NCBI GenBank assembly: GCA_045630365.1
Contig: JAZQSZ010000121.1
Coordinates: forward strand, 1 to 37,383
DNA: 37,383 bases
Direction: 5' to 3'
From: Paludibacteraceae bacterium
GTDB lineage: Bacteria > Bacteroidota > Bacteroidia > Bacteroidales > Paludibacteraceae
Shown: one piece after another, positions 1 to 37,383 of the stretch
Layout: each line of letters opens with the position of its first letter
Numbering within the stretch: position 1 is the stretch's first letter
Translations under genes and position numbers: made by a program
Notes under the pieces: generated by a model
Seen by the model: the letters and a program-made list of their open reading frames with translations, nothing else
Told to the model about the DNA's origin: nothing
The model's database searches: none

Positions 1-557
1 AGAACGAGAAGTTCCCTACCCCAATCATTACTCCTACCACTAAGGCTGAGATCGGTGCGCACGACGAGGACATCTCTCGTGAAGAGATTATCGCTCAAGG
101 ACTTATTCCAGAGGCAGAGTACGAGCAATTGGAGAAATACACATTGGCTCTTTTCAATCGTGGTCAAGAGATTGCTGCAAAACAAGGACTTATACTTGTT
201 GATACCAAATACGAGTTTGGTAAGAAAGGCGACCAAATCCTTCTCATGGACGAAGTTCACACCCCTGACTCTAGCCGCTACTTCTACGCTGAGGGCTACG
301 AGGAGCGTTTTGAGGCAGGTTTGCCACAAAAACAACTCTCTAAGGAGTTCGTTCGTGAGTGGTTGATGGACAACGGTTTCCAAGGCAAAGAGGGCCAAGA
401 GGTACCAGAGATGACCGATGAGGTAGTAGCTGGCATCACCGCTCGCTATATCGAGCTCTACGAGGGCATCACAGGCGAGAAGCTCGTCCTCGAAGCAGAA
501 ACAGAGGATATCGCAGCTCGTATTGAAAACAATGTAAACGCATATTTAGCAAAATAA
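1..557 (+). CDS. purC: SAICAR synthase (phosphoribosylaminoimidazole-succinocarboxamide synthase), 5' end outside window
   Basis: The frame is open from the window edge (codon phase from nt 3: [30 protein letters not shown]) to TAA at 555-557. [11 protein letters not shown] and [13 protein letters not shown] are typical PurC motifs. Confidence 0.9.
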
Positions 558-580
558 GTAGGTTATTTTTAAACAACAAC

Positions 581-685
581 CACAACAACATTAAATCAAC
601 AACTATTGCGCGTGCAACAACACAGCACGCGCTCAAAGATAATAAACTTGCCGCTTGACGGCGTTGTGTCAAGCGGAATGTTGTT
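581..685 (+). other. three-way-junction-like structured intergenic element between purC and the PurF-like gene
   Basis: The outer stem caacaacatt (583-592) / aatgttgttg (676-685) encloses two hairpins: gcgcgtgc-9nt-gcacgcgc (608-632) and ccgcttgac-8nt-gtcaagcgg (650-675). Confidence 0.45.
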
Positions 686-722
686 GAAACAAGTTGTTTA
701 TGTTGTTGTTAAATATAAGAAC

Positions 723-2156
723 ATGGCTGGATTTTTTGGTACAATATCAACTACTTCTTGCGTAACCGATCTACTCTACGGCACAGATTACCATTCCCAC
801 CTCGGAACACCCCGTGCGGGGATGGCGACTTACGACCAGGAGAAAGGCTTCAAGAGAAGCATTCACAATATCCAAAACTCACACTTCCGCACGAAGTTTG
901 AGCATGAGTTGGACGAGTTTGCTGGCAATGCAGGTATCGGAATCATTTCCGATACCGATGCACAACCTTTGCTCATCAACTCCCACCTCGGACGCTTTGC
1001 TATCAGCACGATTGGCAAGATCAATAACCAAGACGATTTGGTAGCCCACTTGTTGGAGCAAAACATGCACCTTACTGAGTTCAGTAGTGGACGTGTCAAT
1101 CCTACCGAATTAGTAGGTTTGCTCATTGTGCAAGGCAAAGACTTCGTGGATGGTATTGAGAATGTCTATCGCCAAATCAAGGGCTCTTGCTCTATCCTTA
1201 TCCTCACTGAGGATGGTATTATTGCTGCCCGCGACTCATGGGGACGCACGCCTATCGTGCTGGGCAAGCGCGATGACGCTTACGCTATCGCTAGCGAATC
1301 ATCATCTTTCTTCAACCTCGGATTCCAAACCGAATATTTCATGGGTCCTGGTGAGATCGTGCGCGTCTATGCGGACCGTGTAGAGCAATTGCGCAAACCC
1401 AACGATAAGATGCAGATCTGCTCATTCCTTTGGGTGTATTACGGTTTCCCTACATCCGATTACGAAGGTCGCAACGTAGAGGAAGTGCGTTATGCTTGCG
1501 GACGTGCGATGGGTAAGAACGACGATGTGCAGGCGGATTGTGTTTGCGGTATTCCTGATTCAGGTATTGGTATGGCTATTGGTTACTCCCACACATCGGG
1601 TGTTCCATACCAACGTGCTATCACCAAATATACGCCTACATGGCCACGTTCGTTTACCCCTTCACAACAATCTCAGCGCGAATTGGTTGCGAAGATGAAA
1701 CTCATCCATAACTACTCTATCCTTCGCGGCAAGAGTGTGCTTTTCTGCGACGATTCTATTGTGCGTGGTACACAGTTGCGTGATAACACACGTTGTTTGT
1801 TGGAGGCGGGTGCTAAGGAGGTGCATATGCGTATTGCGTGTCCACCTATTTTCTATGGTTGTCCGTTTACCAATTTCACGACATCCAAGTCTGATTTGGA
1901 GTTGATTACTCGCCGTTATATAGCAGAGTTTGAGGGTGTAGATGCGGCTAATGATCCAGATCGTATCAAGGCGTATGCTACGACAGATTCGTCGGAGTAT
2001 CAACGTCTCATGCGTGCGTTGCGTGATCGTTTTGCGCTCAAATCGCTCAAGTACACTCGTATAGAAGACCTCATTGCTGCCATTGGTCTGCCTAAGTGCA
2101 AGGTCTGCACCTACTGCTTCGACGGCTGCAACCCAGACTCGCAAAGCGAGTGTTAA
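723..2156 (+). CDS. amidophosphoribosyltransferase-family protein (PurF-like, non-canonical N-terminus)
   Basis: 477 aa from ATG 723 (MAGFFGTIS); the 606 start in the ORF track crosses a structured intergenic region. It has a PRPP-binding PRTase motif (VLFCDDSIVRGTQL) and an N-terminal class-II amidotransferase-like region (YGTDYHSHLGTPRAGMA), and lies next to purC. Confidence 0.75.
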   Translation: MAGFFGTISTTSCVTDLLYGTDYHSHLGTPRAGMATYDQEKGFKRSIHNIQNSHFRTKFEHELDEFAGNAGIGIISDTDAQPLLINSHLGRFAISTIGKINNQDDLVAHLLEQNMHLTEFSSGRVNPTELVGLLIVQGKDFVDGIENVYRQIKGSCSILILTEDGIIAARDSWGRTPIVLGKRDDAYAIASESSSFFNLGFQTEYFMGPGEIVRVYADRVEQLRKPNDKMQICSFLWVYYGFPTSDYEGRNVEEVRYACGRAMGKNDDVQADCVCGIPDSGIGMAIGYSHTSGVPYQRAITKYTPTWPRSFTPSQQSQRELVAKMKLIHNYSILRGKSVLFCDDSIVRGTQLRDNTRCLLEAGAKEVHMRIACPPIFYGCPFTNFTTSKSDLELITRRYIAEFEGVDAANDPDRIKAYATTDSSEYQRLMRALRDRFALKSLKYTRIEDLIAAIGLPKCKVCTYCFDGCNPDSQSEC

Positions 2157-2232
2157 TGGCACCTTTGGTGCGAAAATGGCAAACCAAGTTTGCGTTAATG
2201 GCACCTTCGGTGCGAAAGTGGCTAAAGCGAAA
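2151..2232 (+). repeat. two tandem ~42-nt repeats, each containing a stable hairpin
   Basis: gttaatggcacctttggtgcgaaaatggc and gttaatggcaccttcggtgcgaaagtggc. Each has a gcacc-loop-ggtgc stem, and the second has a C(UUCG)G-type loop. The stop of the PurF-like gene lies in the first unit. Confidence 0.8.
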
Positions 2233-2261
2233 ATAGTCTTCGACGTAAATTACGTATAACC

Positions 2262-2377
2262 ATCAACGCGAAGCCATAAACGTGAACGAAGTGAACCACT
2301 TTCGTGAGCGCAGCGAACCATAAACGCGAAGCAAAGCAAAGCCATAAACGTGAGCGAAGCGAACAAAAACCAAGATC
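2262..2377 (+). repeat. degenerate ~22-nt tandem repeats (upstream flank of 4HB gene)
   Basis: Units such as cataaacgtgaacgaagtgaac, cactttcgtgagcgcagcgaac and cataaacgtgagcgaagcgaac. Confidence 0.8.
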
Positions 2378-2755
2378 ATGAGTAATACTATATATAATTT
2401 CGAAGAATTGGTTATCTGGAAATTATCCAGACAATTTGTTCGCGAAATTTATCTTTTGTTCAAAGATACAAAAGATTATGGTTTTCGAGATCAAATTCAG
2501 CGCGCTGCAGTGTCTGTAATGAATAATATAGCAGAAGGATTTCAACGTAACAAGTTTTCGAAAGACAATAAGCAATTTGTTTATTTTTTGAACATTGCCT
2601 ATGGATCTTGCGCTGAAGTTCGAAATATGCTATATATTGCAGAAGATGTAAATTATATCTCGCCCAATATAAGCACAGAATTGCGTGACAATATCACTCG
2701 TATAGAATTTAAAATAGAGAACTTAATCAAAAAGTTACAACAACCAACAGATTAA
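2378..2755 (+). CDS. four-helix-bundle protein (23S rRNA intervening-sequence protein / Avd-like family)
   Basis: 125 aa. Family signature QIQRAAVSVMNNIAEGFQR and later YGSCAEVRNMLYIAEDVNYIS. Divergent paralog of the three minus-strand copies. Confidence 0.85.
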   Translation: MSNTIYNFEELVIWKLSRQFVREIYLLFKDTKDYGFRDQIQRAAVSVMNNIAEGFQRNKFSKDNKQFVYFLNIAYGSCAEVRNMLYIAEDVNYISPNISTELRDNITRIEFKIENLIKKLQQPTD

Positions 2756-2764
2756 ACAAAACCA

Positions 2765-3006
2765 ACGCTTTAGCCACTTTCATGAGCGCAGCGAATCACC
2801 TTCGCGCAGCCACAAACGTGAGCGCAGCGAACCACTTTCATGAGCGCAGCGAATCACTTTCGTGAAGCCATAGACATGAGCGCAGCGAATCACTTTCGTG
2901 AGCGCAGTGAACCACCAACGCGAAGCAAAGCGCAGCCATAAACGTGAACGAAGTGAACCACTTTCGTGAGCGAAGCGAACCATAAACGTGAACAAAGTGA
3001 ACAAAA
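2765..3006 (+). repeat. degenerate ~22-nt tandem repeats (downstream flank of 4HB gene), same orientation as 2262-2377
   Basis: About 11 units of cactttcRtgagcgcagcgaaYc type, running up to the DUF1846 start codon. Confidence 0.8.
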
Positions 3007-4467
3007 ATGACTCCTTTTAACAACGAGAAATACATCCGCATACAGTCGGAGCACATCAAAGAGCGCATTGCGCAGTTCGGTAACAAACTCTACCTAGAAC
3101 TAGGTGGCAAGCTCTTCGACGATTTCCATGCTAGTCGTGTGCTACCAGGTTTCCAACCTGATAGCAAACTCACTATGCTCACGCAGCTGCGTGATACCCT
3201 AGAGATCGTCATCGTCATCTCTGCGGCCGACATCGAGAAGAACAAAGTGCGCCAGGACTTAGGCATCACCTATGACGTGGATGTATTGCGTCTTCGCGAG
3301 GAGTTTATGAACCGCAGATTCCTCGTTAACTCCGTGGTTATCACCCACTATAGTGGTCAAGCATCCGCTCAGATGTATAGCCAACGCCTCGAGCGATTGG
3401 GCATCAAGACCTATTTCCACTATACTATCGAGGGCTACCCACATAACGTGGCACTCATCGATTCTGCCGATGGTTTTGGTAAGAACGATTATATCGAGAC
3501 TACCCGTCCATTGGTGGTCGTTACTGCTCCTGGTCCAGGTAGTGGTAAGATGGCGGTCTGCTTGAGTCAGCTCTACAACGAGCACCAACGTGGCAACCAA
3601 GCGGGTTATGCTAAGTTTGAGACTTTCCCTGTGTGGAATCTCCCTCTTAAGCACCCGGTTAATATGGCATACGAGGCGGCTACGGCCGATCTCAATGATG
3701 TCAATATGATTGACCCATTCCATTTGGAGGCATATGGCAAGATTGCGGTTAATTACAACCGTGATGTCGAGATTTTCCCTGTCCTAGATGCGTTGTTTAC
3801 AGGTATTTACGGTCACAACCCATATAAGTCCCCTACGGATATGGGTGTGAATATGGTGGGTTGTAGTATAGACGATGATGAGGCATGTTGTGCAGCTAGT
3901 AAGCAAGAGATTATCCGTCGTTACTACCATGCGTTGAATGATTTCGCCAATGGTGATATCAGCGAGGCGGTAGTCAATCGTATTGGTCGTTTGTTCAAGC
4001 AGGTGGGTATCTCCACGGAGGACCGCCGTTGCACGGTGGCGGCTAAGGAGCGTAAGGAGCGTGACAATAGTATGGCGGTGGGTGCTATTGAGTTGCACGA
4101 TGGTACGATTATCACGGCGGAGGCGAGTGCATTGTTGGGATCAAGTGCAGCTCTGTTGTTGAATGCTACTAAGTATTTGGCAGGTATTGACCACGATGTG
4201 AAGCTTATTCCACAGGAGATGATTGAGCCTATCCAGCATACGAAGATCAATTACTTGCGTGGTCGTAATCCACGTTTGCATACGGATGAGGTGCTTGTGG
4301 CATTGTCGGTGCTCTCATTGCATGATGAGAACTGCCGTAAGACTTTGGATGCGTTGCCCCAGTTGTCAGGTTGTCAGGTTCATTCTACGGTGATGTTATC
4401 CGAGGTGGATCGCAAGATTTTCCGCAAACTAGGCATCGACCTCACTTGCGACCCTATTCGTAAATAA
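3007..4467 (+). CDS. DUF1846 / UPF0371 family protein
   Basis: 486 aa. The N-terminus FNNEKYIRIQSEHIKERIAQFGNKLYLELGGKLFDDFHASRVLPGFQPDSKL matches the conserved UPF0371 N-terminal signature as I recall it. Confidence 0.8.
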   Translation: MTPFNNEKYIRIQSEHIKERIAQFGNKLYLELGGKLFDDFHASRVLPGFQPDSKLTMLTQLRDTLEIVIVISAADIEKNKVRQDLGITYDVDVLRLREEFMNRRFLVNSVVITHYSGQASAQMYSQRLERLGIKTYFHYTIEGYPHNVALIDSADGFGKNDYIETTRPLVVVTAPGPGSGKMAVCLSQLYNEHQRGNQAGYAKFETFPVWNLPLKHPVNMAYEAATADLNDVNMIDPFHLEAYGKIAVNYNRDVEIFPVLDALFTGIYGHNPYKSPTDMGVNMVGCSIDDDEACCAASKQEIIRRYYHALNDFANGDISEAVVNRIGRLFKQVGISTEDRRCTVAAKERKERDNSMAVGAIELHDGTIITAEASALLGSSAALLLNATKYLAGIDHDVKLIPQEMIEPIQHTKINYLRGRNPRLHTDEVLVALSVLSLHDENCRKTLDALPQLSGCQVHSTVMLSEVDRKIFRKLGIDLTCDPIRK

Positions 4468-4493
4468 TCCGCATAGGATATTCTAAAATAGAA

Positions 4494-4520
4494 ATACGCC
4501 TTGATTAAGGCGTATTTTTG
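4494..4520 (+). terminator. intrinsic terminator of DUF1846 gene
   Basis: 9-bp stem atacgcctt/aaggcgtat with a 4-nt loop, followed by TTTTTG. Confidence 0.75.
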
Positions 4521-4800
4521 TTTCTACCCTGATCTTTGTTTAACAAAAATACGCTTCGTTTCACTCCGCTACAAAAATATACAAAAATCAGTTGTTTGTT
4601 ATGTTATTAAGTCAAGAATGTTAAGAATAGTTATGAATATTTCTATTGTTATATTTTGTCTTTGCTCTGATGTGCAACTTTTAGTTGCAGGGAGAGCAAA
4701 AACAAATGTAATTCTTCTATCTGTCATTTTGTTTAAGTCATCCATGCAGGGACTGCATCTATATGACTACAAACAAAAAGGTTCGTGTCTACATAAGAAA
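4494..4800 (+). repeat. intergenic repeat family B, copy 1
   Basis: Shares a conserved block of about 110 nt (aacaaaaatacgcttcgtttcactccgctacaaaaatatacaaaaatcagttgtttgttatgttattaagtcaagaatgttaagaatagttatgaat) and two hairpins with copies at 6290 and 9905. Confidence 0.75.
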
Positions 4801-4843
4801 TTGATATTATCCCAAATCGGTCATTAGATTATGGATTATCACC

Positions 4844-6151
4844 TCATAGCATTTCATTCAACAAAAATGGTATAACACCTATATATGTCACTCCATCGGC
4901 ATCTGTCCATTGTTTGCTATTACCATACAGAACAACTATCTTACGATGAAAATCTTGAGTATTTCTCAACGAAAATGTTTCTTGGTTCTTCTTTTCCTCT
5001 GTATCTACATTCAGAGCAGATTGAATGTATATTTTCTCCGAACCAGTATTGACTACAAAATCTATTTCGTATTGTGATTGGACTCGCTTACCATCTAACA
5101 TCCGCTCTACTTCTACAACTCCCACATCCACACGATAGCCACGACGCAAAAGCTCGTTATATATCATATTTTCCATTAAATGCGAACGTTCTTGTTGACG
5201 AAAATTAATTCGGGCATTACGTAAACCTAAATCGCAAGCATAATACTTCTTGATGGTATTAAAATAGCGTTTCCCTTTTACATCATATCTGTCTGCTGAT
5301 GCCAGCAAGTATGAATCCTCTAAATAATCCAAATAAGTTTTTATCGTACGGTCTGATGTGTTACGTCCTAACACAGAACCTACCGTATTTGCCAGTTTAT
5401 GAGGGTTTGTTAACGAACCTACAGAAGAATATATCGCATCAGTCAATGAGTCTATTATCACATCATCCCGCAACTTATACCTCTCTACGATGTCCTTAAT
5501 ATACACATTTTTGTGTAAATCAGCTAAATATTGCTGTTTCGCAGTTTCATTATCTTCAAGAACAGCTAATGGCATTCCTCCGTATGTAAGATACATCTCA
5601 AATGCGTCCGTTTTTTCTAAGCCAGCATAGGTGTAATACTCTTTGAATGATAGGGGATATACTTTAATCTCGCAACCTCTATCACGAAATTGAGTTACAA
5701 TGTCCTTTGATAACATTTTCGAGTTGCTACCTGTAACATATACGTCCAAATTCTGTTGCATACGCAAATCGTTCAGCACATCATAGAACGTAGTATATAG
5801 CAGTTCGCGATCCTCTTCAGCAACAGCAGATTCATCAATATCTGAATTTTTAACTTTATAACTCAGTTGTATTTCATCAATAAAGACATAAAATTTCCTT
5901 CGCTTATCCTTAGTTCGTTCTATAACATATTCATATAGTGTATTCGGATTACGATATAGACTATCTGATTTGCGCTCCAAATCAATCTCCACAAAACAAC
6001 TATCTTTTACGCCTTGTTGTTTTAGATAATGTTTATATAACGTGGACAATAAAAACGACTTTCCACTTCGTCGTAATCCTGTAATTATCTTTACTTTACT
6101 ATTCCAGCTCTTGGAAACAAGTTGTTTGATATAATCATTCCTTTCGATCAT
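4844..6151 (-). CDS. AAA-family ATPase with DUF4143-type C-terminal region (AAA_14/DUF4143 architecture)
   Basis: 435 aa. Walker A GLRRSGKSFLL and Walker B YVFIDEIQ. Same architecture as 20790..22043, and it has its own canonical promoter at 6214-6245. Confidence 0.8.
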   Translation of the reverse strand: MIERNDYIKQLVSKSWNSKVKIITGLRRSGKSFLLSTLYKHYLKQQGVKDSCFVEIDLERKSDSLYRNPNTLYEYVIERTKDKRRKFYVFIDEIQLSYKVKNSDIDESAVAEEDRELLYTTFYDVLNDLRMQQNLDVYVTGSNSKMLSKDIVTQFRDRGCEIKVYPLSFKEYYTYAGLEKTDAFEMYLTYGGMPLAVLEDNETAKQQYLADLHKNVYIKDIVERYKLRDDVIIDSLTDAIYSSVGSLTNPHKLANTVGSVLGRNTSDRTIKTYLDYLEDSYLLASADRYDVKGKRYFNTIKKYYACDLGLRNARINFRQQERSHLMENMIYNELLRRGYRVDVGVVEVERMLDGKRVQSQYEIDFVVNTGSEKIYIQSALNVDTEEKKNQETFSLRNTQDFHRKIVVLYGNSKQWTDADGVTYIGVIPFLLNEML

Positions 6152-6213
6152 AATGAAGCTTATTTTAGTACAACTTTAGTCGTATATCCGACTTTTTTTG
6201 TTGAAATTTGCTG

Positions 6214-6245
6214 CAAAGGTAGTATTTCTTTGTGACATATGCAAA
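6214..6245 (-). promoter_or_regulatory. promoter of the AAA/DUF4143 ATPase gene
   Basis: On the minus strand: TTTG, N20, TAccTTTG, about 60 nt upstream of ATG 6151. Confidence 0.5.
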
Positions 6246-6289
6246 TCTTTTTTTTAACAATTGCAGAAATCTGTAAATTTATCGTTTCA

Positions 6290-6875
6290 GGTTAATGTTT
6301 TATAACAAAAATACGCTTCGTTTCACTCGCTACAAAAATATACAAAAATCAGTTGTTTGTTATGTTATTAAGTCAAGAATGTTAAGAATAATTATGAATG
6401 TTTCAGTTGTTGTACTTTGTTTTGCTCTGGTGTGCAACTCGTTGCAGGTAGAGCAAACCACAAGTATTTGTTTTCATCTAATCTTTTGTCTTGCTCACCA
6501 ATGCAAGGTATTGCATTTATTTGAGCAAAGACAAAAATGATCATGTTATTCTTATTTATTTTTAAAGCGCAGCGTATTCTTGACCAAATTACTTTTTAAC
6601 AAGAATGTTAAGAATAGTTATGAGTATTTCTATTGTTACATATCTGCGTAACTTTTTTGTTTGTAGTCACCAATGCAGCATGCATTCTTATGACTAAAAA
6701 CAAAAATATGTTCTTGATTTTTAATTATTTTTATAGGCATCTCTAAGATGCCGTATTTATGTTTCTACTCTGATCTTTGTCTAACAAAAATGATCATGTA
6801 TATTCTTATTTATTCTTAAAGCGCAGCGTATTCTTGAGTAAATTAATGTTTAACAAGAATGTTATGAATAGTTAC
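6290..6875 (+). repeat. intergenic repeat family B, copy 2 (two tandem modules)
   Basis: 6295-6400 matches 4540-4645. 6650-6875 matches 10085-10325 almost base for base. Confidence 0.8.
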
Positions 6876-6983
6876 CTATAGCCAATCGCCCATTGCCCAT
6901 CACCTCTCCACTCTACACTCTACACCTCTCCACTCTACACTCTACGCCCTTACACTCTACACTCTACACTCTACACCCTACAC
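6876..6983. repeat. heptamer-periodic array (GCCCATW then CTACACY flavour)
   Basis: ctatagccaatcgcccattgcccatcacc...ctacactctacactctacaccctacacc. Supplies the TAG stop of the DUF354 gene. Confidence 0.85.
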
Positions 6984-8018
6984 CAAATACTCCCGTATCT
7001 TCTTATCCAAAGTATCTAGGATCTCTTGTTGAACAGTTTTGCAGCGTTCGAGGCCGGCGATGCCGCCTCCGCGTTCTGCGAAGAAGGAGTTACGTGATTT
7101 ATCAAGGAACTGCATGATCTGTTGCACATCACGTGAATAGAACATCTTACCTGCATCCACCATCGATTGGTCAACTGCCAACAAATGTGCTCCTGCGAAG
7201 AAACTTACCGATGGCACGCCTAGACATGCCGCTTCGCGGGCCATGGTGCCAGCACCTGTGAGGATGGCATCGGCGTAGTAACATGCATCAAGTCCATTGA
7301 CTGCCTCCTTAGGTACGTAGATATTCTTGATGCCAGTAGCATAATCCTTGTCCGATTCGTAGCGTGGCAGGAAGAGGATGTTGTATCCAGCAGCATCTAG
7401 TTCTTTGAGCAGTTCAGGTACGATAGACTGACGTCCTTCTACGTAACTTGCTTTGATGTTCTCTGGTCGCACCACTACGTAGTGTTCAAATGGCAATTGC
7501 TCTAGGAAAGCAGGGTTTGGTTCGTAGTTAGCTAGATAAAAATCCTCTTTGTAACCATTGTATTGATAGAGATTCTTTTTGAATCCTTGCTTGCGTAGTA
7601 CAGTGGGGTTGATGACCTTAGGCCAAAATGCGAGGTTGGTAAATGGGGCATACATCCAGTTTGGTGAGGTCTCGTTGTCGTCGAAGGTCACAGCCATTTT
7701 GCCTCTGTACCAAGCCACAGGAGAGGATGAGTCACCGCCGAGGGAGATTTTCACATCAAAGTGAGGCACTTGCTTATTGAGTTGACGTATGCGTTTGAAT
7801 AGTCCGAGTAGTTTTTTGAGTTTGTTTCCACCTTGATGCTCTCCAATACTTATATATGGTTTACATATACGTTTCTCAAATAATCCTTTTGTCTCCGCAA
7901 AATCTCGCAGGGTAAACACCATATCAAACTCGCCTTCATACTTACGTATAATAGGCAGCAGGAAATTCACATGTGGTACGTTGGTTATGTCAAACCAGAT
8001 TGTTTTTTTTTGCTCCAT
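6978..8018 (-). CDS. DUF354 family protein (GT-B-like fold, glycan locus)
   Basis: 346 aa. The N-terminus KTIWFDITNVPHVNFLLPIIRKY resembles the DUF354 signature. The stop codon and last codon lie inside the CTACACY heptamer array. Confidence 0.6.
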   Translation of the reverse strand: MEQKKTIWFDITNVPHVNFLLPIIRKYEGEFDMVFTLRDFAETKGLFEKRICKPYISIGEHQGGNKLKKLLGLFKRIRQLNKQVPHFDVKISLGGDSSSPVAWYRGKMAVTFDDNETSPNWMYAPFTNLAFWPKVINPTVLRKQGFKKNLYQYNGYKEDFYLANYEPNPAFLEQLPFEHYVVVRPENIKASYVEGRQSIVPELLKELDAAGYNILFLPRYESDKDYATGIKNIYVPKEAVNGLDACYYADAILTGAGTMAREAACLGVPSVSFFAGAHLLAVDQSMVDAGKMFYSRDVQQIMQFLDKSRNSFFAERGGGIAGLERCKTVQQEILDTLDKKIREYLV

Positions 8019-8027
8019 TATGTTATT

Positions 8028-8100
8028 AATTAGCGTAGAGCGTAGAGTGTAGGGGGTAGAGGCGATGGGGTTGTGTTTTCTACAGTTTTACACGCTACGC
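8028..8100. repeat. heptamer-arm palindromic element (RGTGTAG orientation), left flank of 4HB gene
   Basis: gcgtagagcgtagagtgtagggggtagaggc + gatggggttgtgttttctacag + ttttacacgctacgc. Confidence 0.75.
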
Positions 8101-8106
8101 TATTGA

Positions 8107-8466
8107 TTATTCTTTATATTTTGATCGTAGAGCAGATAGTTGTCTTGCTATACAATCTATTTTCTCTTCGATTTTATTATATTGTTCTTGTGTTAGATAT
8201 CCAAGTTCTACTGACACGTCCAATTGACTATCCACCTCCATCATAGATGCATACGCAATTCCAAGGAAGTGAGTTTTTTCTTTGTCCGACATCCTATTCA
8301 TGCCTTCGGCTATATTAGATGTAATAGATATCACAGCTCTACGTATCTGATCACATAGTGCATATTTCTCTTCAGTTGGAAAAAGTTTCAGCAGTTTGTA
8401 TACATCCACCACCAAACTCTTTGCATCTTGATACACATTTAAATTCTTGTACGAATACTTATTCAT
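8107..8466 (-). CDS. four-helix-bundle protein (23S rRNA IVS / Avd-like family)
   Basis: 119 aa. KLFPTEEKYALCDQIRRAVISITSNIAEGMNR. Flanked by inverted heptamer arrays at 8028-8100 and 8467-8750. Confidence 0.9.
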   Translation of the reverse strand: MNKYSYKNLNVYQDAKSLVVDVYKLLKLFPTEEKYALCDQIRRAVISITSNIAEGMNRMSDKEKTHFLGIAYASMMEVDSQLDVSVELGYLTQEQYNKIEEKIDCIARQLSALRSKYKE

Positions 8467-8750
8467 TATCCTTGTTAATATAAATTCTACACTCTACACC
8501 TTACACCCTACACCTTACCCCTACACTCTACACCTCTCCACCCTACACTCTACATTCTACACCCTACACTCTACACCCTACACCCTACACCCTACACTCT
8601 ACCCCCTACACCCTACACTCTACACCCTACACTCTACACCCTACACTCTACACCCTACACTCTACACCCTACACTCTACACCCTACACTCTACACTCTAC
8701 ACCCTACACTCTACACCCTACACTCTACACCCTACACTCTACACCCTACC
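8467..8750. repeat. long CTACACY heptamer array (about 40 units), right flank of 4HB gene
   Basis: Near-perfect alternation of ctacacc/ctacact over about 280 nt. It is the reverse complement of the 8028-8060 arm. Confidence 0.95.
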
Positions 8751-9900
8751 CCCGTTTCAACAATTTTACTCCTATTTTTCCAATCCAATATAGTAGTGGT
8801 TTGCGAACGCAGAGGAATCTGCCATGCTCCACTAGTTCGCCTCCGAACTTCGCTTTAAAATCGCGCACACCGTAGGCTTCTTCGGGTTTACCGGCTCCCA
8901 TCATATCAAATATCTTACATCCGTTTTCCGCTGCATATTTGATACCTAAGTAGGTAGCGTAGGTCGATGGATAGATATGCGGATATACGCCATCTATGCC
9001 ACAGGCAAACCATTCGTAGAGGGCTTTGCCTTTGAGTTCCATGCAGACTGTTCCGCCGACTATTTTACCTTCTAGCTCTGTGAGAATAAACCGCGCATCG
9101 GGGCAGCGATAGAGTTGCTCAAACCATTCCCAACGGAACAATGGTGTCTTGACTTTGGTCTTGTATAGGTCCAGGAGAATATCGTAGTAGGCACGTACTT
9201 GCTCTATGGTAGGTTGATATACGGGAGTCACGCCATCGCGGATGGTGGTGCGTATGTCACGCTTACGACTTTTGCCTAGGTTCTGGTCCACCACCTCAGG
9301 TGAGGATGTATCCACATGGAAGTTCAGGTGGGGTTGGTAGGCGTAGCCGTTGGTTTCAAACACTGACTTCCAACGACTATAGTCGTGGAAGTTGCGTGTT
9401 TCTATGTAGATTGGTGTAGGGCGTAGGGCGTAAGGCGTAGAGGCAGATGTTACAGCTCCGCTGTTTTCATTGCCTTTACACTCTACACTATACACTCTAC
9501 ACTCAGCAACTGCTTTCATCAGTGCTGATAAAGCAGTTGCGCTAATATCCTCTGCCAATAATGGTCCACCGATGATGATAGCGCGGCATGTAAGGTATTG
9601 CTTGATTGTATTAGTTTCTTTCGTGATATACCCGACGCATACGCCTTTGAGAGATGGTGTATGGGCGGATGATTCAACTTCGTTGGTTTCATTGCCTATA
9701 GCCCATTGCCCATTGCCCATTGCCTCTGAGTCGCACTCTTGCGACTCTACCACTCCCACCGCAAACGGCATCATCTCGCTAACAGAGACATAGAATTTAT
9801 ATGCTTCTGGTGTTTGAAACCATGTAGCAGTCGCAGAACTTTGAACAAGTTCCTGCCATTGTTGTTGGTCAATTTGTTCGTATGTTAGTATTTTTACCAT
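8746..9900 (-). CDS. FemAB-like / GNAT-fold peptidyl- or aminoacyl-transferase-like protein
   Basis: 384 aa. The length and C-terminal segment (YEWFACGIDG, DFKAKFGGELVEHGRF) resemble FemAB/BioF2-like acetyltransferase families; the function call is tentative. It carries two in-frame palindromic-element insertions. Confidence 0.55.
   Translation of the reverse strand: MVKILTYEQIDQQQWQELVQSSATATWFQTPEAYKFYVSVSEMMPFAVGVVESQECDSEAMGNGQWAIGNETNEVESSAHTPSLKGVCVGYITKETNTIKQYLTCRAIIIGGPLLAEDISATALSALMKAVAECRVYSVECKGNENSGAVTSASTPYALRPTPIYIETRNFHDYSRWKSVFETNGYAYQPHLNFHVDTSSPEVVDQNLGKSRKRDIRTTIRDGVTPVYQPTIEQVRAYYDILLDLYKTKVKTPLFRWEWFEQLYRCPDARFILTELEGKIVGGTVCMELKGKALYEWFACGIDGVYPHIYPSTYATYLGIKYAAENGCKIFDMMGAGKPEEAYGVRDFKAKFGGELVEHGRFLCVRKPLLYWIGKIGVKLLKRG
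9412..9503 (-). repeat. in-frame palindromic element (arm-core-arm) inside FemAB-like CDS
   Basis: Arm ggtgtagggcgtagggcgtaaggcgtagagg, core cagatgttacagctccgctgttttcattgcc, arm tttacactctacactatacactctacactc. Encodes ECRVYSVECKGNENSGAVTSASTPYALRPTP. Confidence 0.8.
9652..9724 (-). repeat. in-frame palindromic element inside FemAB-like CDS (GCCCATT arm)
   Basis: The core atgattcaacttcgttggtttcattgcc is followed by tatagcccattgcccattgcccattgcc. Encodes AMGNGQWAIGNETNEVESSAH. Confidence 0.7.
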
Positions 9901-9904
9901 CGTT

Positions 9905-10325
9905 TTGATTTATGTTTTATAACAAAAATACGCTCCGTTTCACTCCGCTACAAAAATATACAAAAATCAGTTGTTATATTTTAAGTCAAGAATGTTAAGA
10001 ATAGTTATGAATACCTATTGTTATATTTTGTCTTTGCATATAGGAAGCAACCCGTTGCTTAAGTATGCAAAACAAAATATTTTCTATATCTGCGTAACTT
10101 TTTTGTTTGTAGTCACCAATGCAGCATGCATTCTTATGACTAAAAACAAAAATATGTTCTTGATTTTTAATTATTTTTATAGGCATCTCTAAGATGCCGT
10201 ATTTATGTTTCTACCCTGATCTTTGTTTAACAAAAATGATCATGTATATTCTTATTAATTCTTAAAGCGTAGCGTATTCTTGACTAAATAAGTGTTTAAC
10301 AAGAATGTTATGAATAGTTACCTAT
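9905..10325 (+). repeat. intergenic repeat family B, copy 3
   Basis: Same module order as 6290-6875. Confidence 0.8.
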
Positions 10326-10385
10326 AGTCAATAGCCCATCGCCTCTACACCCTACACTCTACGCTCTACACCCTAGACCCTACAC
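10325..10385. repeat. heptamer array at 3' end of GT4 gene
   Basis: cctatagtcaatagcccatcgcctctacaccctacactctacgctctacaccctagaccctacac. Supplies ESVGSRV plus the stop. Confidence 0.8.
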
Positions 10386-11412
10386 TTTCATATATTTCTA
10401 CAAGGCGACTTGCCACTTGTTCGTTAGAGAGTCCCATTTCAATAATTTTCTCTCGACCATTAGTCTTGCCTTCGAATGCGATGGCTTGAAGTAGTGCTTG
10501 CGCAATATCCTTTGGATCACGAGATGGAACCACATAACAGCCTTCCACTCCACTCGTTCGTTCTGCCACATCGCCTACATCCACACTCACGATTGGACAT
10601 CCGCATGCCATGGCTTCTTTGATCACTTGTGGACTACCTTCTGTCTTGCTAGTCATGAGTAGCGCATCGCAATTATACATCAACGCATTTACCTGATCAC
10701 GATTATATCCTTTGAGTTCGATGAGGTTGATGGGGCGATTGTATTCATCGTCTATTGCCCATTGCCTATTGCCCATTGCCAATAGCCCATTACCCATAGC
10801 CGAATTATAACAAGCAATTGCCTCTTTTGCAAGTTCTGGATCCTTCACCGCATTGTCAAACGCACCTGCAAATAGTACATTTTTAACATCTTTGCTCAAT
10901 ACGCTCTGGACCCACTGATTAAGAGTCAGTAGTCCTACCAACTGATTTTGCATTTCGCTCCAAGGTCTTGGAAGGTTTATGCCGCAGGGAAGAAGGGTGC
11001 TACGCTTTTGGGGGCAATTGCCCATTGCCCATTGCCCATAGCCCATAGCCAACTCAACATTCTTCTTAGATACAAAGATATTATGCGCAGAAAGGCGCAT
11101 AGCTATTTTGGAGATGCGCAGGATACTGGGCACATTGATATCGCTTCCATGATAAGTAGTCACTACAGGTGCTATACGTTGCAGGTTTGCTAATAATCCG
11201 CATAGTCCATAGTGCGCATGGATGATATCAGGGCGTTCTGCACGGATAAAGCGTCGTAGTGCAGGTAGCTCACGCAGGTAGCCGATGATACCTTTGCCGG
11301 TTACGCCATAGCGTACTATCTGCACGCCGCAAGCCTCAAGGGCAGCGATCTGCTCCTCGATGAAAGGCACGAAGTGACCGCCTTTGTCGGATGCTATGAT
11401 TAGGAGTTTCAT
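10366..11412 (-). CDS. glycosyltransferase family 4 (GT-B)
   Basis: 348 aa. C-terminal GT4 signature TSKTEGSPQVIKEAMACGCPIVSVDVGDV. Two in-frame GCCCATW-repeat insertions give peptides AMGNGLLAMGNRQWAI and AMGYGQWAMGN. The start overlaps the stop of the upstream 4HB gene (ATGA). Confidence 0.85.
   Translation of the reverse strand: MKLLIIASDKGGHFVPFIEEQIAALEACGVQIVRYGVTGKGIIGYLRELPALRRFIRAERPDIIHAHYGLCGLLANLQRIAPVVTTYHGSDINVPSILRISKIAMRLSAHNIFVSKKNVELAMGYGQWAMGNCPQKRSTLLPCGINLPRPWSEMQNQLVGLLTLNQWVQSVLSKDVKNVLFAGAFDNAVKDPELAKEAIACYNSAMGNGLLAMGNRQWAIDDEYNRPINLIELKGYNRDQVNALMYNCDALLMTSKTEGSPQVIKEAMACGCPIVSVDVGDVAERTSGVEGCYVVPSRDPKDIAQALLQAIAFEGKTNGREKIIEMGLSNEQVASRLVEIYESVGSRV
10729..10801 (-). 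repeat. in-frame GCCCATW heptamer insertion in GT4 CDS
   Basis: gatggggcgattg...attgcccattgcctattgcccattgccaatagcccattacccatagcc. Confidence 0.7.
11010..11050 (-). repeat. in-frame GCCCATW heptamer insertion in GT4 CDS
   Basis: ggggcaattgcccattgcccattgcccatagcccatagcc. Its junction ttgcccccaaaa resembles the 3' junction of the 4HB gene at 11409. Confidence 0.7.
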
Positions 11413-11798
11413 TTTTGGGGGCTATTGGCGATTGGCGATTGGCTATTGGTTCGTTGAGATTTTAAGGAACGAATCATTTTACCTATCGAATTTATTTCTA
11501 CATCTAACATTTGTCTCATTTCCTTAGATATGTAACCCAAATCTAGCGAAATATCCAATTGACAATCAATTTCCATTAAAGAACCATATGCTATATCCAA
11601 GAAGTGAGCTTGCTCCTTAAGTGCTGTACGAGATAAACCTTCTGCGATATTGGAAGGAACTGATATAACAGCCCTACGCATTTGATCCCCCAACGCATAC
11701 TTTTCTTCTGCAGGAAAATGTTTTAACAAAGCATATACCGTCACAACTAATTGCCGTGACTTTGCGTATACATCTAATTTTTTATAACTATTGTTCAT
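11409..11798 (-). CDS. four-helix-bundle protein (23S rRNA IVS / Avd-like family)
   Basis: 129 aa. KHFPAEEKYALGDQMRRAVISVPSNIAEGLSR. The C-terminal tail TNSQSPIANSPQK is encoded by the heptamer arm. Confidence 0.9.
   Translation of the reverse strand: MNNSYKKLDVYAKSRQLVVTVYALLKHFPAEEKYALGDQMRRAVISVPSNIAEGLSRTALKEQAHFLDIAYGSLMEIDCQLDISLDLGYISKEMRQMLDVEINSIGKMIRSLKSQRTNSQSPIANSPQK
11413..11450. repeat. heptamer arm, left flank / C-terminal tail of 4HB gene
   Basis: tttgggggctattggcgattggcgattggctattgg. Confidence 0.8.
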
Positions 11799-11811
11799 AT
11801 ATTCTTTGTCT

Positions 11812-11908
11812 TAGCACCTATAACCCATCGCCCATAGCCAATTGCCCATAATCACCAATCACCCATAGCCAATAGCCAATCGCCCATAGCCAATAGCCCG
11901 AATGATTT
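11812..11908. repeat. heptamer arm, right flank of 4HB gene (inverted relative to 11413-11450)
   Basis: cctataacccatcgcccatagccaattgcccataatcaccaatcacccatagccaatagccaatcgcccatagccaatagccc. Confidence 0.85.
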
Positions 11909-11922
11909 AATCGCTTTATCGA

Positions 11923-13455
11923 TTAAATCATTCCCCGTCCTGCGAGTTTAAACCAGTTCCACGCCACCGCCGCAATAAACATCAGCACGCACCAATACCT
12001 GAAATACTTCTTTATCCATGGGTATTGATTCATAATGCTTATACCATACGCTGAAAACATCAGCGATAACGGCAATATCGGCTGGTGAAACCTCTCAGAC
12101 TGAGCAAAATTGGAGAAAACAAGCACCACGAGATATCCAATCAATACCGCTAACGGCAACACATGTTGTCGCCATTTACCACTAAAGAGTAACACAAATA
12201 GTGCCATAATGGTAAAGTAGGAGGTAATATTTTTCACGAAGTTACCCCCATGAATCATCATTTGATTCTCTTGTCCAGGAATATCATTCATGGTAGGAAA
12301 TGGAATGGTAAAAATCATCGGCGCAAATACGGCAGCACCTGCGTATTTGGCAAACTTTTGTGTCATACCTTGACCCACATCTCGCTCTGCTCGCCACTCC
12401 ATATTTGCGTGTTGTTCCGTACCGCGTCTCTCCCACATAGCAGTCACTTCTTGACCGATACCACTACTTGTTAGAAACATTATTACCATAAATATTCCTG
12501 CTGCAATAGATAATACAATACGCTTTCCCCATCCTACTACTCGTCCCGTTGTAAACAACAAAGCACAGAAGAAGGCCAACACTAAAGTTGCACCTAATGC
12601 TGTACGAATCATAAAGAGGAATAGCGGAATTAGCATCAATGCGGCTGTAGGAAGCAAAGTTAGTTTACCCTTGCGCAACAAGAAATCCGCCCGCTCAACA
12701 AATAGCATAGCTAAAAATACCATCTCCACCTCCTTGAGTTGGAAAGAACAATAGTAGATTAGGTTAGGCATCAGCATGCAAAATACACCTGCCATTCGAC
12801 CAGTACTTTCTCCAAAATTTCGAGATGCAACTTTATATATCAGTACTGCAGTCCATGCACTCAATGCGGCTTTGATAATACGTGCGATTAAGATACTATC
12901 GCCAAATATCCAATAGATAATACTAAGATATATCGGATATCCCATATCGGAAAAAGTAGCATTAGAATAATTGATAATTTCTGTATATAGTTTCCAATTT
13001 CCATCTCTAATAAGACTCGCACCATAATGTCCTACTTCGTTATAAAAAAGTTCATCTGCAGCACCAATAGAAAATGGTGTTCCAGTCCATTGGTTATAGA
13101 GGAGATACGAAAGAAGCACCCATACTACACGTATGGCAAAAGCACTCCAAAAGAGTTTCTTAGCAAATGTTACAGAGCGAAGGTTTATCCATAGTTTGGT
13201 TTGTTGATTGGCAAAATAAAAGAATCCTGCTACACTTACCATTCCAAATACCCACCATTTCCAATTGAGAATATGTCGGCTATACAATAAAGTACAACCG
13301 AAGATTGCCGCAAAATAGGTAATTATGGCTGTATTGGTTATTGAGTGAGGAACAAAGCCTACCCCATCGCAAAAGCCCCTCCTAAATCCTCCCCTAAAGG
13401 GAAGGACTTTATTGTCAGATGATATATTTGGACTATTTGGTAATGAATTGTTCAT
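11923..13455 (-). CDS. polytopic membrane protein, GT-C/ArnT-like or polymerase-like (function uncertain)
   Basis: I prefer the start at ATG 13455 (MNNSLPN), which forms an ATGA overlap with the upstream GT32 stop. It has many hydrophobic segments and sits in the glycan locus. The family call is weak. Confidence 0.6.
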   Translation of the reverse strand: MNNSLPNSPNISSDNKVLPFRGGFRRGFCDGVGFVPHSITNTAIITYFAAIFGCTLLYSRHILNWKWWVFGMVSVAGFFYFANQQTKLWINLRSVTFAKKLFWSAFAIRVVWVLLSYLLYNQWTGTPFSIGAADELFYNEVGHYGASLIRDGNWKLYTEIINYSNATFSDMGYPIYLSIIYWIFGDSILIARIIKAALSAWTAVLIYKVASRNFGESTGRMAGVFCMLMPNLIYYCSFQLKEVEMVFLAMLFVERADFLLRKGKLTLLPTAALMLIPLFLFMIRTALGATLVLAFFCALLFTTGRVVGWGKRIVLSIAAGIFMVIMFLTSSGIGQEVTAMWERRGTEQHANMEWRAERDVGQGMTQKFAKYAGAAVFAPMIFTIPFPTMNDIPGQENQMMIHGGNFVKNITSYFTIMALFVLLFSGKWRQHVLPLAVLIGYLVVLVFSNFAQSERFHQPILPLSLMFSAYGISIMNQYPWIKKYFRYWCVLMFIAAVAWNWFKLAGRGMI

Positions 13456-14174
13456 TTTACAATTTTTCTCTTTATTTGTATTAATAGATTCATCAATTCT
13501 CTTACTATCCACCAATTATGTATACCGCCCTTCTTACCATTAACCCAACTTCCTGTAAAGCGGTGAATACAATAAGTGTTTTTAGTTTTGCGCATGACTC
13601 GTGTAGACGTAAATGGCGAGAAATAATCATGTGTATATACGCGTAATCCCCATTGAGGTAAGTATTGTATCTTACGTTCATGCAAGAGACCACCTTCCAC
13701 CATCTTTGCACCCATTCGTTGTACATTGGTAGTCATATCCAAAGTACCATCCTCTCGCACAAATTTAGCATCCTCATAGGTAGATAGCATATCCTTTATC
13801 CATTGGCAATGCGCCTCACAACCCATCACGCAAGTTCCTGGCAATAATGCTAATGATTCTTCAAGACCAATAAATGCTGTATCGCCCAACATCGGATCAA
13901 AAGAACGTAATACCTCTACATCTGTATCTAGGTACACTCCACCCTCTTGCTCTAATGCCCATAGACGGACGTAGTCGCTTACGAAAGCATATTTCTTAGC
14001 TGCATATGCCTCTTGAACATAAGCAGGTGCATCGTCAATGGCAAAGTTCTCCTCGTTCCATAGTCGATACTTCCAATCAGGCATATGCTCGTGCCATGAT
14101 GCAATACATCGCTTCACTAGCTCCGGCATTTCGCCTCGCCCAAACCAGCAGTAATGGATTATCCTGGAAACCAT
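13452..14174 (-). CDS. glycosyltransferase family 32-like (Gly_transf_sug / OCH1-like, DXD)
   Basis: 240 aa. IIHYCWFGRGEMPE, AFVSDYVRLWALEQEGGVYLDTDVEV (DXD). Confidence 0.8.
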   Translation of the reverse strand: MVSRIIHYCWFGRGEMPELVKRCIASWHEHMPDWKYRLWNEENFAIDDAPAYVQEAYAAKKYAFVSDYVRLWALEQEGGVYLDTDVEVLRSFDPMLGDTAFIGLEESLALLPGTCVMGCEAHCQWIKDMLSTYEDAKFVREDGTLDMTTNVQRMGAKMVEGGLLHERKIQYLPQWGLRVYTHDYFSPFTSTRVMRKTKNTYCIHRFTGSWVNGKKGGIHNWWIVRELMNLLIQIKRKIVK

Positions 14175-14305
14175 GGTAATTTACAATTAAACTATTTACG
14201 ATTTACAATTTGGTTATTTAAACTTTGCGAGACAACATCTTCTAACGCGCTAATCCCCAAACTCTCTAACGTTTATCTCACTTCTAACTTGTAACATCTA
14301 TCTCT

Positions 14306-15427
14306 CTAACTTCTAAACATCCCCATCACCTTTTCTATAATTGGTGCCATATCGTAATACTTGTATTCGGCTAATCGTCCGCCGAAGATGACATTTGTTT
14401 CTTGGTCGGCGAGTTGTTTGTATTGCTCGTAAAGTTGCGTATTGCGTTGGTCGTTGATTGGATAAAATGACTCCATGCCATCTTGCCACTCGGTGCTATA
14501 CTCACGGCTGATGACAGTCTTCGGATTGTCATACACCGCCTGACCAAACGACTCGAAATGCTTATGCTCAATCACTCGGGTATAAGGCGTTTCACGGTCG
14601 GTATAGTTAATAACAGCATTGCCCTGATAATTGGCAGTATCTATCGTTTCCGTTTCAAAACGCACAGTGCGGTAATCCAATTTACCAAAGCGATAATTGT
14701 AGTACTCATCAATCTTACCAGTAAAGACAATCTTATCGGCGATGGCTTCCCATTTTCCACGGTCAGCAAATAAATCAGTATCAACCAATGTATCCACACC
14801 CTCTAGCAGCCCCTCAATCAGTCGATTATATCCGCCAATAGGTATACCTTGGTAGGCATCGTTGAAGTAGTTGTTGTCATACACCATACGTACTGGCAGA
14901 CGGCGGATAATGAACGCTGGCAGTTCGGTGCATGGTCTGCCCCATTGTTTTTCTGTGTAACCCTTGATGAGTTTTTCGTAAATATCCTGTCCTACTAGAC
15001 AAAGCGCTTGTTCCTCTAGGTTCTGCGGTTCACGCCCATTGAGTGCGGCTAGAGCGGCTGCTTTTTGTTCGGCTATTTTTGTTTCTGCCTCGGCAGGTAT
15101 GATTACTCCCCACATTTGGTGGAAAGTATTCATATTAAATGGCAGGTTGTACAATTCGCCTTTGTAGTTCGCTACTGGGCAGTTGGTGTAGCGATTGAAA
15201 GGCACGATACGATTGACAAAATCCCATACTTCTTTATTATTAGTATGGAAGATATGCGCACCGTACTTGTGCACATTGGTACCTTCTACTTGCTCGCAAT
15301 ACACATTCCCACCTAAATGTGAACGTTTTTCTATCACGAGACAGCGCTTGCCTGCTTTATGCGCAAAATGCGCAAAGGTTGCTCCGTAGAGTCCTGAACC
15401 TACTATGAGATAGTCGTATTTTGGCAT
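14306..15427 (-). CDS. glf: UDP-galactopyranose mutase
   Basis: 373 aa. FAD-binding N-terminus YDYLIVGSGLYGATFA, then GGNVYCE and HKYGAHIFHTNNKEVWDFV, all typical of Glf. Confidence 0.92.
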   Translation of the reverse strand: MPKYDYLIVGSGLYGATFAHFAHKAGKRCLVIEKRSHLGGNVYCEQVEGTNVHKYGAHIFHTNNKEVWDFVNRIVPFNRYTNCPVANYKGELYNLPFNMNTFHQMWGVIIPAEAETKIAEQKAAALAALNGREPQNLEEQALCLVGQDIYEKLIKGYTEKQWGRPCTELPAFIIRRLPVRMVYDNNYFNDAYQGIPIGGYNRLIEGLLEGVDTLVDTDLFADRGKWEAIADKIVFTGKIDEYYNYRFGKLDYRTVRFETETIDTANYQGNAVINYTDRETPYTRVIEHKHFESFGQAVYDNPKTVISREYSTEWQDGMESFYPINDQRNTQLYEQYKQLADQETNVIFGGRLAEYKYYDMAPIIEKVMGMFRS

Positions 15428-15438
15428 AAATTAAATAG

Positions 15439-17106
15439 TTATTCTAATATTTTTTTAGATTTTCGACAATATAAAATACAATCATCCTCCTTGGGACTTG
15501 GTGAGTTAACTATATACATATCAAATTCATTGGGCCAACCCCATGGCTGCATGGAAAGATCTTCGTCAATAAATGGTGATTCCCATTCATTCATCATCAT
15601 AAAATCAGGTTTCAGCATTTTACTCTTGTCAAAGAAATGAAATTGTTTTGATTGATGAAAATTTGACGAAAGGATCCCTTCTAGAGCATATACTACTCCA
15701 TATTCGGGACCTGTCGCAAAAACAACCGACTCGTTAGGTTTGTATCCATACTGACTTACAATATGTTGTATATCATTTAGATATCTTACCTGCTGTTCTG
15801 TGAGAGCTATCTCCTTAATCTGTTCGCGTCCTGTAGTGAAATGATGTCTATCATCACGCATTACGAAATCTATTCCCACTACCTTTGTTAAATAGAATAG
15901 TGCAACTGCTATGATGCCTATTTCAATTTTATTCCTTTGCAGTATAGATGCGAACCGTTCAGTGATTAGCCAATATATAATCCAACTCATCACAAACATA
16001 TGTATTCTCCCATCAAATCCTGTATTCGTTCCTACAGATGCTATTACTGGATATGCAATTAAAAATGTATAGAGTAAGCCGTTATCCTTTATTAACTTCT
16101 TTATATTAGACCAACCATTATATAGCGCAGGAATGACAAATATTGTAGAACAAACAAGCGCTACCGTCATATAATCTGGTACATAATGAGCAATCAAGAT
16201 TAAACATAATGCATAGATCAGCATGGATAAATAATTATTCTTTATATGTAGCAATTCAGATACAGCATAAGCCCCAACATAACATAACATACATACAAGC
16301 AAACTACGGATCAATCTACCAAAAGCAATTATTATCTTTGTTGGAGTATAACCCAAACCTGTTTTTGTGAAATATTGCGCAGTTTCTTGCATTGCATTAA
16401 TAATATCTGAAAGGTCATAGATAACATAGTGGATATACAGCAACGCAATAACTACACCTCCTACCCCTAATGCGATATGTATGATAAGCGTTTTACCATT
16501 ACGATAATATTTGAGGATACTAATCAATGCATAACTCACCAATACTAAAGATGCTCCTGGAAGTATAACAAAACAACCTAACATAGCAAATGTTACAGAG
16601 AGAGCGAAACATAAGTATGACACCCATCGAGTATGCACATACCAATATAGCAAAAAGAGGCACAATGATATGTTTAACAAGAAACCATGAATGGGCACAT
16701 AATTAAGTCCTGTCAGTATATTACATGCAACAGTGTGATAAGCGATAAATAATACTGTGTACACTAATGCAAAATATTTGATGAAGCGTTTTTTGTCTTT
16801 TTTAATGACACAAAGCGTGATCGTTGCAAAAACACTTGACGCAAACATCAAAATCCAAGATGCGATATGCGAATGAACCTTGTTTGTTAAATCTAGATAC
16901 GGAAACCAATCTACTGCAAAAAAGTTCCATTGCGATTTACCAGTTAGGATTCCATCTAATGCTTCTTCAGCTTTTAATAAAAAATATCCTTGGTCATACG
17001 CAGTACAAAATCCATGGCGAAATAATACAAAGCCACAATATGTAAAGCCCGCCATTAATAGAATAAGTAACAAATATATCCAATCCTTTTTCAAGATATC
17101 TTTCAT
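15439..17106 (-). CDS. large polytopic membrane protein (candidate GtrC-like/GT-C glycosyltransferase or polymerase)
   Basis: 555 aa, with more than 10 hydrophobic segments followed by a soluble C-terminal domain. Overlaps the upstream GT2 by 4 nt. Function is inferred from context only. Confidence 0.6.
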   Translation of the reverse strand: MKDILKKDWIYLLLILLMAGFTYCGFVLFRHGFCTAYDQGYFLLKAEEALDGILTGKSQWNFFAVDWFPYLDLTNKVHSHIASWILMFASSVFATITLCVIKKDKKRFIKYFALVYTVLFIAYHTVACNILTGLNYVPIHGFLLNISLCLFLLYWYVHTRWVSYLCFALSVTFAMLGCFVILPGASLVLVSYALISILKYYRNGKTLIIHIALGVGGVVIALLYIHYVIYDLSDIINAMQETAQYFTKTGLGYTPTKIIIAFGRLIRSLLVCMLCYVGAYAVSELLHIKNNYLSMLIYALCLILIAHYVPDYMTVALVCSTIFVIPALYNGWSNIKKLIKDNGLLYTFLIAYPVIASVGTNTGFDGRIHMFVMSWIIYWLITERFASILQRNKIEIGIIAVALFYLTKVVGIDFVMRDDRHHFTTGREQIKEIALTEQQVRYLNDIQHIVSQYGYKPNESVVFATGPEYGVVYALEGILSSNFHQSKQFHFFDKSKMLKPDFMMMNEWESPFIDEDLSMQPWGWPNEFDMYIVNSPSPKEDDCILYCRKSKKILE

Positions 17107-17819
17107 CTCAAATTCTTATTTATTATTCTAAAGTCTTTCAATGCTTTAACGCCAATCTTAAAGATACGCTTCATGTTGATTGAGTTGACACCGCCCTGAC
17201 GAGGACGGAATGTGATCGGATACCAACCAATGTTATAGTGCCACTTAGTAGCTATAGCTGATATCGCTACATTTGATAGATTATAATCAGTTGGCAAAAT
17301 ATCTATAATTGGCAACAACTTATCCGCCTTCATTAATCTGAAAGGCGTATTAGCATCTTTTACCCACTCATGGAACATCAGCCAAACTACAAAGCGCAAG
17401 GTCTTTGTTACAAATACACGACTAGTGCCATCTTGACGACCTCCACGTGTACCTATTTGGAAGTCATATTGTTTACGATTATCCCACATCTGCCAAAACT
17501 CCTCTGGCAACGTTTGTCCGTCGCTATCGGTTTGGAAAATATAGTCCGCATTCTCGTTAATTGCGTTGCGATATAAATGCAATAGCGTTGCACCATGGCC
17601 AGAATTGGGCTTATTGATAGGTAGTAGCAAAGGATAATCTTTTGTCAGCGTTTCCAACATTTTCCAAGTATTGTCTTTGCTACCATCATTGGCGATAACA
17701 AGTTTGGCATAATCTCCATTTTGAGTGATTCTCTCACAGACAGGATGCCATTGAGCAACAACATCCTTGATATTCGCCTCCTCGTTATACGCAGGCATGA
17801 CAATGTAAAGTGTTTCCAT
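17103..17819 (-). CDS. glycosyltransferase family 2 (polyprenyl-phosphate sugar synthase-like)
   Basis: 238 aa. YIVMPAYNEEANI, VIANDGSKDNT, QTDSDGQ (DXD-like). Confidence 0.8.
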   Translation of the reverse strand: METLYIVMPAYNEEANIKDVVAQWHPVCERITQNGDYAKLVIANDGSKDNTWKMLETLTKDYPLLLPINKPNSGHGATLLHLYRNAINENADYIFQTDSDGQTLPEEFWQMWDNRKQYDFQIGTRGGRQDGTSRVFVTKTLRFVVWLMFHEWVKDANTPFRLMKADKLLPIIDILPTDYNLSNVAISAIATKWHYNIGWYPITFRPRQGGVNSINMKRIFKIGVKALKDFRIINKNLR

Positions 17820-18705
17820 GTGTTAGATATATTTTTTTTATAATTTTATACGCATCTGTCCATACAATTCTGCTATTCCAAGCGAAATTATTTCGATCAA
17901 TTATGTTAACTATATTTGATATTTTTCTGCGCCCCCCCGTAAGCAACTCGTTTATATTCGTGCTATTGTTGGATAAGATTATAAACAAAATAGCATACAC
18001 TATAGCTGCTGGTATATTTGCCACGAGGCCTAAAAGACGAAACACTTTCGTGTGCAATAACATTATAACCACAATAGCAGCACATAACAAATATTTGTCT
18101 ATGTTAGTAGGATGTAATATTCTATACTTTAGCTTATCAGTATTATGCAATGCGTAATTAGACAGAAAACCCGAATAAAAAATAGGATAATAGTAATACA
18201 ACTCTTCTATGGTACGAAAGTCGATGTAATTTCTAATTACGATTATTGCAAAATACAGAATGGCTATATACAACATTGCATAATGCTTATAAAAGCGCAA
18301 TGAGGTTATAAGCATGCACAAAAAAATCATAGGTAAATACCATAAATGTGTTCCGTTGATTGATGTAGGTGTATTCAAACATACTAAATCAGGAAACAAA
18401 CATTTATATAGTAATGCAAAAAAAATCAACGGAAAGAGGATACGACGAACTTTAGTCCACAGGAACCTCAAGAAAGACACCTGCTTTGTTGATGCATAAT
18501 ACAATACAGCCCCTGATATAAAAGTAAACCCACACAAACCAAACATTTTTGCTTGTATGCTCATAAATTTAGCAGAATCTGAAATATGCTCAATTATTGG
18601 ATGCCCTAATGCTGGCCATTCACCATTCAAAGCGCATATCGTATGATGAAATACAATAGCGATACAAGCTAAAACACGCCAATATTGCAACAAGAGATGT
18701 CTCAC
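17785..18705 (-). CDS. acyltransferase family 3 membrane protein (probable O-acetyltransferase)
   Basis: 306 aa, polytopic. The N-terminus WRVLACIAIVFHHT resembles the acyltransferase_3 motif. The 3' end overlaps the GT2 start by 35 nt, so the C-terminus is uncertain. Confidence 0.6.
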   Translation of the reverse strand: MRHLLLQYWRVLACIAIVFHHTICALNGEWPALGHPIIEHISDSAKFMSIQAKMFGLCGFTFISGAVLYYASTKQVSFLRFLWTKVRRILFPLIFFALLYKCLFPDLVCLNTPTSINGTHLWYLPMIFLCMLITSLRFYKHYAMLYIAILYFAIIVIRNYIDFRTIEELYYYYPIFYSGFLSNYALHNTDKLKYRILHPTNIDKYLLCAAIVVIMLLHTKVFRLLGLVANIPAAIVYAILFIILSNNSTNINELLTGGRRKISNIVNIIDRNNFAWNSRIVWTDAYKIIKKIYLTHGNTLHCHACV

Positions 18706-19100
18706 TTATTCGCTTGCTTAAAAGTAATAAACTTGTTAAGTAGATATTGTGTTAACGCTACAACTACAATCGTTATCAATTTGCACACAAACTCATTCCA
18801 ATGGGCAAAATCAACCATTATGTACAACATCAACGTGCTTATTCCAAGTCCTGTTAAGCCAACGGTATAAAACGACAAAGCGCGTTTTAGAGTGCGATCT
18901 TTGACTTTAAAATTAAAATGTCTATTAAGAAAAAACGATATTAAGATACCGATATGTATGCTGATCACATTAGCCCATAGATAAGGCATCATTTCAAAAT
19001 GACACAATAATGTATATACAGCAAAGTCCAACGAAGAACAAAATCCACCTATGATGGCATATAAAATAAGATTACGAAAACGATAGTACAATCCTTTCAT
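18702..19100 (-). CDS. GtrA-family membrane protein
   Basis: 132 aa with four hydrophobic helices. The N-terminus LILYAIIGGFCSSLDFAVYTLL is typical of GtrA-like proteins. A canonical promoter sits immediately upstream. Confidence 0.8.
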   Translation of the reverse strand: MKGLYYRFRNLILYAIIGGFCSSLDFAVYTLLCHFEMMPYLWANVISIHIGILISFFLNRHFNFKVKDRTLKRALSFYTVGLTGLGISTLMLYIMVDFAHWNEFVCKLITIVVVALTQYLLNKFITFKQANK

Positions 19101-19125
19101 ACAAAACGCTTATTAAACAACCGCG

Positions 19126-19157
19126 CAAAATTACAAAAAAAAATGCACATACGCAAA
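19126..19157 (-). promoter_or_regulatory. internal promoter upstream of the GtrA gene
   Basis: On the minus strand: TTTG, N20, TAatTTTG, about 25 nt upstream of ATG 19100. Confidence 0.5.
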
Positions 19158-19222
19158 TATATTTGCATTTTTAGGTAAAATAAATAGATTTTATCTACTT
19201 GTAACTTCTATCTCCGAACTTT

Positions 19223-20380
19223 TCACTTAATCAGCGCTTGCTTCACCGCACTCCCCCACTTCATCACCTGTCTTTTTGCTTTTAGCATCCATATTGGTGT
19301 TTTGTATGTTCGTTTCACGCTCTCAGGCTGCTTACTCCAATCTACTTTCGCCAGTTCTTGAGTCGCTATACCGTGATACTCCTTGCTTAGCCAATATTCG
19401 AGCAGGCCGTTGACGCGAAGTTTGTCTAGCAAACGACGCCAATCGTCGTTTGTTGGTTTATAGGTTATAGGTGATAGGTTATAGGCATTGGTATCGGCTT
19501 TGCTGATTTCCTCACCTTTAATCTTTAAACTCTCACCTATAGTCTCCTCCATGCGGAAGAGCATATGATGCTCTGGAGCATGGAGATTTCTCGTCGCTCT
19601 CAATGTAGCAGGTACATCATTATTATACCATGCTAATGCTTCGTTTAAGAATGCCACTTTATATTGCATTGCTATCTTTGACCATAGCAAGAAGTCTTCA
19701 CCAAGTTTAATACCCAAAGGAAATCCTCCCACTTCTTTAAACACCTTACGTGGAACGGCAACAGAGATAGACGTAACAGGCATAGAATCACCTTCGTAAT
19801 AAGCCTTTGGGTAATTGAAATATCCTGTTTCTATGTTATTAACGGCAACACGTGTTTTACCAGGTTTGTAATACACATAGTTGCATGCATATAGTCCCGC
19901 CTCTGGATAATCCTCAATAAGCTTCGCCATCTTCTCAAGGTAGGTAGGTTCCCACCAGTCGTCGGCGTCGAGGAAGGCGATGTAGTCGCCGCTGCTAGCC
20001 GCTACGCCCGAATTGCGGGCTGCGCTGACGCCAGCGTTCGATTGAGTGATCAAACGAACGCTAAGTTTATAGTTTATAGGTGATAGGTTAGAGGTAATTA
20101 GTTTATAGTTTATAGGTGATAGGTTAGAGGCATTGGTTTCAGCTTCGCTGTCTTCCTCGCCTTTAACCTTTAATCTATAACCTTTAACCTCATCTCTCTC
20201 GCCTTTAACCTTTAATCTTTCATCTATAAACTGTTGAACTATACTAGCAGAGTCATCCGTTGATCCATCGTCCACAACGATGAGTTCGTAGTCGGTATAT
20301 GTCTGTGCAAATACAGAATCAAGCGCCTTACGGATGTAAGGTGCTTTGTTGTACAGTGGTATGATGATCGAGAATTTCAT
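19223..20380 (-). CDS. glycosyltransferase family 2, interrupted by two in-frame palindromic elements
   Basis: 385 aa. FSIIIPLYNKAPYIRKALDSVFAQTYTDYELIVVDDGSTDDS, then a 56-codon repeat-encoded insert before GVSAARNSG...FLDADD. Confidence 0.85.
   Translation of the reverse strand: MKFSIIIPLYNKAPYIRKALDSVFAQTYTDYELIVVDDGSTDDSASIVQQFIDERLKVKGERDEVKGYRLKVKGEEDSEAETNASNLSPINYKLITSNLSPINYKLSVRLITQSNAGVSAARNSGVAASSGDYIAFLDADDWWEPTYLEKMAKLIEDYPEAGLYACNYVYYKPGKTRVAVNNIETGYFNYPKAYYEGDSMPVTSISVAVPRKVFKEVGGFPLGIKLGEDFLLWSKIAMQYKVAFLNEALAWYNNDVPATLRATRNLHAPEHHMLFRMEETIGESLKIKGEEISKADTNAYNLSPITYKPTNDDWRRLLDKLRVNGLLEYWLSKEYHGIATQELAKVDWSKQPESVKRTYKTPIWMLKAKRQVMKWGSAVKQALIK
19455..19542 (-). repeat. in-frame palindromic element in GT2 CDS
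   Basis: Arm ggtttataggttataggtgataggttatagg, core cattggtatcggctttgctgatttcctcacc, arm tttaatctttaaactctcacctatag. Encodes SLKIKGEEISKADTNAYNLSPITYKP. Confidence 0.85.
20063..20230 (-). repeat. in-frame palindromic element (duplicated arms) in GT2 CDS
   Basis: Left arm duplicated (agtttatagtttataggtgataggttagagg x2), core cattggtttcagcttcgctgtcttcctcgcc, then a long CTTTAAC/CTATAAC arm. Encodes KVKGERDEVKGYRLKVKGEEDSEAETNASNLSPINYKLITSNLSPINYKL. Confidence 0.85.
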
Positions 20381-20412
20381 TCTCTCTTAGTTTAAAGTTT
20401 ATAGGTTATAGT
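20381..20412. repeat. heptamer arm (TTTATAG flavour) downstream of 4HB gene
   Basis: tctcttagtttaaagtttataggttatagttt. Confidence 0.75.
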
Positions 20413-20772
20413 TTATAGGCAAGGGTTACGCTTTGCACGGAGCGATGATAACATTTTACCTATTTCATTAACCATTGTTTCTATTTGTTTGTAATCTTCG
20501 ATTGTTATATATTCTAAATCTTTTGCGATATCCATTTGAGCAAGTACCTCCATCAAAGAACCAAAAGCAATATTGATAAAATGTGCTTGTTCTTTTTCAG
20601 CAGTACGCCCCATGCCTTCTGCAATATTGGACGGAATGGATATTACAGCTCTACGCAGTTGATCGCACAAAGCGAATCTTTCATCTGCAGGAAATCCTTT
20701 TATTTTAGCATATACCAACTTAACCAAATCTTTGGATAATTGATATACTATTAAATTCTGAAAATGTGCCAT
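20413..20772 (-). CDS. four-helix-bundle protein (23S rRNA IVS / Avd-like family)
   Basis: 119 aa. KGFPADERFALCDQLRRAVISIPSNIAEGMGR. Confidence 0.9.
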   Translation of the reverse strand: MAHFQNLIVYQLSKDLVKLVYAKIKGFPADERFALCDQLRRAVISIPSNIAEGMGRTAEKEQAHFINIAFGSLMEVLAQMDIAKDLEYITIEDYKQIETMVNEIGKMLSSLRAKRNPCL

Positions 20773-20822
20773 TTCTTCTAGTTTATAGGTTAAAGATTAG
20801 AGGTTAGAGGCGATGGGCCTAA
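20773..20822. repeat. heptamer arm between 4HB and AAA ATPase genes
   Basis: ttcttctagtttataggttaaagattagaggttagaggcgatgggcc. Supplies the ATPase C-terminus and stop. Confidence 0.75.
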
Positions 20823-22043
20823 CATCCAATCTATTACATTTAATTTACGGATTCCATCATAAACTGGATTAAAATCCATATCCGTAGTCAATAAATACTT
20901 TGGATTTGAATCTTTGATTGCTTTCAATGAAGCCAATTCTCTCTCCAATGTTTCTTGGTTTTCTGTAGTCCAAGCCACTTGGTAATAAGATGTATAATCT
21001 TGGTTATCAATCACCACAAAATCTACCTCTAGATTATTACGTTTTCCTATAAACACTTCCTTGTTGCGACGAATCAATTCGAGATAAACCATATTCTCCA
21101 ACCAATGAGAGCGGTCTTTAAGTACACCTTTTTTTAACCTAACTTTGGCAAAAGCAGGATCCACGACATAATACTTATTCAAAGTTTGCAGAAGTCCTTT
21201 ACCCTTAATCTCAAATCGTGGGACTTTGTAGATTAAATAAGCCTCGCATAATGCATCAAGGTATTTTGCTACAGTCTGTTTATCTACAATTGTGCCATTC
21301 GATCGTAACGTATCAGATATAGAACGTGGAGAAACATACGAACCCACACTATCTAACACAAAGTCCAATATCTTATTAAAATCGTGCTTGTTAGTTATAT
21401 TCAAACGTTGAAAGATATCCTTTTCAACAATTGTTGTCAATATACTTTGAACAAACATATTAGCTTGTTTCTCACTAATAGCCAACTGTTTAGCATATTC
21501 AGGAATACCACCATAATGGATAAAATTCGCCAAAATATCATTTTTTGACAAGTTTGGCGATTTTTCAATTGTAAATCCATAATATTCAGCAAATTGCAAA
21601 GGTAGAAGATTAATCTCTACATAGCGACCTGTAAGTAATGTTGCTAATTCACCAGAAAGCATATATGCATTGGAGCCAGTAATATATACATCCACATTGG
21701 ATTTAATATACAAACTATCTACCAGACGCTGAAAATCTTTTACATTTTGAATTTCGTCTAAGAAAATGTAATTAGGCTGGTTTTCTACCAAACGATCTTT
21801 GATATGTGTATGAACTTGGAAAATATCCCCAATAGCTAATGTATCCAAATCCTCAAAATTATAGAATTGTATTTGCTGCTCCTGCACACCGTTTTGCCTC
21901 AATTCTTCCACGAACATTAGCAACAATGTTGACTTGCCACATCTGCGCACACCGGATATCACCTTAATGATATTTTGATCTTTAAGGTCACGCAGCATTT
22001 GCATATACTGCTTTCGCTCTATTAAATTGTGATTATTAATCAT
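20790..22043 (-). CDS. AAA-family ATPase with DUF4143-type C-terminal region
   Basis: 417 aa. Walker A GVRRCGKSTLL and Walker B YIFLDEIQ. The C-terminal GPSPLTSNL and the stop are encoded by the heptamer arm. Confidence 0.8.
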   Translation of the reverse strand: MINNHNLIERKQYMQMLRDLKDQNIIKVISGVRRCGKSTLLLMFVEELRQNGVQEQQIQFYNFEDLDTLAIGDIFQVHTHIKDRLVENQPNYIFLDEIQNVKDFQRLVDSLYIKSNVDVYITGSNAYMLSGELATLLTGRYVEINLLPLQFAEYYGFTIEKSPNLSKNDILANFIHYGGIPEYAKQLAISEKQANMFVQSILTTIVEKDIFQRLNITNKHDFNKILDFVLDSVGSYVSPRSISDTLRSNGTIVDKQTVAKYLDALCEAYLIYKVPRFEIKGKGLLQTLNKYYVVDPAFAKVRLKKGVLKDRSHWLENMVYLELIRRNKEVFIGKRNNLEVDFVVIDNQDYTSYYQVAWTTENQETLERELASLKAIKDSNPKYLLTTDMDFNPVYDGIRKLNVIDWMLGPSPLTSNL

Positions 22044-22044
22044 T

Positions 22045-22154
22045 TTATTTACTAGCTTTTAATCTCTAACCTATCGCCTCTAACCTCTAACCTATAACCT
22101 CTCACCTATAATCTTTAACCTATAACCTATAATCTATCACCTATAATCTTTAAC
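22045..22154. repeat. heptamer array (CCTATAA/CTTTAAC), inverted relative to 20381-20412
   Basis: taatctctaacctatcgcctctaacctctaacctataacctctcacctataatctttaacctataacctataatctatcacctataatctttaacc. Confidence 0.9.
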
Positions 22155-23153
22155 CTATAACCGAAACCATTTCTCTAACTTGAAAAGCACTCTCTCCACA
22201 AAATACACCAACGGATACAACTTCCATCTCCTCAAGCGCTTCATCTGCTCCATTTCAAACGCATGCGTATCATAATCCCACAGCACCGCTGGTGGCATCA
22301 GTTCCTCCAATACTTGTCTTCTCTCTTTATTTCGCAACGCTAGATTGGTCTCACTTATTCCCCCATCATCAAATATCGTCACATCTATATCCACATACAC
22401 TGGTTTCACTCTACCCAATCCTATCGCTTGCAGATACCACTTCCAATCACTCACAATCTTCAGACTCTCATCATACAAGCCATATTCTTCAAACAGATCC
22501 TTGCGGATATATGCACAATCATGGTTAAGGGTTGATTGATAGAATTGACATAACGAATACTCGGTATAACCACTTTTACCTACTATTTGACCAGCGGCAT
22601 TGACTTTCGTCATGTTGCCGTAGAAAATTGGTGTATTTAGTTTATAGTTTATAGATGATAGGTTATAGGCATTGGTATCAGCTCTGCTGTTTTCTTCACC
22701 TTTAATCTTTAAACTATCACCTTTAATCTCAGCGCATTGCGCAGCAAGCGCTGCCATCATTCTCTCAGTCACATCAGGCGCAGCCAATATATCGCCTGAA
22801 TTTAATATCTGAATATACTCCCCCGTCGCCATCTTAATGCCTTTATTCATGGCATTGTAAATGCCCTTATCCTTTTCGGATACCCATATAACCTTATGCG
22901 CAGGATTTTGGTGTGGATAGTCTTCCTTGTTCCCTTCTGCGCAGGATTTTAGCGAGGCATCTATCTCCCCTTCTTTCAGGAAGGGGCTGGGGGTAGGCTT
23001 GTAGATCTCCAAGACCTCTACCGACCCATCGGTGGAGCCACCATCTACAATAATATGTTCGATATTGGGATATGTTTGTGCAGCAACAGAGGCGAGCGTT
23101 TTGCGCAGTCCTTCGGCGTTATTGTAGTTGATGGTTATGATGGAGAGTCTCAT
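22155..23153 (-). CDS. glycosyltransferase family 2 with in-frame repeat insertions
   Basis: 332 aa. LSIITINYNNAEGLRKTLASVAAQTYPNIEHIIVDGGSTDGS. Insert peptides are PSPFLKEGE (GC hairpin) and IKGDSLKIKGEENSRADTNAYNLSSINYKL (palindromic element). Confidence 0.85.
   Translation of the reverse strand: MRLSIITINYNNAEGLRKTLASVAAQTYPNIEHIIVDGGSTDGSVEVLEIYKPTPSPFLKEGEIDASLKSCAEGNKEDYPHQNPAHKVIWVSEKDKGIYNAMNKGIKMATGEYIQILNSGDILAAPDVTERMMAALAAQCAEIKGDSLKIKGEENSRADTNAYNLSSINYKLNTPIFYGNMTKVNAAGQIVGKSGYTEYSLCQFYQSTLNHDCAYIRKDLFEEYGLYDESLKIVSDWKWYLQAIGLGRVKPVYVDIDVTIFDDGGISETNLALRNKERRQVLEELMPPAVLWDYDTHAFEMEQMKRLRRWKLYPLVYFVERVLFKLEKWFRL
22636..22730 (-). repeat. in-frame palindromic element in GT2 CDS
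   Basis: Arm tttagtttatagtttatagatgataggttatagg, core cattggtatcagctctgctgttttcttcacc, arm tttaatctttaaactatcacctttaatctc. Confidence 0.85.
22965..23002 (-). repeat. GC-rich hairpin motif inserted in-frame (ccccttc...gaagggg + ctggggg)
   Basis: ctccccttctttcaggaaggggctgggggtagg encodes PTPSPFLKEGE. A related copy at 13372-13412 encodes LPFRGGFRRGF. Confidence 0.6.
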
Positions 23154-23226
23154 ATTTCTGTTTCGTAGATATATGTTTGCATATTGTAATTAATGGCTTT
23201 CGTCGTATATTGATTATTTATTTACA

Positions 23227-24264
23227 TTATGATTGATGCTTATTATAATACCACTTTGCTAAAGGATAGAATAAGCGTGGATGATTTATCATGAATGTCT
23301 GTAGTACACGTTTTATATACGGTTTCAATGCATAATTCCATCCTGCAACTTTAATCCAAGCATAATCTAAAGGATATACGTCCTCTTGCCTAAAGTCATT
23401 TAGTATCTTTTTATACTCCCTATAGGTAAGTTTGGCACTTACTGCCTGTCTCAATGTACACACCCAGCGCATGTATTTGAGGCGTTCGAAAGGGAAATTC
23501 TGATTAGGACAATGAGCAACTATAAATGCTTTTCGATGTTTAATGGCTAATAATCCACTCTGAATCAACAATTTTTGACGTTCAATAGGTTGGCTATGCG
23601 TATGGCTATAATCTGATGACGTATAATAATTATATAATGGCAAATTGGTAATCACCACTTGTGATGCTACACTATAAAATGCTCCCATAAACGCATCATC
23701 TTCGCGTAAGTGTAAATCTGTGAAGAAACGGACATCATTTTCTTTTATAGTTGATGTTTTGAATACGGCATCTACCACATGATAATCTGAAATATCGTAT
23801 CTATTAAGGGCCTGAGCCTTACCAGAAATAATCTCTACATTAAATTCAAAATCTTTTAGAGAATTATATACACATGGAGCATCATGGTTCAATGAATGTA
23901 TCTTATATTTTACTATATCTGCTTGATGTTTTTCTGCCAAATCAATCATTTGCCCAAGTCCATCTTTTGACAAATAGTCATCCGCATCCACAAAAACGAT
24001 GTATTTACCTCTCGCATTATCAATCCCAAGATTACGTGCAGAGGATACACCACCATTCGGTTTGTTAATTAAACGTACATTATGGTGAGTAGTTGCATAT
24101 TGTTCAACAACCTCTACACCATTATCTTTGCTGCCATCATTAACAACAATTATTTCACTATCCTGATAATCTATACTATCCATACAACGCACAATTACAG
24201 GGGCGCAATTATACATTGGGATAACAACTGACAATAAAGGATTATTTGAAGATGTATCTTGCAT
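23227..24264 (-). CDS. glycosyltransferase family 2
   Basis: 345 aa. LSVVIPMYNCAPVIVRCMDSI, IIVVNDGSKDNG, VFVDADD. Confidence 0.85.
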   Translation of the reverse strand: MQDTSSNNPLLSVVIPMYNCAPVIVRCMDSIDYQDSEIIVVNDGSKDNGVEVVEQYATTHHNVRLINKPNGGVSSARNLGIDNARGKYIVFVDADDYLSKDGLGQMIDLAEKHQADIVKYKIHSLNHDAPCVYNSLKDFEFNVEIISGKAQALNRYDISDYHVVDAVFKTSTIKENDVRFFTDLHLREDDAFMGAFYSVASQVVITNLPLYNYYTSSDYSHTHSQPIERQKLLIQSGLLAIKHRKAFIVAHCPNQNFPFERLKYMRWVCTLRQAVSAKLTYREYKKILNDFRQEDVYPLDYAWIKVAGWNYALKPYIKRVLQTFMINHPRLFYPLAKWYYNKHQS

Positions 24265-25237
24265 GATTGACTATTTTTAGAAATGAACCAATAGGATATA
24301 GCAACAAACATGATAAATTAGGATATTGTATCAAAAACCTTACGATTCCATCCCAATTCATTGCCTGTAATTTTGACAAAGTACTACCTAAATGACGATA
24401 AAATTTACTATAGTCATCTACTTTCCATACTTTCATCATTCCTTTAATGATATTTTGCCTTCCATCTTCCAACATTGTGGTTGCAAATATGATGGACTTG
24501 TCTTTATATGATTGAGCGTCACGAATTTTTCTATAACCAAATTTTATCCAATCTGCTCTATTGATGAAATGCTGACTATGCGTAATTGAAATTGGATTCA
24601 TAACCCAAGTATATATCGGAATATTGAGAATTCCTATTCGATTAGCATGTATCCAATGCCATGCTATCCAATCAGAATCTTCCATAACAACATTTTCTTC
24701 GTATGGTCTTGAGACCTTTTGCAAGAACTCGCGCCTATAGAGATTCGCCCAAGGAGCCAGATTGTATCCTGCTATAAAATATTGCTCACAAAACTCTTTT
24801 CCAGATATGGTCAATCGATTACCATCGTTAATGCCATATTCAATTATATCACCATTCTCTTTTTGAATGTTATAATGGCATGCAAGCATATCAACTTTGT
24901 TATCTATGGCAAACAATAGTGCTTTTATGGCTTCTTGAGTATTGATAAAATCATCTTGATCAGCAAATGCGATATATTCTCCTTTCGCTAATTGAATGCC
25001 TGTATTTTTAGCTCCACCCTGTCGTTTATTGATTGTATGGCGAATAACTTGGATATTATTGTATTTAGTGGTATATTCAACTAATACACTTTTTGCAGAC
25101 ACGGGCGAACAATCATCAACAACAATTATCTCATATTCGCTTTCTTTCAATTCTACAGACAATATACTATCTATACATGTTAAGATAGAATCTTGTCCAT
25201 TATAAAAGGGTATAATATATGAAATTATTTTTCTCAT
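24242..25237 (-). CDS. glycosyltransferase family 2
   Basis: 331 aa. ISYIIPFYNGQDSI, IIVVDDCSP, FADQDD. Confidence 0.85.
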   Translation of the reverse strand: MRKIISYIIPFYNGQDSILTCIDSILSVELKESEYEIIVVDDCSPVSAKSVLVEYTTKYNNIQVIRHTINKRQGGAKNTGIQLAKGEYIAFADQDDFINTQEAIKALLFAIDNKVDMLACHYNIQKENGDIIEYGINDGNRLTISGKEFCEQYFIAGYNLAPWANLYRREFLQKVSRPYEENVVMEDSDWIAWHWIHANRIGILNIPIYTWVMNPISITHSQHFINRADWIKFGYRKIRDAQSYKDKSIIFATTMLEDGRQNIIKGMMKVWKVDDYSKFYRHLGSTLSKLQAMNWDGIVRFLIQYPNLSCLLLYPIGSFLKIVNHARYIFK

Positions 25238-25245
25238 TCTTAAAA

Positions 25246-26151
25246 TTAATTACTCATTTGGTTTCTACGTCTTTGAGTTGCTCTATATTTTATTTTTGCG
25301 CCATAAAGAATCACAATACAAATCCCCCATATATGTAACATTATATTGGAAATTTTTATACTATTTAAACCATATAACCAATAATGAAAATCTATAAACC
25401 TCTTCTCCTTCTCAGGTAAAGCCATACGACATCGACAATATGCATATTCAAGAAAAGATAATTTTAGTTGGCGAGTACTTTTTGATGATATAGAATGCAT
25501 ATTCGTTCTTACAGTACTTGAATTCCAAGAATACTCTCCCTCTGGAAGCAAATAAGTAAATCTAATATTTGGATTTTTCCAGAATAAATAACACAATGTT
25601 AATTGATCCCTCCGTGTGTACTCAATATATAAGTCCCACCACATTTTATTTATATTCTTAACGACATCATTGTGCGTACGGAATATGATATTATTTTCAT
25701 AAAGTCCATTATGCCGTGGGAAATTATCCTTTCTTAGGAAATGACACCACTTGTATATATTTTCCTTAGTTTCTAAGTCATAGATTGCATAAGCTTCTTC
25801 GTAAATACAGTCTCTCTTTGGATGCTTTATTCCTGCCCAGTCTATCTTATGCTCATAGCATTCTACAACTCTGTCATAAATTCTTTGCCCTATAATTTGG
25901 ATATTTGCATCAATATATAAAGATGCTTCGTATTCTGCTAATAATTGATTAGGATGCATTTTAGGATAACGACTTTGACGAGTCTTATCTTGATTCTTAT
26001 AAGGTATTGACCTTACTTGCCAAACACCAATACTCTCTTTTTCTAGGTCATCAGTAAATAGAACATAGTCAAAACGATCATCAACAACAAGTGGTTGTTG
26101 AACGACATCGTATCCTCCTGTTTGGACCGTATATACTACAAATTGATTCAT
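25246..26151 (-). CDS. DUF616-like glycosyltransferase-domain protein with C-terminal TM segment
   Basis: 301 aa. The N-terminus VVYTVQTGGYDVV...YVLFTD resembles DUF616. Hydrophobic C-terminus (MLHIWGICIVILYG). Confidence 0.55.
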   Translation of the reverse strand: MNQFVVYTVQTGGYDVVQQPLVVDDRFDYVLFTDDLEKESIGVWQVRSIPYKNQDKTRQSRYPKMHPNQLLAEYEASLYIDANIQIIGQRIYDRVVECYEHKIDWAGIKHPKRDCIYEEAYAIYDLETKENIYKWCHFLRKDNFPRHNGLYENNIIFRTHNDVVKNINKMWWDLYIEYTRRDQLTLCYLFWKNPNIRFTYLLPEGEYSWNSSTVRTNMHSISSKSTRQLKLSFLEYAYCRCRMALPEKEKRFIDFHYWLYGLNSIKISNIMLHIWGICIVILYGAKIKYRATQRRRNQMSN

Positions 26152-26687
26152 AATTCTTTTGAAAATAAGTCCAACAGATATTTTCTTTTTTCTTCGTAGG
26201 GAAGAGAATTCATATACATAAAATCATCCTTATGCTTTCTTCTGTATTCGTCTAATGTACAAATTATTCTACAAGGATTACCAGCTGCTACTACATTTGC
26301 AGGGATATCTCTATTCACCAAACTACATGCTCCTATAATTGAATTATCACCAATATGTACATTGGCTAATATTGTGCTTCTACAACCAATAAAACAATTC
26401 TTACCTATTACAATTGGTCCAAAATAGCCAGTTTCTGGATTACCATCAGGTAGATTTCTAATTACACGCGTAGCAGCATCATGAGTGACAAATGCGACAT
26501 CAAAACTAATCGTAGTGTTATCACCTATCTTTATTAGATATGGTTCAGACCCCCACCATGGTTTTGTAACTATATCAACATTATCACCTAAAACCACTCC
26601 AAGTGACTTTGCCTCTTGTAAAACAGGTTTCACGTCGAACAACCAATTTCTTAATATTCTTTTAATTTTCTTAAATTTGAATGTCAT
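26148..26687 (-). CDS. hexapeptide-repeat (left-handed beta-helix) O-acetyltransferase
   Basis: 179 aa. IGKNCFIGCRSTILANVHIGDNSIIGACSLVNRDIPANVVAAGNPCRII. Confidence 0.85.
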   Translation of the reverse strand: MTFKFKKIKRILRNWLFDVKPVLQEAKSLGVVLGDNVDIVTKPWWGSEPYLIKIGDNTTISFDVAFVTHDAATRVIRNLPDGNPETGYFGPIVIGKNCFIGCRSTILANVHIGDNSIIGACSLVNRDIPANVVAAGNPCRIICTLDEYRRKHKDDFMYMNSLPYEEKRKYLLDLFSKEL

Positions 26688-26706
26688 TTTTATATTAAAT
26701 AAAATA

Positions 26707-27741
26707 TTACATTATTTTATAGTTTTTGTACCAACTTATGAACGATGAAAGCCCTTTATGCAGAGACCATAGAGGTTTATATCCCATATCTTCTTCAAGA
26801 TGAGAAGTATCTGCATTAGTTTGATAGACATCACCTGGTTGCATTGGTAAGAAATTTTTAATTGCTTCTTTGCCATAAGCAAGTTCTAATTCTGAAATAA
26901 AATCCATAAGTTTAATTGGATTACTACAACCTATGTTATATACCTTATGAGGTACATTATGAAGACATTTATTCATATCCAAAATGTAATCGACTGCCCG
27001 AATTGTTCCTTCTACGATATCATCAATATAAGTAAAATCACGTATCATATCGCCATTATTAAACACTTTGATAGGTTTACCCTCTCGTAGTGCATCTGCA
27101 AACAACATAGGAGACATATCTGGTCTTCCCCAAGGACCATAAACAGTAAAATAACGTAAACCTATTGTCTGAAAACCGTATAGTTTACTATAACAATGCG
27201 CCATCAATTCGTTTGATTTCTTGCTAGCAGCATAAAGACTTACAGGTGTATCAACCTTGTCATCTTCACTATATGGTACTTTATCATTCATGCCATACAC
27301 AGACGAAGATGAAGCAAAAACTAATTTTGGTATGCTAAAATTCCTGCAAGCTTCCAAAATATTTAAGAACCCAAGCAAATTACTCTGCATATAGGCATAT
27401 GGGTTTGTAATACTATAACGTACACCAGCTTGGGCTGCAAGATTGACAACAACATCAAAATGTGATTGTTCAAACAACGCATCTAATGACACCTTGTCAT
27501 CTATTGATAATCTTATAAATTTAAAATTGGAATAAACATCTGAAGTACACACTTCACCAAAGGGAATATTTATATCGTCACTTTTCACTCCTAAGAGTTC
27601 ACGAAGACGAGCATATTTCAGACGAACATCGTAGTAATCATTGATATTATCTATACCAATAACTTCATCTCCACGTTGTGCCAACATCTGACTCAATTTT
27701 GAGCCGATAAATCCAGCTGCTCCTGTAACTAAGATTTTCAT
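26707..27741 (-). CDS. NAD-dependent epimerase/dehydratase (UDP-glucuronate 4-epimerase-like SDR)
   Basis: 344 aa. MKILVTGAAGFIGS Rossmann motif and YAASK catalytic motif. First gene of the glycan operon, with a canonical promoter upstream. Confidence 0.85.
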   Translation of the reverse strand: MKILVTGAAGFIGSKLSQMLAQRGDEVIGIDNINDYYDVRLKYARLRELLGVKSDDINIPFGEVCTSDVYSNFKFIRLSIDDKVSLDALFEQSHFDVVVNLAAQAGVRYSITNPYAYMQSNLLGFLNILEACRNFSIPKLVFASSSSVYGMNDKVPYSEDDKVDTPVSLYAASKKSNELMAHCYSKLYGFQTIGLRYFTVYGPWGRPDMSPMLFADALREGKPIKVFNNGDMIRDFTYIDDIVEGTIRAVDYILDMNKCLHNVPHKVYNIGCSNPIKLMDFISELELAYGKEAIKNFLPMQPGDVYQTNADTSHLEEDMGYKPLWSLHKGLSSFISWYKNYKIM

Positions 27742-27779
27742 AATAGAAATATTGCTAAATTCTTTACTTTTTTACGCGA

Positions 27780-27811
27780 CAAAGGTAGTCATTTTTTTTG
27801 GATTACACAAA
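27780..27811 (-). promoter_or_regulatory. promoter of the glycan operon
   Basis: On the minus strand: TTTG, N20, TAccTTTG. The -7 box lies about 38 nt upstream of the epimerase ATG. Confidence 0.55.
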
Positions 27812-27889
27812 TATCTATGATATTTTGTGGAAAAATGGTGTGATTTTGGCGAGAATTACGGGATTTTGTATCTTTTTAGCCAACAGATG

Positions 27890-28005
27890 GTTCACATTTT
27901 GTTTTGCTTCCCCAAATGCGACATAATAGAGCAAAACACAAAAGTGGTCATGTTATTCTTAATTATTCTTAAAGCGCAGCGTATTCTTGACTAAATAAAT
28001 TCCAG
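27890..28005 (+). repeat. intergenic repeat family B, partial copy 4
   Basis: Hairpin gttttgct...agcaaaac followed by acaaaagtggtcatgttattcttaattattcttaaagcgcagcgtattcttgactaaat, matching 6520-6590. Confidence 0.7.
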
Positions 28006-28054
28006 TACGTAATTACCACCTAATTCTCCCACTCGCGACATCTATGATATAGAT

Positions 28055-28094
28055 ACAAAAAACACAGGACAGCAAAATTTTGCTGTCCTGTGTT
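28055..28094 (-). terminator. intrinsic terminator of sigma/primase operon
   Basis: Perfect palindrome aacacaggacagcaaaattttgctgtcctgtgtt, followed on the minus strand by TTTTGTATC. Confidence 0.75.
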
Positions 28095-28139
28095 AATTAA
28101 ATCATCCTGAAATCCTGCACTTTGCAAATCGCATCGACT

Positions 28140-28847
28140 TTACACTTTACACTTTACGCTTTCTAACTGCCTCAAAGCAATATCTCTAATCTGCCCGACT
28201 CGCTCCTTACTTACGCCTATCAACATCGCCACTTCTTGCAGACTCATAACATCTCGCACCCCCATTCCATACAGCAATTGCACTACCATTCTCTCTCGTC
28301 TCGGCAACTGTTTCAATGCGGCATAAACACCCTGCTTTATTTCCTCGCTAATCATCATGTTTTCTGCCGACTCATATGACGCACTACCTAGCACATTCGT
28401 CTCATCCACTACCATATCGGCATGACAAATATACTCCTCGTCATCTTCAAACACTTTACTATCCAGCATCAGCAACTCCTCTGACTTATTTTGCACAAAT
28501 AGCAATATCCTGTTCTTGATACACTCTGTGGCAAAACTAGCAAAACTATATCCTAACGACGCATCAAAGCAGTCTACCGCTTTTATCAGTCCGATATTGC
28601 CCTCTTGTATCAAGTCCAACACCTCTGCTTTATGCCTAAATTTTGAGTTTTTCGCCATACTCACTACCAGTCGTAAGTACGACTCTATTAGCACCTTTCT
28701 GGCTTCCATATCACCTTGACTCATACGTTCTATTACTGCGTATTCTTCTTGTTCAGTTAACATTTTGTATCTTGCCACTTCCTGTGAATACCAATCCAAT
28801 GGCGACTTCTCTGCTTCAAAATTCATAATACTTAATTTAAAATTCAT
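28140..28847 (-). CDS. sigma-70 family RNA polymerase sigma factor (non-ECF, group-3-like size)
   Basis: 235 aa. Region 2 LRLVVSMAKN...DLIQEGNIGLIKAVDCFD and region 4 LPRRERMVVQLLYGMG...LQEVAMLIGVSKERVGQIRDIALRQL. The start could instead be M8 at 28826. The C-terminal VKCKV and the stop come from a heptamer arm. Confidence 0.85.
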   Translation of the reverse strand: MNFKLSIMNFEAEKSPLDWYSQEVARYKMLTEQEEYAVIERMSQGDMEARKVLIESYLRLVVSMAKNSKFRHKAEVLDLIQEGNIGLIKAVDCFDASLGYSFASFATECIKNRILLFVQNKSEELLMLDSKVFEDDEEYICHADMVVDETNVLGSASYESAENMMISEEIKQGVYAALKQLPRRERMVVQLLYGMGVRDVMSLQEVAMLIGVSKERVGQIRDIALRQLESVKCKV

Positions 28848-29172
28848 AATTCATAATTCGTAATTCAATTTTCTCTCCGCGCTTTAGCGCTTTCTTTACC
28901 CGTTGACGCACTCTTTGGTGCATCTCTTTGGTTTTCAACACTAATCCCTTTAGTTCATAGACTCCCAAAGAAATCTCTCCTTTCACGCTTTTCATAGGTC
29001 CATTACCCTGCATAAAATATCGGTTAAAGTCCTTCTTCGTCACTTTGTATTCCCCGCACGGTCGATGTTTTGCAGGATGCTCTACGGTGTCACAGACTTT
29101 CTTGCCGTTGATATGGCATTCGCCATCAACGCCCCAACTGGAGAAATGTTTTCGTTTGATTTCAATATTCAT
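28837..29172 (-). CDS. hypothetical protein (possibly DUF5675-like)
   Basis: 111 aa. The pattern WGVDGECHINGKKVCDTVEHP...CGEYKV recalls DUF5675-type proteins; this is from memory only and is weak. Confidence 0.5.
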   Translation of the reverse strand: MNIEIKRKHFSSWGVDGECHINGKKVCDTVEHPAKHRPCGEYKVTKKDFNRYFMQGNGPMKSVKGEISLGVYELKGLVLKTKEMHQRVRQRVKKALKRGEKIELRIMNYEF

Positions 29173-29215
29173 AATTTTTAGTTTAGTGTTGAGTGTTTAG
29201 TGTTGAGTGAAGTTA
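29173..29215. repeat. heptamer arm (GTGTTKA flavour) between hypothetical gene and primase
   Basis: tttagtttagtgttgagtgtttagtgttgagtgaagttaagag. Confidence 0.7.
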
Positions 29216-30122
29216 AGAGTTGAGAGGTTGACCAAAGGTCGCTGAAGTCTTTACAGGTGGATGGAAGTTGATGCCTCACCAACTGCGGCAACCTCTTCTG
29301 CAATTCCCAGAACAACCGCTCCCCCGGTTCATCCTGGTCCGGATACATATGCAGATTCAGTCCTTTCAGCGGCACCAGATCCTCCTCCTTCAGCATACTA
29401 GCAGATGGTATCGCTATTGCTTTCCTGCCCGATGACAACATCGCCCAGCAGTCCGAACAACCTTCCGTTATCCACAACTCCTCGCCTGGGTATAACAATC
29501 TCAGCACCTGCAGGTTATATACATGACAACTCGCACCTCTCGGAAACCGAAATCTCGGTTTATCCTCCTTACCCAAGTACCGCGACTGCACACTCATCAA
29601 ACTGCCATCTGCACCATAATACGGTATCAACAACGATGGCGCATCGTAGAATGCTTTTCCATACCGCCAGCAGGGTGTAGGCACATCTATCGAACTCAAT
29701 CGGCACCATCTCACCACGCGCTCATCTATCCGCCTACTAGCCAACCACTCCTGTGCTTCCTGGTTCAGTTTCGGTATCGCCACCAGACTCTGCAGATAAG
29801 GCACATCTGCCTTATATTCCTTACTTTTCGCCACTTCGTTTATTTGCCTCATCGCCTCAAATACCATCGGTCCTCCAAGCCATTCACACGCTTCCTTAAA
29901 CCCACATCCTTTCAACCCCATCACCATATCTATCACTCCCCCGTGCGCATCGCATACGTAACATCTATACCGATTCCTCCTTGTGTCAAAACTCAAACTT
30001 GGATGTCTATCCTCGTGCCACGGACAGCGACTTTTGTGTCTTATTACTTGCAGACCTAATCGTTCTGCTACCATCTCGATCGGAGTATTATTCAACTCCT
30101 GTATTTTCCATTTCTCTATCAT
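29178..30122 (-). CDS. DNA primase-like protein (CHC2 zinc finger + Toprim)
   Basis: 314 aa. CPWHEDRHPSLSFDTRRNRYRCYVCDAHGGVIDMV is a DnaG-type CHC2 finger. LWITEGCSDCWAM...YPDQDEPG is Toprim-like. Confidence 0.85.
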   Translation of the reverse strand: MIEKWKIQELNNTPIEMVAERLGLQVIRHKSRCPWHEDRHPSLSFDTRRNRYRCYVCDAHGGVIDMVMGLKGCGFKEACEWLGGPMVFEAMRQINEVAKSKEYKADVPYLQSLVAIPKLNQEAQEWLASRRIDERVVRWCRLSSIDVPTPCWRYGKAFYDAPSLLIPYYGADGSLMSVQSRYLGKEDKPRFRFPRGASCHVYNLQVLRLLYPGEELWITEGCSDCWAMLSSGRKAIAIPSASMLKEEDLVPLKGLNLHMYPDQDEPGERLFWELQKRLPQLVRHQLPSTCKDFSDLWSTSQLLTSLNTKHSTLN

Positions 30123-30157
30123 AGTTCTTTATTGTTCTTATATTCAATTTGTTGTCT

Positions 30158-30215
30158 ACCTTCCGGTAGCCATTGCTGCTCCTCGCAACCTCTTAGCCCT
30201 CTATCTGCGATGCTT
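30158..30215. repeat. ~58-nt conserved non-coding block, copy 1 (upstream of primase)
   Basis: accttccggtagccattgctgctcctcgcaacctcttagccctctatctgcgatgc, compared with 36165-36222 acctgccggtagccattgttgttcctcgcaacctgtttgacctttatctatgatttt. Confidence 0.75.
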
Positions 30216-30283
30216 TTCCCGCCTCTCGCCTCTCGCCCATAGCCCCTCGCCCATAGCCAATAGCCAATAGCCTCTCGCCCATC
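30216..30283. repeat. heptamer array (CTCGCCY/GCCCATA/GCCAATA)
   Basis: ttcccgcctctcgcctctcgcccatagcccctcgcccatagccaatagccaatagcctctcgcccatc. Confidence 0.8.
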
Positions 30284-31609
30284 TCACACCTTCTCAAAAG
30301 TATTCTTATCCACCTCACGTATCACCCTCATCTTTCGCCACATGTATAGGAATACTCTTGACGGGGTTGTTAAACCTAATTCCTCAATTTTCAGATTCAA
30401 CTGATCTCTCGTAAACGGACTAGTCAATTGCTCAAACAATATCGGTTTCGCTTGCACCATATGACTCAAATCACGCTTCTGGTTCAACTCGTCAAACGAC
30501 TTTCCCCAACGATTCAGCATACTATTCAAGGTATATTCTGCCATGTACAAGTAGATCTTCTTGCTGAGTTTCTGCATCTTATCCTCGCTGTAGGCACCTT
30601 CCAAGCGATACAGATAGTAGCACAGTGCCGCCACACGAAAAGCTGTTACACTACTACGCTTACGAAACACATCCAAGGACTTATTTCCCGACAATGCCGC
30701 CTCTTGTCCCTTCTCTTTAATCCATTTACAGATCGTTTTATTCAGCCATGACATATCCAAATCCACCACAGGCTGCAACCCGCCATCCTCGTCATAGGTC
30801 TCGCTCATCAGATGACTCAACATACTGTCTATCCTCTTCTTCTGCTCCGGACTATACGGAATAAATATTGCACCTTCCTGACCCAAATCATCGTCCAGTG
30901 GACACAGCAGACAGCGGGTCACATTACCGCCCTCGATAGCCTTCTTGTCGTAATAGTCATCGACCGCCGAAGGAGTGGCGCAGAACATCGAACAGATGTT
31001 GATATCCACTATCGCCGAATACGAATTTTCAGAGGCAAAGTCGATACCGAACTGCGAACCCAAGTCATATGCGGTACGCATAATTGTTCGCAGGTTTGAA
31101 TAGCCCTGTTTGCCCGCATCCGTCACTTGCGCCAACTCCTCGGCAAACATCCAGAAGGTCAAAGTATCCTTCAATACTCGCTGAAACATATCCGCACGCT
31201 TGGTCAACACGGTCTTCGATATAGTCGCAGGCACCACTCGGATGGTCGTCTGTGGTTCTTCACCAACCTTCTCGTTTGCTCGTCTGCGTTTTTTGAGTTC
31301 TCGGTACTCCTGTTCAGCACGACGCATCGCTTGGTCTTTGAGTTTCAGGGTTTTGTCCATGATAAGTGACTCGATATCGGCGGCAAACGACTTACCGGAT
31401 GACTGTGCACCTTCTATCAGTACTTGTAGCAGCAATGCTGATGGTCGGCTGTCGTAGTAATACTGCAACCTGACTCTGCTGCATAGTGCACATAGGGGTG
31501 ATAAACTGGCCACGAAGGCGGGTACTTTTCTACTACTGGGAGCGTTGCTCACGATCTCCCTAATTATCGCAGGTAATTCCTGGTCTTTTGGTAAAACGAA
31601 TGTATTCAT
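30284..31609 (-). CDS. P-loop protein associated with primase (DUF3987-like?; helicase/loader candidate)
   Basis: 441 aa. Walker-A-like GAQSSGKS. Sits immediately upstream of the primase. The family assignment is tentative. Confidence 0.55.
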   Translation of the reverse strand: MNTFVLPKDQELPAIIREIVSNAPSSRKVPAFVASLSPLCALCSRVRLQYYYDSRPSALLLQVLIEGAQSSGKSFAADIESLIMDKTLKLKDQAMRRAEQEYRELKKRRRANEKVGEEPQTTIRVVPATISKTVLTKRADMFQRVLKDTLTFWMFAEELAQVTDAGKQGYSNLRTIMRTAYDLGSQFGIDFASENSYSAIVDINICSMFCATPSAVDDYYDKKAIEGGNVTRCLLCPLDDDLGQEGAIFIPYSPEQKKRIDSMLSHLMSETYDEDGGLQPVVDLDMSWLNKTICKWIKEKGQEAALSGNKSLDVFRKRSSVTAFRVAALCYYLYRLEGAYSEDKMQKLSKKIYLYMAEYTLNSMLNRWGKSFDELNQKRDLSHMVQAKPILFEQLTSPFTRDQLNLKIEELGLTTPSRVFLYMWRKMRVIREVDKNTFEKV

Positions 31610-31626
31610 AATTCTCTGATTATCTT

Positions 31627-31944
31627 TTACTCTAATAGGTCTCTCTTCGCCGTCATCAGATCTCTGTAGATGCTACCTGCTACTTTCAGCACACTCGCAT
31701 CGTCATCCAAAATCATCGGTTTGAAGTTCACACTCAGACTGCCGTCTGGTTTCTTACTAATGTTCAGCGTCTTTCCACTCCACAATCGTGGGTTGCGGTT
31801 GTTGCTTCTTTTGGCTGCTTCGTAGAACACAAAATTGTCTTCATCTTGCATACTCAACACGCCTGTTCTTGACTCCTGTGGACGGAAATATGTCTCCGCG
31901 GTCATTGCCTTTAGATCCACACACAAATAAATCTGCTTCTTCAT
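31627..31944 (-). CDS. hypothetical protein
   Basis: 105 aa from the internal ATG (MKKQIYLCVDLK). The longer 32013 start would overlap the upstream ORF. I recognise no motif. Confidence 0.5.
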   Translation of the reverse strand: MKKQIYLCVDLKAMTAETYFRPQESRTGVLSMQDEDNFVFYEAAKRSNNRNPRLWSGKTLNISKKPDGSLSVNFKPMILDDDASVLKVAGSIYRDLMTAKRDLLE

Positions 31945-31945
31945 A

Positions 31946-32326
31946 CTAGTTATTATTATATATGTTATATATAGATTCCATAAAATCATCTGGACGAATA
32001 AAGGTCGAACCATCCACTATAGGATCAAAATCCAACACTTCCTTTGTGCTAACTTCACAACGAACATCGTATTGCTTCAAGCATAGATTCATCATTTCAA
32101 CGGCTTTTTTACAATACTCTCGCCACATCTTTCTGCACAGCTCTTTGCCTATAGAAATCGTTACACTCATTCTGCATTCGCTCTCCTCATGAAATTCTTT
32201 TACAAACGACCAAAATCGCAGATGCTCACGTGCAGACAGTAATGCCTGTCTTGAGGGACATACCATGGTGATATGTACTAAACCTGTCACGCTCTTTTTC
32301 CTACAGATACTACAGTTCCATTTCAT
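31946..32326 (-). CDS. hypothetical protein
   Basis: 126 aa. First gene of the minus-strand operon, with a promoter-like TAccTTTG box about 60 nt upstream. No recognised domain. Confidence 0.5.
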   Translation of the reverse strand: MKWNCSICRKKSVTGLVHITMVCPSRQALLSAREHLRFWSFVKEFHEESECRMSVTISIGKELCRKMWREYCKKAVEMMNLCLKQYDVRCEVSTKEVLDFDPIVDGSTFIRPDDFMESIYNIYNNN

Positions 32327-32391
32327 AACTTTATAATTTTAAATGATTAGTAATTTCTTAACACGAAATTCATGATTCAAATTTTCGAACC

Positions 32392-32421
32392 ATTTTCTAC
32401 TACAAAGGTATTAAACACTAT
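32392..32421 (-). promoter_or_regulatory. candidate promoter of the replication/sigma operon
   Basis: On the minus strand: TTTG, N18, TAccTTTG. The spacing is 1 nt short of the usual 19-21. Confidence 0.4.
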
Positions 32422-32500
32422 AGAACTTCAAAGCACATAATGAGTTCCCTAAAATAACTACTTAATACCGTGCAACTTACATACTTTTTTTTCTTATTTA

Positions 32501-32529
32501 GAGAACTCAGTTCTCTCCTCAGTTCTCTA
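32501..32529. promoter_or_regulatory. operator-like inverted plus direct repeat in the divergent control region
   Basis: agagaac-tca-gttctct is a perfect 7-bp inverted repeat, followed by a second tcagttctct. Confidence 0.4.
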
Positions 32530-32574
32530 TTTGGTGGATTCTTTAGGAAAAGTTTGGGGATTTGAGTATTTATA

Positions 32575-32606
32575 TTTGCAAGAGTCGAAAAAAAATAGTA
32601 TCTTTG
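32575..32606 (+). promoter_or_regulatory. Bacteroidota-type promoter of the four-gene operon
   Basis: TTTG (32575-32578), N20, then TAtcTTTG (32599-32606). The ATG lies 20 nt downstream. Confidence 0.6.
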
Positions 32607-32625
32607 CACCCTCAAATGATTAAGC

Positions 32626-33516
32626 ATGAGCAACAAGAAAAACAATATGCCCAAATGGGATGATTACTCCATCCGTTCTACTGCCTACTATCAAAAACAA
32701 GGTGGTATATATAGTATACTTCTTACCATTCTTATGAATATGAGAAGTACATTCCGGTATAGGTATATAAACCAACCTTACATGGTTCTCAATTATGCTA
32801 CATTTAAATGCGACTGTTTGATTTATGGAGATGGCGAACTAGACGAAATACTTGCTAACTGTTCAAAAGAAGAAAAATATACAATTTTAATATTACTTCT
32901 GACTAATAAACATTATGATAATAAGATTTGGGTAATACAATATTACCAAACTTTAAAGTCTAGTGGCGATAAGATGTTCTATCAGTTTGATTCTTTGTGG
33001 AGTAGAATCATAGAAGACGAAAACATTGACTTACCTGAAGATATTTCTTTAAACAACCATTCTAAAACTGAAAAAGAGATACTAGACAATTCACTAGCTG
33101 ATGAAATACTAGCACTGAAAGCGAATCTACAAGATGCACAAAAGACAATAGAGGAACAACAAAAAACAATTCAGAACCTTAATAATACTACCGCAAATTC
33201 TATTGACAAATATTTTACCTTGGAGATACTCATAGACTATGTGCGTTCAAGGAGACATTACCATAATTCCCTGCAAATTATCAATATGATCAAAGATTTG
33301 TTAAGAGGGTGTAATGACAAAGCAATCTGGGACAAAGTAGATGCTATGGAGCAAGAGATGTTAGAGAAAGACCAACCGCATTCGATAATAAACAATAATA
33401 CCATTACTGGCAGTAACGTAATAACTGGGTTAGTAAATAATCCTAAATTCCCTATCGGAGTTGATCCAGTCGAATTTATACAATCAGCTGTTAACGAAAA
33501 ATTAAATTCTCTATAA
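32626..33516 (+). CDS. hypothetical protein A of four-gene operon (central coiled-coil-like segment, Asn-rich C-terminus)
   Basis: 296 aa. A canonical promoter lies 20 nt upstream. The heptad-like stretch EILALKANLQDAQKTIEEQQKTIQNLNN is present. No recognised domain. Confidence 0.65.
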   Translation: MSNKKNNMPKWDDYSIRSTAYYQKQGGIYSILLTILMNMRSTFRYRYINQPYMVLNYATFKCDCLIYGDGELDEILANCSKEEKYTILILLLTNKHYDNKIWVIQYYQTLKSSGDKMFYQFDSLWSRIIEDENIDLPEDISLNNHSKTEKEILDNSLADEILALKANLQDAQKTIEEQQKTIQNLNNTTANSIDKYFTLEILIDYVRSRRHYHNSLQIINMIKDLLRGCNDKAIWDKVDAMEQEMLEKDQPHSIINNNTITGSNVITGLVNNPKFPIGVDPVEFIQSAVNEKLNSL

Positions 33517-33518
33517 GA

Positions 33519-34199
33519 ATGAACCCTAACAATGAAAATCAACCAACTATTGTGAATCACAATGAGATGCACAATTGCAATGTTTTTAACGGAAATGTTT
33601 ATAATGCGACATTCCCGTTGCCTGGTGCGCAAGTAACCATTCATCAATACGCTGCTGATTCCACAGGTAACCCCAAACAAGAAAAACAAGGTCCTATAGA
33701 ACCTGCAGAAGAACGCACAAAGCGCAAAGAGGTGGCTTTTAACAATATGTACCGTAAACTTGAGAACCTTGAAGAGAGTATGCTAGGTTACAACAATAAC
33801 GGAGAGCGAATCACACACTTTCAATTGTCGATACTTTTGCATAGATGTTTAGGTATGCACTCTACGCCTTCAAAAGAAGAGTATATGCCTATCCAAGAAA
33901 CCTTATGGACTATTTTGATTGATGCTCGTAATAGATGTATTAAAGACCCTAAAGAACTTTATTACCCACAAACATTTCTGAATATTGTAGGTTATCTTCG
34001 CAAGCAACAGATTATTATCAATACACAGCCGACTCAATTGCTCGGTATCTTGTATCCTGATTTAAGAGATAGTGAAAAAAAGAGGTTATCCGTACACATA
34101 GATAGAGTATTCTTGACAACAAGCAATAACCCAATTATTGACGGACTCGAAGATATGTTTAACTTCTATACAAACCTTTTGAAAAATGGCGAAATCTAA
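33519..34199 (+). CDS. hypothetical protein B of four-gene operon
   Basis: 226 aa. Starts 2 nt after the gene A stop. Asn-rich N-terminus NHNEMHNCNVFNGNVYNATF. No recognised domain. Confidence 0.6.
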   Translation: MNPNNENQPTIVNHNEMHNCNVFNGNVYNATFPLPGAQVTIHQYAADSTGNPKQEKQGPIEPAEERTKRKEVAFNNMYRKLENLEESMLGYNNNGERITHFQLSILLHRCLGMHSTPSKEEYMPIQETLWTILIDARNRCIKDPKELYYPQTFLNIVGYLRKQQIIINTQPTQLLGILYPDLRDSEKKRLSVHIDRVFLTTSNNPIIDGLEDMFNFYTNLLKNGEI

Positions 34200-35124
34200 G
34201 AAGAAAACAGATGGTTCTTCTTGGGGAGGACCTTGGACGGAACAAAAACTTGACTGCTTCGAAAGCTATGTCAAGGCGTACCTCACAATCATGAATAGTC
34301 ATCGAGATAAGTACAATTGGAAACTTATCTATTTTGATGGCTTTGCTGGTTGTGGTAGTCGTTCGTTTGACAATTGTGAAGACGAAAATTCTAAAGATGA
34401 ATTAATGGAGCTCTTCGAATCGGAAAATTGTGCTGATACCAAGAAAGAACTGAATGTCTATGCAGGCGCAGCAGAAAGAGTAATACGTCTTGAGCAATCT
34501 ATGCGTGGTTTTGATTTTTACTATTTCGTTGATACAAACGAAAATAATCTTACCAAATTGGATCTAAAATTAGCTCAATATGAATTGAAAGGCACAAGAG
34601 TTTTTCGTCATGACAACGCTAATCACCAAGCTACTATGCTGGCAGATGCTATGGCAAAGAATCCTAAACTAAAAACATTATGTTTCCTTGATCCTTTTGG
34701 TATGAATATCAACTGGGAAAGCATACAACAATTAGCTGGAAAATCGATTGACCTTTGGATTCTTGTACCGATTGGAACAATTGTTAATAGATTAGTCAAA
34801 ACAGATGGAACCTTAATGTATCCTGAAAGACTTGAAAGTTTCTTTGGATTACATAGAAATGAAATACAAAAACGAATGCAAGTAGTCGAAACAGAGCAAA
34901 CATTGTTTGGTGAAGAAAGAAAAATTCATAAAGTGAATGATGCTATTTCTAAACTCGCAAATCTATATTGCGAACAGTTAGGCACACTTTTTGACTTTGT
35001 TACCAACGAACCACTTGTACTCTATAACTCTAATCATTTGCCTATTTTCCACTTCGTATGTGCATCCAACAACAAAACTGCCATACGAATTGCTAAACAG
35101 ATAATAGATAAAAGACAAGCTTAA
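34186..35124 (+). CDS. three-Cys-motif partner protein (TcmP-like)
   Basis: 312 aa. WTEQKLDCFESYVKAYLTIM, IYFDGFAGCGS and CFLDPFG match my recollection of the TcmP family, and it sits directly upstream of a Gp37/Gp68 three-Cys protein, which is the defining gene pair. Overlaps gene B by 14 nt. Confidence 0.75.
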   Translation: MAKSKKKTDGSSWGGPWTEQKLDCFESYVKAYLTIMNSHRDKYNWKLIYFDGFAGCGSRSFDNCEDENSKDELMELFESENCADTKKELNVYAGAAERVIRLEQSMRGFDFYYFVDTNENNLTKLDLKLAQYELKGTRVFRHDNANHQATMLADAMAKNPKLKTLCFLDPFGMNINWESIQQLAGKSIDLWILVPIGTIVNRLVKTDGTLMYPERLESFFGLHRNEIQKRMQVVETEQTLFGEERKIHKVNDAISKLANLYCEQLGTLFDFVTNEPLVLYNSNHLPIFHFVCASNNKTAIRIAKQIIDKRQA

Positions 35125-35125
35125 T

Positions 35126-35866
35126 ATGAGAACCACCAAAATAGAATGGACCGAAAGAACATGGAACCCAGTCACTGGATGCTCCAAGGTTTCTGAGGGC
35201 TGTACACATTGCTATGCTGAAACCATGGCTCGTAGACTACAGGCCATGGGATTGACTAAGTATCGCAATGGATTTAGAACCACATTGCACCCAGAAACTC
35301 TCAGAGAACCTTTCTCATGGACAACACCATCCACCATATTTGTTTGTTCCATGTCAGACCTATTTCACACCGATGTACCTTTTGAGTTTATAGATCAGGT
35401 ACTAGATGTGATTCGTCGCACACCTCAACATAGATACCAACTCCTCACCAAAAGAGCCGAGCGAATGGCAGAATACTTCATGACACGCCAGGTTCCAAGA
35501 AATGCTTGGATTGGCGTTACTGTTGAATGTCAATCCTCTATGCATAGAATAGATGCTCTTAGAGATATCCAGCATGCCCCTGTAAGATTCTTAAGTTGTG
35601 AACCACTACTAGAAGACCTACCTAATCTCAACCTTCAAGACATCAATTGGGTAATCGTAGGCGGAGAGAGTGGTGTGTCAGGAAGACCAATGAAACCAGA
35701 ATGGGTAAAAAGCATCCAACAACAAGCCAAGCAACAACATACTGCATTCTTTTTCAAACAATGGGGTACTTGGGGTGAGGACGGAGTCAAAAGATCCAAA
35801 ACAAAAAATGGAAAACTACTCGATGGCAAAATAGTACAACAAATGCCCAAAATCAATAAACGATAA
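35126..35866 (+). CDS. phage Gp37/Gp68 family three-Cys-motif protein (DUF5131)
   Basis: 246 aa. N-terminus KIEWTERTWNPVTGCSKVSEGCTHCYAE (C19-x6-C26-x2-C29), FVCSMSDLFH, NWVIVGGESG...RPMKPEWV. Confidence 0.85.
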   Translation: MRTTKIEWTERTWNPVTGCSKVSEGCTHCYAETMARRLQAMGLTKYRNGFRTTLHPETLREPFSWTTPSTIFVCSMSDLFHTDVPFEFIDQVLDVIRRTPQHRYQLLTKRAERMAEYFMTRQVPRNAWIGVTVECQSSMHRIDALRDIQHAPVRFLSCEPLLEDLPNLNLQDINWVIVGGESGVSGRPMKPEWVKSIQQQAKQQHTAFFFKQWGTWGEDGVKRSKTKNGKLLDGKIVQQMPKINKR

Positions 35867-35922
35867 GTTTTAACCTATCTTAGATAAGAACACGAGCGTA
35901 AAGCGTAAAGTGTAAACTCGAT

Positions 35923-35953
35923 GCGATTTGCAATGTGCAAGTCGCATTTTTTT
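35923..35953 (+). terminator. intrinsic terminator of the four-gene TcmP operon
   Basis: Stem gcgatttgca / tgcaagtcgc (one G:U) with loop atg, followed by ATTTTTTT. Confidence 0.75.
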
Positions 35954-36164
35954 ATCCTCGACGCCATCTAGTGCGCTAGACTATCTATAGTCCATAGAGC
36001 AAGCAGTCGTAAACTACAATTCCATTATCAATTTTCGCGCAGGCGCACATGTCATTTACAATTTCTATCTACTTTACGCTTTACACTTTACACATATATG
36101 ATTCGGTCGCAAGTTGTTGGAATAAGTTGTCTAAGTTGTCGTATTTTTTTCGGTTTGATTGCGC

Positions 36165-36222
36165 ACCTGCCGGTAGCCATTGTTGTTCCTCGCAACCTGT
36201 TTGACCTTTATCTATGATTTTG
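36165..36222. repeat. ~58-nt conserved non-coding block, copy 2
   Basis: See 30158-30215. Roughly 48 of 58 positions are identical by eye. Confidence 0.75.
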
Positions 36223-36490
36223 TACGAATCCACTCTCGATGTATATCCTTGATTATCTGCCATTTGTAGAGATTATTTCACAAACTACGAGAAAACGCCC
36301 TCACAAGTTCGAGAAAACCCTTTGTTTTACCCCTTTTTTTCGATATATATATAGTAGGGCGTCTCTTCTGACGCAGCACATGTTGCGCAGATGTTACGCC
36401 GATGTTAGCACCTATATTTTAGACCTTCTAACAAGTGTAAAGTGTAAACTCGATGTGATTCGCTTTGCACAATTTGTCTTACAATTAAGA

Positions 36491-36564
36491 GGGGTTGTAG
36501 CTCAGTCTGGTAGAGCAGCTGTTTTGCAAACAGAAAGTCGTGGGTTCGAATCCCACCTTCTCCA
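36491..36564 (+). tRNA. tRNA-Ala(UGC)-like gene, possibly defective
   Basis: Hand-folded cloverleaf. D arm is gctc/agtctggta/gagc. The anticodon loop tttgcaa gives UGC. T arm is gtggg/ttcgaat/cccac. G3:U70 is present. However, 5:68 and 6:67 are U:U, 27:43 is G:A, and no CCA is encoded. Confidence 0.6.
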
Positions 36565-36646
36565 CAATGTGGGGCACCTCCCGCAACCAAGAACGTTCTT
36601 TAAAATCCTATCCTCTAAACTCTCAACTCTAAACTCTCAATCACGT

Positions 36647-36964
36647 ATGGCAAAGTACATTCCTATTGACACCATCAAATCCATGTCCGGTAAAGTCTGC
36701 GAGCATTCCGACATCTATTTCGCTAAGCGAGGTAAGACCCTCTATACTGGCAAACGATGCAACCCTCGCGACTTGGACAAGAAACCTTATTCCGAAGCCG
36801 AATTGGCTCGTCAAGCTAAGTTCGCACAAGTCCGTGCTGCTATTGCTGCACTCACTCCAGAGCAGATTGCGGACTACCAAACTGCTTTTGAGAAGTACCC
36901 AGGCAAGTATTCAACCCTCAACGGCTACATCTTCGCCCAAGAGTACGCCAAACTTGGCGAGTAA
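36647..36964 (+). CDS. hypothetical small protein
   Basis: 105 aa from ATG 36647 (MAKYIPIDTIKSMSGKV). The longer ORF-track version (36239) runs through the tRNA-like gene and is rejected. Confidence 0.5.
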   Translation: MAKYIPIDTIKSMSGKVCEHSDIYFAKRGKTLYTGKRCNPRDLDKKPYSEAELARQAKFAQVRAAIAALTPEQIADYQTAFEKYPGKYSTLNGYIFAQEYAKLGE

Positions 36965-37094
36965 TGATGATGAAAACACTATTATTTATCTTAGGTTTAA
37001 TCCTAGGTCTCGTCTTACCTAGTGTAGTAAGACTCATTAAAACCAAGTTTAACCTTTAACCCTATTCATTAACTACCTAACCCCCTCCGACGGC

Positions 37095-37195
37095 ATGGAG
37101 GATAGCGAGCTATCTTTGGAGTAAGATGGAGTAGCATGGAGTAACAATGGACAACACTACTCAACCACTACTCAACACTACTCAACCTCTACTCT
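37095..37195. repeat. palindromic heptamer element between the two small paralogous ORFs
   Basis: The arm ggagtaagatggagtagcatggagtaac is opposed to cactactcaaccactactcaacactactcaacctctactc. Confidence 0.7.
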
Positions 37196-37235
37196 GTGCG
37201 GCAATATAGCCGCAGGTTCGATTGCCGAACATGAA

Positions 37236-37383
37236 ATGGCACAAATTGAATATGCATTCCCTGTGGAGAAGATCCACGGCAAGATTTCCAAGAAACACAA
37301 AATCGGTTTTGCACACCGCACCGCCTCTGGCGTTAACTACAGCACCGCGTATGGTAAGCGCAAGACCAAACCTAGCACCGCTG
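37236..37383 (+). CDS. hypothetical small protein, 3' end outside window (possible paralog of 36647..36964)
   Basis: Open frame MAQIEYAFPVEKIHGKISKKHKIGFAHRTASGVNYSTAYGKRKTKPSTA. Shares the pattern P-[IV]-[DE]-x-I..GK[VI]....I.FA.R...GKR with the preceding ORF. Confidence 0.35.
   Translation, partial: MAQIEYAFPVEKIHGKISKKHKIGFAHRTASGVNYSTAYGKRKTKPSTA

Follow-up and report, generated by a model that had tools for sequence, protein, structure and literature searches.

The window analyzed here, a stretch of 37,383 nucleotides from a Paludibacteraceae bacterium, holds a glycan biosynthesis cluster in which an earlier note, made from the sequence alone, had assigned four small genes to the four-helix-bundle (4HB) family. 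Profile searches confirmed this assignment, as all four proteins matched PF05635 (E values from 4e-30 to 4e-37; 104.7-127.1 bits, cut-off 33.8) and TIGR02436, "four helix bundle protein" (103-117 bits, cut-off 24). The first gene lies on the plus strand (2378-2755, 125 aa; PF05635 E = 4e-30) and the other three on the minus strand, namely the focal gene (8107-8466, 119 aa; PF05635 E = 4e-37, TIGR02436 117 bits), the 11409 gene (11409-11798, 129 aa; PF05635 match) and the 20413 gene (20413-20772, 119 aa; PF05635 E = 2e-36). Alignment of the four paralogs showed the motif RxxxSxxxNxxE, with R43, S47, N51 and E54 invariant; the leading G of GxxRxxxSxxxNxxE, the published conserved motif of PF05635/TIGR02436 proteins (PMC3936711), is a Q in these paralogs. 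The nearest solved structure to the focal protein is 2gsc (XCC0516), the best genome matches of the 4HB protein (56-60% identity) came from Bacteroidales and Prevotellaceae metagenome-assembled genomes, and the family is very large, a single 4HB protein of the window having matches in 17,947 clusters (50% identity). None of the 4HB proteins matched a defence-system model in PADLOC. Each of the four genes is located between two ORFs of its own strand, in agreement with the co-orientation and the intergenic slots initially described. The window contains a single tRNA and no rRNA, and the genes with their flanking arms, hereafter called cassettes, lie between protein-coding genes.

The focal cassette opens, in the mRNA sense, with a 5' arm of about 38 tandem heptamers of the type GTGTAGR (8487..8753, minus strand; TRF period 7, 38.1 copies of CTACACC, score 364), whose outermost unit contains the stop codon (8746-8748) of the upstream FemAB-like gene. 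Reading of the sequence showed that this arm is separated from the start codon of the 4HB gene by an A/T-rich leader of 20 nt (8467..8486, minus strand). The 3' end of the cassette (8028..8106, minus strand) consists of an inner G-type arm (8080-8103), the core remnant GAAAACACAACCCCATCGCC (mRNA sense) and a C-type 3' arm (8028-8060), and TRF returned 4.3 copies of AGCGTAG on this side of the gene (8032-8061). The inverted arms, first noticed as about 40 CTACACY units on the right of the gene facing a shorter array on the left, were thus recovered, with a complementarity of up to 87% over 30 nt. In the predicted folds the C-type arm pairs either locally, giving a hairpin at the 3' end (z = -5.9), or with the long 5' array; in the mRNA-sense fold a stem of some 32 bp encloses the whole 8107 ORF (z = -5.5), a fold that none of 20 shuffles equalled. 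A focal-type cassette in another strain place, L001, showed an enclosing stem with z = -5.55.

In the second cassette, the 5' arm (11812..11908, minus strand) is made of GGCTATT/GGCGATT-type heptamers in the mRNA sense and pairs in the predicted fold with 11413-11451. This 3' arm encodes the last 12 or so codons of the 11409 gene and therefore falls within the final part of the ORF. Repeat detection placed the arms at 11419-11451 and 11815-11898 and the fold returned z = -4.6, confirming the complementary arms reported at this gene; the ATGA overlap of its stop codon with the start of the downstream GT4 ORF (10366-11412) also proved real. The third cassette encloses both the 20413 gene and an AAA_14 + DUF4143 ATPase gene (20790..22043, minus strand; Pfam, PADLOC PDC-S01) between a G-type 5' array, GGTTATAG/GGTTAAAG in the mRNA sense (22045..22162, minus strand; TRF periods 14, 21 and 35 at 22060-22162), and a C-type 3' arm (20381..20419, minus strand; detected at 20389-20419). 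Two flanking arms had been proposed here and both were found, but a third arm (20783-20810), which separates the 4HB gene from the ATPase gene, had been missed. It belongs to an internal arm of C type (20775..20815, minus strand), which carries the junction motif CCCATCGCC and lies immediately upstream of the 20413 gene, so that the ATPase gene sits inside the upstream palindrome, with the G arm on one side and CCCATCGCC and the C arm on the other. The ATPase is an optional component, occurring in some strains and missing in others. As the palindromes also hold an ATPase gene, the 4HB gene is not their sole possible cargo.

The fourth cassette has a different repeat type. The upstream flank of the 2378 gene (2157..2377, plus strand) shows UUCG mini-hairpin units (e.g., GGCACCTTCGGTGC) followed by 22-nt units and includes a 16-nt arm (2214-2229), and the downstream flank (2756..3006, plus strand) consists of 22-nt tandem units including a second 16-nt arm (2766-2781). 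The two arms form an inverted pair with 100% complementarity, direct 22-nt arrays occur on both sides of the gene, and the predicted fold of the cassette returned z = -5.6. The earlier note had given no arms for this gene. Complementary arms therefore surround all four 4HB genes, three of them with heptamer arrays, a different heptamer in each, and one with the perfect 16-bp pair and 22-nt arrays.

As a correction to the first reading of the DNA, heptamer arrays are not restricted to the 4HB flanks: about 30 occur in the 37 kb, many of them away from 4HB genes and several in frame within coding sequences. Among the latter are solo palindromes consisting of a G arm, a conserved core and a C arm. 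One of these (9405..9510; family D5, hairpin z = -5.6) lies in frame in the FemAB-like gene and differs or is missing in other strains. A second, with duplicated arms (20064..20229), is in frame in the GT2 gene 19223-20380, which carries a further copy at 19449-19547, and a third (22630..22735) is in frame in the GT2 gene 22155-23153. The solo palindromes measure about 99 nt, have the junction motif and core in common with the cassette ends and are polymorphic between strains by insertion or deletion. In all the glycosyltransferase gene variants seen among strains the open frame is kept, and the in-frame palindromes represent an added source of protein-length variation in surface-glycan enzymes. 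We know of no transposase partner for these elements.

The comparison of closely related strains, suggested earlier as a check on individual cassettes, showed that arms and gene are present or absent together as a unit. In L092, L093, L095 and L097 the stop codon of the FemAB-like gene is found at or very close to the DUF354 start, and neither arrays nor a 4HB gene lie in between, and in L001 the purF-like/DUF1846 junction is empty, with a 5-nt gap and no repeats. The empty FemAB-like/DUF354 sites came from a metagenome scan with DUF354, and exact-protein look-ups with DUF1846 and DUF354 returned nothing or one short contig. The cassettes also relocate between junctions. The 125-aa protein is found between the purF-like and DUF1846 genes in the window and in nine other places listed (L110-L118), with the flanks checked in four, and the identical protein with its flanking arrays occurs between carB and purC in L109, where the whole upstream flank of the 2378 cassette has moved with the gene. 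No target-site duplication was obvious at the two junctions compared by eye. The focal array ranges from about 5 to 38 units (about 8-fold) among strains with an identical 4HB protein, and the focal 3' end (8028..8106) is nearly invariant in 10 strains. Orientation of the 4HB gene follows that of the neighbouring genes in nearly all of about 40 strain places, and no inverted copy was seen.

The association of 4HB genes with inverted arrays was then evaluated on 74 loci from many phyla, using local alignment of inverted versus direct flanks with control ORFs. The outcome named in the earlier note as refuting the link, namely 4HB genes lying beside arrays no more often than other sites, fails decisively. 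Heptamer arrays occur on both sides of 23/74 4HB genes and of 18/762 control ORFs (P = 1e-15), and the inverted-flank score was at least 30 in 53/73 4HB genes and 24/758 control ORFs (P = 4e-33; Mann-Whitney P = 7e-30). A period of 7 was detected in 23.8% of the 4HB flanks against 1.0% of the control windows, with no other period enriched except 8 and 14. RNAduplex calculations on 220-nt flanks were dropped as uninformative, since any two long flanks give large energies. Co-orientation with both neighbours was observed for 58 of 72 4HB genes (81%) and 455 of 857 controls (P = 4e-6), the median distances being 8 nt between the upstream stop codon and the outer limit of the 5' arm and 13 nt between the corresponding limit of the 3' arm and the downstream start. 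The same architecture is present in rRNA, between cas genes, between nrd genes and in purine operons, and by-eye reading recognized the same build in about nine of ten plasmid-borne copies, including those of cyanobacteria, whose plasmid 4HB genes are flanked by heptamer arrays, Gemmatirosa and Riemerella. The 4HB cassette with complementary, mostly heptamer-built arms is general, extending over many bacterial phyla. At many loci no further array accompanies the two arms within 20 kb. Two layouts deviate from the scheme, one with three arms in the order G, C, gene, C (20413, L121, L126) and one with direct arrays (2378, L091).

The PF05635 family was founded on ORFs of 23S rRNA intervening sequences (IVS), where they occupy the loop of a stem formed by inverted repeats, and to our knowledge no function has been established for PF05635/TIGR02436 proteins outside diversity-generating retroelements (DGRs) since that discovery in the early 1990s. 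A classical IVS was found among the plasmid-borne copies, in Azospirillum lipoferum (L125), where a 4HB ORF lies inside the LSU rRNA gene (2549 bits), the arms are period-7 arrays and the predicted fold is closed by a stem with z = -8.6, i.e., the architecture of the window cassettes. In Coxiella the IVS carries an S23p ORF with tandem heptamers next to it that vary in number among strains, its 28-bp terminal stem is cleaved by RNase III, and S23p has been argued to be probably untranslated there, the RNA being more important than the protein (PMC4990558). We consider it somewhat better than an even chance (probability about 0.55) that every 4HB gene here is carried by a small insertion cassette, an operon-dwelling element of the type known from the ORF-bearing 23S rRNA IVS.

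Such a cassette consists of a PF05635/TIGR02436 ORF dependent on host transcription and placed between two complementary arms, usually tandem heptamer arrays, with a G-rich, C-poor 5' arm and a 3' arm that is its complement. It occupies, in sense, exactly the slot from the host stop codon to the ribosome-binding site of the next gene, or elsewhere a 23S rRNA helix, and is gained, lost and relocated as one unit, with arrays lengthening and shortening by slippage. In the host transcript the arms would pair into a long stem, the insert being looped out or excised at the RNA level and the flanking host cistrons or rRNA halves thereby rejoined. By analogy with the Coxiella IVS, the stem may serve as an RNase III site separating the 4HB message from the host RNA, and periodic arms would tolerate indels in the stem because any register pairs. 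Avd, a member of the 4HB family, contacts RNA duplexes and stem-loops (bioRxiv 10.1101/2023.10.23.563531), and this homology makes it probable that the pentameric 4HB protein binds the repeat structure flanking its own gene. Arm mismatches at 36 loci gave no G:U asymmetry signal for a sense-strand RNA stem (38 G:U-type and 51 A:C-type), so that complementarity could be kept by a DNA-level process, a result that counts against selection acting purely on the RNA. A single simple stem does not account for the three-arm (20413, L121, L126) or the direct-array (2378, L091) layouts.

The earlier note had tied the 4HB protein to the repeats after the example of REPtrons. According to this reading, the protein recognizes heptamer hairpins, as DNA or RNA, and generates, maintains or mobilizes them, the solo palindromes being non-autonomous derivatives as REPINs are for RAYT. 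The tie itself was supported by an association beyond chance, by the joint gain, loss and movement of gene and arms, and by the solo arrays sharing the cassette heptamer, but the protein has no transposase-like domain. Of the arrays located over 600 nt away from a 4HB gene, 43% differ from its heptamer by at most one mismatch, against 6% in permutations, a null that ignores base composition, and each heptamer type of the window clusters about the cassette of the same type. The junction motif and core shared by solos and cassette ends, the insertion/deletion polymorphism of the solos, the strong conservation of the protein across phyla (the 17,947 clusters mentioned above) and the lack of transposase and integrase domains in the 36 larger window ORFs scanned against Pfam, which leaves no other mobility enzyme found in the window, all speak in its favour. 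However, the protein is a small helical bundle without a known catalytic motif, one genome carries three different heptamers in three cassettes, and many loci have the two arms as their sole arrays in 20 kb. Moreover, no covariation was found between heptamer and protein sequences (Spearman -0.03; Mantel p = 0.23), which makes a simple recognition code unlikely. Taken as a whole, we regard the REPtron-like reading as unlikely, although it retains a real share of the probability.

A much less probable explanation is that the cassettes are contingency modules serving the host, in which hypervariable arrays tune or switch the adjoining surface-glycan genes via transcript structure and processing, with the 4HB protein as passenger or regulator. 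The roughly 8-fold difference in array copy number among strains, the location in a glycan biosynthesis cluster and the heptamer arrays within glycosyltransferase genes, which could shift the frame, are consistent with it. A precedent has also been reported in Haemophilus, in which the phase variation of a heptameric repeat depends on a 5'-UTR element targeted by RNase III (PMC12721329). On the other hand, every glycosyltransferase variant seen keeps its open frame, and the same architecture recurs in rRNA and among cas, nrd and purine operon genes of many phyla, which indicates that it is not specific to surface-glycan loci.

A weak similarity to Avd and the position between inverted repeats might suggest a DGR remnant or orphan part, or an invertible DNA switch, both of which we rejected as highly improbable. 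The proteins score below the cut-offs of the Avd equivalog NF033474 (36.8-47.8 bits against 80) and of bAvd PF22296 (32.4-39.8 bits against 40), with no match at all to either model for the 2378 protein. The absence of a reverse transcriptase and of a TR/VR pair, already asserted, held true, as the 36 larger ORFs contain no such domain in Pfam and the window contains no TR/VR-like long direct repeat. A switch is at odds with the 81% of relatives co-oriented with both neighbours and with the lack of an inverted copy in about 40 strain places. Finally, the idea that small genes merely land in spacers where heptamers are common, to which the roughly 30 arrays in 37 kb, many not beside a 4HB gene, lend some colour, has a negligible chance of being right given the extreme enrichment at 74 loci in many phyla, the empty sites devoid of both arrays and gene, and the arrays that travelled with the gene to a new site in L109.

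Reading the 4HB genes as cargo of IVS-type cassettes accounts for the scattered contexts in which they occur. Genes of this family in unrelated operons have been interpreted as linked to their neighbours, for instance as "CRISPR-associated" (PMC3936711), and the cassettes are a warning against such guilt-by-association annotation. Cassettes of this kind would be predicted to show RNase III processing, looping-out that preserves the coupling of flanking genes, and binding of the repeats by the protein. They also join an enigmatic protein family to the unexplained heptanucleotide repeats, such as the cyanobacterial STRR, Xanthomonas GGGAATC and Beggiatoaceae TAACTGA (PMC4692102; PMC4679880), an over-representation that has been noted without explanation (PMC4692102). 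The 4HB/S23p gene family goes unmentioned in these two papers. The claim that the link is undescribed stood in part: the Coxiella IVS paper already shows tandem heptamers next to the ORF (PMC4990558), but the targeted literature searches returned no paper tying the 4HB family to heptamer arrays beyond that case, and the general rule for non-rRNA cassettes appears undescribed. As a tentative and rather doubtful extension, PF05635 cassettes may constitute a very widespread, unrecognized class of mobile elements whose protein acts on heptamer hairpins and whose spread and decay would make up much of the heptanucleotide excess, including STRR, the Xanthomonas GGGAATC pairs and the in-frame solos, with the 23S rRNA IVS and the DGR Avd as two specialized offshoots.

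Several known systems can be compared with these elements. Rickettsia palindromic elements and MITEs provide a comparison for the solo elements only. They are likewise short palindromes, in frame in protein-coding genes and polymorphic between strains, whereas the solos have heptamer-array arms of variable sequence around a conserved core. The cyanobacterial, Xanthomonas and Beggiatoaceae repeats resemble the cassette arms as intergenic tandem heptamers that often form convergent inverted pairs, 70 of which were reported in X. campestris (PMC4692102; PMC4679880), and they come from phyla that are rich in 4HB genes.

The 4HB family includes Avd, the accessory protein of DGRs. Avd shares a homologous four-helix-bundle fold with the window proteins and works in complex with a structured RNA, in which the template is flanked by a long-range duplex (bioRxiv 10.1101/2023.10.23.563531). 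Unlike Avd, the window proteins fall below the Avd cut-offs and are accompanied by neither reverse transcriptase nor template and variable repeats. REPtrons and REPINs share with the cassettes a small gene enclosed by inverted repeats. Many solo arrays near the cassettes have the heptamer type of the gene flanks and may correspond to the dispersed gene-less copies of a REPtron. In contrast, the cassettes lack the Y1 transposase (RAYT), enclosing 4HB proteins and one AAA_14 ATPase instead, their arms are tandem arrays and not single REP hairpins, and the repeat sequence differs among the cassettes of one genome.

The 23S rRNA IVS of Leptospira, Coxiella burnetii and Azospirillum lipoferum (L125) are a closer model than REPtrons. 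They carry the same protein family in the loop, with the ORF in sense with the host transcript and terminal inverted repeats whose stem encloses the ORF (predicted in the window, with z from -4.6 to -5.6). The Coxiella IVS also has tandem heptamers by the ORF with a strain-variable copy number, as in the window (about 5 to 38 units), and the sporadic distribution of IVS, which suggests horizontal spread (PMC4990558), may be likened to that of the cassettes. The window cassettes differ in lying between protein-coding operon genes and not in helix 25 or helix 45, in having far longer arrays, up to 38 units, and in coexisting with solo palindromes, some within coding sequences. RNase III cleavage has been demonstrated for the Coxiella IVS, while the window cassettes are known here from their sequence and predicted folds, in which the same protein family again occupies the loop of an inverted-repeat stem.

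Four small ORFs of the window had been read as paralogs, and all of them proved to be members of one four-helix-bundle family (4HB, '23S rRNA IVS' proteins), matching PF05635 with E values of 4e-30 to 4e-37 and also TIGR02436 ('four helix bundle protein'), while their scores fell below the curated cut-offs for the true Avd protein of diversity-generating retroelements (DGR). Each ORF sits between two ORFs of its own orientation, in agreement with the earlier note. The focal gene (8107-8466, minus strand, PF05635/TIGR02436) is preceded, in the mRNA sense, by an array of about 38 tandem heptamers at 8487-8753 (38.1 copies by TRF), and on its other side lies a short arm (8028-8060) that is complementary to this array, by up to 87% over 30 nt. 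The predicted RNA fold of this cassette contains a closing stem of about 32 bp around the entire ORF (z = -5.5), and a short-array allele from another contig (L001) returned a predicted z of -5.55. The arms described for the 11409 gene and the outer arms of the 20413 gene were recovered, as was the ATGA overlap of the former with the GT4 gene; the 3' arm of the 11409 gene lies within the last codons of its ORF, and the 20413 gene has an additional internal arm at 20783-20810. The 2378 gene, for which no arms had been reported, showed a perfect 16-nt inverted pair (2214-2229/2766-2781) and is flanked on either side by direct arrays of 22-nt units; its predicted fold closes around the ORF (z = -5.6). 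As a correction to the earlier note, heptamer arrays also occur away from 4HB flanks, the window containing about 30 of them. No transposase or integrase domain was detected in the 36 larger ORFs scanned against Pfam, and the window contains no rRNA.

The upstream flank of the 2378 gene (2157-2260, and the corresponding flanks of L109-L117 in other strains) is a string of mini-hairpins with GAAAWTGG spacers. From unit to unit and from strain to strain their stems show compensatory changes (GGCACCTTCGGTGC, GCAAACCAAGTTTGC, GCGGCAAAGCCGC, GTCGCCGATGGCGAC), and several of the hairpins carry UUCG loops.

The generality of the association was evaluated by scanning one genome per species with the alignment of the four paralogs; the best 80 loci are the top matches to one Bacteroidales-type protein and no random sample of the family. 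They span Bacteroidota, Verrucomicrobiota, Kiritimatiellia, Clostridia, Chloroflexota, Acidobacteriota, Planctomycetota, Desulfobacterota, Actinomycetota, candidate-phyla-radiation (CPR) lineages and others. By simple detection, about half of the loci have an upstream heptamer array that reappears as its reverse complement on the downstream side, and the heptamer differs in nearly every one of these. Arrays on both sides were found for 23/74 4HB genes versus 18/762 mechanically called control ORFs (Fisher P = 1e-15), several of the 18 being further 4HB genes or neighbours of them; thus, among these best-match loci from many phyla, 4HB genes lie beside heptamer arrays more often than other sites do. 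Inverted-flank alignment scores of at least 30 were obtained for 53 of 73 4HB genes and 24 of 758 control ORFs (Mann-Whitney P = 7e-30). Period-7 arrays were present in 23.8% of 4HB flanks against 1.0% of control windows; periods 8 and 14 were weakly enriched at 4HB flanks and other periods showed no enrichment there. Finally, 58/72 4HB genes share the orientation of both neighbours, compared with 455/857 controls (P = 4e-6).

Geometry was measured in the 51 clearest cases, where the median arm length was 37 nt, the 5' arm ended 31 nt before the 4HB start codon and the 3' arm began 10 nt after the stop codon, while the upstream gene's stop and the downstream gene's start lay 8 and 13 nt outside the 5' and 3' arms respectively (all medians). 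G exceeded C in the 5' arm in 45 of the 51 cases (P = 2e-8), a property that holds equally for either strand of a palindrome and that would enrich stop codons in whichever arm is encountered first, from either direction. Annotated plasmid copies, examined as an independent set, agreed with this: about 9 of the 10 read by eye had the same build, clearly so in Anabaena, Nostoc, Pseudanabaena, Stanieria, Leptolyngbya, Gemmatirosa, Riemerella and Azospirillum; the build was weak in the Calothrix copy, and in that of PCC 7120 the downstream array alone was clear.

Comparison among strains revealed full and empty sites at both the focal and the 2378 loci. The focal cassette occurs in other-strain contigs encoding an identical protein, with a 5' array of about 5 to 38 units and a nearly invariant 3' hairpin. 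In related lineages retrieved via the neighbouring DUF354 protein (L092, L093, L095, L097), the FemAB-like stop codon is followed immediately or almost immediately by the start codon of DUF354 (e.g., TAAATG), and both the arrays and the 4HB gene are absent from this junction. Likewise, the purF-like and DUF1846 genes of L001 are 5 nt apart without repeats, representing an empty 2378 site. In L109 the gene for the identical 125-aa protein, accompanied by its mini-hairpin units and its 22-nt arrays, lies between carB and purC, and the purF-like/DUF1846 spacer is an unrelated AT-rich sequence of 120 nt. Since the empty sites lack arrays and gene alike and both have moved jointly in L109, arrays and gene constitute one physical unit, and the 2378-type unit has relocated recently.

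At the third cassette (20413), the 4HB gene of six strains is closely preceded by a complete element of G-rich arm, core and C-rich arm. The loop of this palindrome houses an AAA_14/DUF4143 ATPase gene (20790-22043, also in some of L099-L108; PADLOC candidate defence family PDC-S01) in the window and in three other strains. The ATPase is present in some strains only, and palindromes can thus carry cargo other than 4HB genes. A layout with three arms, in the order G arm, C arm, 4HB gene and C arm, recurs in window 20381-22162 and in the cassettes of L121 and L126. It permits either a local hairpin or a long gene-enclosing stem, the two pairings being mutually exclusive; the focal cassette is arranged in mirror image, as G array, gene, short G arm and C arm.

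Solo palindromes of about 99 nt lie in frame in FemAB-like, GT2 and GT4 genes (9405-9510, 19449-19547, 20064-20229, 22630-22735), with further sites in the same gene set at 9694-9727, 10752-10801 and 11013-11052. In each, a G arm is followed by a conserved core (GAAGAAAACAGCRGAGCTGAWACCAATGCC) that includes a CAGC/GCTG mini-hairpin, and then by a C arm. They add peptide segments such as KGEENSRADTNAYNLS; the FemAB-like protein has two hot spots at which insertions differ, or are missing, between strains. These elements, which resemble the Rickettsia palindromic elements, bear on the main rival reading, the earlier note's inference that the 4HB protein acts on the repeats as in REPtrons, where RAYT genes are flanked by REPs. 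The heptamer arms of these elements (family D5) vary around a core that is conserved; this build, the CCCATCGCC/C-arm junction common to them and to cassette ends, and their polymorphism among strains speak for such a role. Moreover, the heptamer of a 4HB gene recurs (at most one mismatch) in 43% of the arrays distant from it, versus 6% in permutations. However, no covariation was seen between the heptamer and the 4HB protein, three heptamer types occur within one genome and the protein has no known catalytic motif; we consider this rival unlikely. A DGR remnant is contradicted by the missed Avd cut-offs and by the absence, already stated in the earlier note, of a reverse transcriptase domain (36 larger ORFs, Pfam) and of any TR/VR-like repeat in the window. 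An invertible switch is contradicted by the co-orientation (58/72 with both neighbours), and chance co-location of 4HB genes and arrays is excluded.

Other repeats were observed in the window. An intergenic module of about 130 nt occurs three times (4536-4662, 6297-6423, 9915-10036), each copy with TACAAAAATATACAAAAAT, which by eye looks like a minus-strand promoter motif of the TAnnTTTG type of Bacteroidetes. Between two of the copies lies a second ATPase gene of the AAA_14/DUF4143 kind (4844-6151); in its place L001 has a Fic-like gene and L005 has nothing. A non-coding segment of 287 nt, found twice (6640-6926, 10086-10372; 94% identity), after the DUF354 and after the GT4 gene, ends in heptamer arrays and includes a 74-nt unit present in four copies (6547, 6801, 10247, 27954). 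A plus-strand tRNA gene (36491-36564) falls within the mechanically called ORF 36239-36964. The roughly 8 kb before it (28000-36500) code for a sigma-70-type factor, a primase-like protein with a CHC2 zinc finger, and DUF5131; this region has heptamer arrays at gene boundaries and may be an integrated mobile element beside the glycan locus.

In plasmid copies of Anabaena sp. 90 (L119) and Pseudanabaena galeata (L121), a 4HB gene of those earlier reported as CRISPR-associated lies between cas6 and cas4, flanked by long heptamer arrays. Papers mentioning the family took its presence in cas loci as functional association (PMC3936711); because the flanks are like those of all other 4HB genes, this looks like cassette insertion rather than CRISPR function.

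Alongside the established association of gene and arms, their unit character, relocation, predicted stems, tight wedging between host genes and sense orientation, a working of the cassette can be proposed on the precedent of the 23S rRNA intervening sequences (IVS). The arms would pair in the host transcript and loop out the insert, returning the upstream stop and downstream start, or the two rRNA halves, to proximity, and the stem might be an RNase III substrate that splits the 4HB message from the host RNA. Periodic arms should pair in any register, so that slippage would not destroy the stem, which could explain tandem repeats as the preferred arm build. Speaking against a purely RNA-level constraint, G:U showed no excess over A:C among arm mismatches (38 vs 51). 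In the DGR ribonucleoprotein, the template is flanked by a long-range duplex, and RNA duplexes and a tetraloop-capped stem-loop are contacted by Avd (bioRxiv 10.1101/2023.10.23.563531). The UUCG mini-hairpins of the 2378 flank recall these stem-loops, and binding of the flanking repeat structure by a 4HB pentamer is by this analogy a reasonable guess.

Heptamer repeats have been described as TAACTGA in Beggiatoaceae, cyanobacteria and Bacteroidetes (PMC4679880) and as GGGAATC in Xanthomonas (70 inverted pairs) and Nostoc (PMC4692102), two papers in which the 4HB family is unmentioned. In Coxiella burnetii, a 28-bp stem of terminal inverted repeats, cleaved by RNase III, holds the S23p ORF of the IVS in its loop, with two or three tandem GACAGAT units, variable in number among strains, just upstream of the ORF (PMC4990558). 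The earlier note's view that the link between gene and repeats was undescribed therefore holds only in part, since this paper, alone in the literature searched, notes heptamers by the ORF of that one element; enclosure of PF05635 genes by complementary, mostly heptameric arrays as a general rule, and operon-embedded cassettes with their strain-level mobility, appear undescribed in the literature searched. The Azospirillum lipoferum plasmid copy (L125) carries a 4HB ORF inside a 23S rRNA gene (Rfam LSU, 2549 bits) and is for this reason unannotated; the arms of the ORF are period-7 arrays predicted to close a stem (z = -8.6). Together with the Coxiella element, it indicates that the window cassettes share the build of classical ORF-bearing IVS, namely gene family, orientation, stem and heptamers, whereas they differ in being located between protein-coding genes; we regard them as a variant of the ORF-bearing IVS.

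Follow-up and report, generated by a model that had tools for sequence, protein, structure and literature searches.

Four intact polysaccharide-synthesis genes of a Paludibacteraceae bacterium carry in-frame hairpin repeats, forming a family that resembles the Rickettsia palindromic elements (RPEs) and is new to Bacteroidota. We characterized these repeats in a 37,383-nt stretch of DNA, hereafter the window, and in related contigs, designated here by L numbers. Typical copies combine a conserved 33-nt core with arms made of imperfect tandem 7-nt units in several flavors. The explanation we favor, with slightly better than even confidence, is a lineage-specific (Paludibacteraceae, Bacteroidales) hairpin-repeat family with microsatellite arms, copied between sites and tolerated in frame as protein loops.

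A degenerate pattern of the core matched the window exactly five times: at 9442-9474 and 9664-9696 in a FemAB-like gene (sites A and B), at 19484-19516 and 20129-20161 in the glycosyltransferase gene GT2a (sites 2 and 1), and at 22668-22700 in GT2b (mid site). These are the five cores reported in a first-pass annotation of this DNA, which had also quoted their sequences exactly and their encoded peptides correctly, as translation of the intact ORFs confirmed. The chance expectation is 0, none of 100 dinucleotide shuffles of the window giving a match. All five cores lie on the minus strand, which is that of their host genes, and each begins at a codon boundary (GGN, glycine) inside an intact ORF, in agreement with the common orientation and frame described previously. 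Copies range from 73 to 168 nt, and four of ~99 nt were grouped independently by repeat finding (family D7). The hydrophilic loops that they encode follow the pattern ...LKVKG-EExSxAxTNA-xNLSPINYK...; one insert peptide spanning a junction reads GEEDSEAETNASNLSPINYK.

Read on the transcribed strand, an element consists of a 5′ G-rich imperfect heptamer array, the 33-nt GGC...GCC core, an internal loop, and a tip predicted to form a 4-bp stem with a GNA-type triloop (consensus cAGC-GAA-GCTg, which includes GCGAAGC), followed by a complementary C-rich heptamer array. The arm, core, and inverted-arm layout proposed earlier holds for the core, but the arms are imperfect 7-nt tandem arrays of moderate complementarity, and the copy at 9652-9724 is almost without a right arm. 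Nor are the arms element-specific terminal repeats, as had been assumed, since heptamer microsatellites also occupy the intergenic spacers of the locus. No defined termini were found; the arms vary in heptamer number and flavor.

The host genes are all on the minus strand, as are their inserts. GT2a (19223-20380) is an intact family 2 glycosyltransferase gene, assigned by Pfam and by a Foldseek match to the GT-A fold, for which an exact-sequence protein look-up returned no record. It has two inserts, and its Pfam match is split into two parts by an insert. At site 1 (20063-20230, encoding approximately residues 56-106), the element is composite, with a doubled left arm (AGATTAAAGGTTAAAGGCGAG twice) and a 36-nt tandem duplication in the right arm; the site 2 element (19455-19542) encodes approximately residues 281-308. 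In GT2b (22155-23153; GT2 by Pfam), the mid-site element spans 22636-22730, and an N-terminal site after DGGSTDGS holds a degenerate insert (22896-23000) with another palindrome, CCCCTTC-CTGAAA-GAAGGGG. The FemAB/GNAT-like gene (8746-9900; Pfam) carries at site A (9412-9503; arm flavors GTGTAGA and CTACGCC) the best hairpin among the five window copies (z = −5.6). At site B (9652-9724; tip stem CAAC/GTTG), three to five GGCAATG units form the left arm and the right arm is nearly gone; adjoining it, a separate perfect 8-bp hairpin, GAGTCGCA-AGAG-TGCGACTC, can be read from the sequence at 9728-9747. The two GT4 segments (gene at 10366-11412; Pfam) previously described as arm-only are real heptamer arrays according to TRF and the sequence itself. 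Site 1 (11010-11050; TRF 11017-11050) is a core-less array of 4.5 units (GGCTATG/GGCAATG) with the terminal palindrome GGGCAATTGCCC, and site 2 (10729-10801; TRF 10754-10801) combines an array with a reduced core (GACGATGAATACAATCGCC).

These segments are lineage-specific insertions: distant homologs and a solved GT2 structure lack them, and orthologs are polymorphic for them. GT2 homologs at 41-60% identity lack both GT2a inserts, and structure 5hea has no counterpart to GT2a residues 58-107, its chain residues 63 and 62 abutting there. GT2a site 1 is empty in 17 of 120 orthologs and arm-only or full in the rest, including a series with lengths of 28, 35, 42, 49, 56, and 63 amino acids, the step of 7 amino acids corresponding to three heptamers. 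Site 2 is occupied in all 120, with differing arm flavors. Empty, arm-only, and full states also occur at the FemAB, GT4, and GT2b sites. FemAB-like site A is reduced to a right-arm remnant in L013 and holds a different palindrome in L009, and site B is empty in L013 (VENNGKLRAV) and has CAGC/GCTG in ortholog L022. Full core elements are present at GT4 site 1 in L007 (nothing in L020), at GT4 site 2 in L015 (none in L007), and at the GT2b N-terminal site in L016 and L019 (only an arm remnant in L020 and L022), while the GT2b mid site has other variants in L018, L019, and L022 and a much shorter segment in L020. The ortholog alignment therefore bears out the insertions suggested by the first-pass annotation. 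In the structure prediction that it proposed as a check, the inserts occupy loops of the GT-A fold predicted to be disordered, the AlphaFold2 model of GT2a having pLDDT values below 50 at residues 58-104 and 262-309 and placing site 1 between a helix (44-55) and a strand (106-112). The host genes are under constraint, their catalytic motifs (DDGS, DADD, and others) being invariant in insert-carrying orthologs.

Across the window and the related contigs, each of the eight independent genic sites has its element in sense orientation and phase 0, and the 14 genic copies examined are all free of stop codons in this phase. The other five frames contain one to eight stops each, except in 4 of 70 copy-frames, and intergenic copies usually have one or two stops even in phase 0 (e.g., GGCTAGG). 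The bias in frame and orientation claimed earlier is therefore seen at every genic site but is largely explained by stop codons, which exclude the other frames; the stops in those frames and in intergenic copies imply purifying selection and not necessarily targeted insertion. As the frame is kept within genes, read-through is implied rather than excision, and the inserts are probably translated, judging from the integrity of the ORFs.

In total, we found 35 copies, 31 of them unique. Whole-collection DNA scans with a strict core pattern found members of the family in Paludibacteraceae MAGs and metagenome contigs and nowhere else, all related sequences being of these two kinds. Four of the seven genome-contig matches were due to chance, lying in GC-rich genomes and having no arms. 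No copy was present in viral contigs and phage records, and a match to a Serratia plasmid among plasmid records was only a 28-nt arm-like heptamer stretch, judged unrelated. A peptide-profile search recovered 14 short ORFs only, missing the known GT2a orthologs, and is uninformative on host range. Within genes, copies occur only in the GT2a, GT2b, GT4, and FemAB-like genes of one polysaccharide locus type, with very few copies per genome; the genome search for the core proposed earlier thus recovers the family, but only in Paludibacteraceae and in four gene families.

Some copies at non-homologous sites are nearly identical. Those of L018 (GT2b mid site) and L019 (GT2b N-terminal site) differ at 2 of 61 nt, and over the same length 3-5 nt separate the GT2b copy of the window from GT2a site 2 copies, whereas some copies at orthologous sites differ at 15-20 nt. 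This contrast indicates that sequence moves between non-homologous sites. The few copies and their restriction to four gene families of one locus are accounted for by local gene conversion no less well than by transposition across the genome, or even better. Pfam and NCBIfam searches revealed no transposase, RAYT, or other mobilizing enzyme in the window or the loci, the only genes associated with arrays being those for IVP and AAA_14 proteins. Comparison of occupied with empty sites showed no visible target-site duplication, the sequences compared being diverged and the boundaries blurred. The first-pass annotation likened the elements to selfish DNA; as neither target-site duplication nor mobilizing machinery was found, we infer, rather than observe, that they are selfish mobile DNA.

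The heptamer arms cause frameshift alleles, a consequence absent from the earlier annotation. The FemAB-like gene of L024 is split and has exactly one CTTACAC unit fewer than that of L009, GT2a of L028 is split by a 14-nt loss (two heptamers), and GT2a is truncated inside the core in L025-27 (seven contigs); these alleles surfaced through a search biased to short ORFs, one of them from a contig at 1.2x coverage. In-frame alleles are three heptamers apart. The arms might accordingly have been retained as contingency switches, in which slipped-strand mispairing of 7-nt units toggles surface-polysaccharide genes and the hairpin and core are incidental. Heptanucleotide repeats govern the phase variation of pglE in Neisseria, and the hosts here are surface-polysaccharide transferases, a classic phase-variable class. 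As in the contingency loci of Neisseria, Haemophilus, and Campylobacter, repeats with a unit length not divisible by three lie inside surface-glycan transferase genes, and natural alleles vary by whole units and are frameshifted. Unlike those loci, the in-gene arrays are short (3-5 units) and imperfect, implying lower slippage rates, and they form inverted pairs around a core. Arrays are mainly intergenic and far longer there, where no frame exists; slippage requires neither a conserved core nor an inverted arrangement, and the frameshift alleles may be plain pseudogenes. Switching is putative, and we regard this explanation as unlikely.

A second explanation starts from the intergenic DNA. 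The window contains 31 period-7 arrays, mostly intergenic, covering 4.0% of its bases. The largest intergenic one, 38 units of GTGTAGR on the sense strand (8487-8753, minus strand), lies upstream of an IVP gene and has an inverted match at 8032-8061. A G-type array (GGTTATAGG...; 22060-22162, minus strand), together with its inverted partners at 20776-20817 and 20388-20418, brackets an insertion of AAA_14 and IVP genes between GT2b and GT2a that is missing in L020 and L022. Another G-type array (11827-11899, minus strand) lies upstream of IVP2, with an inverted partner (11420-11449) at the 3′ end of the IVP2 ORF. IVP genes encode PF05635 proteins, a family labeled '23S rRNA intervening sequence protein'. 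IVP3 (20413-20772, minus strand), a PF05635 four-helix-bundle (bAvd-like) gene, ends in ACCCTTGCC followed by a C-type array, and this 3′ end is similar to the right-hand third of the element. Three further IVP genes lie at 8107-8466 and 11409-11798 on the minus strand and at 2378-2755 on the plus strand. All eight ends of these four genes, which lie within 37 kb, abut repeat arrays, and the IVP genes of L003, L017, L025, and L028 likewise do so.

The 33-nt-core element could then be a miniature IVP cassette, an internally deleted, non-autonomous form of a unit made of a G-type array, a PF05635 gene, and a C-type array, related to it as a MITE is to its parent transposon. In addition to the consistent bracketing, the cassettes have the polarity of the short element (G-type 5′, C-type 3′, sense strand), their 3′ ends resemble the core's right third in reading ACCCAATGCC or ACCCTTGCC and then a C-type array, and they are insertion-polymorphic between conserved neighbors. 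However, the left and central core has no similarity to the cassette 5′ junctions, the repeats around one IVP gene are unrelated 22/36-nt direct repeats, and the common ATGCC piece, which resembles a heptamer itself, might have arisen by convergence. PF05635 proteins have no known catalytic activity, and our literature search on PF05635 mobility found nothing relevant. The link between the elements and the repeat-flanked IVP cassettes is suggestive only, and the derivation of one from the other seems improbable to us. We would give an equally low probability to a broader version, in which the core hairpins are non-autonomous members of an undescribed Bacteroidales mobile system whose full units are the array-bracketed PF05635 cassettes. 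Such a system may have spread into the spacers of operons and, as miniatures, into protein loops; recognition of the arrays or hairpins may be due to a host factor or to the IVP protein; and the heptamer arms may serve as slippage on/off switches and as recombination joints that diversify surface-polysaccharide loci.

Compensatory changes are seen at the hairpin tip. In its stem, 98% of cells are paired; six copies show A-U to G-C changes and one shows G-C to A-U. The arms pair in 65% of cells across 29 copies, versus 31-44% in slid controls, and none of 500 shuffles gave a covariation score as high as that observed. The two arms of a copy often differ in flavor, with systematic A·C and T·C mismatches that make the hairpins weak in several copies; RNA-fold z-scores of the five window copies range from −1.4 to −5.6. 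Intergenic copies are not better paired than genic ones (Watson-Crick pairing 0.60 versus 0.67), and we discarded the idea of selection against stems in ORFs. The compensatory changes at the tip and the covariation of the arms would suit functional RNA or single-stranded DNA stem-loops in a polycistronic transcript, acting as RNase III processing or stability signals comparable with rRNA intervening sequences or REP, the in-gene copies regulating the host mRNA. All 35 copies are co-oriented with local transcription, including approximately four independent intergenic sites, although intergenic co-orientation alone is not significant (p ~0.06), and whole genes are also bracketed by inverted arrays. 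Yet for each of the five copies in the window the antisense strand gives the better fold, and wobble-compatible mismatches favor antisense over sense (91 against 35), so that a sense-strand RNA structure maintained by G-U wobble is unsupported and antisense slightly favored. U-tracts are lacking, and terminator-like sites are not enriched (9 found, 9.4 expected), which led us to reject a role as intrinsic terminators; only one weak match overlaps a core tip. No Rfam family was matched: the window contained only a tRNA at gathering score, and 19400-20300 gave nothing below E = 0.4. Finally, the host genes are conserved, although cleavage within their coding sequence would be fatal to the mRNA. 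We consider a role as functional RNA distinctly improbable.

Selection of the peptide itself (KGEExSxAxTNA and its flanks) as a linker or interaction loop, repeatedly recruited, is very unlikely indeed: site 2 of GT2a is filled in every ortholog and the peptide IGESLKIKGEEISRADTNAYNLSPITYKP is identical in many orthologs at 70-80% identity, but other orthologs bear unrelated peptides at this site (TPYTLHHTP, SQLPIANRP, and QQHQQQ types), the same sequence occurs with stop codons in intergenic DNA, conservation is at the nucleotide level with inverted-repeat symmetry, and the inserts are predicted to be disordered.

No description of such elements emerged from a literature search on in-frame palindromes and on heptamers in Bacteroidales and Prevotella, which, with the blank Rfam result, upholds the earlier statement that no such family had been described for Bacteroidota. 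RPEs are palindromic repeats located in frame in unrelated coding genes and translated (Ogata et al. 2000; as summarized in PMC10969869); R. conorii has 44 insertions in unrelated genes. The elements described here share with them a short palindromic form (~90-170 nt; 35 copies, five in the window, of 73-168 nt against ~100-150 bp), in-frame location with probable translation, insertion at spots that the fold tolerates (eight genic sites; low-confidence GT-A loops), additional non-coding copies, and the lack of a known mobilization mechanism. The likeness is one of behavior, and the host belongs to another phylum; as it is a Paludibacteraceae bacterium, membership in the RPEs by descent is very unlikely. 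The resemblance proposed in the first-pass annotation therefore stands for elements that are in frame, tolerated, and polymorphic, but in the scans they are not scattered through many unrelated genes: the genic copies found, few in number, lie in four gene families of one locus. In addition, only 33 nt are conserved, RPEs consist of unique sequence where these elements have variable heptamer microsatellite arms, and these arms give rise to frameshift alleles.

Other known repeats match parts of the element. STRR/TAACTGA heptanucleotide repeats, of unknown function, occur in cyanobacteria, Beggiatoaceae, and some Bacteroidetes, including Paludibacter (PMC4679880). They correspond to the arms, not to the whole core element, being abundant, intergenic tandem 7-nt units, often just upstream of start codons, with a sporadic phylogenetic distribution; they are direct repeats of one sequence and nearly always intergenic, in contrast to the several flavors, the inverted pairs around a core or genes, and the in-frame copies described here. 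ERIC and some MITEs have occasional in-frame intragenic copies (PMC10969869). The MITE, REP, and ERIC repeats are likewise small and non-coding, with inverted ends and hairpin potential, but the elements have microsatellite arms, without the defined terminal inverted repeats or an autonomous transposase partner of MITEs, and searches of the window and the loci gave neither a cognate transposase nor a RAYT. BrickBuilt, a Porphyromonas gingivalis MITE with a 22-23-bp minisatellite, was rejected as their identity. In 23S rRNA intervening sequences, too, inverted repeats bracket a short loop or a PF05635 gene, inserted into a transcribed functional gene and polymorphic in presence; the hosts here, unlike rRNA, are mRNAs or operon spacers.

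We return to the favored explanation, a hairpin-repeat family copied between sites and tolerated in frame. The same heptamer arrays that occupy many intergenic spacers of the polysaccharide locus would form the arms; an element would reach a new site either in the manner of transposition or through gene conversion between copies, and its arms would grow or shrink through slippage or duplication of heptamer units. A genic copy would survive only if it lay sense-oriented in a permissive surface loop, had a length divisible by three, and used the single frame from which stop codons can be purged. Translation would then yield a hydrophilic, disordered loop, tolerated by the enzyme. Most likely, the elements are passengers of a neutral or selfish kind; their neutrality and their mode of copying are inferred. 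Their presence would make the polysaccharide genes hot spots of in-frame length variation, of inactivation by frameshifts of one or two heptamers gained or lost, and of rearrangement.

In practice, Pfam matches are broken up by such inserts, and genes are called in pieces when MAGs are annotated. PF05635 is a very common family of unknown function, and the regular occurrence of its genes between the same arrays provides a lead that can be tested. Palindromes that code for protein in frame have been seen as almost peculiar to Rickettsia; a second, unrelated case in free-living gut Bacteroidales would mark the phenomenon as recurrent, and for this case natural intermediates (empty, arm-only, full, duplicated, and frameshifted) are available. 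As its arms are microsatellites, the element would join the spread of selfish repeats and the birth of new protein loops to the hypermutable switching and shuffling of surface-polysaccharide genes.

The 33-nt cores that the first-pass annotation had placed inside coding genes are all present: over the whole window, a degenerate pattern matches exactly five positions, on the minus strand. Two lie in the FemAB-like gene (8746–9900; cores at 9442–9474 and 9664–9696), two in the GT2 gene at 19223–20380, called GT2a (19484–19516 and 20129–20161), and one in a second GT2 gene at 22155–23153, GT2b (22668–22700). No match occurred in 100 shuffled sequences, and a repeat search independent of the pattern placed four copies of about 99 nt in one group (family D7). 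Each of the five starts at the first base of a codon in an intact ORF, and the encoded peptides are those previously read from them. The arms are imperfect tandem arrays of 7-nt units of several flavors. In sense orientation, G-type units (GGTTAAA, GTGTAGA, and GGCAATG) make up the 5' arm, and the 3' arm is its approximate complement (CCTATAA, CTACACC, and CATTGCC). The element is thus a G-type array, a core, and a C-type array. The two "arm-only" segments noted in the GT4 gene (10366–11412) are likewise real period-7 arrays. TRF detected 31 such arrays in the window (4.0% of bases), mostly intergenic, for example 38 units at 8487–8753, and whole genes are also enclosed by inverted array pairs (I2, I3, I5, and I21). 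The outer core (GGCGAGG ... CCAATGCC) is heptamer-like too. Its unique center of about 18 nt comprises a 4-bp tip stem and a GNA-type triloop, with a tip consensus, cAGCGAAGCTg, that includes GCGAAGC.

Both GT2a segments are insertions, as had been proposed, being missing in homologs of 41–60% identity in a 50%-identity representative library. Alignment with the solved GT2 structure 5hea (query 3–57 to chain 7–63 and query 108–267 to chain 62–229) leaves GT2a residues 58–107 without counterpart. Among 120 orthologs of 61–87% identity, site 1 is empty in 17 (13-aa segment); several of the others are arm-only, some have a reduced core, and the rest carry a full element. Site 1 lengths include the series 28, 35, 42, 49, 56, and 63 aa, a step of 7 aa corresponding to 21 nt or three heptamers. 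Site 2 is occupied in all 120 orthologs, by varying arm flavors or an unrelated "QQHQQQ" insert. The FemAB-like, GT4, and GT2b genes go through the same range of states. FemAB site B is empty in the related locus L013. L007 has a full element at GT4 site 1, where the window has an arm-only array and L020 nothing. At the GT2b N-terminal site, full elements occur in L016 and L019, and the window has a different palindrome.

Other inserts occur at these places. A second, unrelated in-frame family encoding "EILNQQHQQQKLTTIPLATTQRAAGEREM" or "NKIKQQHQQHNINNPSVVEQH" takes the place of the heptamer-armed element at the same permissive sites: GT2a site 2 of about 18 orthologs (e.g., P0024, P0080, and P0086) and the GT2b mid site of L016. 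Small perfect in-frame palindromes lie at the GT2b N site (22950–22990, CCCCTTC-CTGAAA-GAAGGGG) and in the FemAB-like gene (9728–9747, GAGTCGCA-AGAG-TGCGACTC), and FemAB site A of L009 has the in-frame palindrome TCCCT-TC-AGGGA. These loops of the host genes appear to gather several kinds of hairpin insert.

An AlphaFold2 model of GT2a built with 79 homologs (mean pLDDT 61.9) places the inserts in loops: pLDDT is below 50 at residues 58–104 and 262–309 and 75–89 in the GT-A core, whose fold was confirmed by Foldseek. Site 1 falls between helix 44–55 and strand 106–112. Catalytic motifs are invariant among insert-bearing orthologs, so the host genes are not pseudogenes. The single orientation and frame first seen in five copies extends to all eight genic sites, where the element is sense and the core GGN is a codon. 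Were the six orientation and frame choices equally likely, all seven remaining sites would agree with the first with a probability of (1/6)^7, about 4e-6. Stop codons largely explain this bias. In the 14 genic copies examined (core ±27 nt), the used frame is always open, and the other frames contain one to eight stops, save for 4 exceptions among 70 copy-frames. Intergenic copies usually have one or two stops even in the used frame (e.g., GGCTAGG). Uninterrupted arrays of these heptamers have a stop at every third unit, and genic arms carry stop-avoiding variants, CCTATCA for CCTATAA and GTGTATA for GTGTAGA. Such a pattern is the mark left by purifying selection acting on presumably translated sequence.

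Pairing was analyzed in 29 distinct copies. In the tip stem, 98% of cells are paired, with compensatory changes from A-U to G-C in six copies and from G-C to A-U in one; the orthologous copies at window 9696 and L022 13545 are exactly one such double change apart. In the arms, 65% of cells are paired versus 31–44% in slid controls, and the covariation score is higher than in any of 500 shuffles. Pairing shows a periodic pattern and is imperfect; an A·C mismatch is conserved, and arms of different flavors are often joined in one copy. The antisense strand folds better for all five window copies and is favored by wobble-compatible mismatches (91 vs. 35). The folded species may be either RNA or single-stranded DNA.

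Scanning one genome per GTDB species with the core pattern gave matches in only three Paludibacteraceae MAGs, chance hits aside; MAGs of this family are also the nearest public relatives of the window. Four further matches, in GC-rich genomes, lack arms and were dismissed as chance. An arm-plus-core pattern matched 12 contigs in JGI metagenome records, 11 of them from one project. Viral contigs gave no match. With loci fetched through orthologs, nhmmer yielded 35 copies, 31 unique. Those in genes are spread over eight independent sites, two each in GT2a (s1 and s2), GT2b (N and mid), GT4 (s1 and s2), and FemAB (A and B). Outside genes, the contexts number about four: one lies upstream of the FemAB-like gene, one beside an IVP (PF05635) gene, one between small genes close to a DUF5675 gene, and one in L003. 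The family looks low-copy and, in genes, locus-specific by these scans, which used a strict pattern and, for this lineage, covered MAG and metagenome contigs.

Copies at orthologous sites sometimes differ at 15–20 nt. Only 2 of 61 nt differ between GT2b copies at the mid site of L018 and the N site of L019, 3 of 61 between intergenic copies of L008 and L017, and 3–5 of 61 between the window GT2b copy and GT2a site 2 copies. A CGGC/GCCG tip is common to GT2b, FemAB, and intergenic copies of one metagenome. Such near-identity at non-homologous sites requires transposition-like copying or gene conversion; no target-site duplication was seen in comparisons between diverged occupied and empty sites, and no transposase was found. 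The CCTATAA-type arm has 28-nt matches (96% identity) at 14 places in Serratia marcescens plasmid AP028496.1, probably unrelated heptamer iterons.

Three kinds of disrupted alleles came to light through short ORFs recovered by chance. The FemAB-like gene of L024 is split because it has exactly one CTTACAC unit fewer than that of L009. A 14-nt (two-unit) loss splits GT2a in L028. In L025–27 (seven contigs, several samples), an N-terminal GT2a fragment (L025 6001–6141) breaks off within the 33-nt core, and a different GT2 gene comes next. Hence the arms are prone to slippage, and the elements mark rearrangement joints. These alleles may reflect either selected phase variation or decay.

Short-period repeat arrays flank both ends of all four genes in the 37-kb window for PF05635 (23S_rRNA_IVP, bAvd-like) four-helix-bundle proteins (2378–2755, plus strand; 8107–8466, 11409–11798, and 20413–20772, minus strand), and of those of related contigs (L003:2058–2426, L017:148–510, L025:3268–3639, and L028:70–438). 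The usual sense-strand order, G-type array, IVP gene, C-type array, is the polarity of the short element. Two genes depart from it: IVP3 (20413–20772) lies between C-type arrays, and the 22/36-nt direct repeats around IVP4 are unrelated. IVP 3' ends (ACCCAATGCC or ACCCTTGCC, then a C-type array) are similar to the right third of the core. The AAA_14 plus IVP block between GT2b and GT2a is missing from L020 and L022. This organization suggests that the short elements could be miniature versions of IVP cassettes, in analogy to rRNA intervening sequences, which also come in long and short forms. The IVP gene at 2378–2755 is flanked at 2267–2364 and 2774–3026 by direct repeats, 86% identical, that are built of 22/36-nt units (CCACTTTCGTGAGCGMAGCGAA), and each unit includes the GCGAAGC mini-hairpin motif. 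IVP cassettes vary in presence among related contigs, where the neighbor genes on either side are conserved.

Most of the window is a minus-strand polysaccharide-biosynthesis locus (ORFs 4844–32326). Pfam identified several GT2 genes, one GT4, one FemAB/GNAT-like gene, DUF354, UDP-galactopyranose mutase, GtrA, acyltransferase, and epimerase genes, two AAA_14/DUF4143 genes, and the four PF05635 genes. In intergenic DNA, a module of about 290 nt recurs at least four times (4511–4662, 6297–6926, 9915–10372, and 27954–28027; also L022:7965–8275), with 94% identity between 6640–6926 and 10086–10372. It has small hairpins along with a promoter-like motif of Bacteroidetes type (TTTG ... TAnnTTTG, "GATTTTTGTATATTTTTGTAG"), and could be a promoter cassette repeated inside operons. 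The block at 28140–32326, rich in heptamer arrays, encodes a sigma-70-like protein, DUF5675, a primase-type zinc-ribbon protein, and unknowns of 441 and 128 aa; homologous contexts in L002, L008, and L011 hold intergenic core-element copies. This block could be mobile or of phage origin. GC content is low (0.31–0.37 vs. 0.40–0.48 elsewhere) at 16000–19000 and 23000–28000, stretches with GT and modification genes and without elements or arrays. The locus resembles a mosaic of older genes laden with elements and others acquired more recently.

The likeness to Rickettsia palindromic elements drawn in the first-pass annotation holds for behavior against the summary in PMC10969869, in which palindromes are likewise in-frame, translated, and tolerated by host proteins. 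Unlike these, the core elements belong to another phylum, have microsatellite arms, are apparently limited to one locus, and cause frameshifts. They share the heptamer-repeat habit with repeats described in cyanobacteria, Beggiatoaceae, and a few Bacteroidetes including Paludibacter (PMC4679880). No Rfam family matches the element, and our literature search found no description of it.

Follow-up and report, generated by a model that had tools for sequence, protein, structure and literature searches.

The window analysed here is a stretch of 37,383 nucleotides from a Paludibacteraceae bacterium (JAZQSZ010000121.1), and it is a polysaccharide-synthesis locus with many glycosyltransferases and with genes mostly on the minus strand. 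Four genes of the window encode four-helix-bundle (4HB) proteins, and all of them matched the 23S_rRNA_IVP family (PF05635/TIGR02436) with 104–127 bits against a cut-off of 33.8. The gene at 20413–20772 and the repeats around it are listed with the other elements in Table 1. In a structure search, the only solved relatives of its product were PDB 2GSC and 2RLD, both uncharacterised. The 4HB proteins matched only four-helix-bundle/Avd-like families and these two structures, and no recognisable transposase was found among the matches. A protein identical to the product of the 20413 gene was present in 84 blocks of a public metagenome index, in gut samples, and the sequencing runs in which the region occurs come from gut and bovine gut metagenomes. 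Metatranscriptome contigs include the 4HB region; those on 19100–22300 mostly matched the arms of other elements, and no processing sites were found in them. At the Rfam gathering thresholds the window gave one match only, a tRNA, and the elements of the window do not lie in 23S rRNA.

Table 1. Genes and repeat elements of the window, ordered by position.
Feature	Position	Strand	Remarks
Region of the fourth 4HB gene	2260–3005	plus	gene 2378–2755; direct 22-nt repeats (CCACTTTCGTGAGCGCAGCGAA) on both sides, no 7-mers
Complete CTACAC cassette	8032–8753	minus	left arm 8487–8753 (38 units), 4HB gene 8107–8466
CTACAC cassette, 3' part		minus	trailer 8062–8106, right arm 8032–8061
CTACAC-flavour short element	9407–9505	minus	core 9442–9474; in frame in FemAB-like gene 8746–9900
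GCCCAT-flavour left arm and core	9664–9724	minus	core 9664–9696; in frame in FemAB-like gene 8746–9900
Complete GCCCAT cassette	11409–11899	minus	left arm 11827–11899, 4HB gene 11409–11798
Short element (arm, 33-nt core, arm)	19449–19547	minus	core 19484–19516; in frame in GT2 gene 19223–20380
Short element, expanded arms	20067–20229	minus	core 20129–20161; in frame in GT2 gene 19223–20380; z = −4.0
C-rich 7-nt array (right arm)	20388–20418	minus	directly 3' of the 20413 gene; CCTATAA ACTATAA CCTATAA ACTTTAA; period 7
4HB gene (PF05635/TIGR02436, S23p/Avd-like)	20413–20772	minus	119 aa; profile match E = 2e-36 and 5e-34
Second right-type array	20783–20820	minus	directly 5' of the 20413 gene; CCTCTAA CCTCTAA TCTTTAA CCTATAA
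AAA_14/DUF4143 ATPase gene	20790–22043	minus	Pfam match; in place of a core
G-rich 7-nt array (left arm)	22060–22162	minus	about 15 units, GGTTATA/GGTTAAA/GGTGATA type
Short element	22633–22731	minus	core 22668–22700; in frame in GT2 gene 22155–23153

Read in the sense of the gene, a short element consists of a G-rich 7-nt array (GGTTATA, GGTTAAA, GGTGATA and others), a 33-nt core and a C-rich array (CCTATAA, CCTATCA, CCTCTAA and others), and the two arrays are called the left and right arms. CCTATAA, CTACAC and GCCCAT arms are each found on both short and gene-bearing elements of the window. In the 8107 cassette the arms (repeats I6–I13, 42–45 nt) are 74–79% complementary, and in the 11409 cassette the values are 77% (I2, 52 nt) and 81% (I10, 42 nt); the ORF of the 11409 gene runs through the right arm at 11420–11449. 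The short elements are predicted to fold into long imperfect hairpins of −16.5 to −41.8 kcal/mol with z = −2.3 to −6.5, among them the 9407–9505 element (−41.8 kcal/mol, z = −6.5) and the 19449–19547 element of repeat family D7 (−18.2 kcal/mol, z = −2.4). The 9664–9724 element has merely a short CATACAC remnant on its right side. Two further elements of the window have interiors of 154–164 nt, one a tRNA-Ala and the other an unidentified sequence, with no 4HB remnants.

The 20413 gene is a rearranged case, which lies between two right-type arrays. Its last codons and stop codon (CCTATAA) are inside the first unit of the right arm, and the pre-arm unit GCCCATCGCC precedes the array on its upstream side. 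Because both neighbouring arrays are of the C-rich type, the adjacent arms are direct and not inverted repeats, and the inverted partner, a left arm, is found only 1.25 kb upstream, beyond the AAA_14/DUF4143 gene. With this distant arm a complementary stem is available for the gene (repeats I3 and I4, 42 nt, 83% complementary). The ATPase gene itself is flanked by the left arm and the right-type array (20783–20810), and in the relatives L001, L003 and L005 a 33-nt core occupies its position. In most relatives, the 4HB subfamily of the 20413 gene is located just 3' of a complete short element, and a second right arm follows the gene.

The consensus of the core, derived from 30 unique cores of the window and related contigs, is GGCGAGGAAAACAGCGGAGCTGAAACCAATGCC, and three parts are distinguished in it. 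The first, GGCRAGGAAAA, is the purine-rich end of the left arm, and this motif follows left arms with or without a 4HB gene; GGCAAGGAAAATG-type motifs are found after left arms preceding non-4HB genes and also within left arms. The second is a conserved hairpin, CAGC-NNN-GCTG, with a 4-bp stem and a 3-nt loop, and the third, AWACCAATGCC, resembles a GCCAAT-type heptamer and joins the right arm. In the tip helix, 96% of the cells of the 30 unique cores are paired. Covariation was considered for this helix and rejected, since only three cells are compensatory and 29 of 500 shuffles were equally good; the helix is conserved, not covarying. A type-2 core (GGCGGAGAATAGCGGCATAGCCGCATAATGCTAGCC) of unrelated sequence occupies the same position in other strains. 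In GTDB, with one genome per species, the 33-nt core was limited to two MAGs of fecal Paludibacteraceae, apart from a single chance match that lacked arms. Some short elements have arm pairs that are not complementary, for example with a TTAAAGG-type left arm and a CTACACC-type right arm (L011:4569–4661 and L005:5917–6008). Mini-hairpins of GCGAAGC type are seen repeatedly, in cores and trailers as well as in the 22-nt repeats, and d(GCGAAGC) is an unusually stable DNA hairpin.

The surroundings of 4HB genes were surveyed in 80 metagenome loci with relatives of the 20413 protein (48–97% identity); the data amounted in total to about 750 kb of loci selected for containing 4HB genes or cores. 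Period-7 arrays were present on both sides of 52 of the 68 4HB genes with enough flank, as compared with 7 of 166 control ORFs, of which one had inverted arrays. The upstream unit was identical at 6 or more of 7 positions to the reverse complement of the downstream unit in 37 of the 52, and in 12% of mismatched pairs. About 35 different unit flavours occur in the metagenome set. The two arms thus co-vary, and this speaks for their complementarity being selected or templated. A G-rich array upstream of the sense ORF and a C-rich array downstream were found for 46 of 80 tabulated genes, and in one tabulated gene the upstream array was C-rich and a downstream array was missing.

The same layout surrounds 4HB genes on cyanobacterial plasmids of Nostoc, Anabaena, Calothrix, Geminocystis, Picosynechococcus and Stanieria. 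The arms are (AGTAGGG)8 ... (TCCCTAC)5 in Nostoc and GGGTGTA ... TACACCC in Calothrix, and the cassette stands between cas6 and cas4 in Anabaena and between cas10 and cmr3 in Picosynechococcus; the domain also appears, with no comment on it, in the list of CRISPR-linked proteins of a published survey. Outside the cyanobacteria, Gemmatirosa has the layout with 8-nt units. In Azospirillum (L114) the 4HB gene is inside a 23S rRNA gene, as identified by an Rfam LSU rRNA match, and this IVS has arms of 7-nt units like those of the window (GAGGACG GATGACA GAGGACG ... CCGTCCT CTGTCTT CTGTCAT). The presence of the layout in a true 23S rRNA IVS indicates that the cassettes of the window and rRNA IVSs are objects of one kind.

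The gene-less copies are found largely inside genes. Among 32 unique short elements with the type-1 core, 24 are wholly contained in an open frame of 150 codons or more in the sense direction, and most of the others are found a short way upstream of a 4HB gene. The host genes are polysaccharide-synthesis genes. The GT2 gene 19223–20380 carries two in-frame elements, and the one with the expanded arms breaks the Glycos_transf_2 domain in two after profile position 56. When the 19449–19547 element was read by hand from the sequence, one frame out of six was open, which would explain the uniform sense orientation within genes as survivorship. At the same sites in homologous proteins of other strains there is no element, a remnant, another flavour or a nested pair, and arm lengths differ between strains by blocks of 42 nt and 36 nt. 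In the presence/absence alignments (A1 and A3) the flanks were too diverged for a target-site duplication to be read.

The original prediction was that the cores resemble the 5' and 3' termini of the 4HB genes joined together. The strings cited for it are all in the window in the places and on the minus strand as claimed. The 20413 gene starts with ctagaagaaATGgcaca and ends with gcaaagcgtaacccttgcctataaac; cores start with GGTGAAGAAAACAGCA (22685–22700) and GGTGAGGAAATCAGCA (19501–19516), and end with ...GATACCAATGCCTATAACC (19477–19495 and 22661–22679). The 11409 gene ends with ...cgaaccaatagcc, ...atcaatagcg stands after the 8107 gene, and the CTACAC and GCCCAT cores start with GGCAATGAAA. 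Each core of the window was then locally aligned with the gene junctions of the window, using 2000 shuffles per core as the control. On the 5' side, the likeness claimed for the 20413 gene was at chance level (best match GAAGAAA, 7/7, p = 0.34; GAAGAAAT with GAGGAAAT, p = 0.63), and the 8107 and 11409 genes gave p = 0.60 and p = 0.96. On the 3' side, the claim for the 20413 gene was marginal with the 19484 core (GCAAAG-CGTAACCCTTGCC over GCAAAGCCGATACCAATGCC, p = 0.067) but failed with the 22668 core (p = 0.53); the GCAAAGC match sets the variable loop of the core hairpin against Ala-Lys-Arg codons of the conserved C-terminus (...SSLRAKR). The resemblance proposed between the 3' end of the 11409 gene and the core end gave p = 0.37. 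The trailer of the 8107 gene did reach nominal significance with the CTACAC core (AATAGCGTAGCGTGTAA-AACTG over AACAGCGGAGC-TGTAACATCTG, p = 0.0065), but in a register different from the one originally quoted, and the nominal pass was thus in one of the three repeat flavours. The cited strings thus exist, but by these shuffle values their resemblance does not exceed chance on the 5' side and is weak on the 3' side, where p for the window cores ranged from 0.0065 to 0.53.

A position-weight profile of core positions 12–31 that tolerated one indel was run across 1.49 million positions. Its best 75 unique hits included no 3' end of a 4HB gene, and a recognisable likeness of 4HB ends to the core at the profile level was no longer assumed. 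Sequences preceding a right arm had a median score of 8 after 4HB genes and 7 in other contexts, and those following a left arm had medians of 7 (4HB) and 6 (other), with no class effect in either set. The only right-junction group that stood out was that of the relatives ending with ...GCGCAAAGCGCGTACCCAATGCC (p = 0.003). In the window, the 20413 gene and the nearby gene-less copies have their arms in common and, of the right-hand junction, no more than a few bases; the shared right-junction piece measures only about 10–12 nt. This similarity is short and may partly reflect degenerate arm units.

A strict deletion model, in which each core would be the 5' leader and start of the 4HB gene of the same flavour fused to the 3' end of that gene, is improbable in our judgment. 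Flavour-matched cassettes and short elements do stand side by side, as the model expects, but its 5' half was at chance in every test, and the core profile missed the 4HB ends. The cores of the three window flavours are identical to each other at 19–26 of 33 positions (58–79%), as compared with 4–9 of 17 (24–53%) for the 17-nt 5' and 3' gene junctions, the ORFs being 63% identical. Cores so much more alike than the gene ends reject a flavour-by-flavour deletion, and with it a separate origin of the cores in each flavour. The type-2 cores, in the same place with unrelated sequence, also speak against the model, and so do the occurrence of the first part of the core after left arms of non-4HB genes and the presence of the same arms around an ATPase gene and a tRNA-Ala. 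In L012 a cassette reads left arm-GGCAAGGAAA-ATG, which would suit a deletion, but this arrangement is single and could equally come from the common one through loss of the 3' part of a core and the first right arm.

A tblastn and hmmsearch search for partial 4HB ORFs between arms, which the deletion model calls for, recovered only full-length genes and point-mutated pseudogenes; the pseudogenes decay via point nonsense mutations and not by deletion. Distances from a left arm to the next right arm had a bimodal distribution, with values of 41 nt or less (53 pairs), about 375–425 nt (4HB genes) and about 1250 nt (ATPase gene). One element of intermediate length was found, though none with a partial 4HB ORF: in L040, two arms, left and right, enclose an interior of 90 nt upstream of a 4HB pseudogene, and the last 47 nt of this interior align to the 4HB 3' trailer with a score of 26 (shuffle mean 10.5, maximum 19; p < 0.001). 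Two short elements of L083 have an interior of 14 nt (CTTTGCGGCCTCTT) that agrees with the end of the 4HB ORF at this locus, with TTTGCGGccTCTT against TTTGCGGTCTT over about 11 nt. When the interiors were compared with 90 unique 4HB 3' regions, the cognate 3' end was among the top two for the elements of L040 and L083 and for those of GCCCAT and CTACAC flavour, but not for the type-1 consensus (rank 11 of 90), the type-2 core, L036 and two L038 elements. A relation of the interior to the long element is clear only in L040 and L083. These matches are points in favour of deletion, as is a left-arm-like array within the 3' part of a 4HB ORF in L065, which could seed deletions. From the alignments, the relationship between core and 4HB cassette is apparently real but small and one-sided, at the right junction only, and the gene-less forms plausibly descended from gene-bearing ones. 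The core is not two gene ends joined. Thus, the MITE-like part of the original prediction holds as far as a common element family with a shared right junction is concerned, but not as a fusion of both ends of the gene.

The explanation that we prefer, with moderate confidence, is that all these are one family of IVS-like hairpin elements, with heptamer arms and with either a PF05635 gene or the 33-nt core as the loop. Each element would have a purine-rich tandem 7-nt array upstream and its reverse complement downstream; the loop between them would contain the PF05635 gene in full cassettes such as 8107 and 11409 and the core only in short elements. Gene-less and gene-bearing elements would interconvert by deletion or by recombination between arms. 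Under such interconversion it is expected that part 3 of the core alone, or part 2 in some relatives, is matched at the 4HB 3' junction. The architecture, the co-variation of the arms, the fixed polarity with the G-rich array upstream, the in-frame residence and the presence/absence polymorphism are demonstrated. About the mode by which the elements spread, and any role of the 4HB protein in it, we can only infer.

The arms may pair in the transcript and be cut by RNase III, as in rRNA IVSs, or else they may pair as single-stranded DNA. Sense and antisense stems were alike (21 versus 28 cassettes, p = 0.09), and the G-U signature specific to RNA was not found. Equally stable stems in both senses mean that the complementarity is Watson-Crick on both strands, and an RNA stem is not favoured over a DNA stem. 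For complementarity of this kind, homogenisation templated by DNA is an easier explanation than selection acting on a single transcript.

We also regard as unlikely an account without any descent, in which the arrays arise and grow by replication slippage at any small hairpin or gene and only the arms are shared, being homogenised between neighbours by gene conversion. The AAA_14/DUF4143 gene and the tRNA-Ala are bracketed by the same arms, so that these do not belong specifically to a 4HB transposon as its ends, and this suits the account, as do the whole-block differences in arm length, the different flavours at one site in different strains and the core-to-gene alignments, which were mostly at chance. 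In addition, heptamers are reported as the commonest class of bacterial repeat, with slippage as the proposed cause (PMC4679880, PMC4692102). However, the association of paired arrays with PF05635 genes given above, which extends over four phyla, is too strong and widespread for neutral slippage, the polarity relative to the ORF is fixed, and the interiors of the L040 and L083 elements are clearly homologous to their own 4HB 3' regions. It is very unlikely that the short hairpin elements are attC-like recombination sites, with 4HB, ATPase and glycosyltransferase genes as exchangeable cassettes: an identical 4HB gene does occur in polysaccharide loci with differing upstream neighbours, the trailer and right arm are duplicated on both sides of the 4HB ORF and the loci are mosaic, but three quarters of the short elements are inside coding sequences, the mosaic breakpoints of the GT2 alignment do not coincide with elements, and the gene tables of the loci showed no integrase.

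The IVS-like family that we prefer can be compared with several known systems. The IVSs of rRNA have complementary termini and are cleaved by RNase III, and an S23p ORF is present in those of Leptospira, Coxiella burnetii and others; the function of this ORF and the origin of IVSs are unexplained, with hypotheses only (PMC4990558). Like the elements of the window, 23S rRNA IVSs carry a PF05635 ORF in the loop of a stem of complementary termini, and gene-less hairpin versions exist. In contrast to them, the window elements are between or inside protein-coding genes of a polysaccharide locus, their arms are long tandem heptamer arrays, and the arms adjacent to the 20413 gene are direct. We conclude that the window elements are a variant of an IVS-type system, which is unexpectedly widespread. 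As in MITEs, the inverted sequences at the ends of short elements without a gene are also those of longer elements with a gene in the same genome. Unlike in MITEs, the long partner here has no recognisable transposase, no target-site duplication was seen in the diverged flanks, the arms are variable tandem arrays instead of fixed terminal inverted repeats, and the interior is not demonstrably a deletion product.

Ogata et al. reportedly described in Science in 2000 the Rickettsia palindromic elements, of about 100 nt, which reside in frame within coding sequences. In a single reading frame, they add peptide segments at the protein surface, and these are tolerated. The short elements of the window are likewise palindromic and in frame within protein-coding genes, but they belong to another phylum, differ in sequence, and have heptamer arms and a gene-bearing counterpart. 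The Avd proteins of diversity-generating retroelements have a four-helix-bundle fold homologous to that of the window genes, and matches to PF22296 and NF033474 were below the cut-offs; in contrast to Avd, neither a reverse transcriptase nor a template/variable repeat is present beside the window genes.

Heptamer repeats of bacteria include TAACTGA (PMC4679880), the convergent GGGAATC pairs of Xanthomonas and GGGGAYT of Nostoc (PMC4692102), and the four-heptamer elements of Geobacter (PMC2700814). Like the window arrays, they are tandem 7-nt units between and inside genes, some of them as convergent inverted pairs capable of a stem-loop. The cyanobacterial STRR are heptamer repeats, and expansions of the PF05635 family follow heptamer-repeat taxa more widely. 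PF05635 genes are present in some of these taxa, namely in cyanobacteria and in Xanthomonas (PDB 2GSC). The Xanthomonas/Nostoc and Geobacter papers make no mention of S23, four helix or intervening (PMC4692102, PMC2700814), and the paper on the TAACTGA repeats of Beggiatoaceae makes none of four helix or intervening (PMC4679880). No paper linking S23p/4HB genes to heptamer arrays was found in a search from which subscription journals were mostly absent.

As a tentative generalisation, which we consider possible but not yet probable, a single ancient family of heptamer-stem hairpins that extends across phyla would have PF05635 (S23p) genes as its cargo and perhaps also as its agent. The classical 23S IVSs would be members that landed in rRNA, and the heptamer load of genomes (STRR, GGGAATC pairs, in-frame elements) would consist largely of gene-less descendants. 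If this is general, the spread and function of S23p ORFs and the origin of the abundant heptamer repeats are tied together, and it can be tested in culturable Bacteroides, Nostoc and Xanthomonas. The questions raised are whether the 4HB protein binds its own arms, whether RNase III cuts the arms, and whether loss of the gene alters the stability of the repeats.

The elements have a practical bearing on annotation as well. In-frame hairpin elements of 80–160 nt alter protein length, split domain hits and vary between strains, and the genes affected in this lineage are those for glycosyltransferases and other surface-polysaccharide functions.

In the 4HB (small four-helix-bundle, PF05635) ORF of L065, a locus from another genome, an internal array resembling a left arm (GAGAGGA GAGTGGA GAGTG) was found 43 nt upstream of the right arm, where it codes for EEWREESGE. 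Recombination between this array and the upstream left arm would generate a short element, that is, a gene-less arm-core-arm unit, with the 3' end of the gene as its core. Short elements were also found inside FemAB-like genes. In the alignment of FemAB-like proteins from the window and related loci, columns 69-112 correspond to one short element inserted within another in L001, while L004 carries no element at this site. At a second site (columns 168-198), the flavour, i.e., the unit sequence of the arms, differs among the window, L001 and L005.

The fourth 4HB gene of the window is bordered on both sides by direct 22-nt repeats, each containing one GCGNAGC mini-hairpin, in place of inverted heptamers. 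Comparable 22-nt units, composed of two heptamers and a GCGNAGC-type mini-hairpin, are present in L020, a contig of a different organism. There, seven PF05635 genes are scattered among defence-type genes (AbiEii, AAA_15/AAA_21 ATPases, DUF4276, GmrSD_N and two reverse transcriptases), and every 4HB gene is flanked by short repeats of a separate flavour.

The gene in L017 encodes a 245-aa protein with a 4HB-like domain at the N-terminus and a coiled-coil tail, and it is enclosed by arrays of ACCGGA-type units; thus, longer relatives of the family also occupy short-repeat arms. The small PDDEXK_3 genes of L025, which share their placement with the 4HB genes, may represent a further class of small hitch-hiking gene.

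Among the cyanobacterial plasmids L107, L109 and L116, a 4HB cassette (arm-4HB gene-arm) lies between cas6 and cas4 in Anabaena sp. 90 and Pseudanabaena, and between cas10 and cmr3 in Picosynechococcus. A published survey (PMC10910872) scored the 4HB domain as CRISPR-associated, probably because of this placement between cas genes.

Features of the window and of the compared loci
Source	Position	Strand	Feature
Window	2378-2755		Fourth 4HB gene
Window	2260-2377, 2774-3005		Direct 22-nt repeats (CCACTTTCGTGAGCGCAGCGAA)
Window	4511-4662, 6297-6926, 9915-10372, 27954-28027		Repeated intergenic modules, 40-290 nt
Window	28116-28160, 35895-35939		45-nt inverted repeat
Window	36433-36463		Partial third copy of 45-nt repeat
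Window	35895-36093		Second array pair, GTGTAAAG ... TTTACAC flavour; interior 154 nt
Window	36433-36448		AAGTGTA-unit array, one side of tRNA
Window	36491-36565	+	tRNA-Ala(TGC) gene, enclosed by two 7-nt arrays (whole 36433-36640)
Window	36613-36640		CTCTAAA/CTCTCAA-unit array, other side of tRNA
L001	18438-18572		Nested short elements
L017	3597-4334		245-aa protein gene
L020	1-20378		Seven PF05635 genes
L025	864-1301, 2423-2896		Small PDDEXK_3 (PF13366) genes between polysaccharide genes
L065	1759-2121		4HB ORF with internal array

Near the right end of the window, the two arrays around the tRNA gene are not complementary to each other. The interior of the second array pair matched neither proteins nor Rfam; it could correspond to a small RNA or to cargo of a different kind. 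The 45-nt inverted repeat, whose two copies are 93% complementary and whose partial third copy adjoins tRNA-Ala, bounds a 7.7-kb segment. Sigma-70-like and CHC2 zinc-finger primase-like proteins are encoded there, together with DUF5131 and, as a weak match, DUF5675; the segment looks like a mobile element integrated beside tRNA-Ala.

One possible role for the repeated intergenic modules is to act as promoters or regulatory blocks in the polysaccharide locus. Four copies of the motif TATTCTTATT..AAAGCGCAGCGTATTCTTGAC occur among them, and the modules at 6640-6926 and 10086-10372 are 94% identical.

Follow-up and report, generated by a model that had tools for sequence, protein, structure and literature searches.

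Organization of the locus

The window (the whole stretch of DNA analysed, 37,383 nt) contains an operon of four genes, A to D, which is read divergently from a cassette of replication-type genes (Table 1). The genes of the operon are separated by a 2-nt gap (A/B), a 14-nt overlap (B/C) and a 1-nt gap (C/D). In relatives, the gene callers placed the start of gene A at M8, which gives a protein of 289 aa.

Table 1. Features of the operon and its surroundings (positions in the window)
Feature	Position	Strand	Description
Sigma-70	28140–28847	−	Pfam/PHROGs
DUF5675-like	28837–29172	−	Pfam/PHROGs
CHC2 primase	29178–30122	−	Pfam/PHROGs
P-loop protein	30284–31609	−	DUF3987/VapE-like; Pfam/PHROGs
128-aa protein	31627–32013	−	Cassette backbone
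u126	31946–32326	−	126-aa gene, motif EHLRYWPYVK; divergent from operon
Inverted repeat, left arm	28116–28160		45 nt, brackets cassette
Promoter	32575–32606	+	Bacteroidetes type, TTTG-N20-TAtcTTTG; read in sequence
Gene A	32626–33516	+	296-aa ORF
Gene B	33519–34199	+	226-aa ORF
Gene C (TcmP)	34186–35124	+	312-aa ORF; matches TIGR04474 and PDC-M41A
Gene D (DUF5131, Gp37/Gp68)	35126–35866	+	246-aa ORF; matches PF07505 and PDC-M41B
Inverted repeat, right arm	35895–35939		45 nt
Intrinsic terminator	35920–35953	+	13-bp stem and T run; overlaps right inverted-repeat arm
tRNA-Ala(UGC)	36491–36565		tRNA score 63.8 bits

Of the two promoter boxes (TTTG at 32575–32578 and TAtcTTTG at 32599–32606), the second lies 20 nt upstream of the ATG of gene A. 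The pattern TTTG-N19–21-TAnnTTTG occurs seven times in the window where 0.73 copies are expected, and none of 100 shuffles reached seven. The operon promoter is the sole copy on the + strand and is kept in the closest related locus (L024). At the other end, the terminator stem (35920–35948) is followed by the T run; no further terminator-like sites were seen on the + strand inside the operon. A canonical promoter, four packed ORFs and an own intrinsic terminator had been described in an earlier note on this DNA, and all were found where it had placed them.

The GC content was 0.324 for A, 0.369 for B, 0.357 for C and 0.426 for D, compared with 0.484 for the primase gene, 0.469 for the P-loop gene and 0.467 for the housekeeping block. 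The AT-richness judged by eye in the earlier note thus holds for the operon (0.324–0.426), but not for the remaining cassette (0.469–0.484).

The order of the cassette backbone (28140–32013) is the same in L001–L015, L024, L025, L029, L034 and L037 (L numbers denote related loci). Its primase, P-loop and sigma genes, named as such beforehand, were matched by Pfam and PHROGs. The arms of the inverted repeat are 93% complementary. They are kept at both of the same boundaries in L002–10, L025 and L029, and in loci with B only, the right arm is located directly 3' of B. For the proposed inverted-repeat-bracketed mobile cassette, this means that the repeat is real; however, the same heptamer-plus-hairpin material occurs in many intergenic regions of the window, and the surroundings showed neither an integrase nor a transposase. 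Likewise, the neighbouring tRNA-like gene is a genuine tRNA-Ala(UGC), but as a neighbour it is not conserved across the related loci.

The divergent gene u126 was present in every locus with C and D and missing from every locus without them. It tracks this pair more closely than A or B does and had no match in Pfam and PADLOC. We consider u126 a candidate regulator or fifth component, on a co-occurrence sample that could go back to just two or three losses.

Gene C is a TcmP with a predicted methyltransferase fold

Gene C matched TIGR04474 with 116.7 bits (cut-off 53; E-value 1.7e-33) over residues 16–309, corresponding to model positions 1–261 of 263, and the PADLOC model PDC-M41A (PDLC04636) with an E-value of 5.9e-100. 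Both motifs noted earlier are there: IYFDGFAGCGS (motif I, residues 48–58, D51-x3-G55-x-G57) and FLDPFG (motif IV, residues 167–172, D169-P170-F-G172). Among TcmPs at 18–22% identity, motifs I and IV are the sole conserved sequence blocks, and D51, G55, G57, D169, P170 and G172 are among just nine invariant residues. The family is large, with >2,162 clusters.

In the AF2 model of gene C (pLDDT 78, pTM 0.77), strands 46–51, 111–116, 137–142 and 162–168 are followed by FAGCG, D116, D144-A-N146 and D169-PFG, respectively. As modelled, TcmP is a class-I SAM-methyltransferase fold, with motifs I–IV after strands beta1–beta4. The likeness of the two TcmP motifs to SAM-methyltransferase motifs I and IV, suggested before on the letters, is borne out by their location after beta1 and beta4 of the modelled fold and by the DPFG found in Trm1. 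The top Foldseek matches were all SAM methyltransferases, including all 13 with an E-value ≤0.001, with low TM-scores (0.31–0.41). The best match was Trm1 (3axs, E-value 2.7e-5). HMMER assigned TcmP to no methyltransferase family, and there was no Pfam or PDB sequence match even at E-values ≤1–10. The substrates of the fold matches closest in structure are tRNA or small molecules rather than DNA.

Trm1 (tRNA N2,N2-dimethylguanosine methyltransferase; 3axs, 2dul) shares with TcmP the class-I SAM-methyltransferase fold and an unusual motif IV right after beta4 (DLDPFG in Trm1, FLDPFG in TcmP). However, gene C does not belong to the Trm1 family (Pfam TRM) by sequence: no homology was detected with HMMER/Pfam. 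The TM-score was only 0.41, the C-terminal regions differ, and in TcmP motif I is followed by a disordered insert of 35 residues. Trm1 works without a radical-SAM partner.

Gene C is of the short TcmP type. It is without the wHTH domain of PDC-M30A, the TcmP of the related system PDC-M30. Paralogues of the PDC-M30A type with this domain are located between TcmP and DUF5131 in L011, L014 and L039.

Gene D is a DUF5131 protein of the radical-SAM type

The assignment of gene D to Gp37/Gp68 (DUF5131) was confirmed by PF07505 over the full length (351.9 bits, cut-off 28.9; E-value 2.3e-105; model positions 1–243 of 243). PADLOC PDC-M41B (PDLC04639) and PHROGs phrog_2045 matched with E-values of 6.1e-113 and 1.9e-92. 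The protein has the triad C19-x6-C26-x2-C29 and GGESG at 179–183. The three cysteines are invariant across eight homologues with identities as low as 37%. The triad spacing shrinks to the canonical Cx3CxxC in a homologue from an Enterocloster phage. Records with DUF5131 number 179 for phages and 403 for plasmids.

In RadicalSAM.org, DUF5131 forms Megacluster-5-2, with the hallmark CX6CX2C (PMC9477430). By this subgroup motif, gene D is classed as a radical-SAM-superfamily protein, and the idea that the triad could be an Fe-S ligand agrees with the variant. Like the other subgroups of Megacluster-5 (5-1, MJ0683-like; 5-3, spore photoproduct lyase), it has an N-terminal Cys triad that is followed by an aromatic residue. 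Subgroup 5-2 has no characterised member, and PF04055 was not matched in gene D in the Pfam search. No solved structure was detectable by the gene D sequence, spore photoproduct lyase included. Residues 14–212 are homologous to TIGR04471 (4.7e-27), 'radical SAM mobile pair protein A', whose name also refers to a paired, mobile radical-SAM protein. With 94.9 bits against a cut-off of 355 bits, gene D is not a member, which points to a sister family with a different partner.

The pair and its neighbourhoods

TcmP is defined by its conserved pairing with three-Cys Gp37/Gp68 proteins. Here, both genes are on the same strand, with the last base of C at 35124 and the first of D at 35126, and the profile searches (PF07505, TIGR04474, PADLOC) agree with the earlier reading of the two genes as such a pair. 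The pair is already catalogued: both models of the PADLOC candidate defence system PDC-M41 are matched by adjacent genes, the PDC entries being guilt-by-embedding candidates rather than validated systems. As in PDC-M41, both proteins are full-length matches, adjacent and on the same strand, in mobile-type DNA beside defence genes. The difference is that the pair forms the tail of an operon that opens with the lineage-specific, split A/B and is located inside a primase/P-loop/sigma cassette. As the earlier note had it, neither partner is known to have a demonstrated biochemical function; the literature searched yielded no functional study of the pair.

Examples of the pair without A/B come from Synechococcus phage Ssp-JY39, from Gordonia phage Jablanski, where it adjoins integrase and immunity genes, and from the Pseudomonas plasmid pCAR1.3. 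Directly 3' of DUF5131, there is a type II restriction-modification (RM) system in L001, a type III RM system in L016 and PDC-S41 in L005. In S. meliloti, TcmP and the Hna defence gene are in one putative transcription unit. The PDC-M41 listing and the RM systems directly downstream make the suggested defence or mobile-element setting plausible. Within A–D, Pfam, NCBIfam and PADLOC showed no nuclease, REase or other effector.

Genes A and B

Gene A has a coiled coil in mid-protein and the C-terminal motif NNNxIxGSNVxTGLVNNPxFPIG. Gene B has a disordered N-terminus with a motif common to A, followed by a helical domain. The description of A as coiled-coil-like and of both as lacking recognisable domains still stands: gene A had no match in NCBIfam, PADLOC and PHROGs and only coiled-coil noise in Pfam, and the AF2 model of gene B (pLDDT 73.5) had no Foldseek match in PDB and BFVD. 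Both families are rare. The gene A family comprises 15 clusters in 5.8 billion proteins. For gene B, a set of 1.84 billion representatives contains 55 clusters, which come almost exclusively from Paludibacteraceae and Prevotella. Relatives of gene B were found in 14 of 185,579 species genomes.

Fused A-B proteins exist (P0156, P0178, P0184), and A and B are therefore two halves of one rare protein. In L006–10, L026, L029 and L041–43, C and D are missing, but B or fused AB still adjoins this cassette. In related loci, A/B always lies divergent from the primase/P-loop/(sigma) cassette whether the pair is present or absent. Lineages with just 37–66% B identity have retained the order A-B-C-D and the 14-nt overlap of B and C, which is consistent with co-inheritance alone and also with a functional link. 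In the census of A/B with the pair, the genes were contiguous in at least eight diverged lineages, but each also occurs without the other.

Interpretation

A/B stays with the cassette with or without the pair, and the pair is widespread without A/B; this leads to a reading as a backbone gene plus a cargo pair. At slightly better than even odds, the operon is one transcription unit put together from two evolutionary modules. We put the probability at about 0.55 that A/B is a backbone protein of the cassette and C/D cargo, not a four-subunit machine, and that the pair modifies nucleic acid. A/B would represent one rare Bacteroidales protein in two pieces and be part of the cassette, not of the enzyme pair: the first gene read divergently from the primase/P-loop/(sigma) replication-type cassette. 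This position suggests that A/B serves the cassette in regulation or DNA handling. C and D would be an ordinary member of the widespread TcmP–DUF5131 pair, carried as cargo at the cassette end, which in related genomes adjoins a slot holding RM systems.

The earlier note had suggested that A and B could be subunits for specificity, sensing or effector function. The fused forms, the linkage to the cassette without the pair, and the pair without A/B on phages and plasmids speak against this. An integrated system of four or five components, in which A/B and perhaps u126 are sensor, specificity or scaffold subunits needed by TcmP–DUF5131 in these bacteria, is accordingly rather unlikely. It would account for the contiguous A-B-C-(extra TcmP)-D in at least eight diverged lineages, including L016–18 with a different replication protein, for the conserved B/C overlap and for the perfect co-variation of u126 with C and D; gene C is also without the wHTH of some paralogues, so a partner could provide target binding. 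However, B and fused AB are found beside the cassette without TcmP or DUF5131, phages and plasmids from other phyla have the pair as a unit of two genes on its own, and the A/B family is tiny (55 clusters versus >2,162 for TcmP). The co-occurrence, as said, may come down to two or three losses.

As for the chemistry, a radical-SAM-assisted nucleic-acid modification by C and D is suggested by folds and motifs. DUF5131 would hold a [4Fe-4S] cluster on C19, C26 and C29 and cleave SAM to a 5'-deoxyadenosyl radical, while TcmP would bind a second SAM in its Rossmann methyltransferase pocket and take a flipped-out purine or pyrimidine into its Trm1-type DPFG loop. Jointly, the two may place a covalent modification on a base. 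We favour a DNA target on account of the C-terminal winged-helix domain in TcmP paralogues that have the same DUF5131 as partner. A tRNA or rRNA target, for instance a hypermodified guanosine that retunes translation or shields tRNAs in phage conflict, is unlikely. TcmP could then have the part of Trm1 or TYW4, and DUF5131 that of a radical enzyme of the TYW1, RlmN or MiaB type, in line with the best structural matches of TcmP, which modify tRNA (Trm1, TYW4) and are followed by TGS1 and KsgA, with the DPFG motif common to Trm1 and with the label 'RNA methyltransferase' given to DUF5131 by some phage annotators. But these labels are unverified annotations, the TM-scores are low, and the small-molecule methyltransferases AzeJ, EgtD and HNMT rank equally high; wHTH-bearing TcmP paralogues suggest double-stranded DNA binding, and mobile DNA with RM neighbours fits a DNA conflict.

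That several top fold matches of TcmP are small-molecule methyltransferases would also suit a small molecule or nucleotide that DUF5131 makes in the manner of viperin-like enzymes and TcmP methylates, giving a metabolite with an antiviral or signalling function. Defence enzymes of the radical-SAM type are known to use free nucleotides as substrates, and Ophion, a defence system containing a radical-SAM protein, was recently validated. We regard this as improbable: the gene set of Ophion differs, Pfam found neither a kinase nor a PRTase nor any other partner for handling nucleotides in the operon, wHTH paralogues of TcmP exist, and motif IV points to nucleobase amino-methyltransferases, for which the DPFG/(D/N)PP(F/Y) type is typical. 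There is very little to be expected from a repair role, in which DUF5131 would resemble spore photoproduct lyase and, together with TcmP, mend mobile-element or phage DNA. Both proteins share megacluster 5 in RadicalSAM.org, and one phage record labels a DUF5131 homologue as this lyase, an unverified annotation. The subgroups are separate (5-2 versus 5-3), the gene D sequence matches no solved structure, the lyase included, and an obligate methyltransferase-fold partner is foreign to the repair chemistry of the lyase.

Under the cargo reading, the pair most likely plays a role in conflicts between mobile elements, phages and hosts, either by marking or protecting DNA or by damaging the nucleic acid of an invader. 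It resembles RM and other DNA-modification defences in its SAM-dependent methyltransferase-fold protein with an amino-methyltransferase-like motif IV, and in related loci, type II and type III RM systems are found in its vicinity. It differs in that the operon has no nuclease or other effector, and classical RM has no counterpart of the radical-SAM partner.

In a more far-reaching and doubtful form, the pair would put a new radical-SAM-dependent base modification directly in DNA, under the control of u126 and with expression from an invertible 7.8-kb segment. The Trm1-like fold would present the flipped base, and the Cx6CxxC radical-SAM enzyme would make a normally unreactive position react. 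If true, it would be the first case of an epigenetic or defence mark that a radical-SAM enzyme sets on the polymer itself.

Operon layout and composition

The four-gene observation of the earlier note was confirmed, and its interpretation was partly supported. The ORF coordinates agree with the tight packing reported for genes A to D (a 2-nt gap, a 14-nt overlap and a 1-nt gap), and both the promoter and the terminator ascribed to the operon were found. The promoter pattern occurs seven times in the window (0.73 expected), with a single copy on the + strand.

Features of the operon and of the divergent gene u126
Feature	Position	Strand	Length	Remark
u126	31946-32326	-	126 aa	motif EHLRYWPYVK
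Promoter, Bacteroidetes-type	32575-32606	+		TTTG-N20-TAtcTTTG, pattern read in sequence
Gene A	32626-33516	+	296 aa
Gene B	33519-34199	+	226 aa
Gene C (TcmP)	34186-35124	+	312 aa
Gene D (DUF5131)	35126-35866	+	246 aa
Terminator	35920-35948	+		hairpin, then T run; sole + strand terminator-like hairpin from A to the next gene

The operon had been judged AT-rich by eye. The computed GC content was 0.32-0.43 (GC3 0.28-0.36), compared with 0.467 for the housekeeping block; the cassette's primase and P-loop genes had 0.47-0.48. A promoter-containing unit of ~100-150 nt with a perfect TTTG-N-TAnnTTTG occurs three times on the - strand (4511-4662, 6297-6423 and 9915-10036).

The pair belongs to a known candidate system

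Profile searches bore out the identity of C and D as a TcmP / three-Cys Gp37-Gp68 pair. Gene D matched Pfam DUF5131 (PF07505) from end to end (2.3e-105), and gene C exceeded the family cut-off of NCBIfam TcmP (TIGR04474; 1.7e-33). PADLOC holds models for this very pair, and both matched (PDC-M41A on C, 5.9e-100; PDC-M41B on D, 6.1e-113). The PDC entries are 'guilt-by-embedding' candidates and not tested systems. Full-text literature searches found no functional work on TcmP or DUF5131 (including PDC-M30/M41, TIGR04471 and GMT-wHTH), as the earlier note had stated for both partners. C and D form a regular representative of a candidate system that is known but uncharacterised.

The Cys triad described for D, C19-x6-C26-x2-C29, is the CX6CX2C motif that RadicalSAM.org gives for Megacluster-5-2, the radical-SAM cluster of DUF5131. 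When D was aligned with phage homologues, the least similar at 37% identity, the three Cys and the following Tyr were invariant, and no further Cys was conserved. Homologues differ in the spacing: an Enterocloster phage has the canonical Cx3CxxC, and mycobacteriophage Sparky has Cx9CxxC. No meaningful match to D came from a sequence search of PDB. An assignment of the pair to Ophion, a validated radical-SAM defence system, was rejected because the Ophion gene set differs.

TcmP resembles class-I methyltransferases

Neither gene C nor its 47-sequence profile matched a PDB sequence. The AlphaFold2 model of C (pLDDT 78, pTM 0.77) alternates strands and helices, with strands at residues 46-51, 111-116, 137-142 and 162-168. 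The top Foldseek matches of this model in PDB, including 13 of 13 with E <= 0.001, were class-I SAM-dependent methyltransferases. The best was Aquifex Trm1 (3axs, E 2.7e-5), followed by AzeJ, EgtD, TYW4, HNMT and TGS1; the TM-scores were modest (0.31-0.41).

The two TcmP motifs had been likened to methyltransferase motifs I and IV, and in the model they do lie after beta1 and beta4. An alignment of TcmP proteins at 18-22% identity left only nine invariant residues, six of which are D51, G55, G57, D169, P170 and G172. TcmP shares a rare type of motif IV with Trm1 (DLDPFGT in 3axs, DLDPFGS in 2dul), although it has no sequence membership in the Trm1 family. Based on the structural matches, the motif positions, the invariant residues and the shared DPFG, TcmP is best read as a predicted SAM-binding, Trm1-like methyltransferase fold. 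Given this fold and its DPFG catalytic loop of the Trm1 type, the residues to target by mutation would be D51 and D169.

Genes A and B are halves of a cassette-specific protein

Both A and B are orphans, with 15 and 18 clusters, respectively, in an index of 5.8 billion proteins. With a full HMMER profile search, only 55 clusters of B were found among 1.84 billion representatives. Among 185,579 species genomes, only 14 encode a relative of B; they belong to Paludibacteraceae, Prevotella, Bacteroidaceae and other Bacteroidales. In Pfam, NCBIfam, PADLOC and PHROGs, A gave only coiled-coil noise and B gave no match. The model of B is a helical domain after a disordered N-terminus; Foldseek found no match at E <0.1 among solved (PDB) and viral structures, and a UpxZ match (E about 5) was set aside as noise. 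Relatives of B were absent from 2.9 million viral contigs of IMG/VR and from 50,697 phage genomes, and the cassette was therefore not called a phage.

Fusions of A and B occur among the representative proteins (P0156, P0178, P0184 and P0162), which makes A and B two halves of a single protein. They are a cassette-specific split protein, and a role as subunits of the pair is not supported.

The C-terminus of A (33390-33470) and the N-terminus of B (33560-33630) share a motif of ~25 residues, (S/C)NV(I/F)xGxVxNxxFP(I/L) (hhalign E 1.7e-4), which is present once in fused proteins. At one related locus (L009), B is preceded by a different protein of 205 aa that likewise ends in this motif.

The pair is separable from A and B

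In a census of related loci, A/B (split or fused) was always the first gene divergently transcribed from the cassette. The cassette contains a P-loop DUF3987/VapE-like protein, usually accompanied by a CHC2 primase and a DUF5675-like protein; a sigma-70 gene is often present too. Most lineages share the order A-B-TcmP-(extra genes)-DUF5131, the majority of them with the 14-nt B/TcmP overlap. One clade of B has the same cassette without TcmP and DUF5131 (L006-10, L029 and L026; L027 and L030 were too short to be judged), and so does one lineage with fused A-B (L041-43). In the B-only loci, the right-hand repeat of the cassette lies directly 3' of B.

The TcmP family comprises >2,162 clusters. 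The pair occurs without A/B in Synechococcus phage Ssp-JY39, in Gordonia phage Jablanski, where its neighbours are integrase and immunity genes, and next to an integrase on pCAR1.3, a conjugative Pseudomonas plasmid. Among 50,697 phage and 72,556 plasmid records, DUF5131 was present in 179 and 403, respectively. The earlier suggestion that A and B are subunits of the pair is not supported by these arrangements, and the simplest reading of the operon is a backbone gene (A/B) followed by a cargo pair (C/D).

The divergent gene u126 was found in all loci with TcmP-DUF5131 and was missing from all loci with cassette and B but no pair; this co-variation may reflect just two or three independent loss events. 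It had no match in Pfam and PADLOC. u126 is a better candidate accessory of the pair than A or B. As the pair is separable from A and B, the minimal constructs are C+D, with and without u126.

Repeats and boundaries of the cassette

An inverted repeat of 45 nt (93% complementary; arms at 28116-28160 and 35895-35939) encloses the segment from sigma through DUF5131, and related loci have it at the same boundaries. This part of the claim of a repeat-bracketed mobile cassette stands. Its other part was weakened: the arms consist of heptamer repeats and a hairpin and resemble many intergenic elements of the window, additional copies of their units occur (36055-36091, 36433-36472 and one inside the cassette of L024, the closest relative), and the flanks examined contain no integrase or transposase. 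Hence, the arms are doubtful as transposon ends. The nearby 'tRNA-like gene' proved to be a genuine tRNA-Ala(UGC); it was rejected as an integration site, since the tRNAs near related loci are different ones or are absent.

The small genes 3' of DUF5131 in the window (36647-36964 and ~37216-37345) lie beside sigma, in opposite orientation, in L001 and L025 (compared with window positions 28116-36098). The ~37216-37345 segment is on the same side as in the window in L024 and L006. The placement in L001 and L025 is consistent with the 7.8-kb repeat-bracketed segment having inverted.

The sigma end of the cassette adjoins a polysaccharide biosynthesis locus in the window and in L024. In the window, this locus spans ~20 kb (6978-27811) on the same strand as the sigma end, with its own promoter (27780-27811) and an internal duplication of 287 nt (94% identity; 6640-6926 and 10086-10372). 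In L024, a sugar nucleotidyltransferase (642-1517) lies at the sigma end, and the promoter region is conserved. A direct repeat of 54 nt (83% identity) has one copy between the primase and P-loop genes (30158-30211) and the other in non-coding DNA downstream of the operon (36165-36218); L024 has a copy of the inverted-repeat core in that primase/P-loop gap.

Tandem arrays of heptamers or 14-nt units (CTACACC, TAACCTA, GCCCATT, GTAAAGT etc.) are abundant in the intergenic DNA of the window (8459-8794, 22039-22162, 10728-11052, 30206-30282, 36613-36640 and 29181-29208). Some are inverted about a central hairpin, such as a ~99-nt family at 9407, 19449, 20094 and 22633, and the arms of the cassette are of the same type. 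Two '23S rRNA intervening sequence protein' genes (bAvd-like four-helix bundle) were present (2378-2755 and 8107-8466), the former flanked by arrays of 22/36-nt repeats (2267-3026).

Defence context and proposed function

Related genomes have a defence hotspot of variable content in the slot 3' of DUF5131. Directly downstream of DUF5131 lie a type II methyltransferase and restriction enzyme (L001, 11185-14132), a restriction-enzyme-like ATPase (L002, 10514-13226), a type III RM system with a YafQ/ParE-family toxin (L016, 8709-13804) or the candidate PDC-S41 (L005, 11284-12546). In the window, this slot (35954-36490) is empty, non-coding repeat DNA. In S. meliloti, a TcmP gene is assigned to the same putative transcription unit as the defence gene Hna, and the two rise together.

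Three loci carry a second TcmP-family protein between TcmP and DUF5131 (L011 7936-9126, L014 9214-10389 and L039 6516-7685), meaning that one DUF5131 can pair with two TcmP types. L014 has an additional 418-aa gene at this place. The paralogue is of the PDC-M30A type (~390 aa) and ends in a GMT-like winged-helix domain (PF22560). This domain suggests DNA as the likely substrate class.

From the families and folds, the invariant motifs, the linkage and the mobile and defence-type neighbourhoods observed, we infer the following chemistry. The Fe-S cluster of DUF5131 would cleave SAM to a radical, TcmP would bind another SAM molecule together with a flipped base, and the two proteins would jointly modify nucleic acid. 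We give a probability of roughly 0.55 to the composite reading, in which a cassette backbone (A/B) carries a nucleic-acid-modifying cargo pair (C/D).

Other readings appear less probable. An RNA target would suit a Trm1-like fold, while the winged-helix domain of the paralogue points to DNA; we consider it unlikely. Much the same, or slightly less, can be said for a true four- or five-component system: the conserved gene order and the constant company of u126 speak for it, and the loci that have A/B or the pair alone speak against it. A small-molecule product of the two putative SAM enzymes seems improbable, and a repair activity like that of a photoproduct lyase very much so.

The locus leaves the identity of the pair unchanged and adds testable handles on the fold of TcmP, its separability from A/B and its cassette setting. 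DUF5131 is known from hundreds of phages and plasmids of different phyla. Bacteroidales of the gut and rumen carry the pair on a specific primase / P-loop / sigma cassette, and restriction systems accumulate in a slot beside it. If the chemistry of the pair is on DNA, this would be new enzymology in bacterial immunity or anti-restriction.
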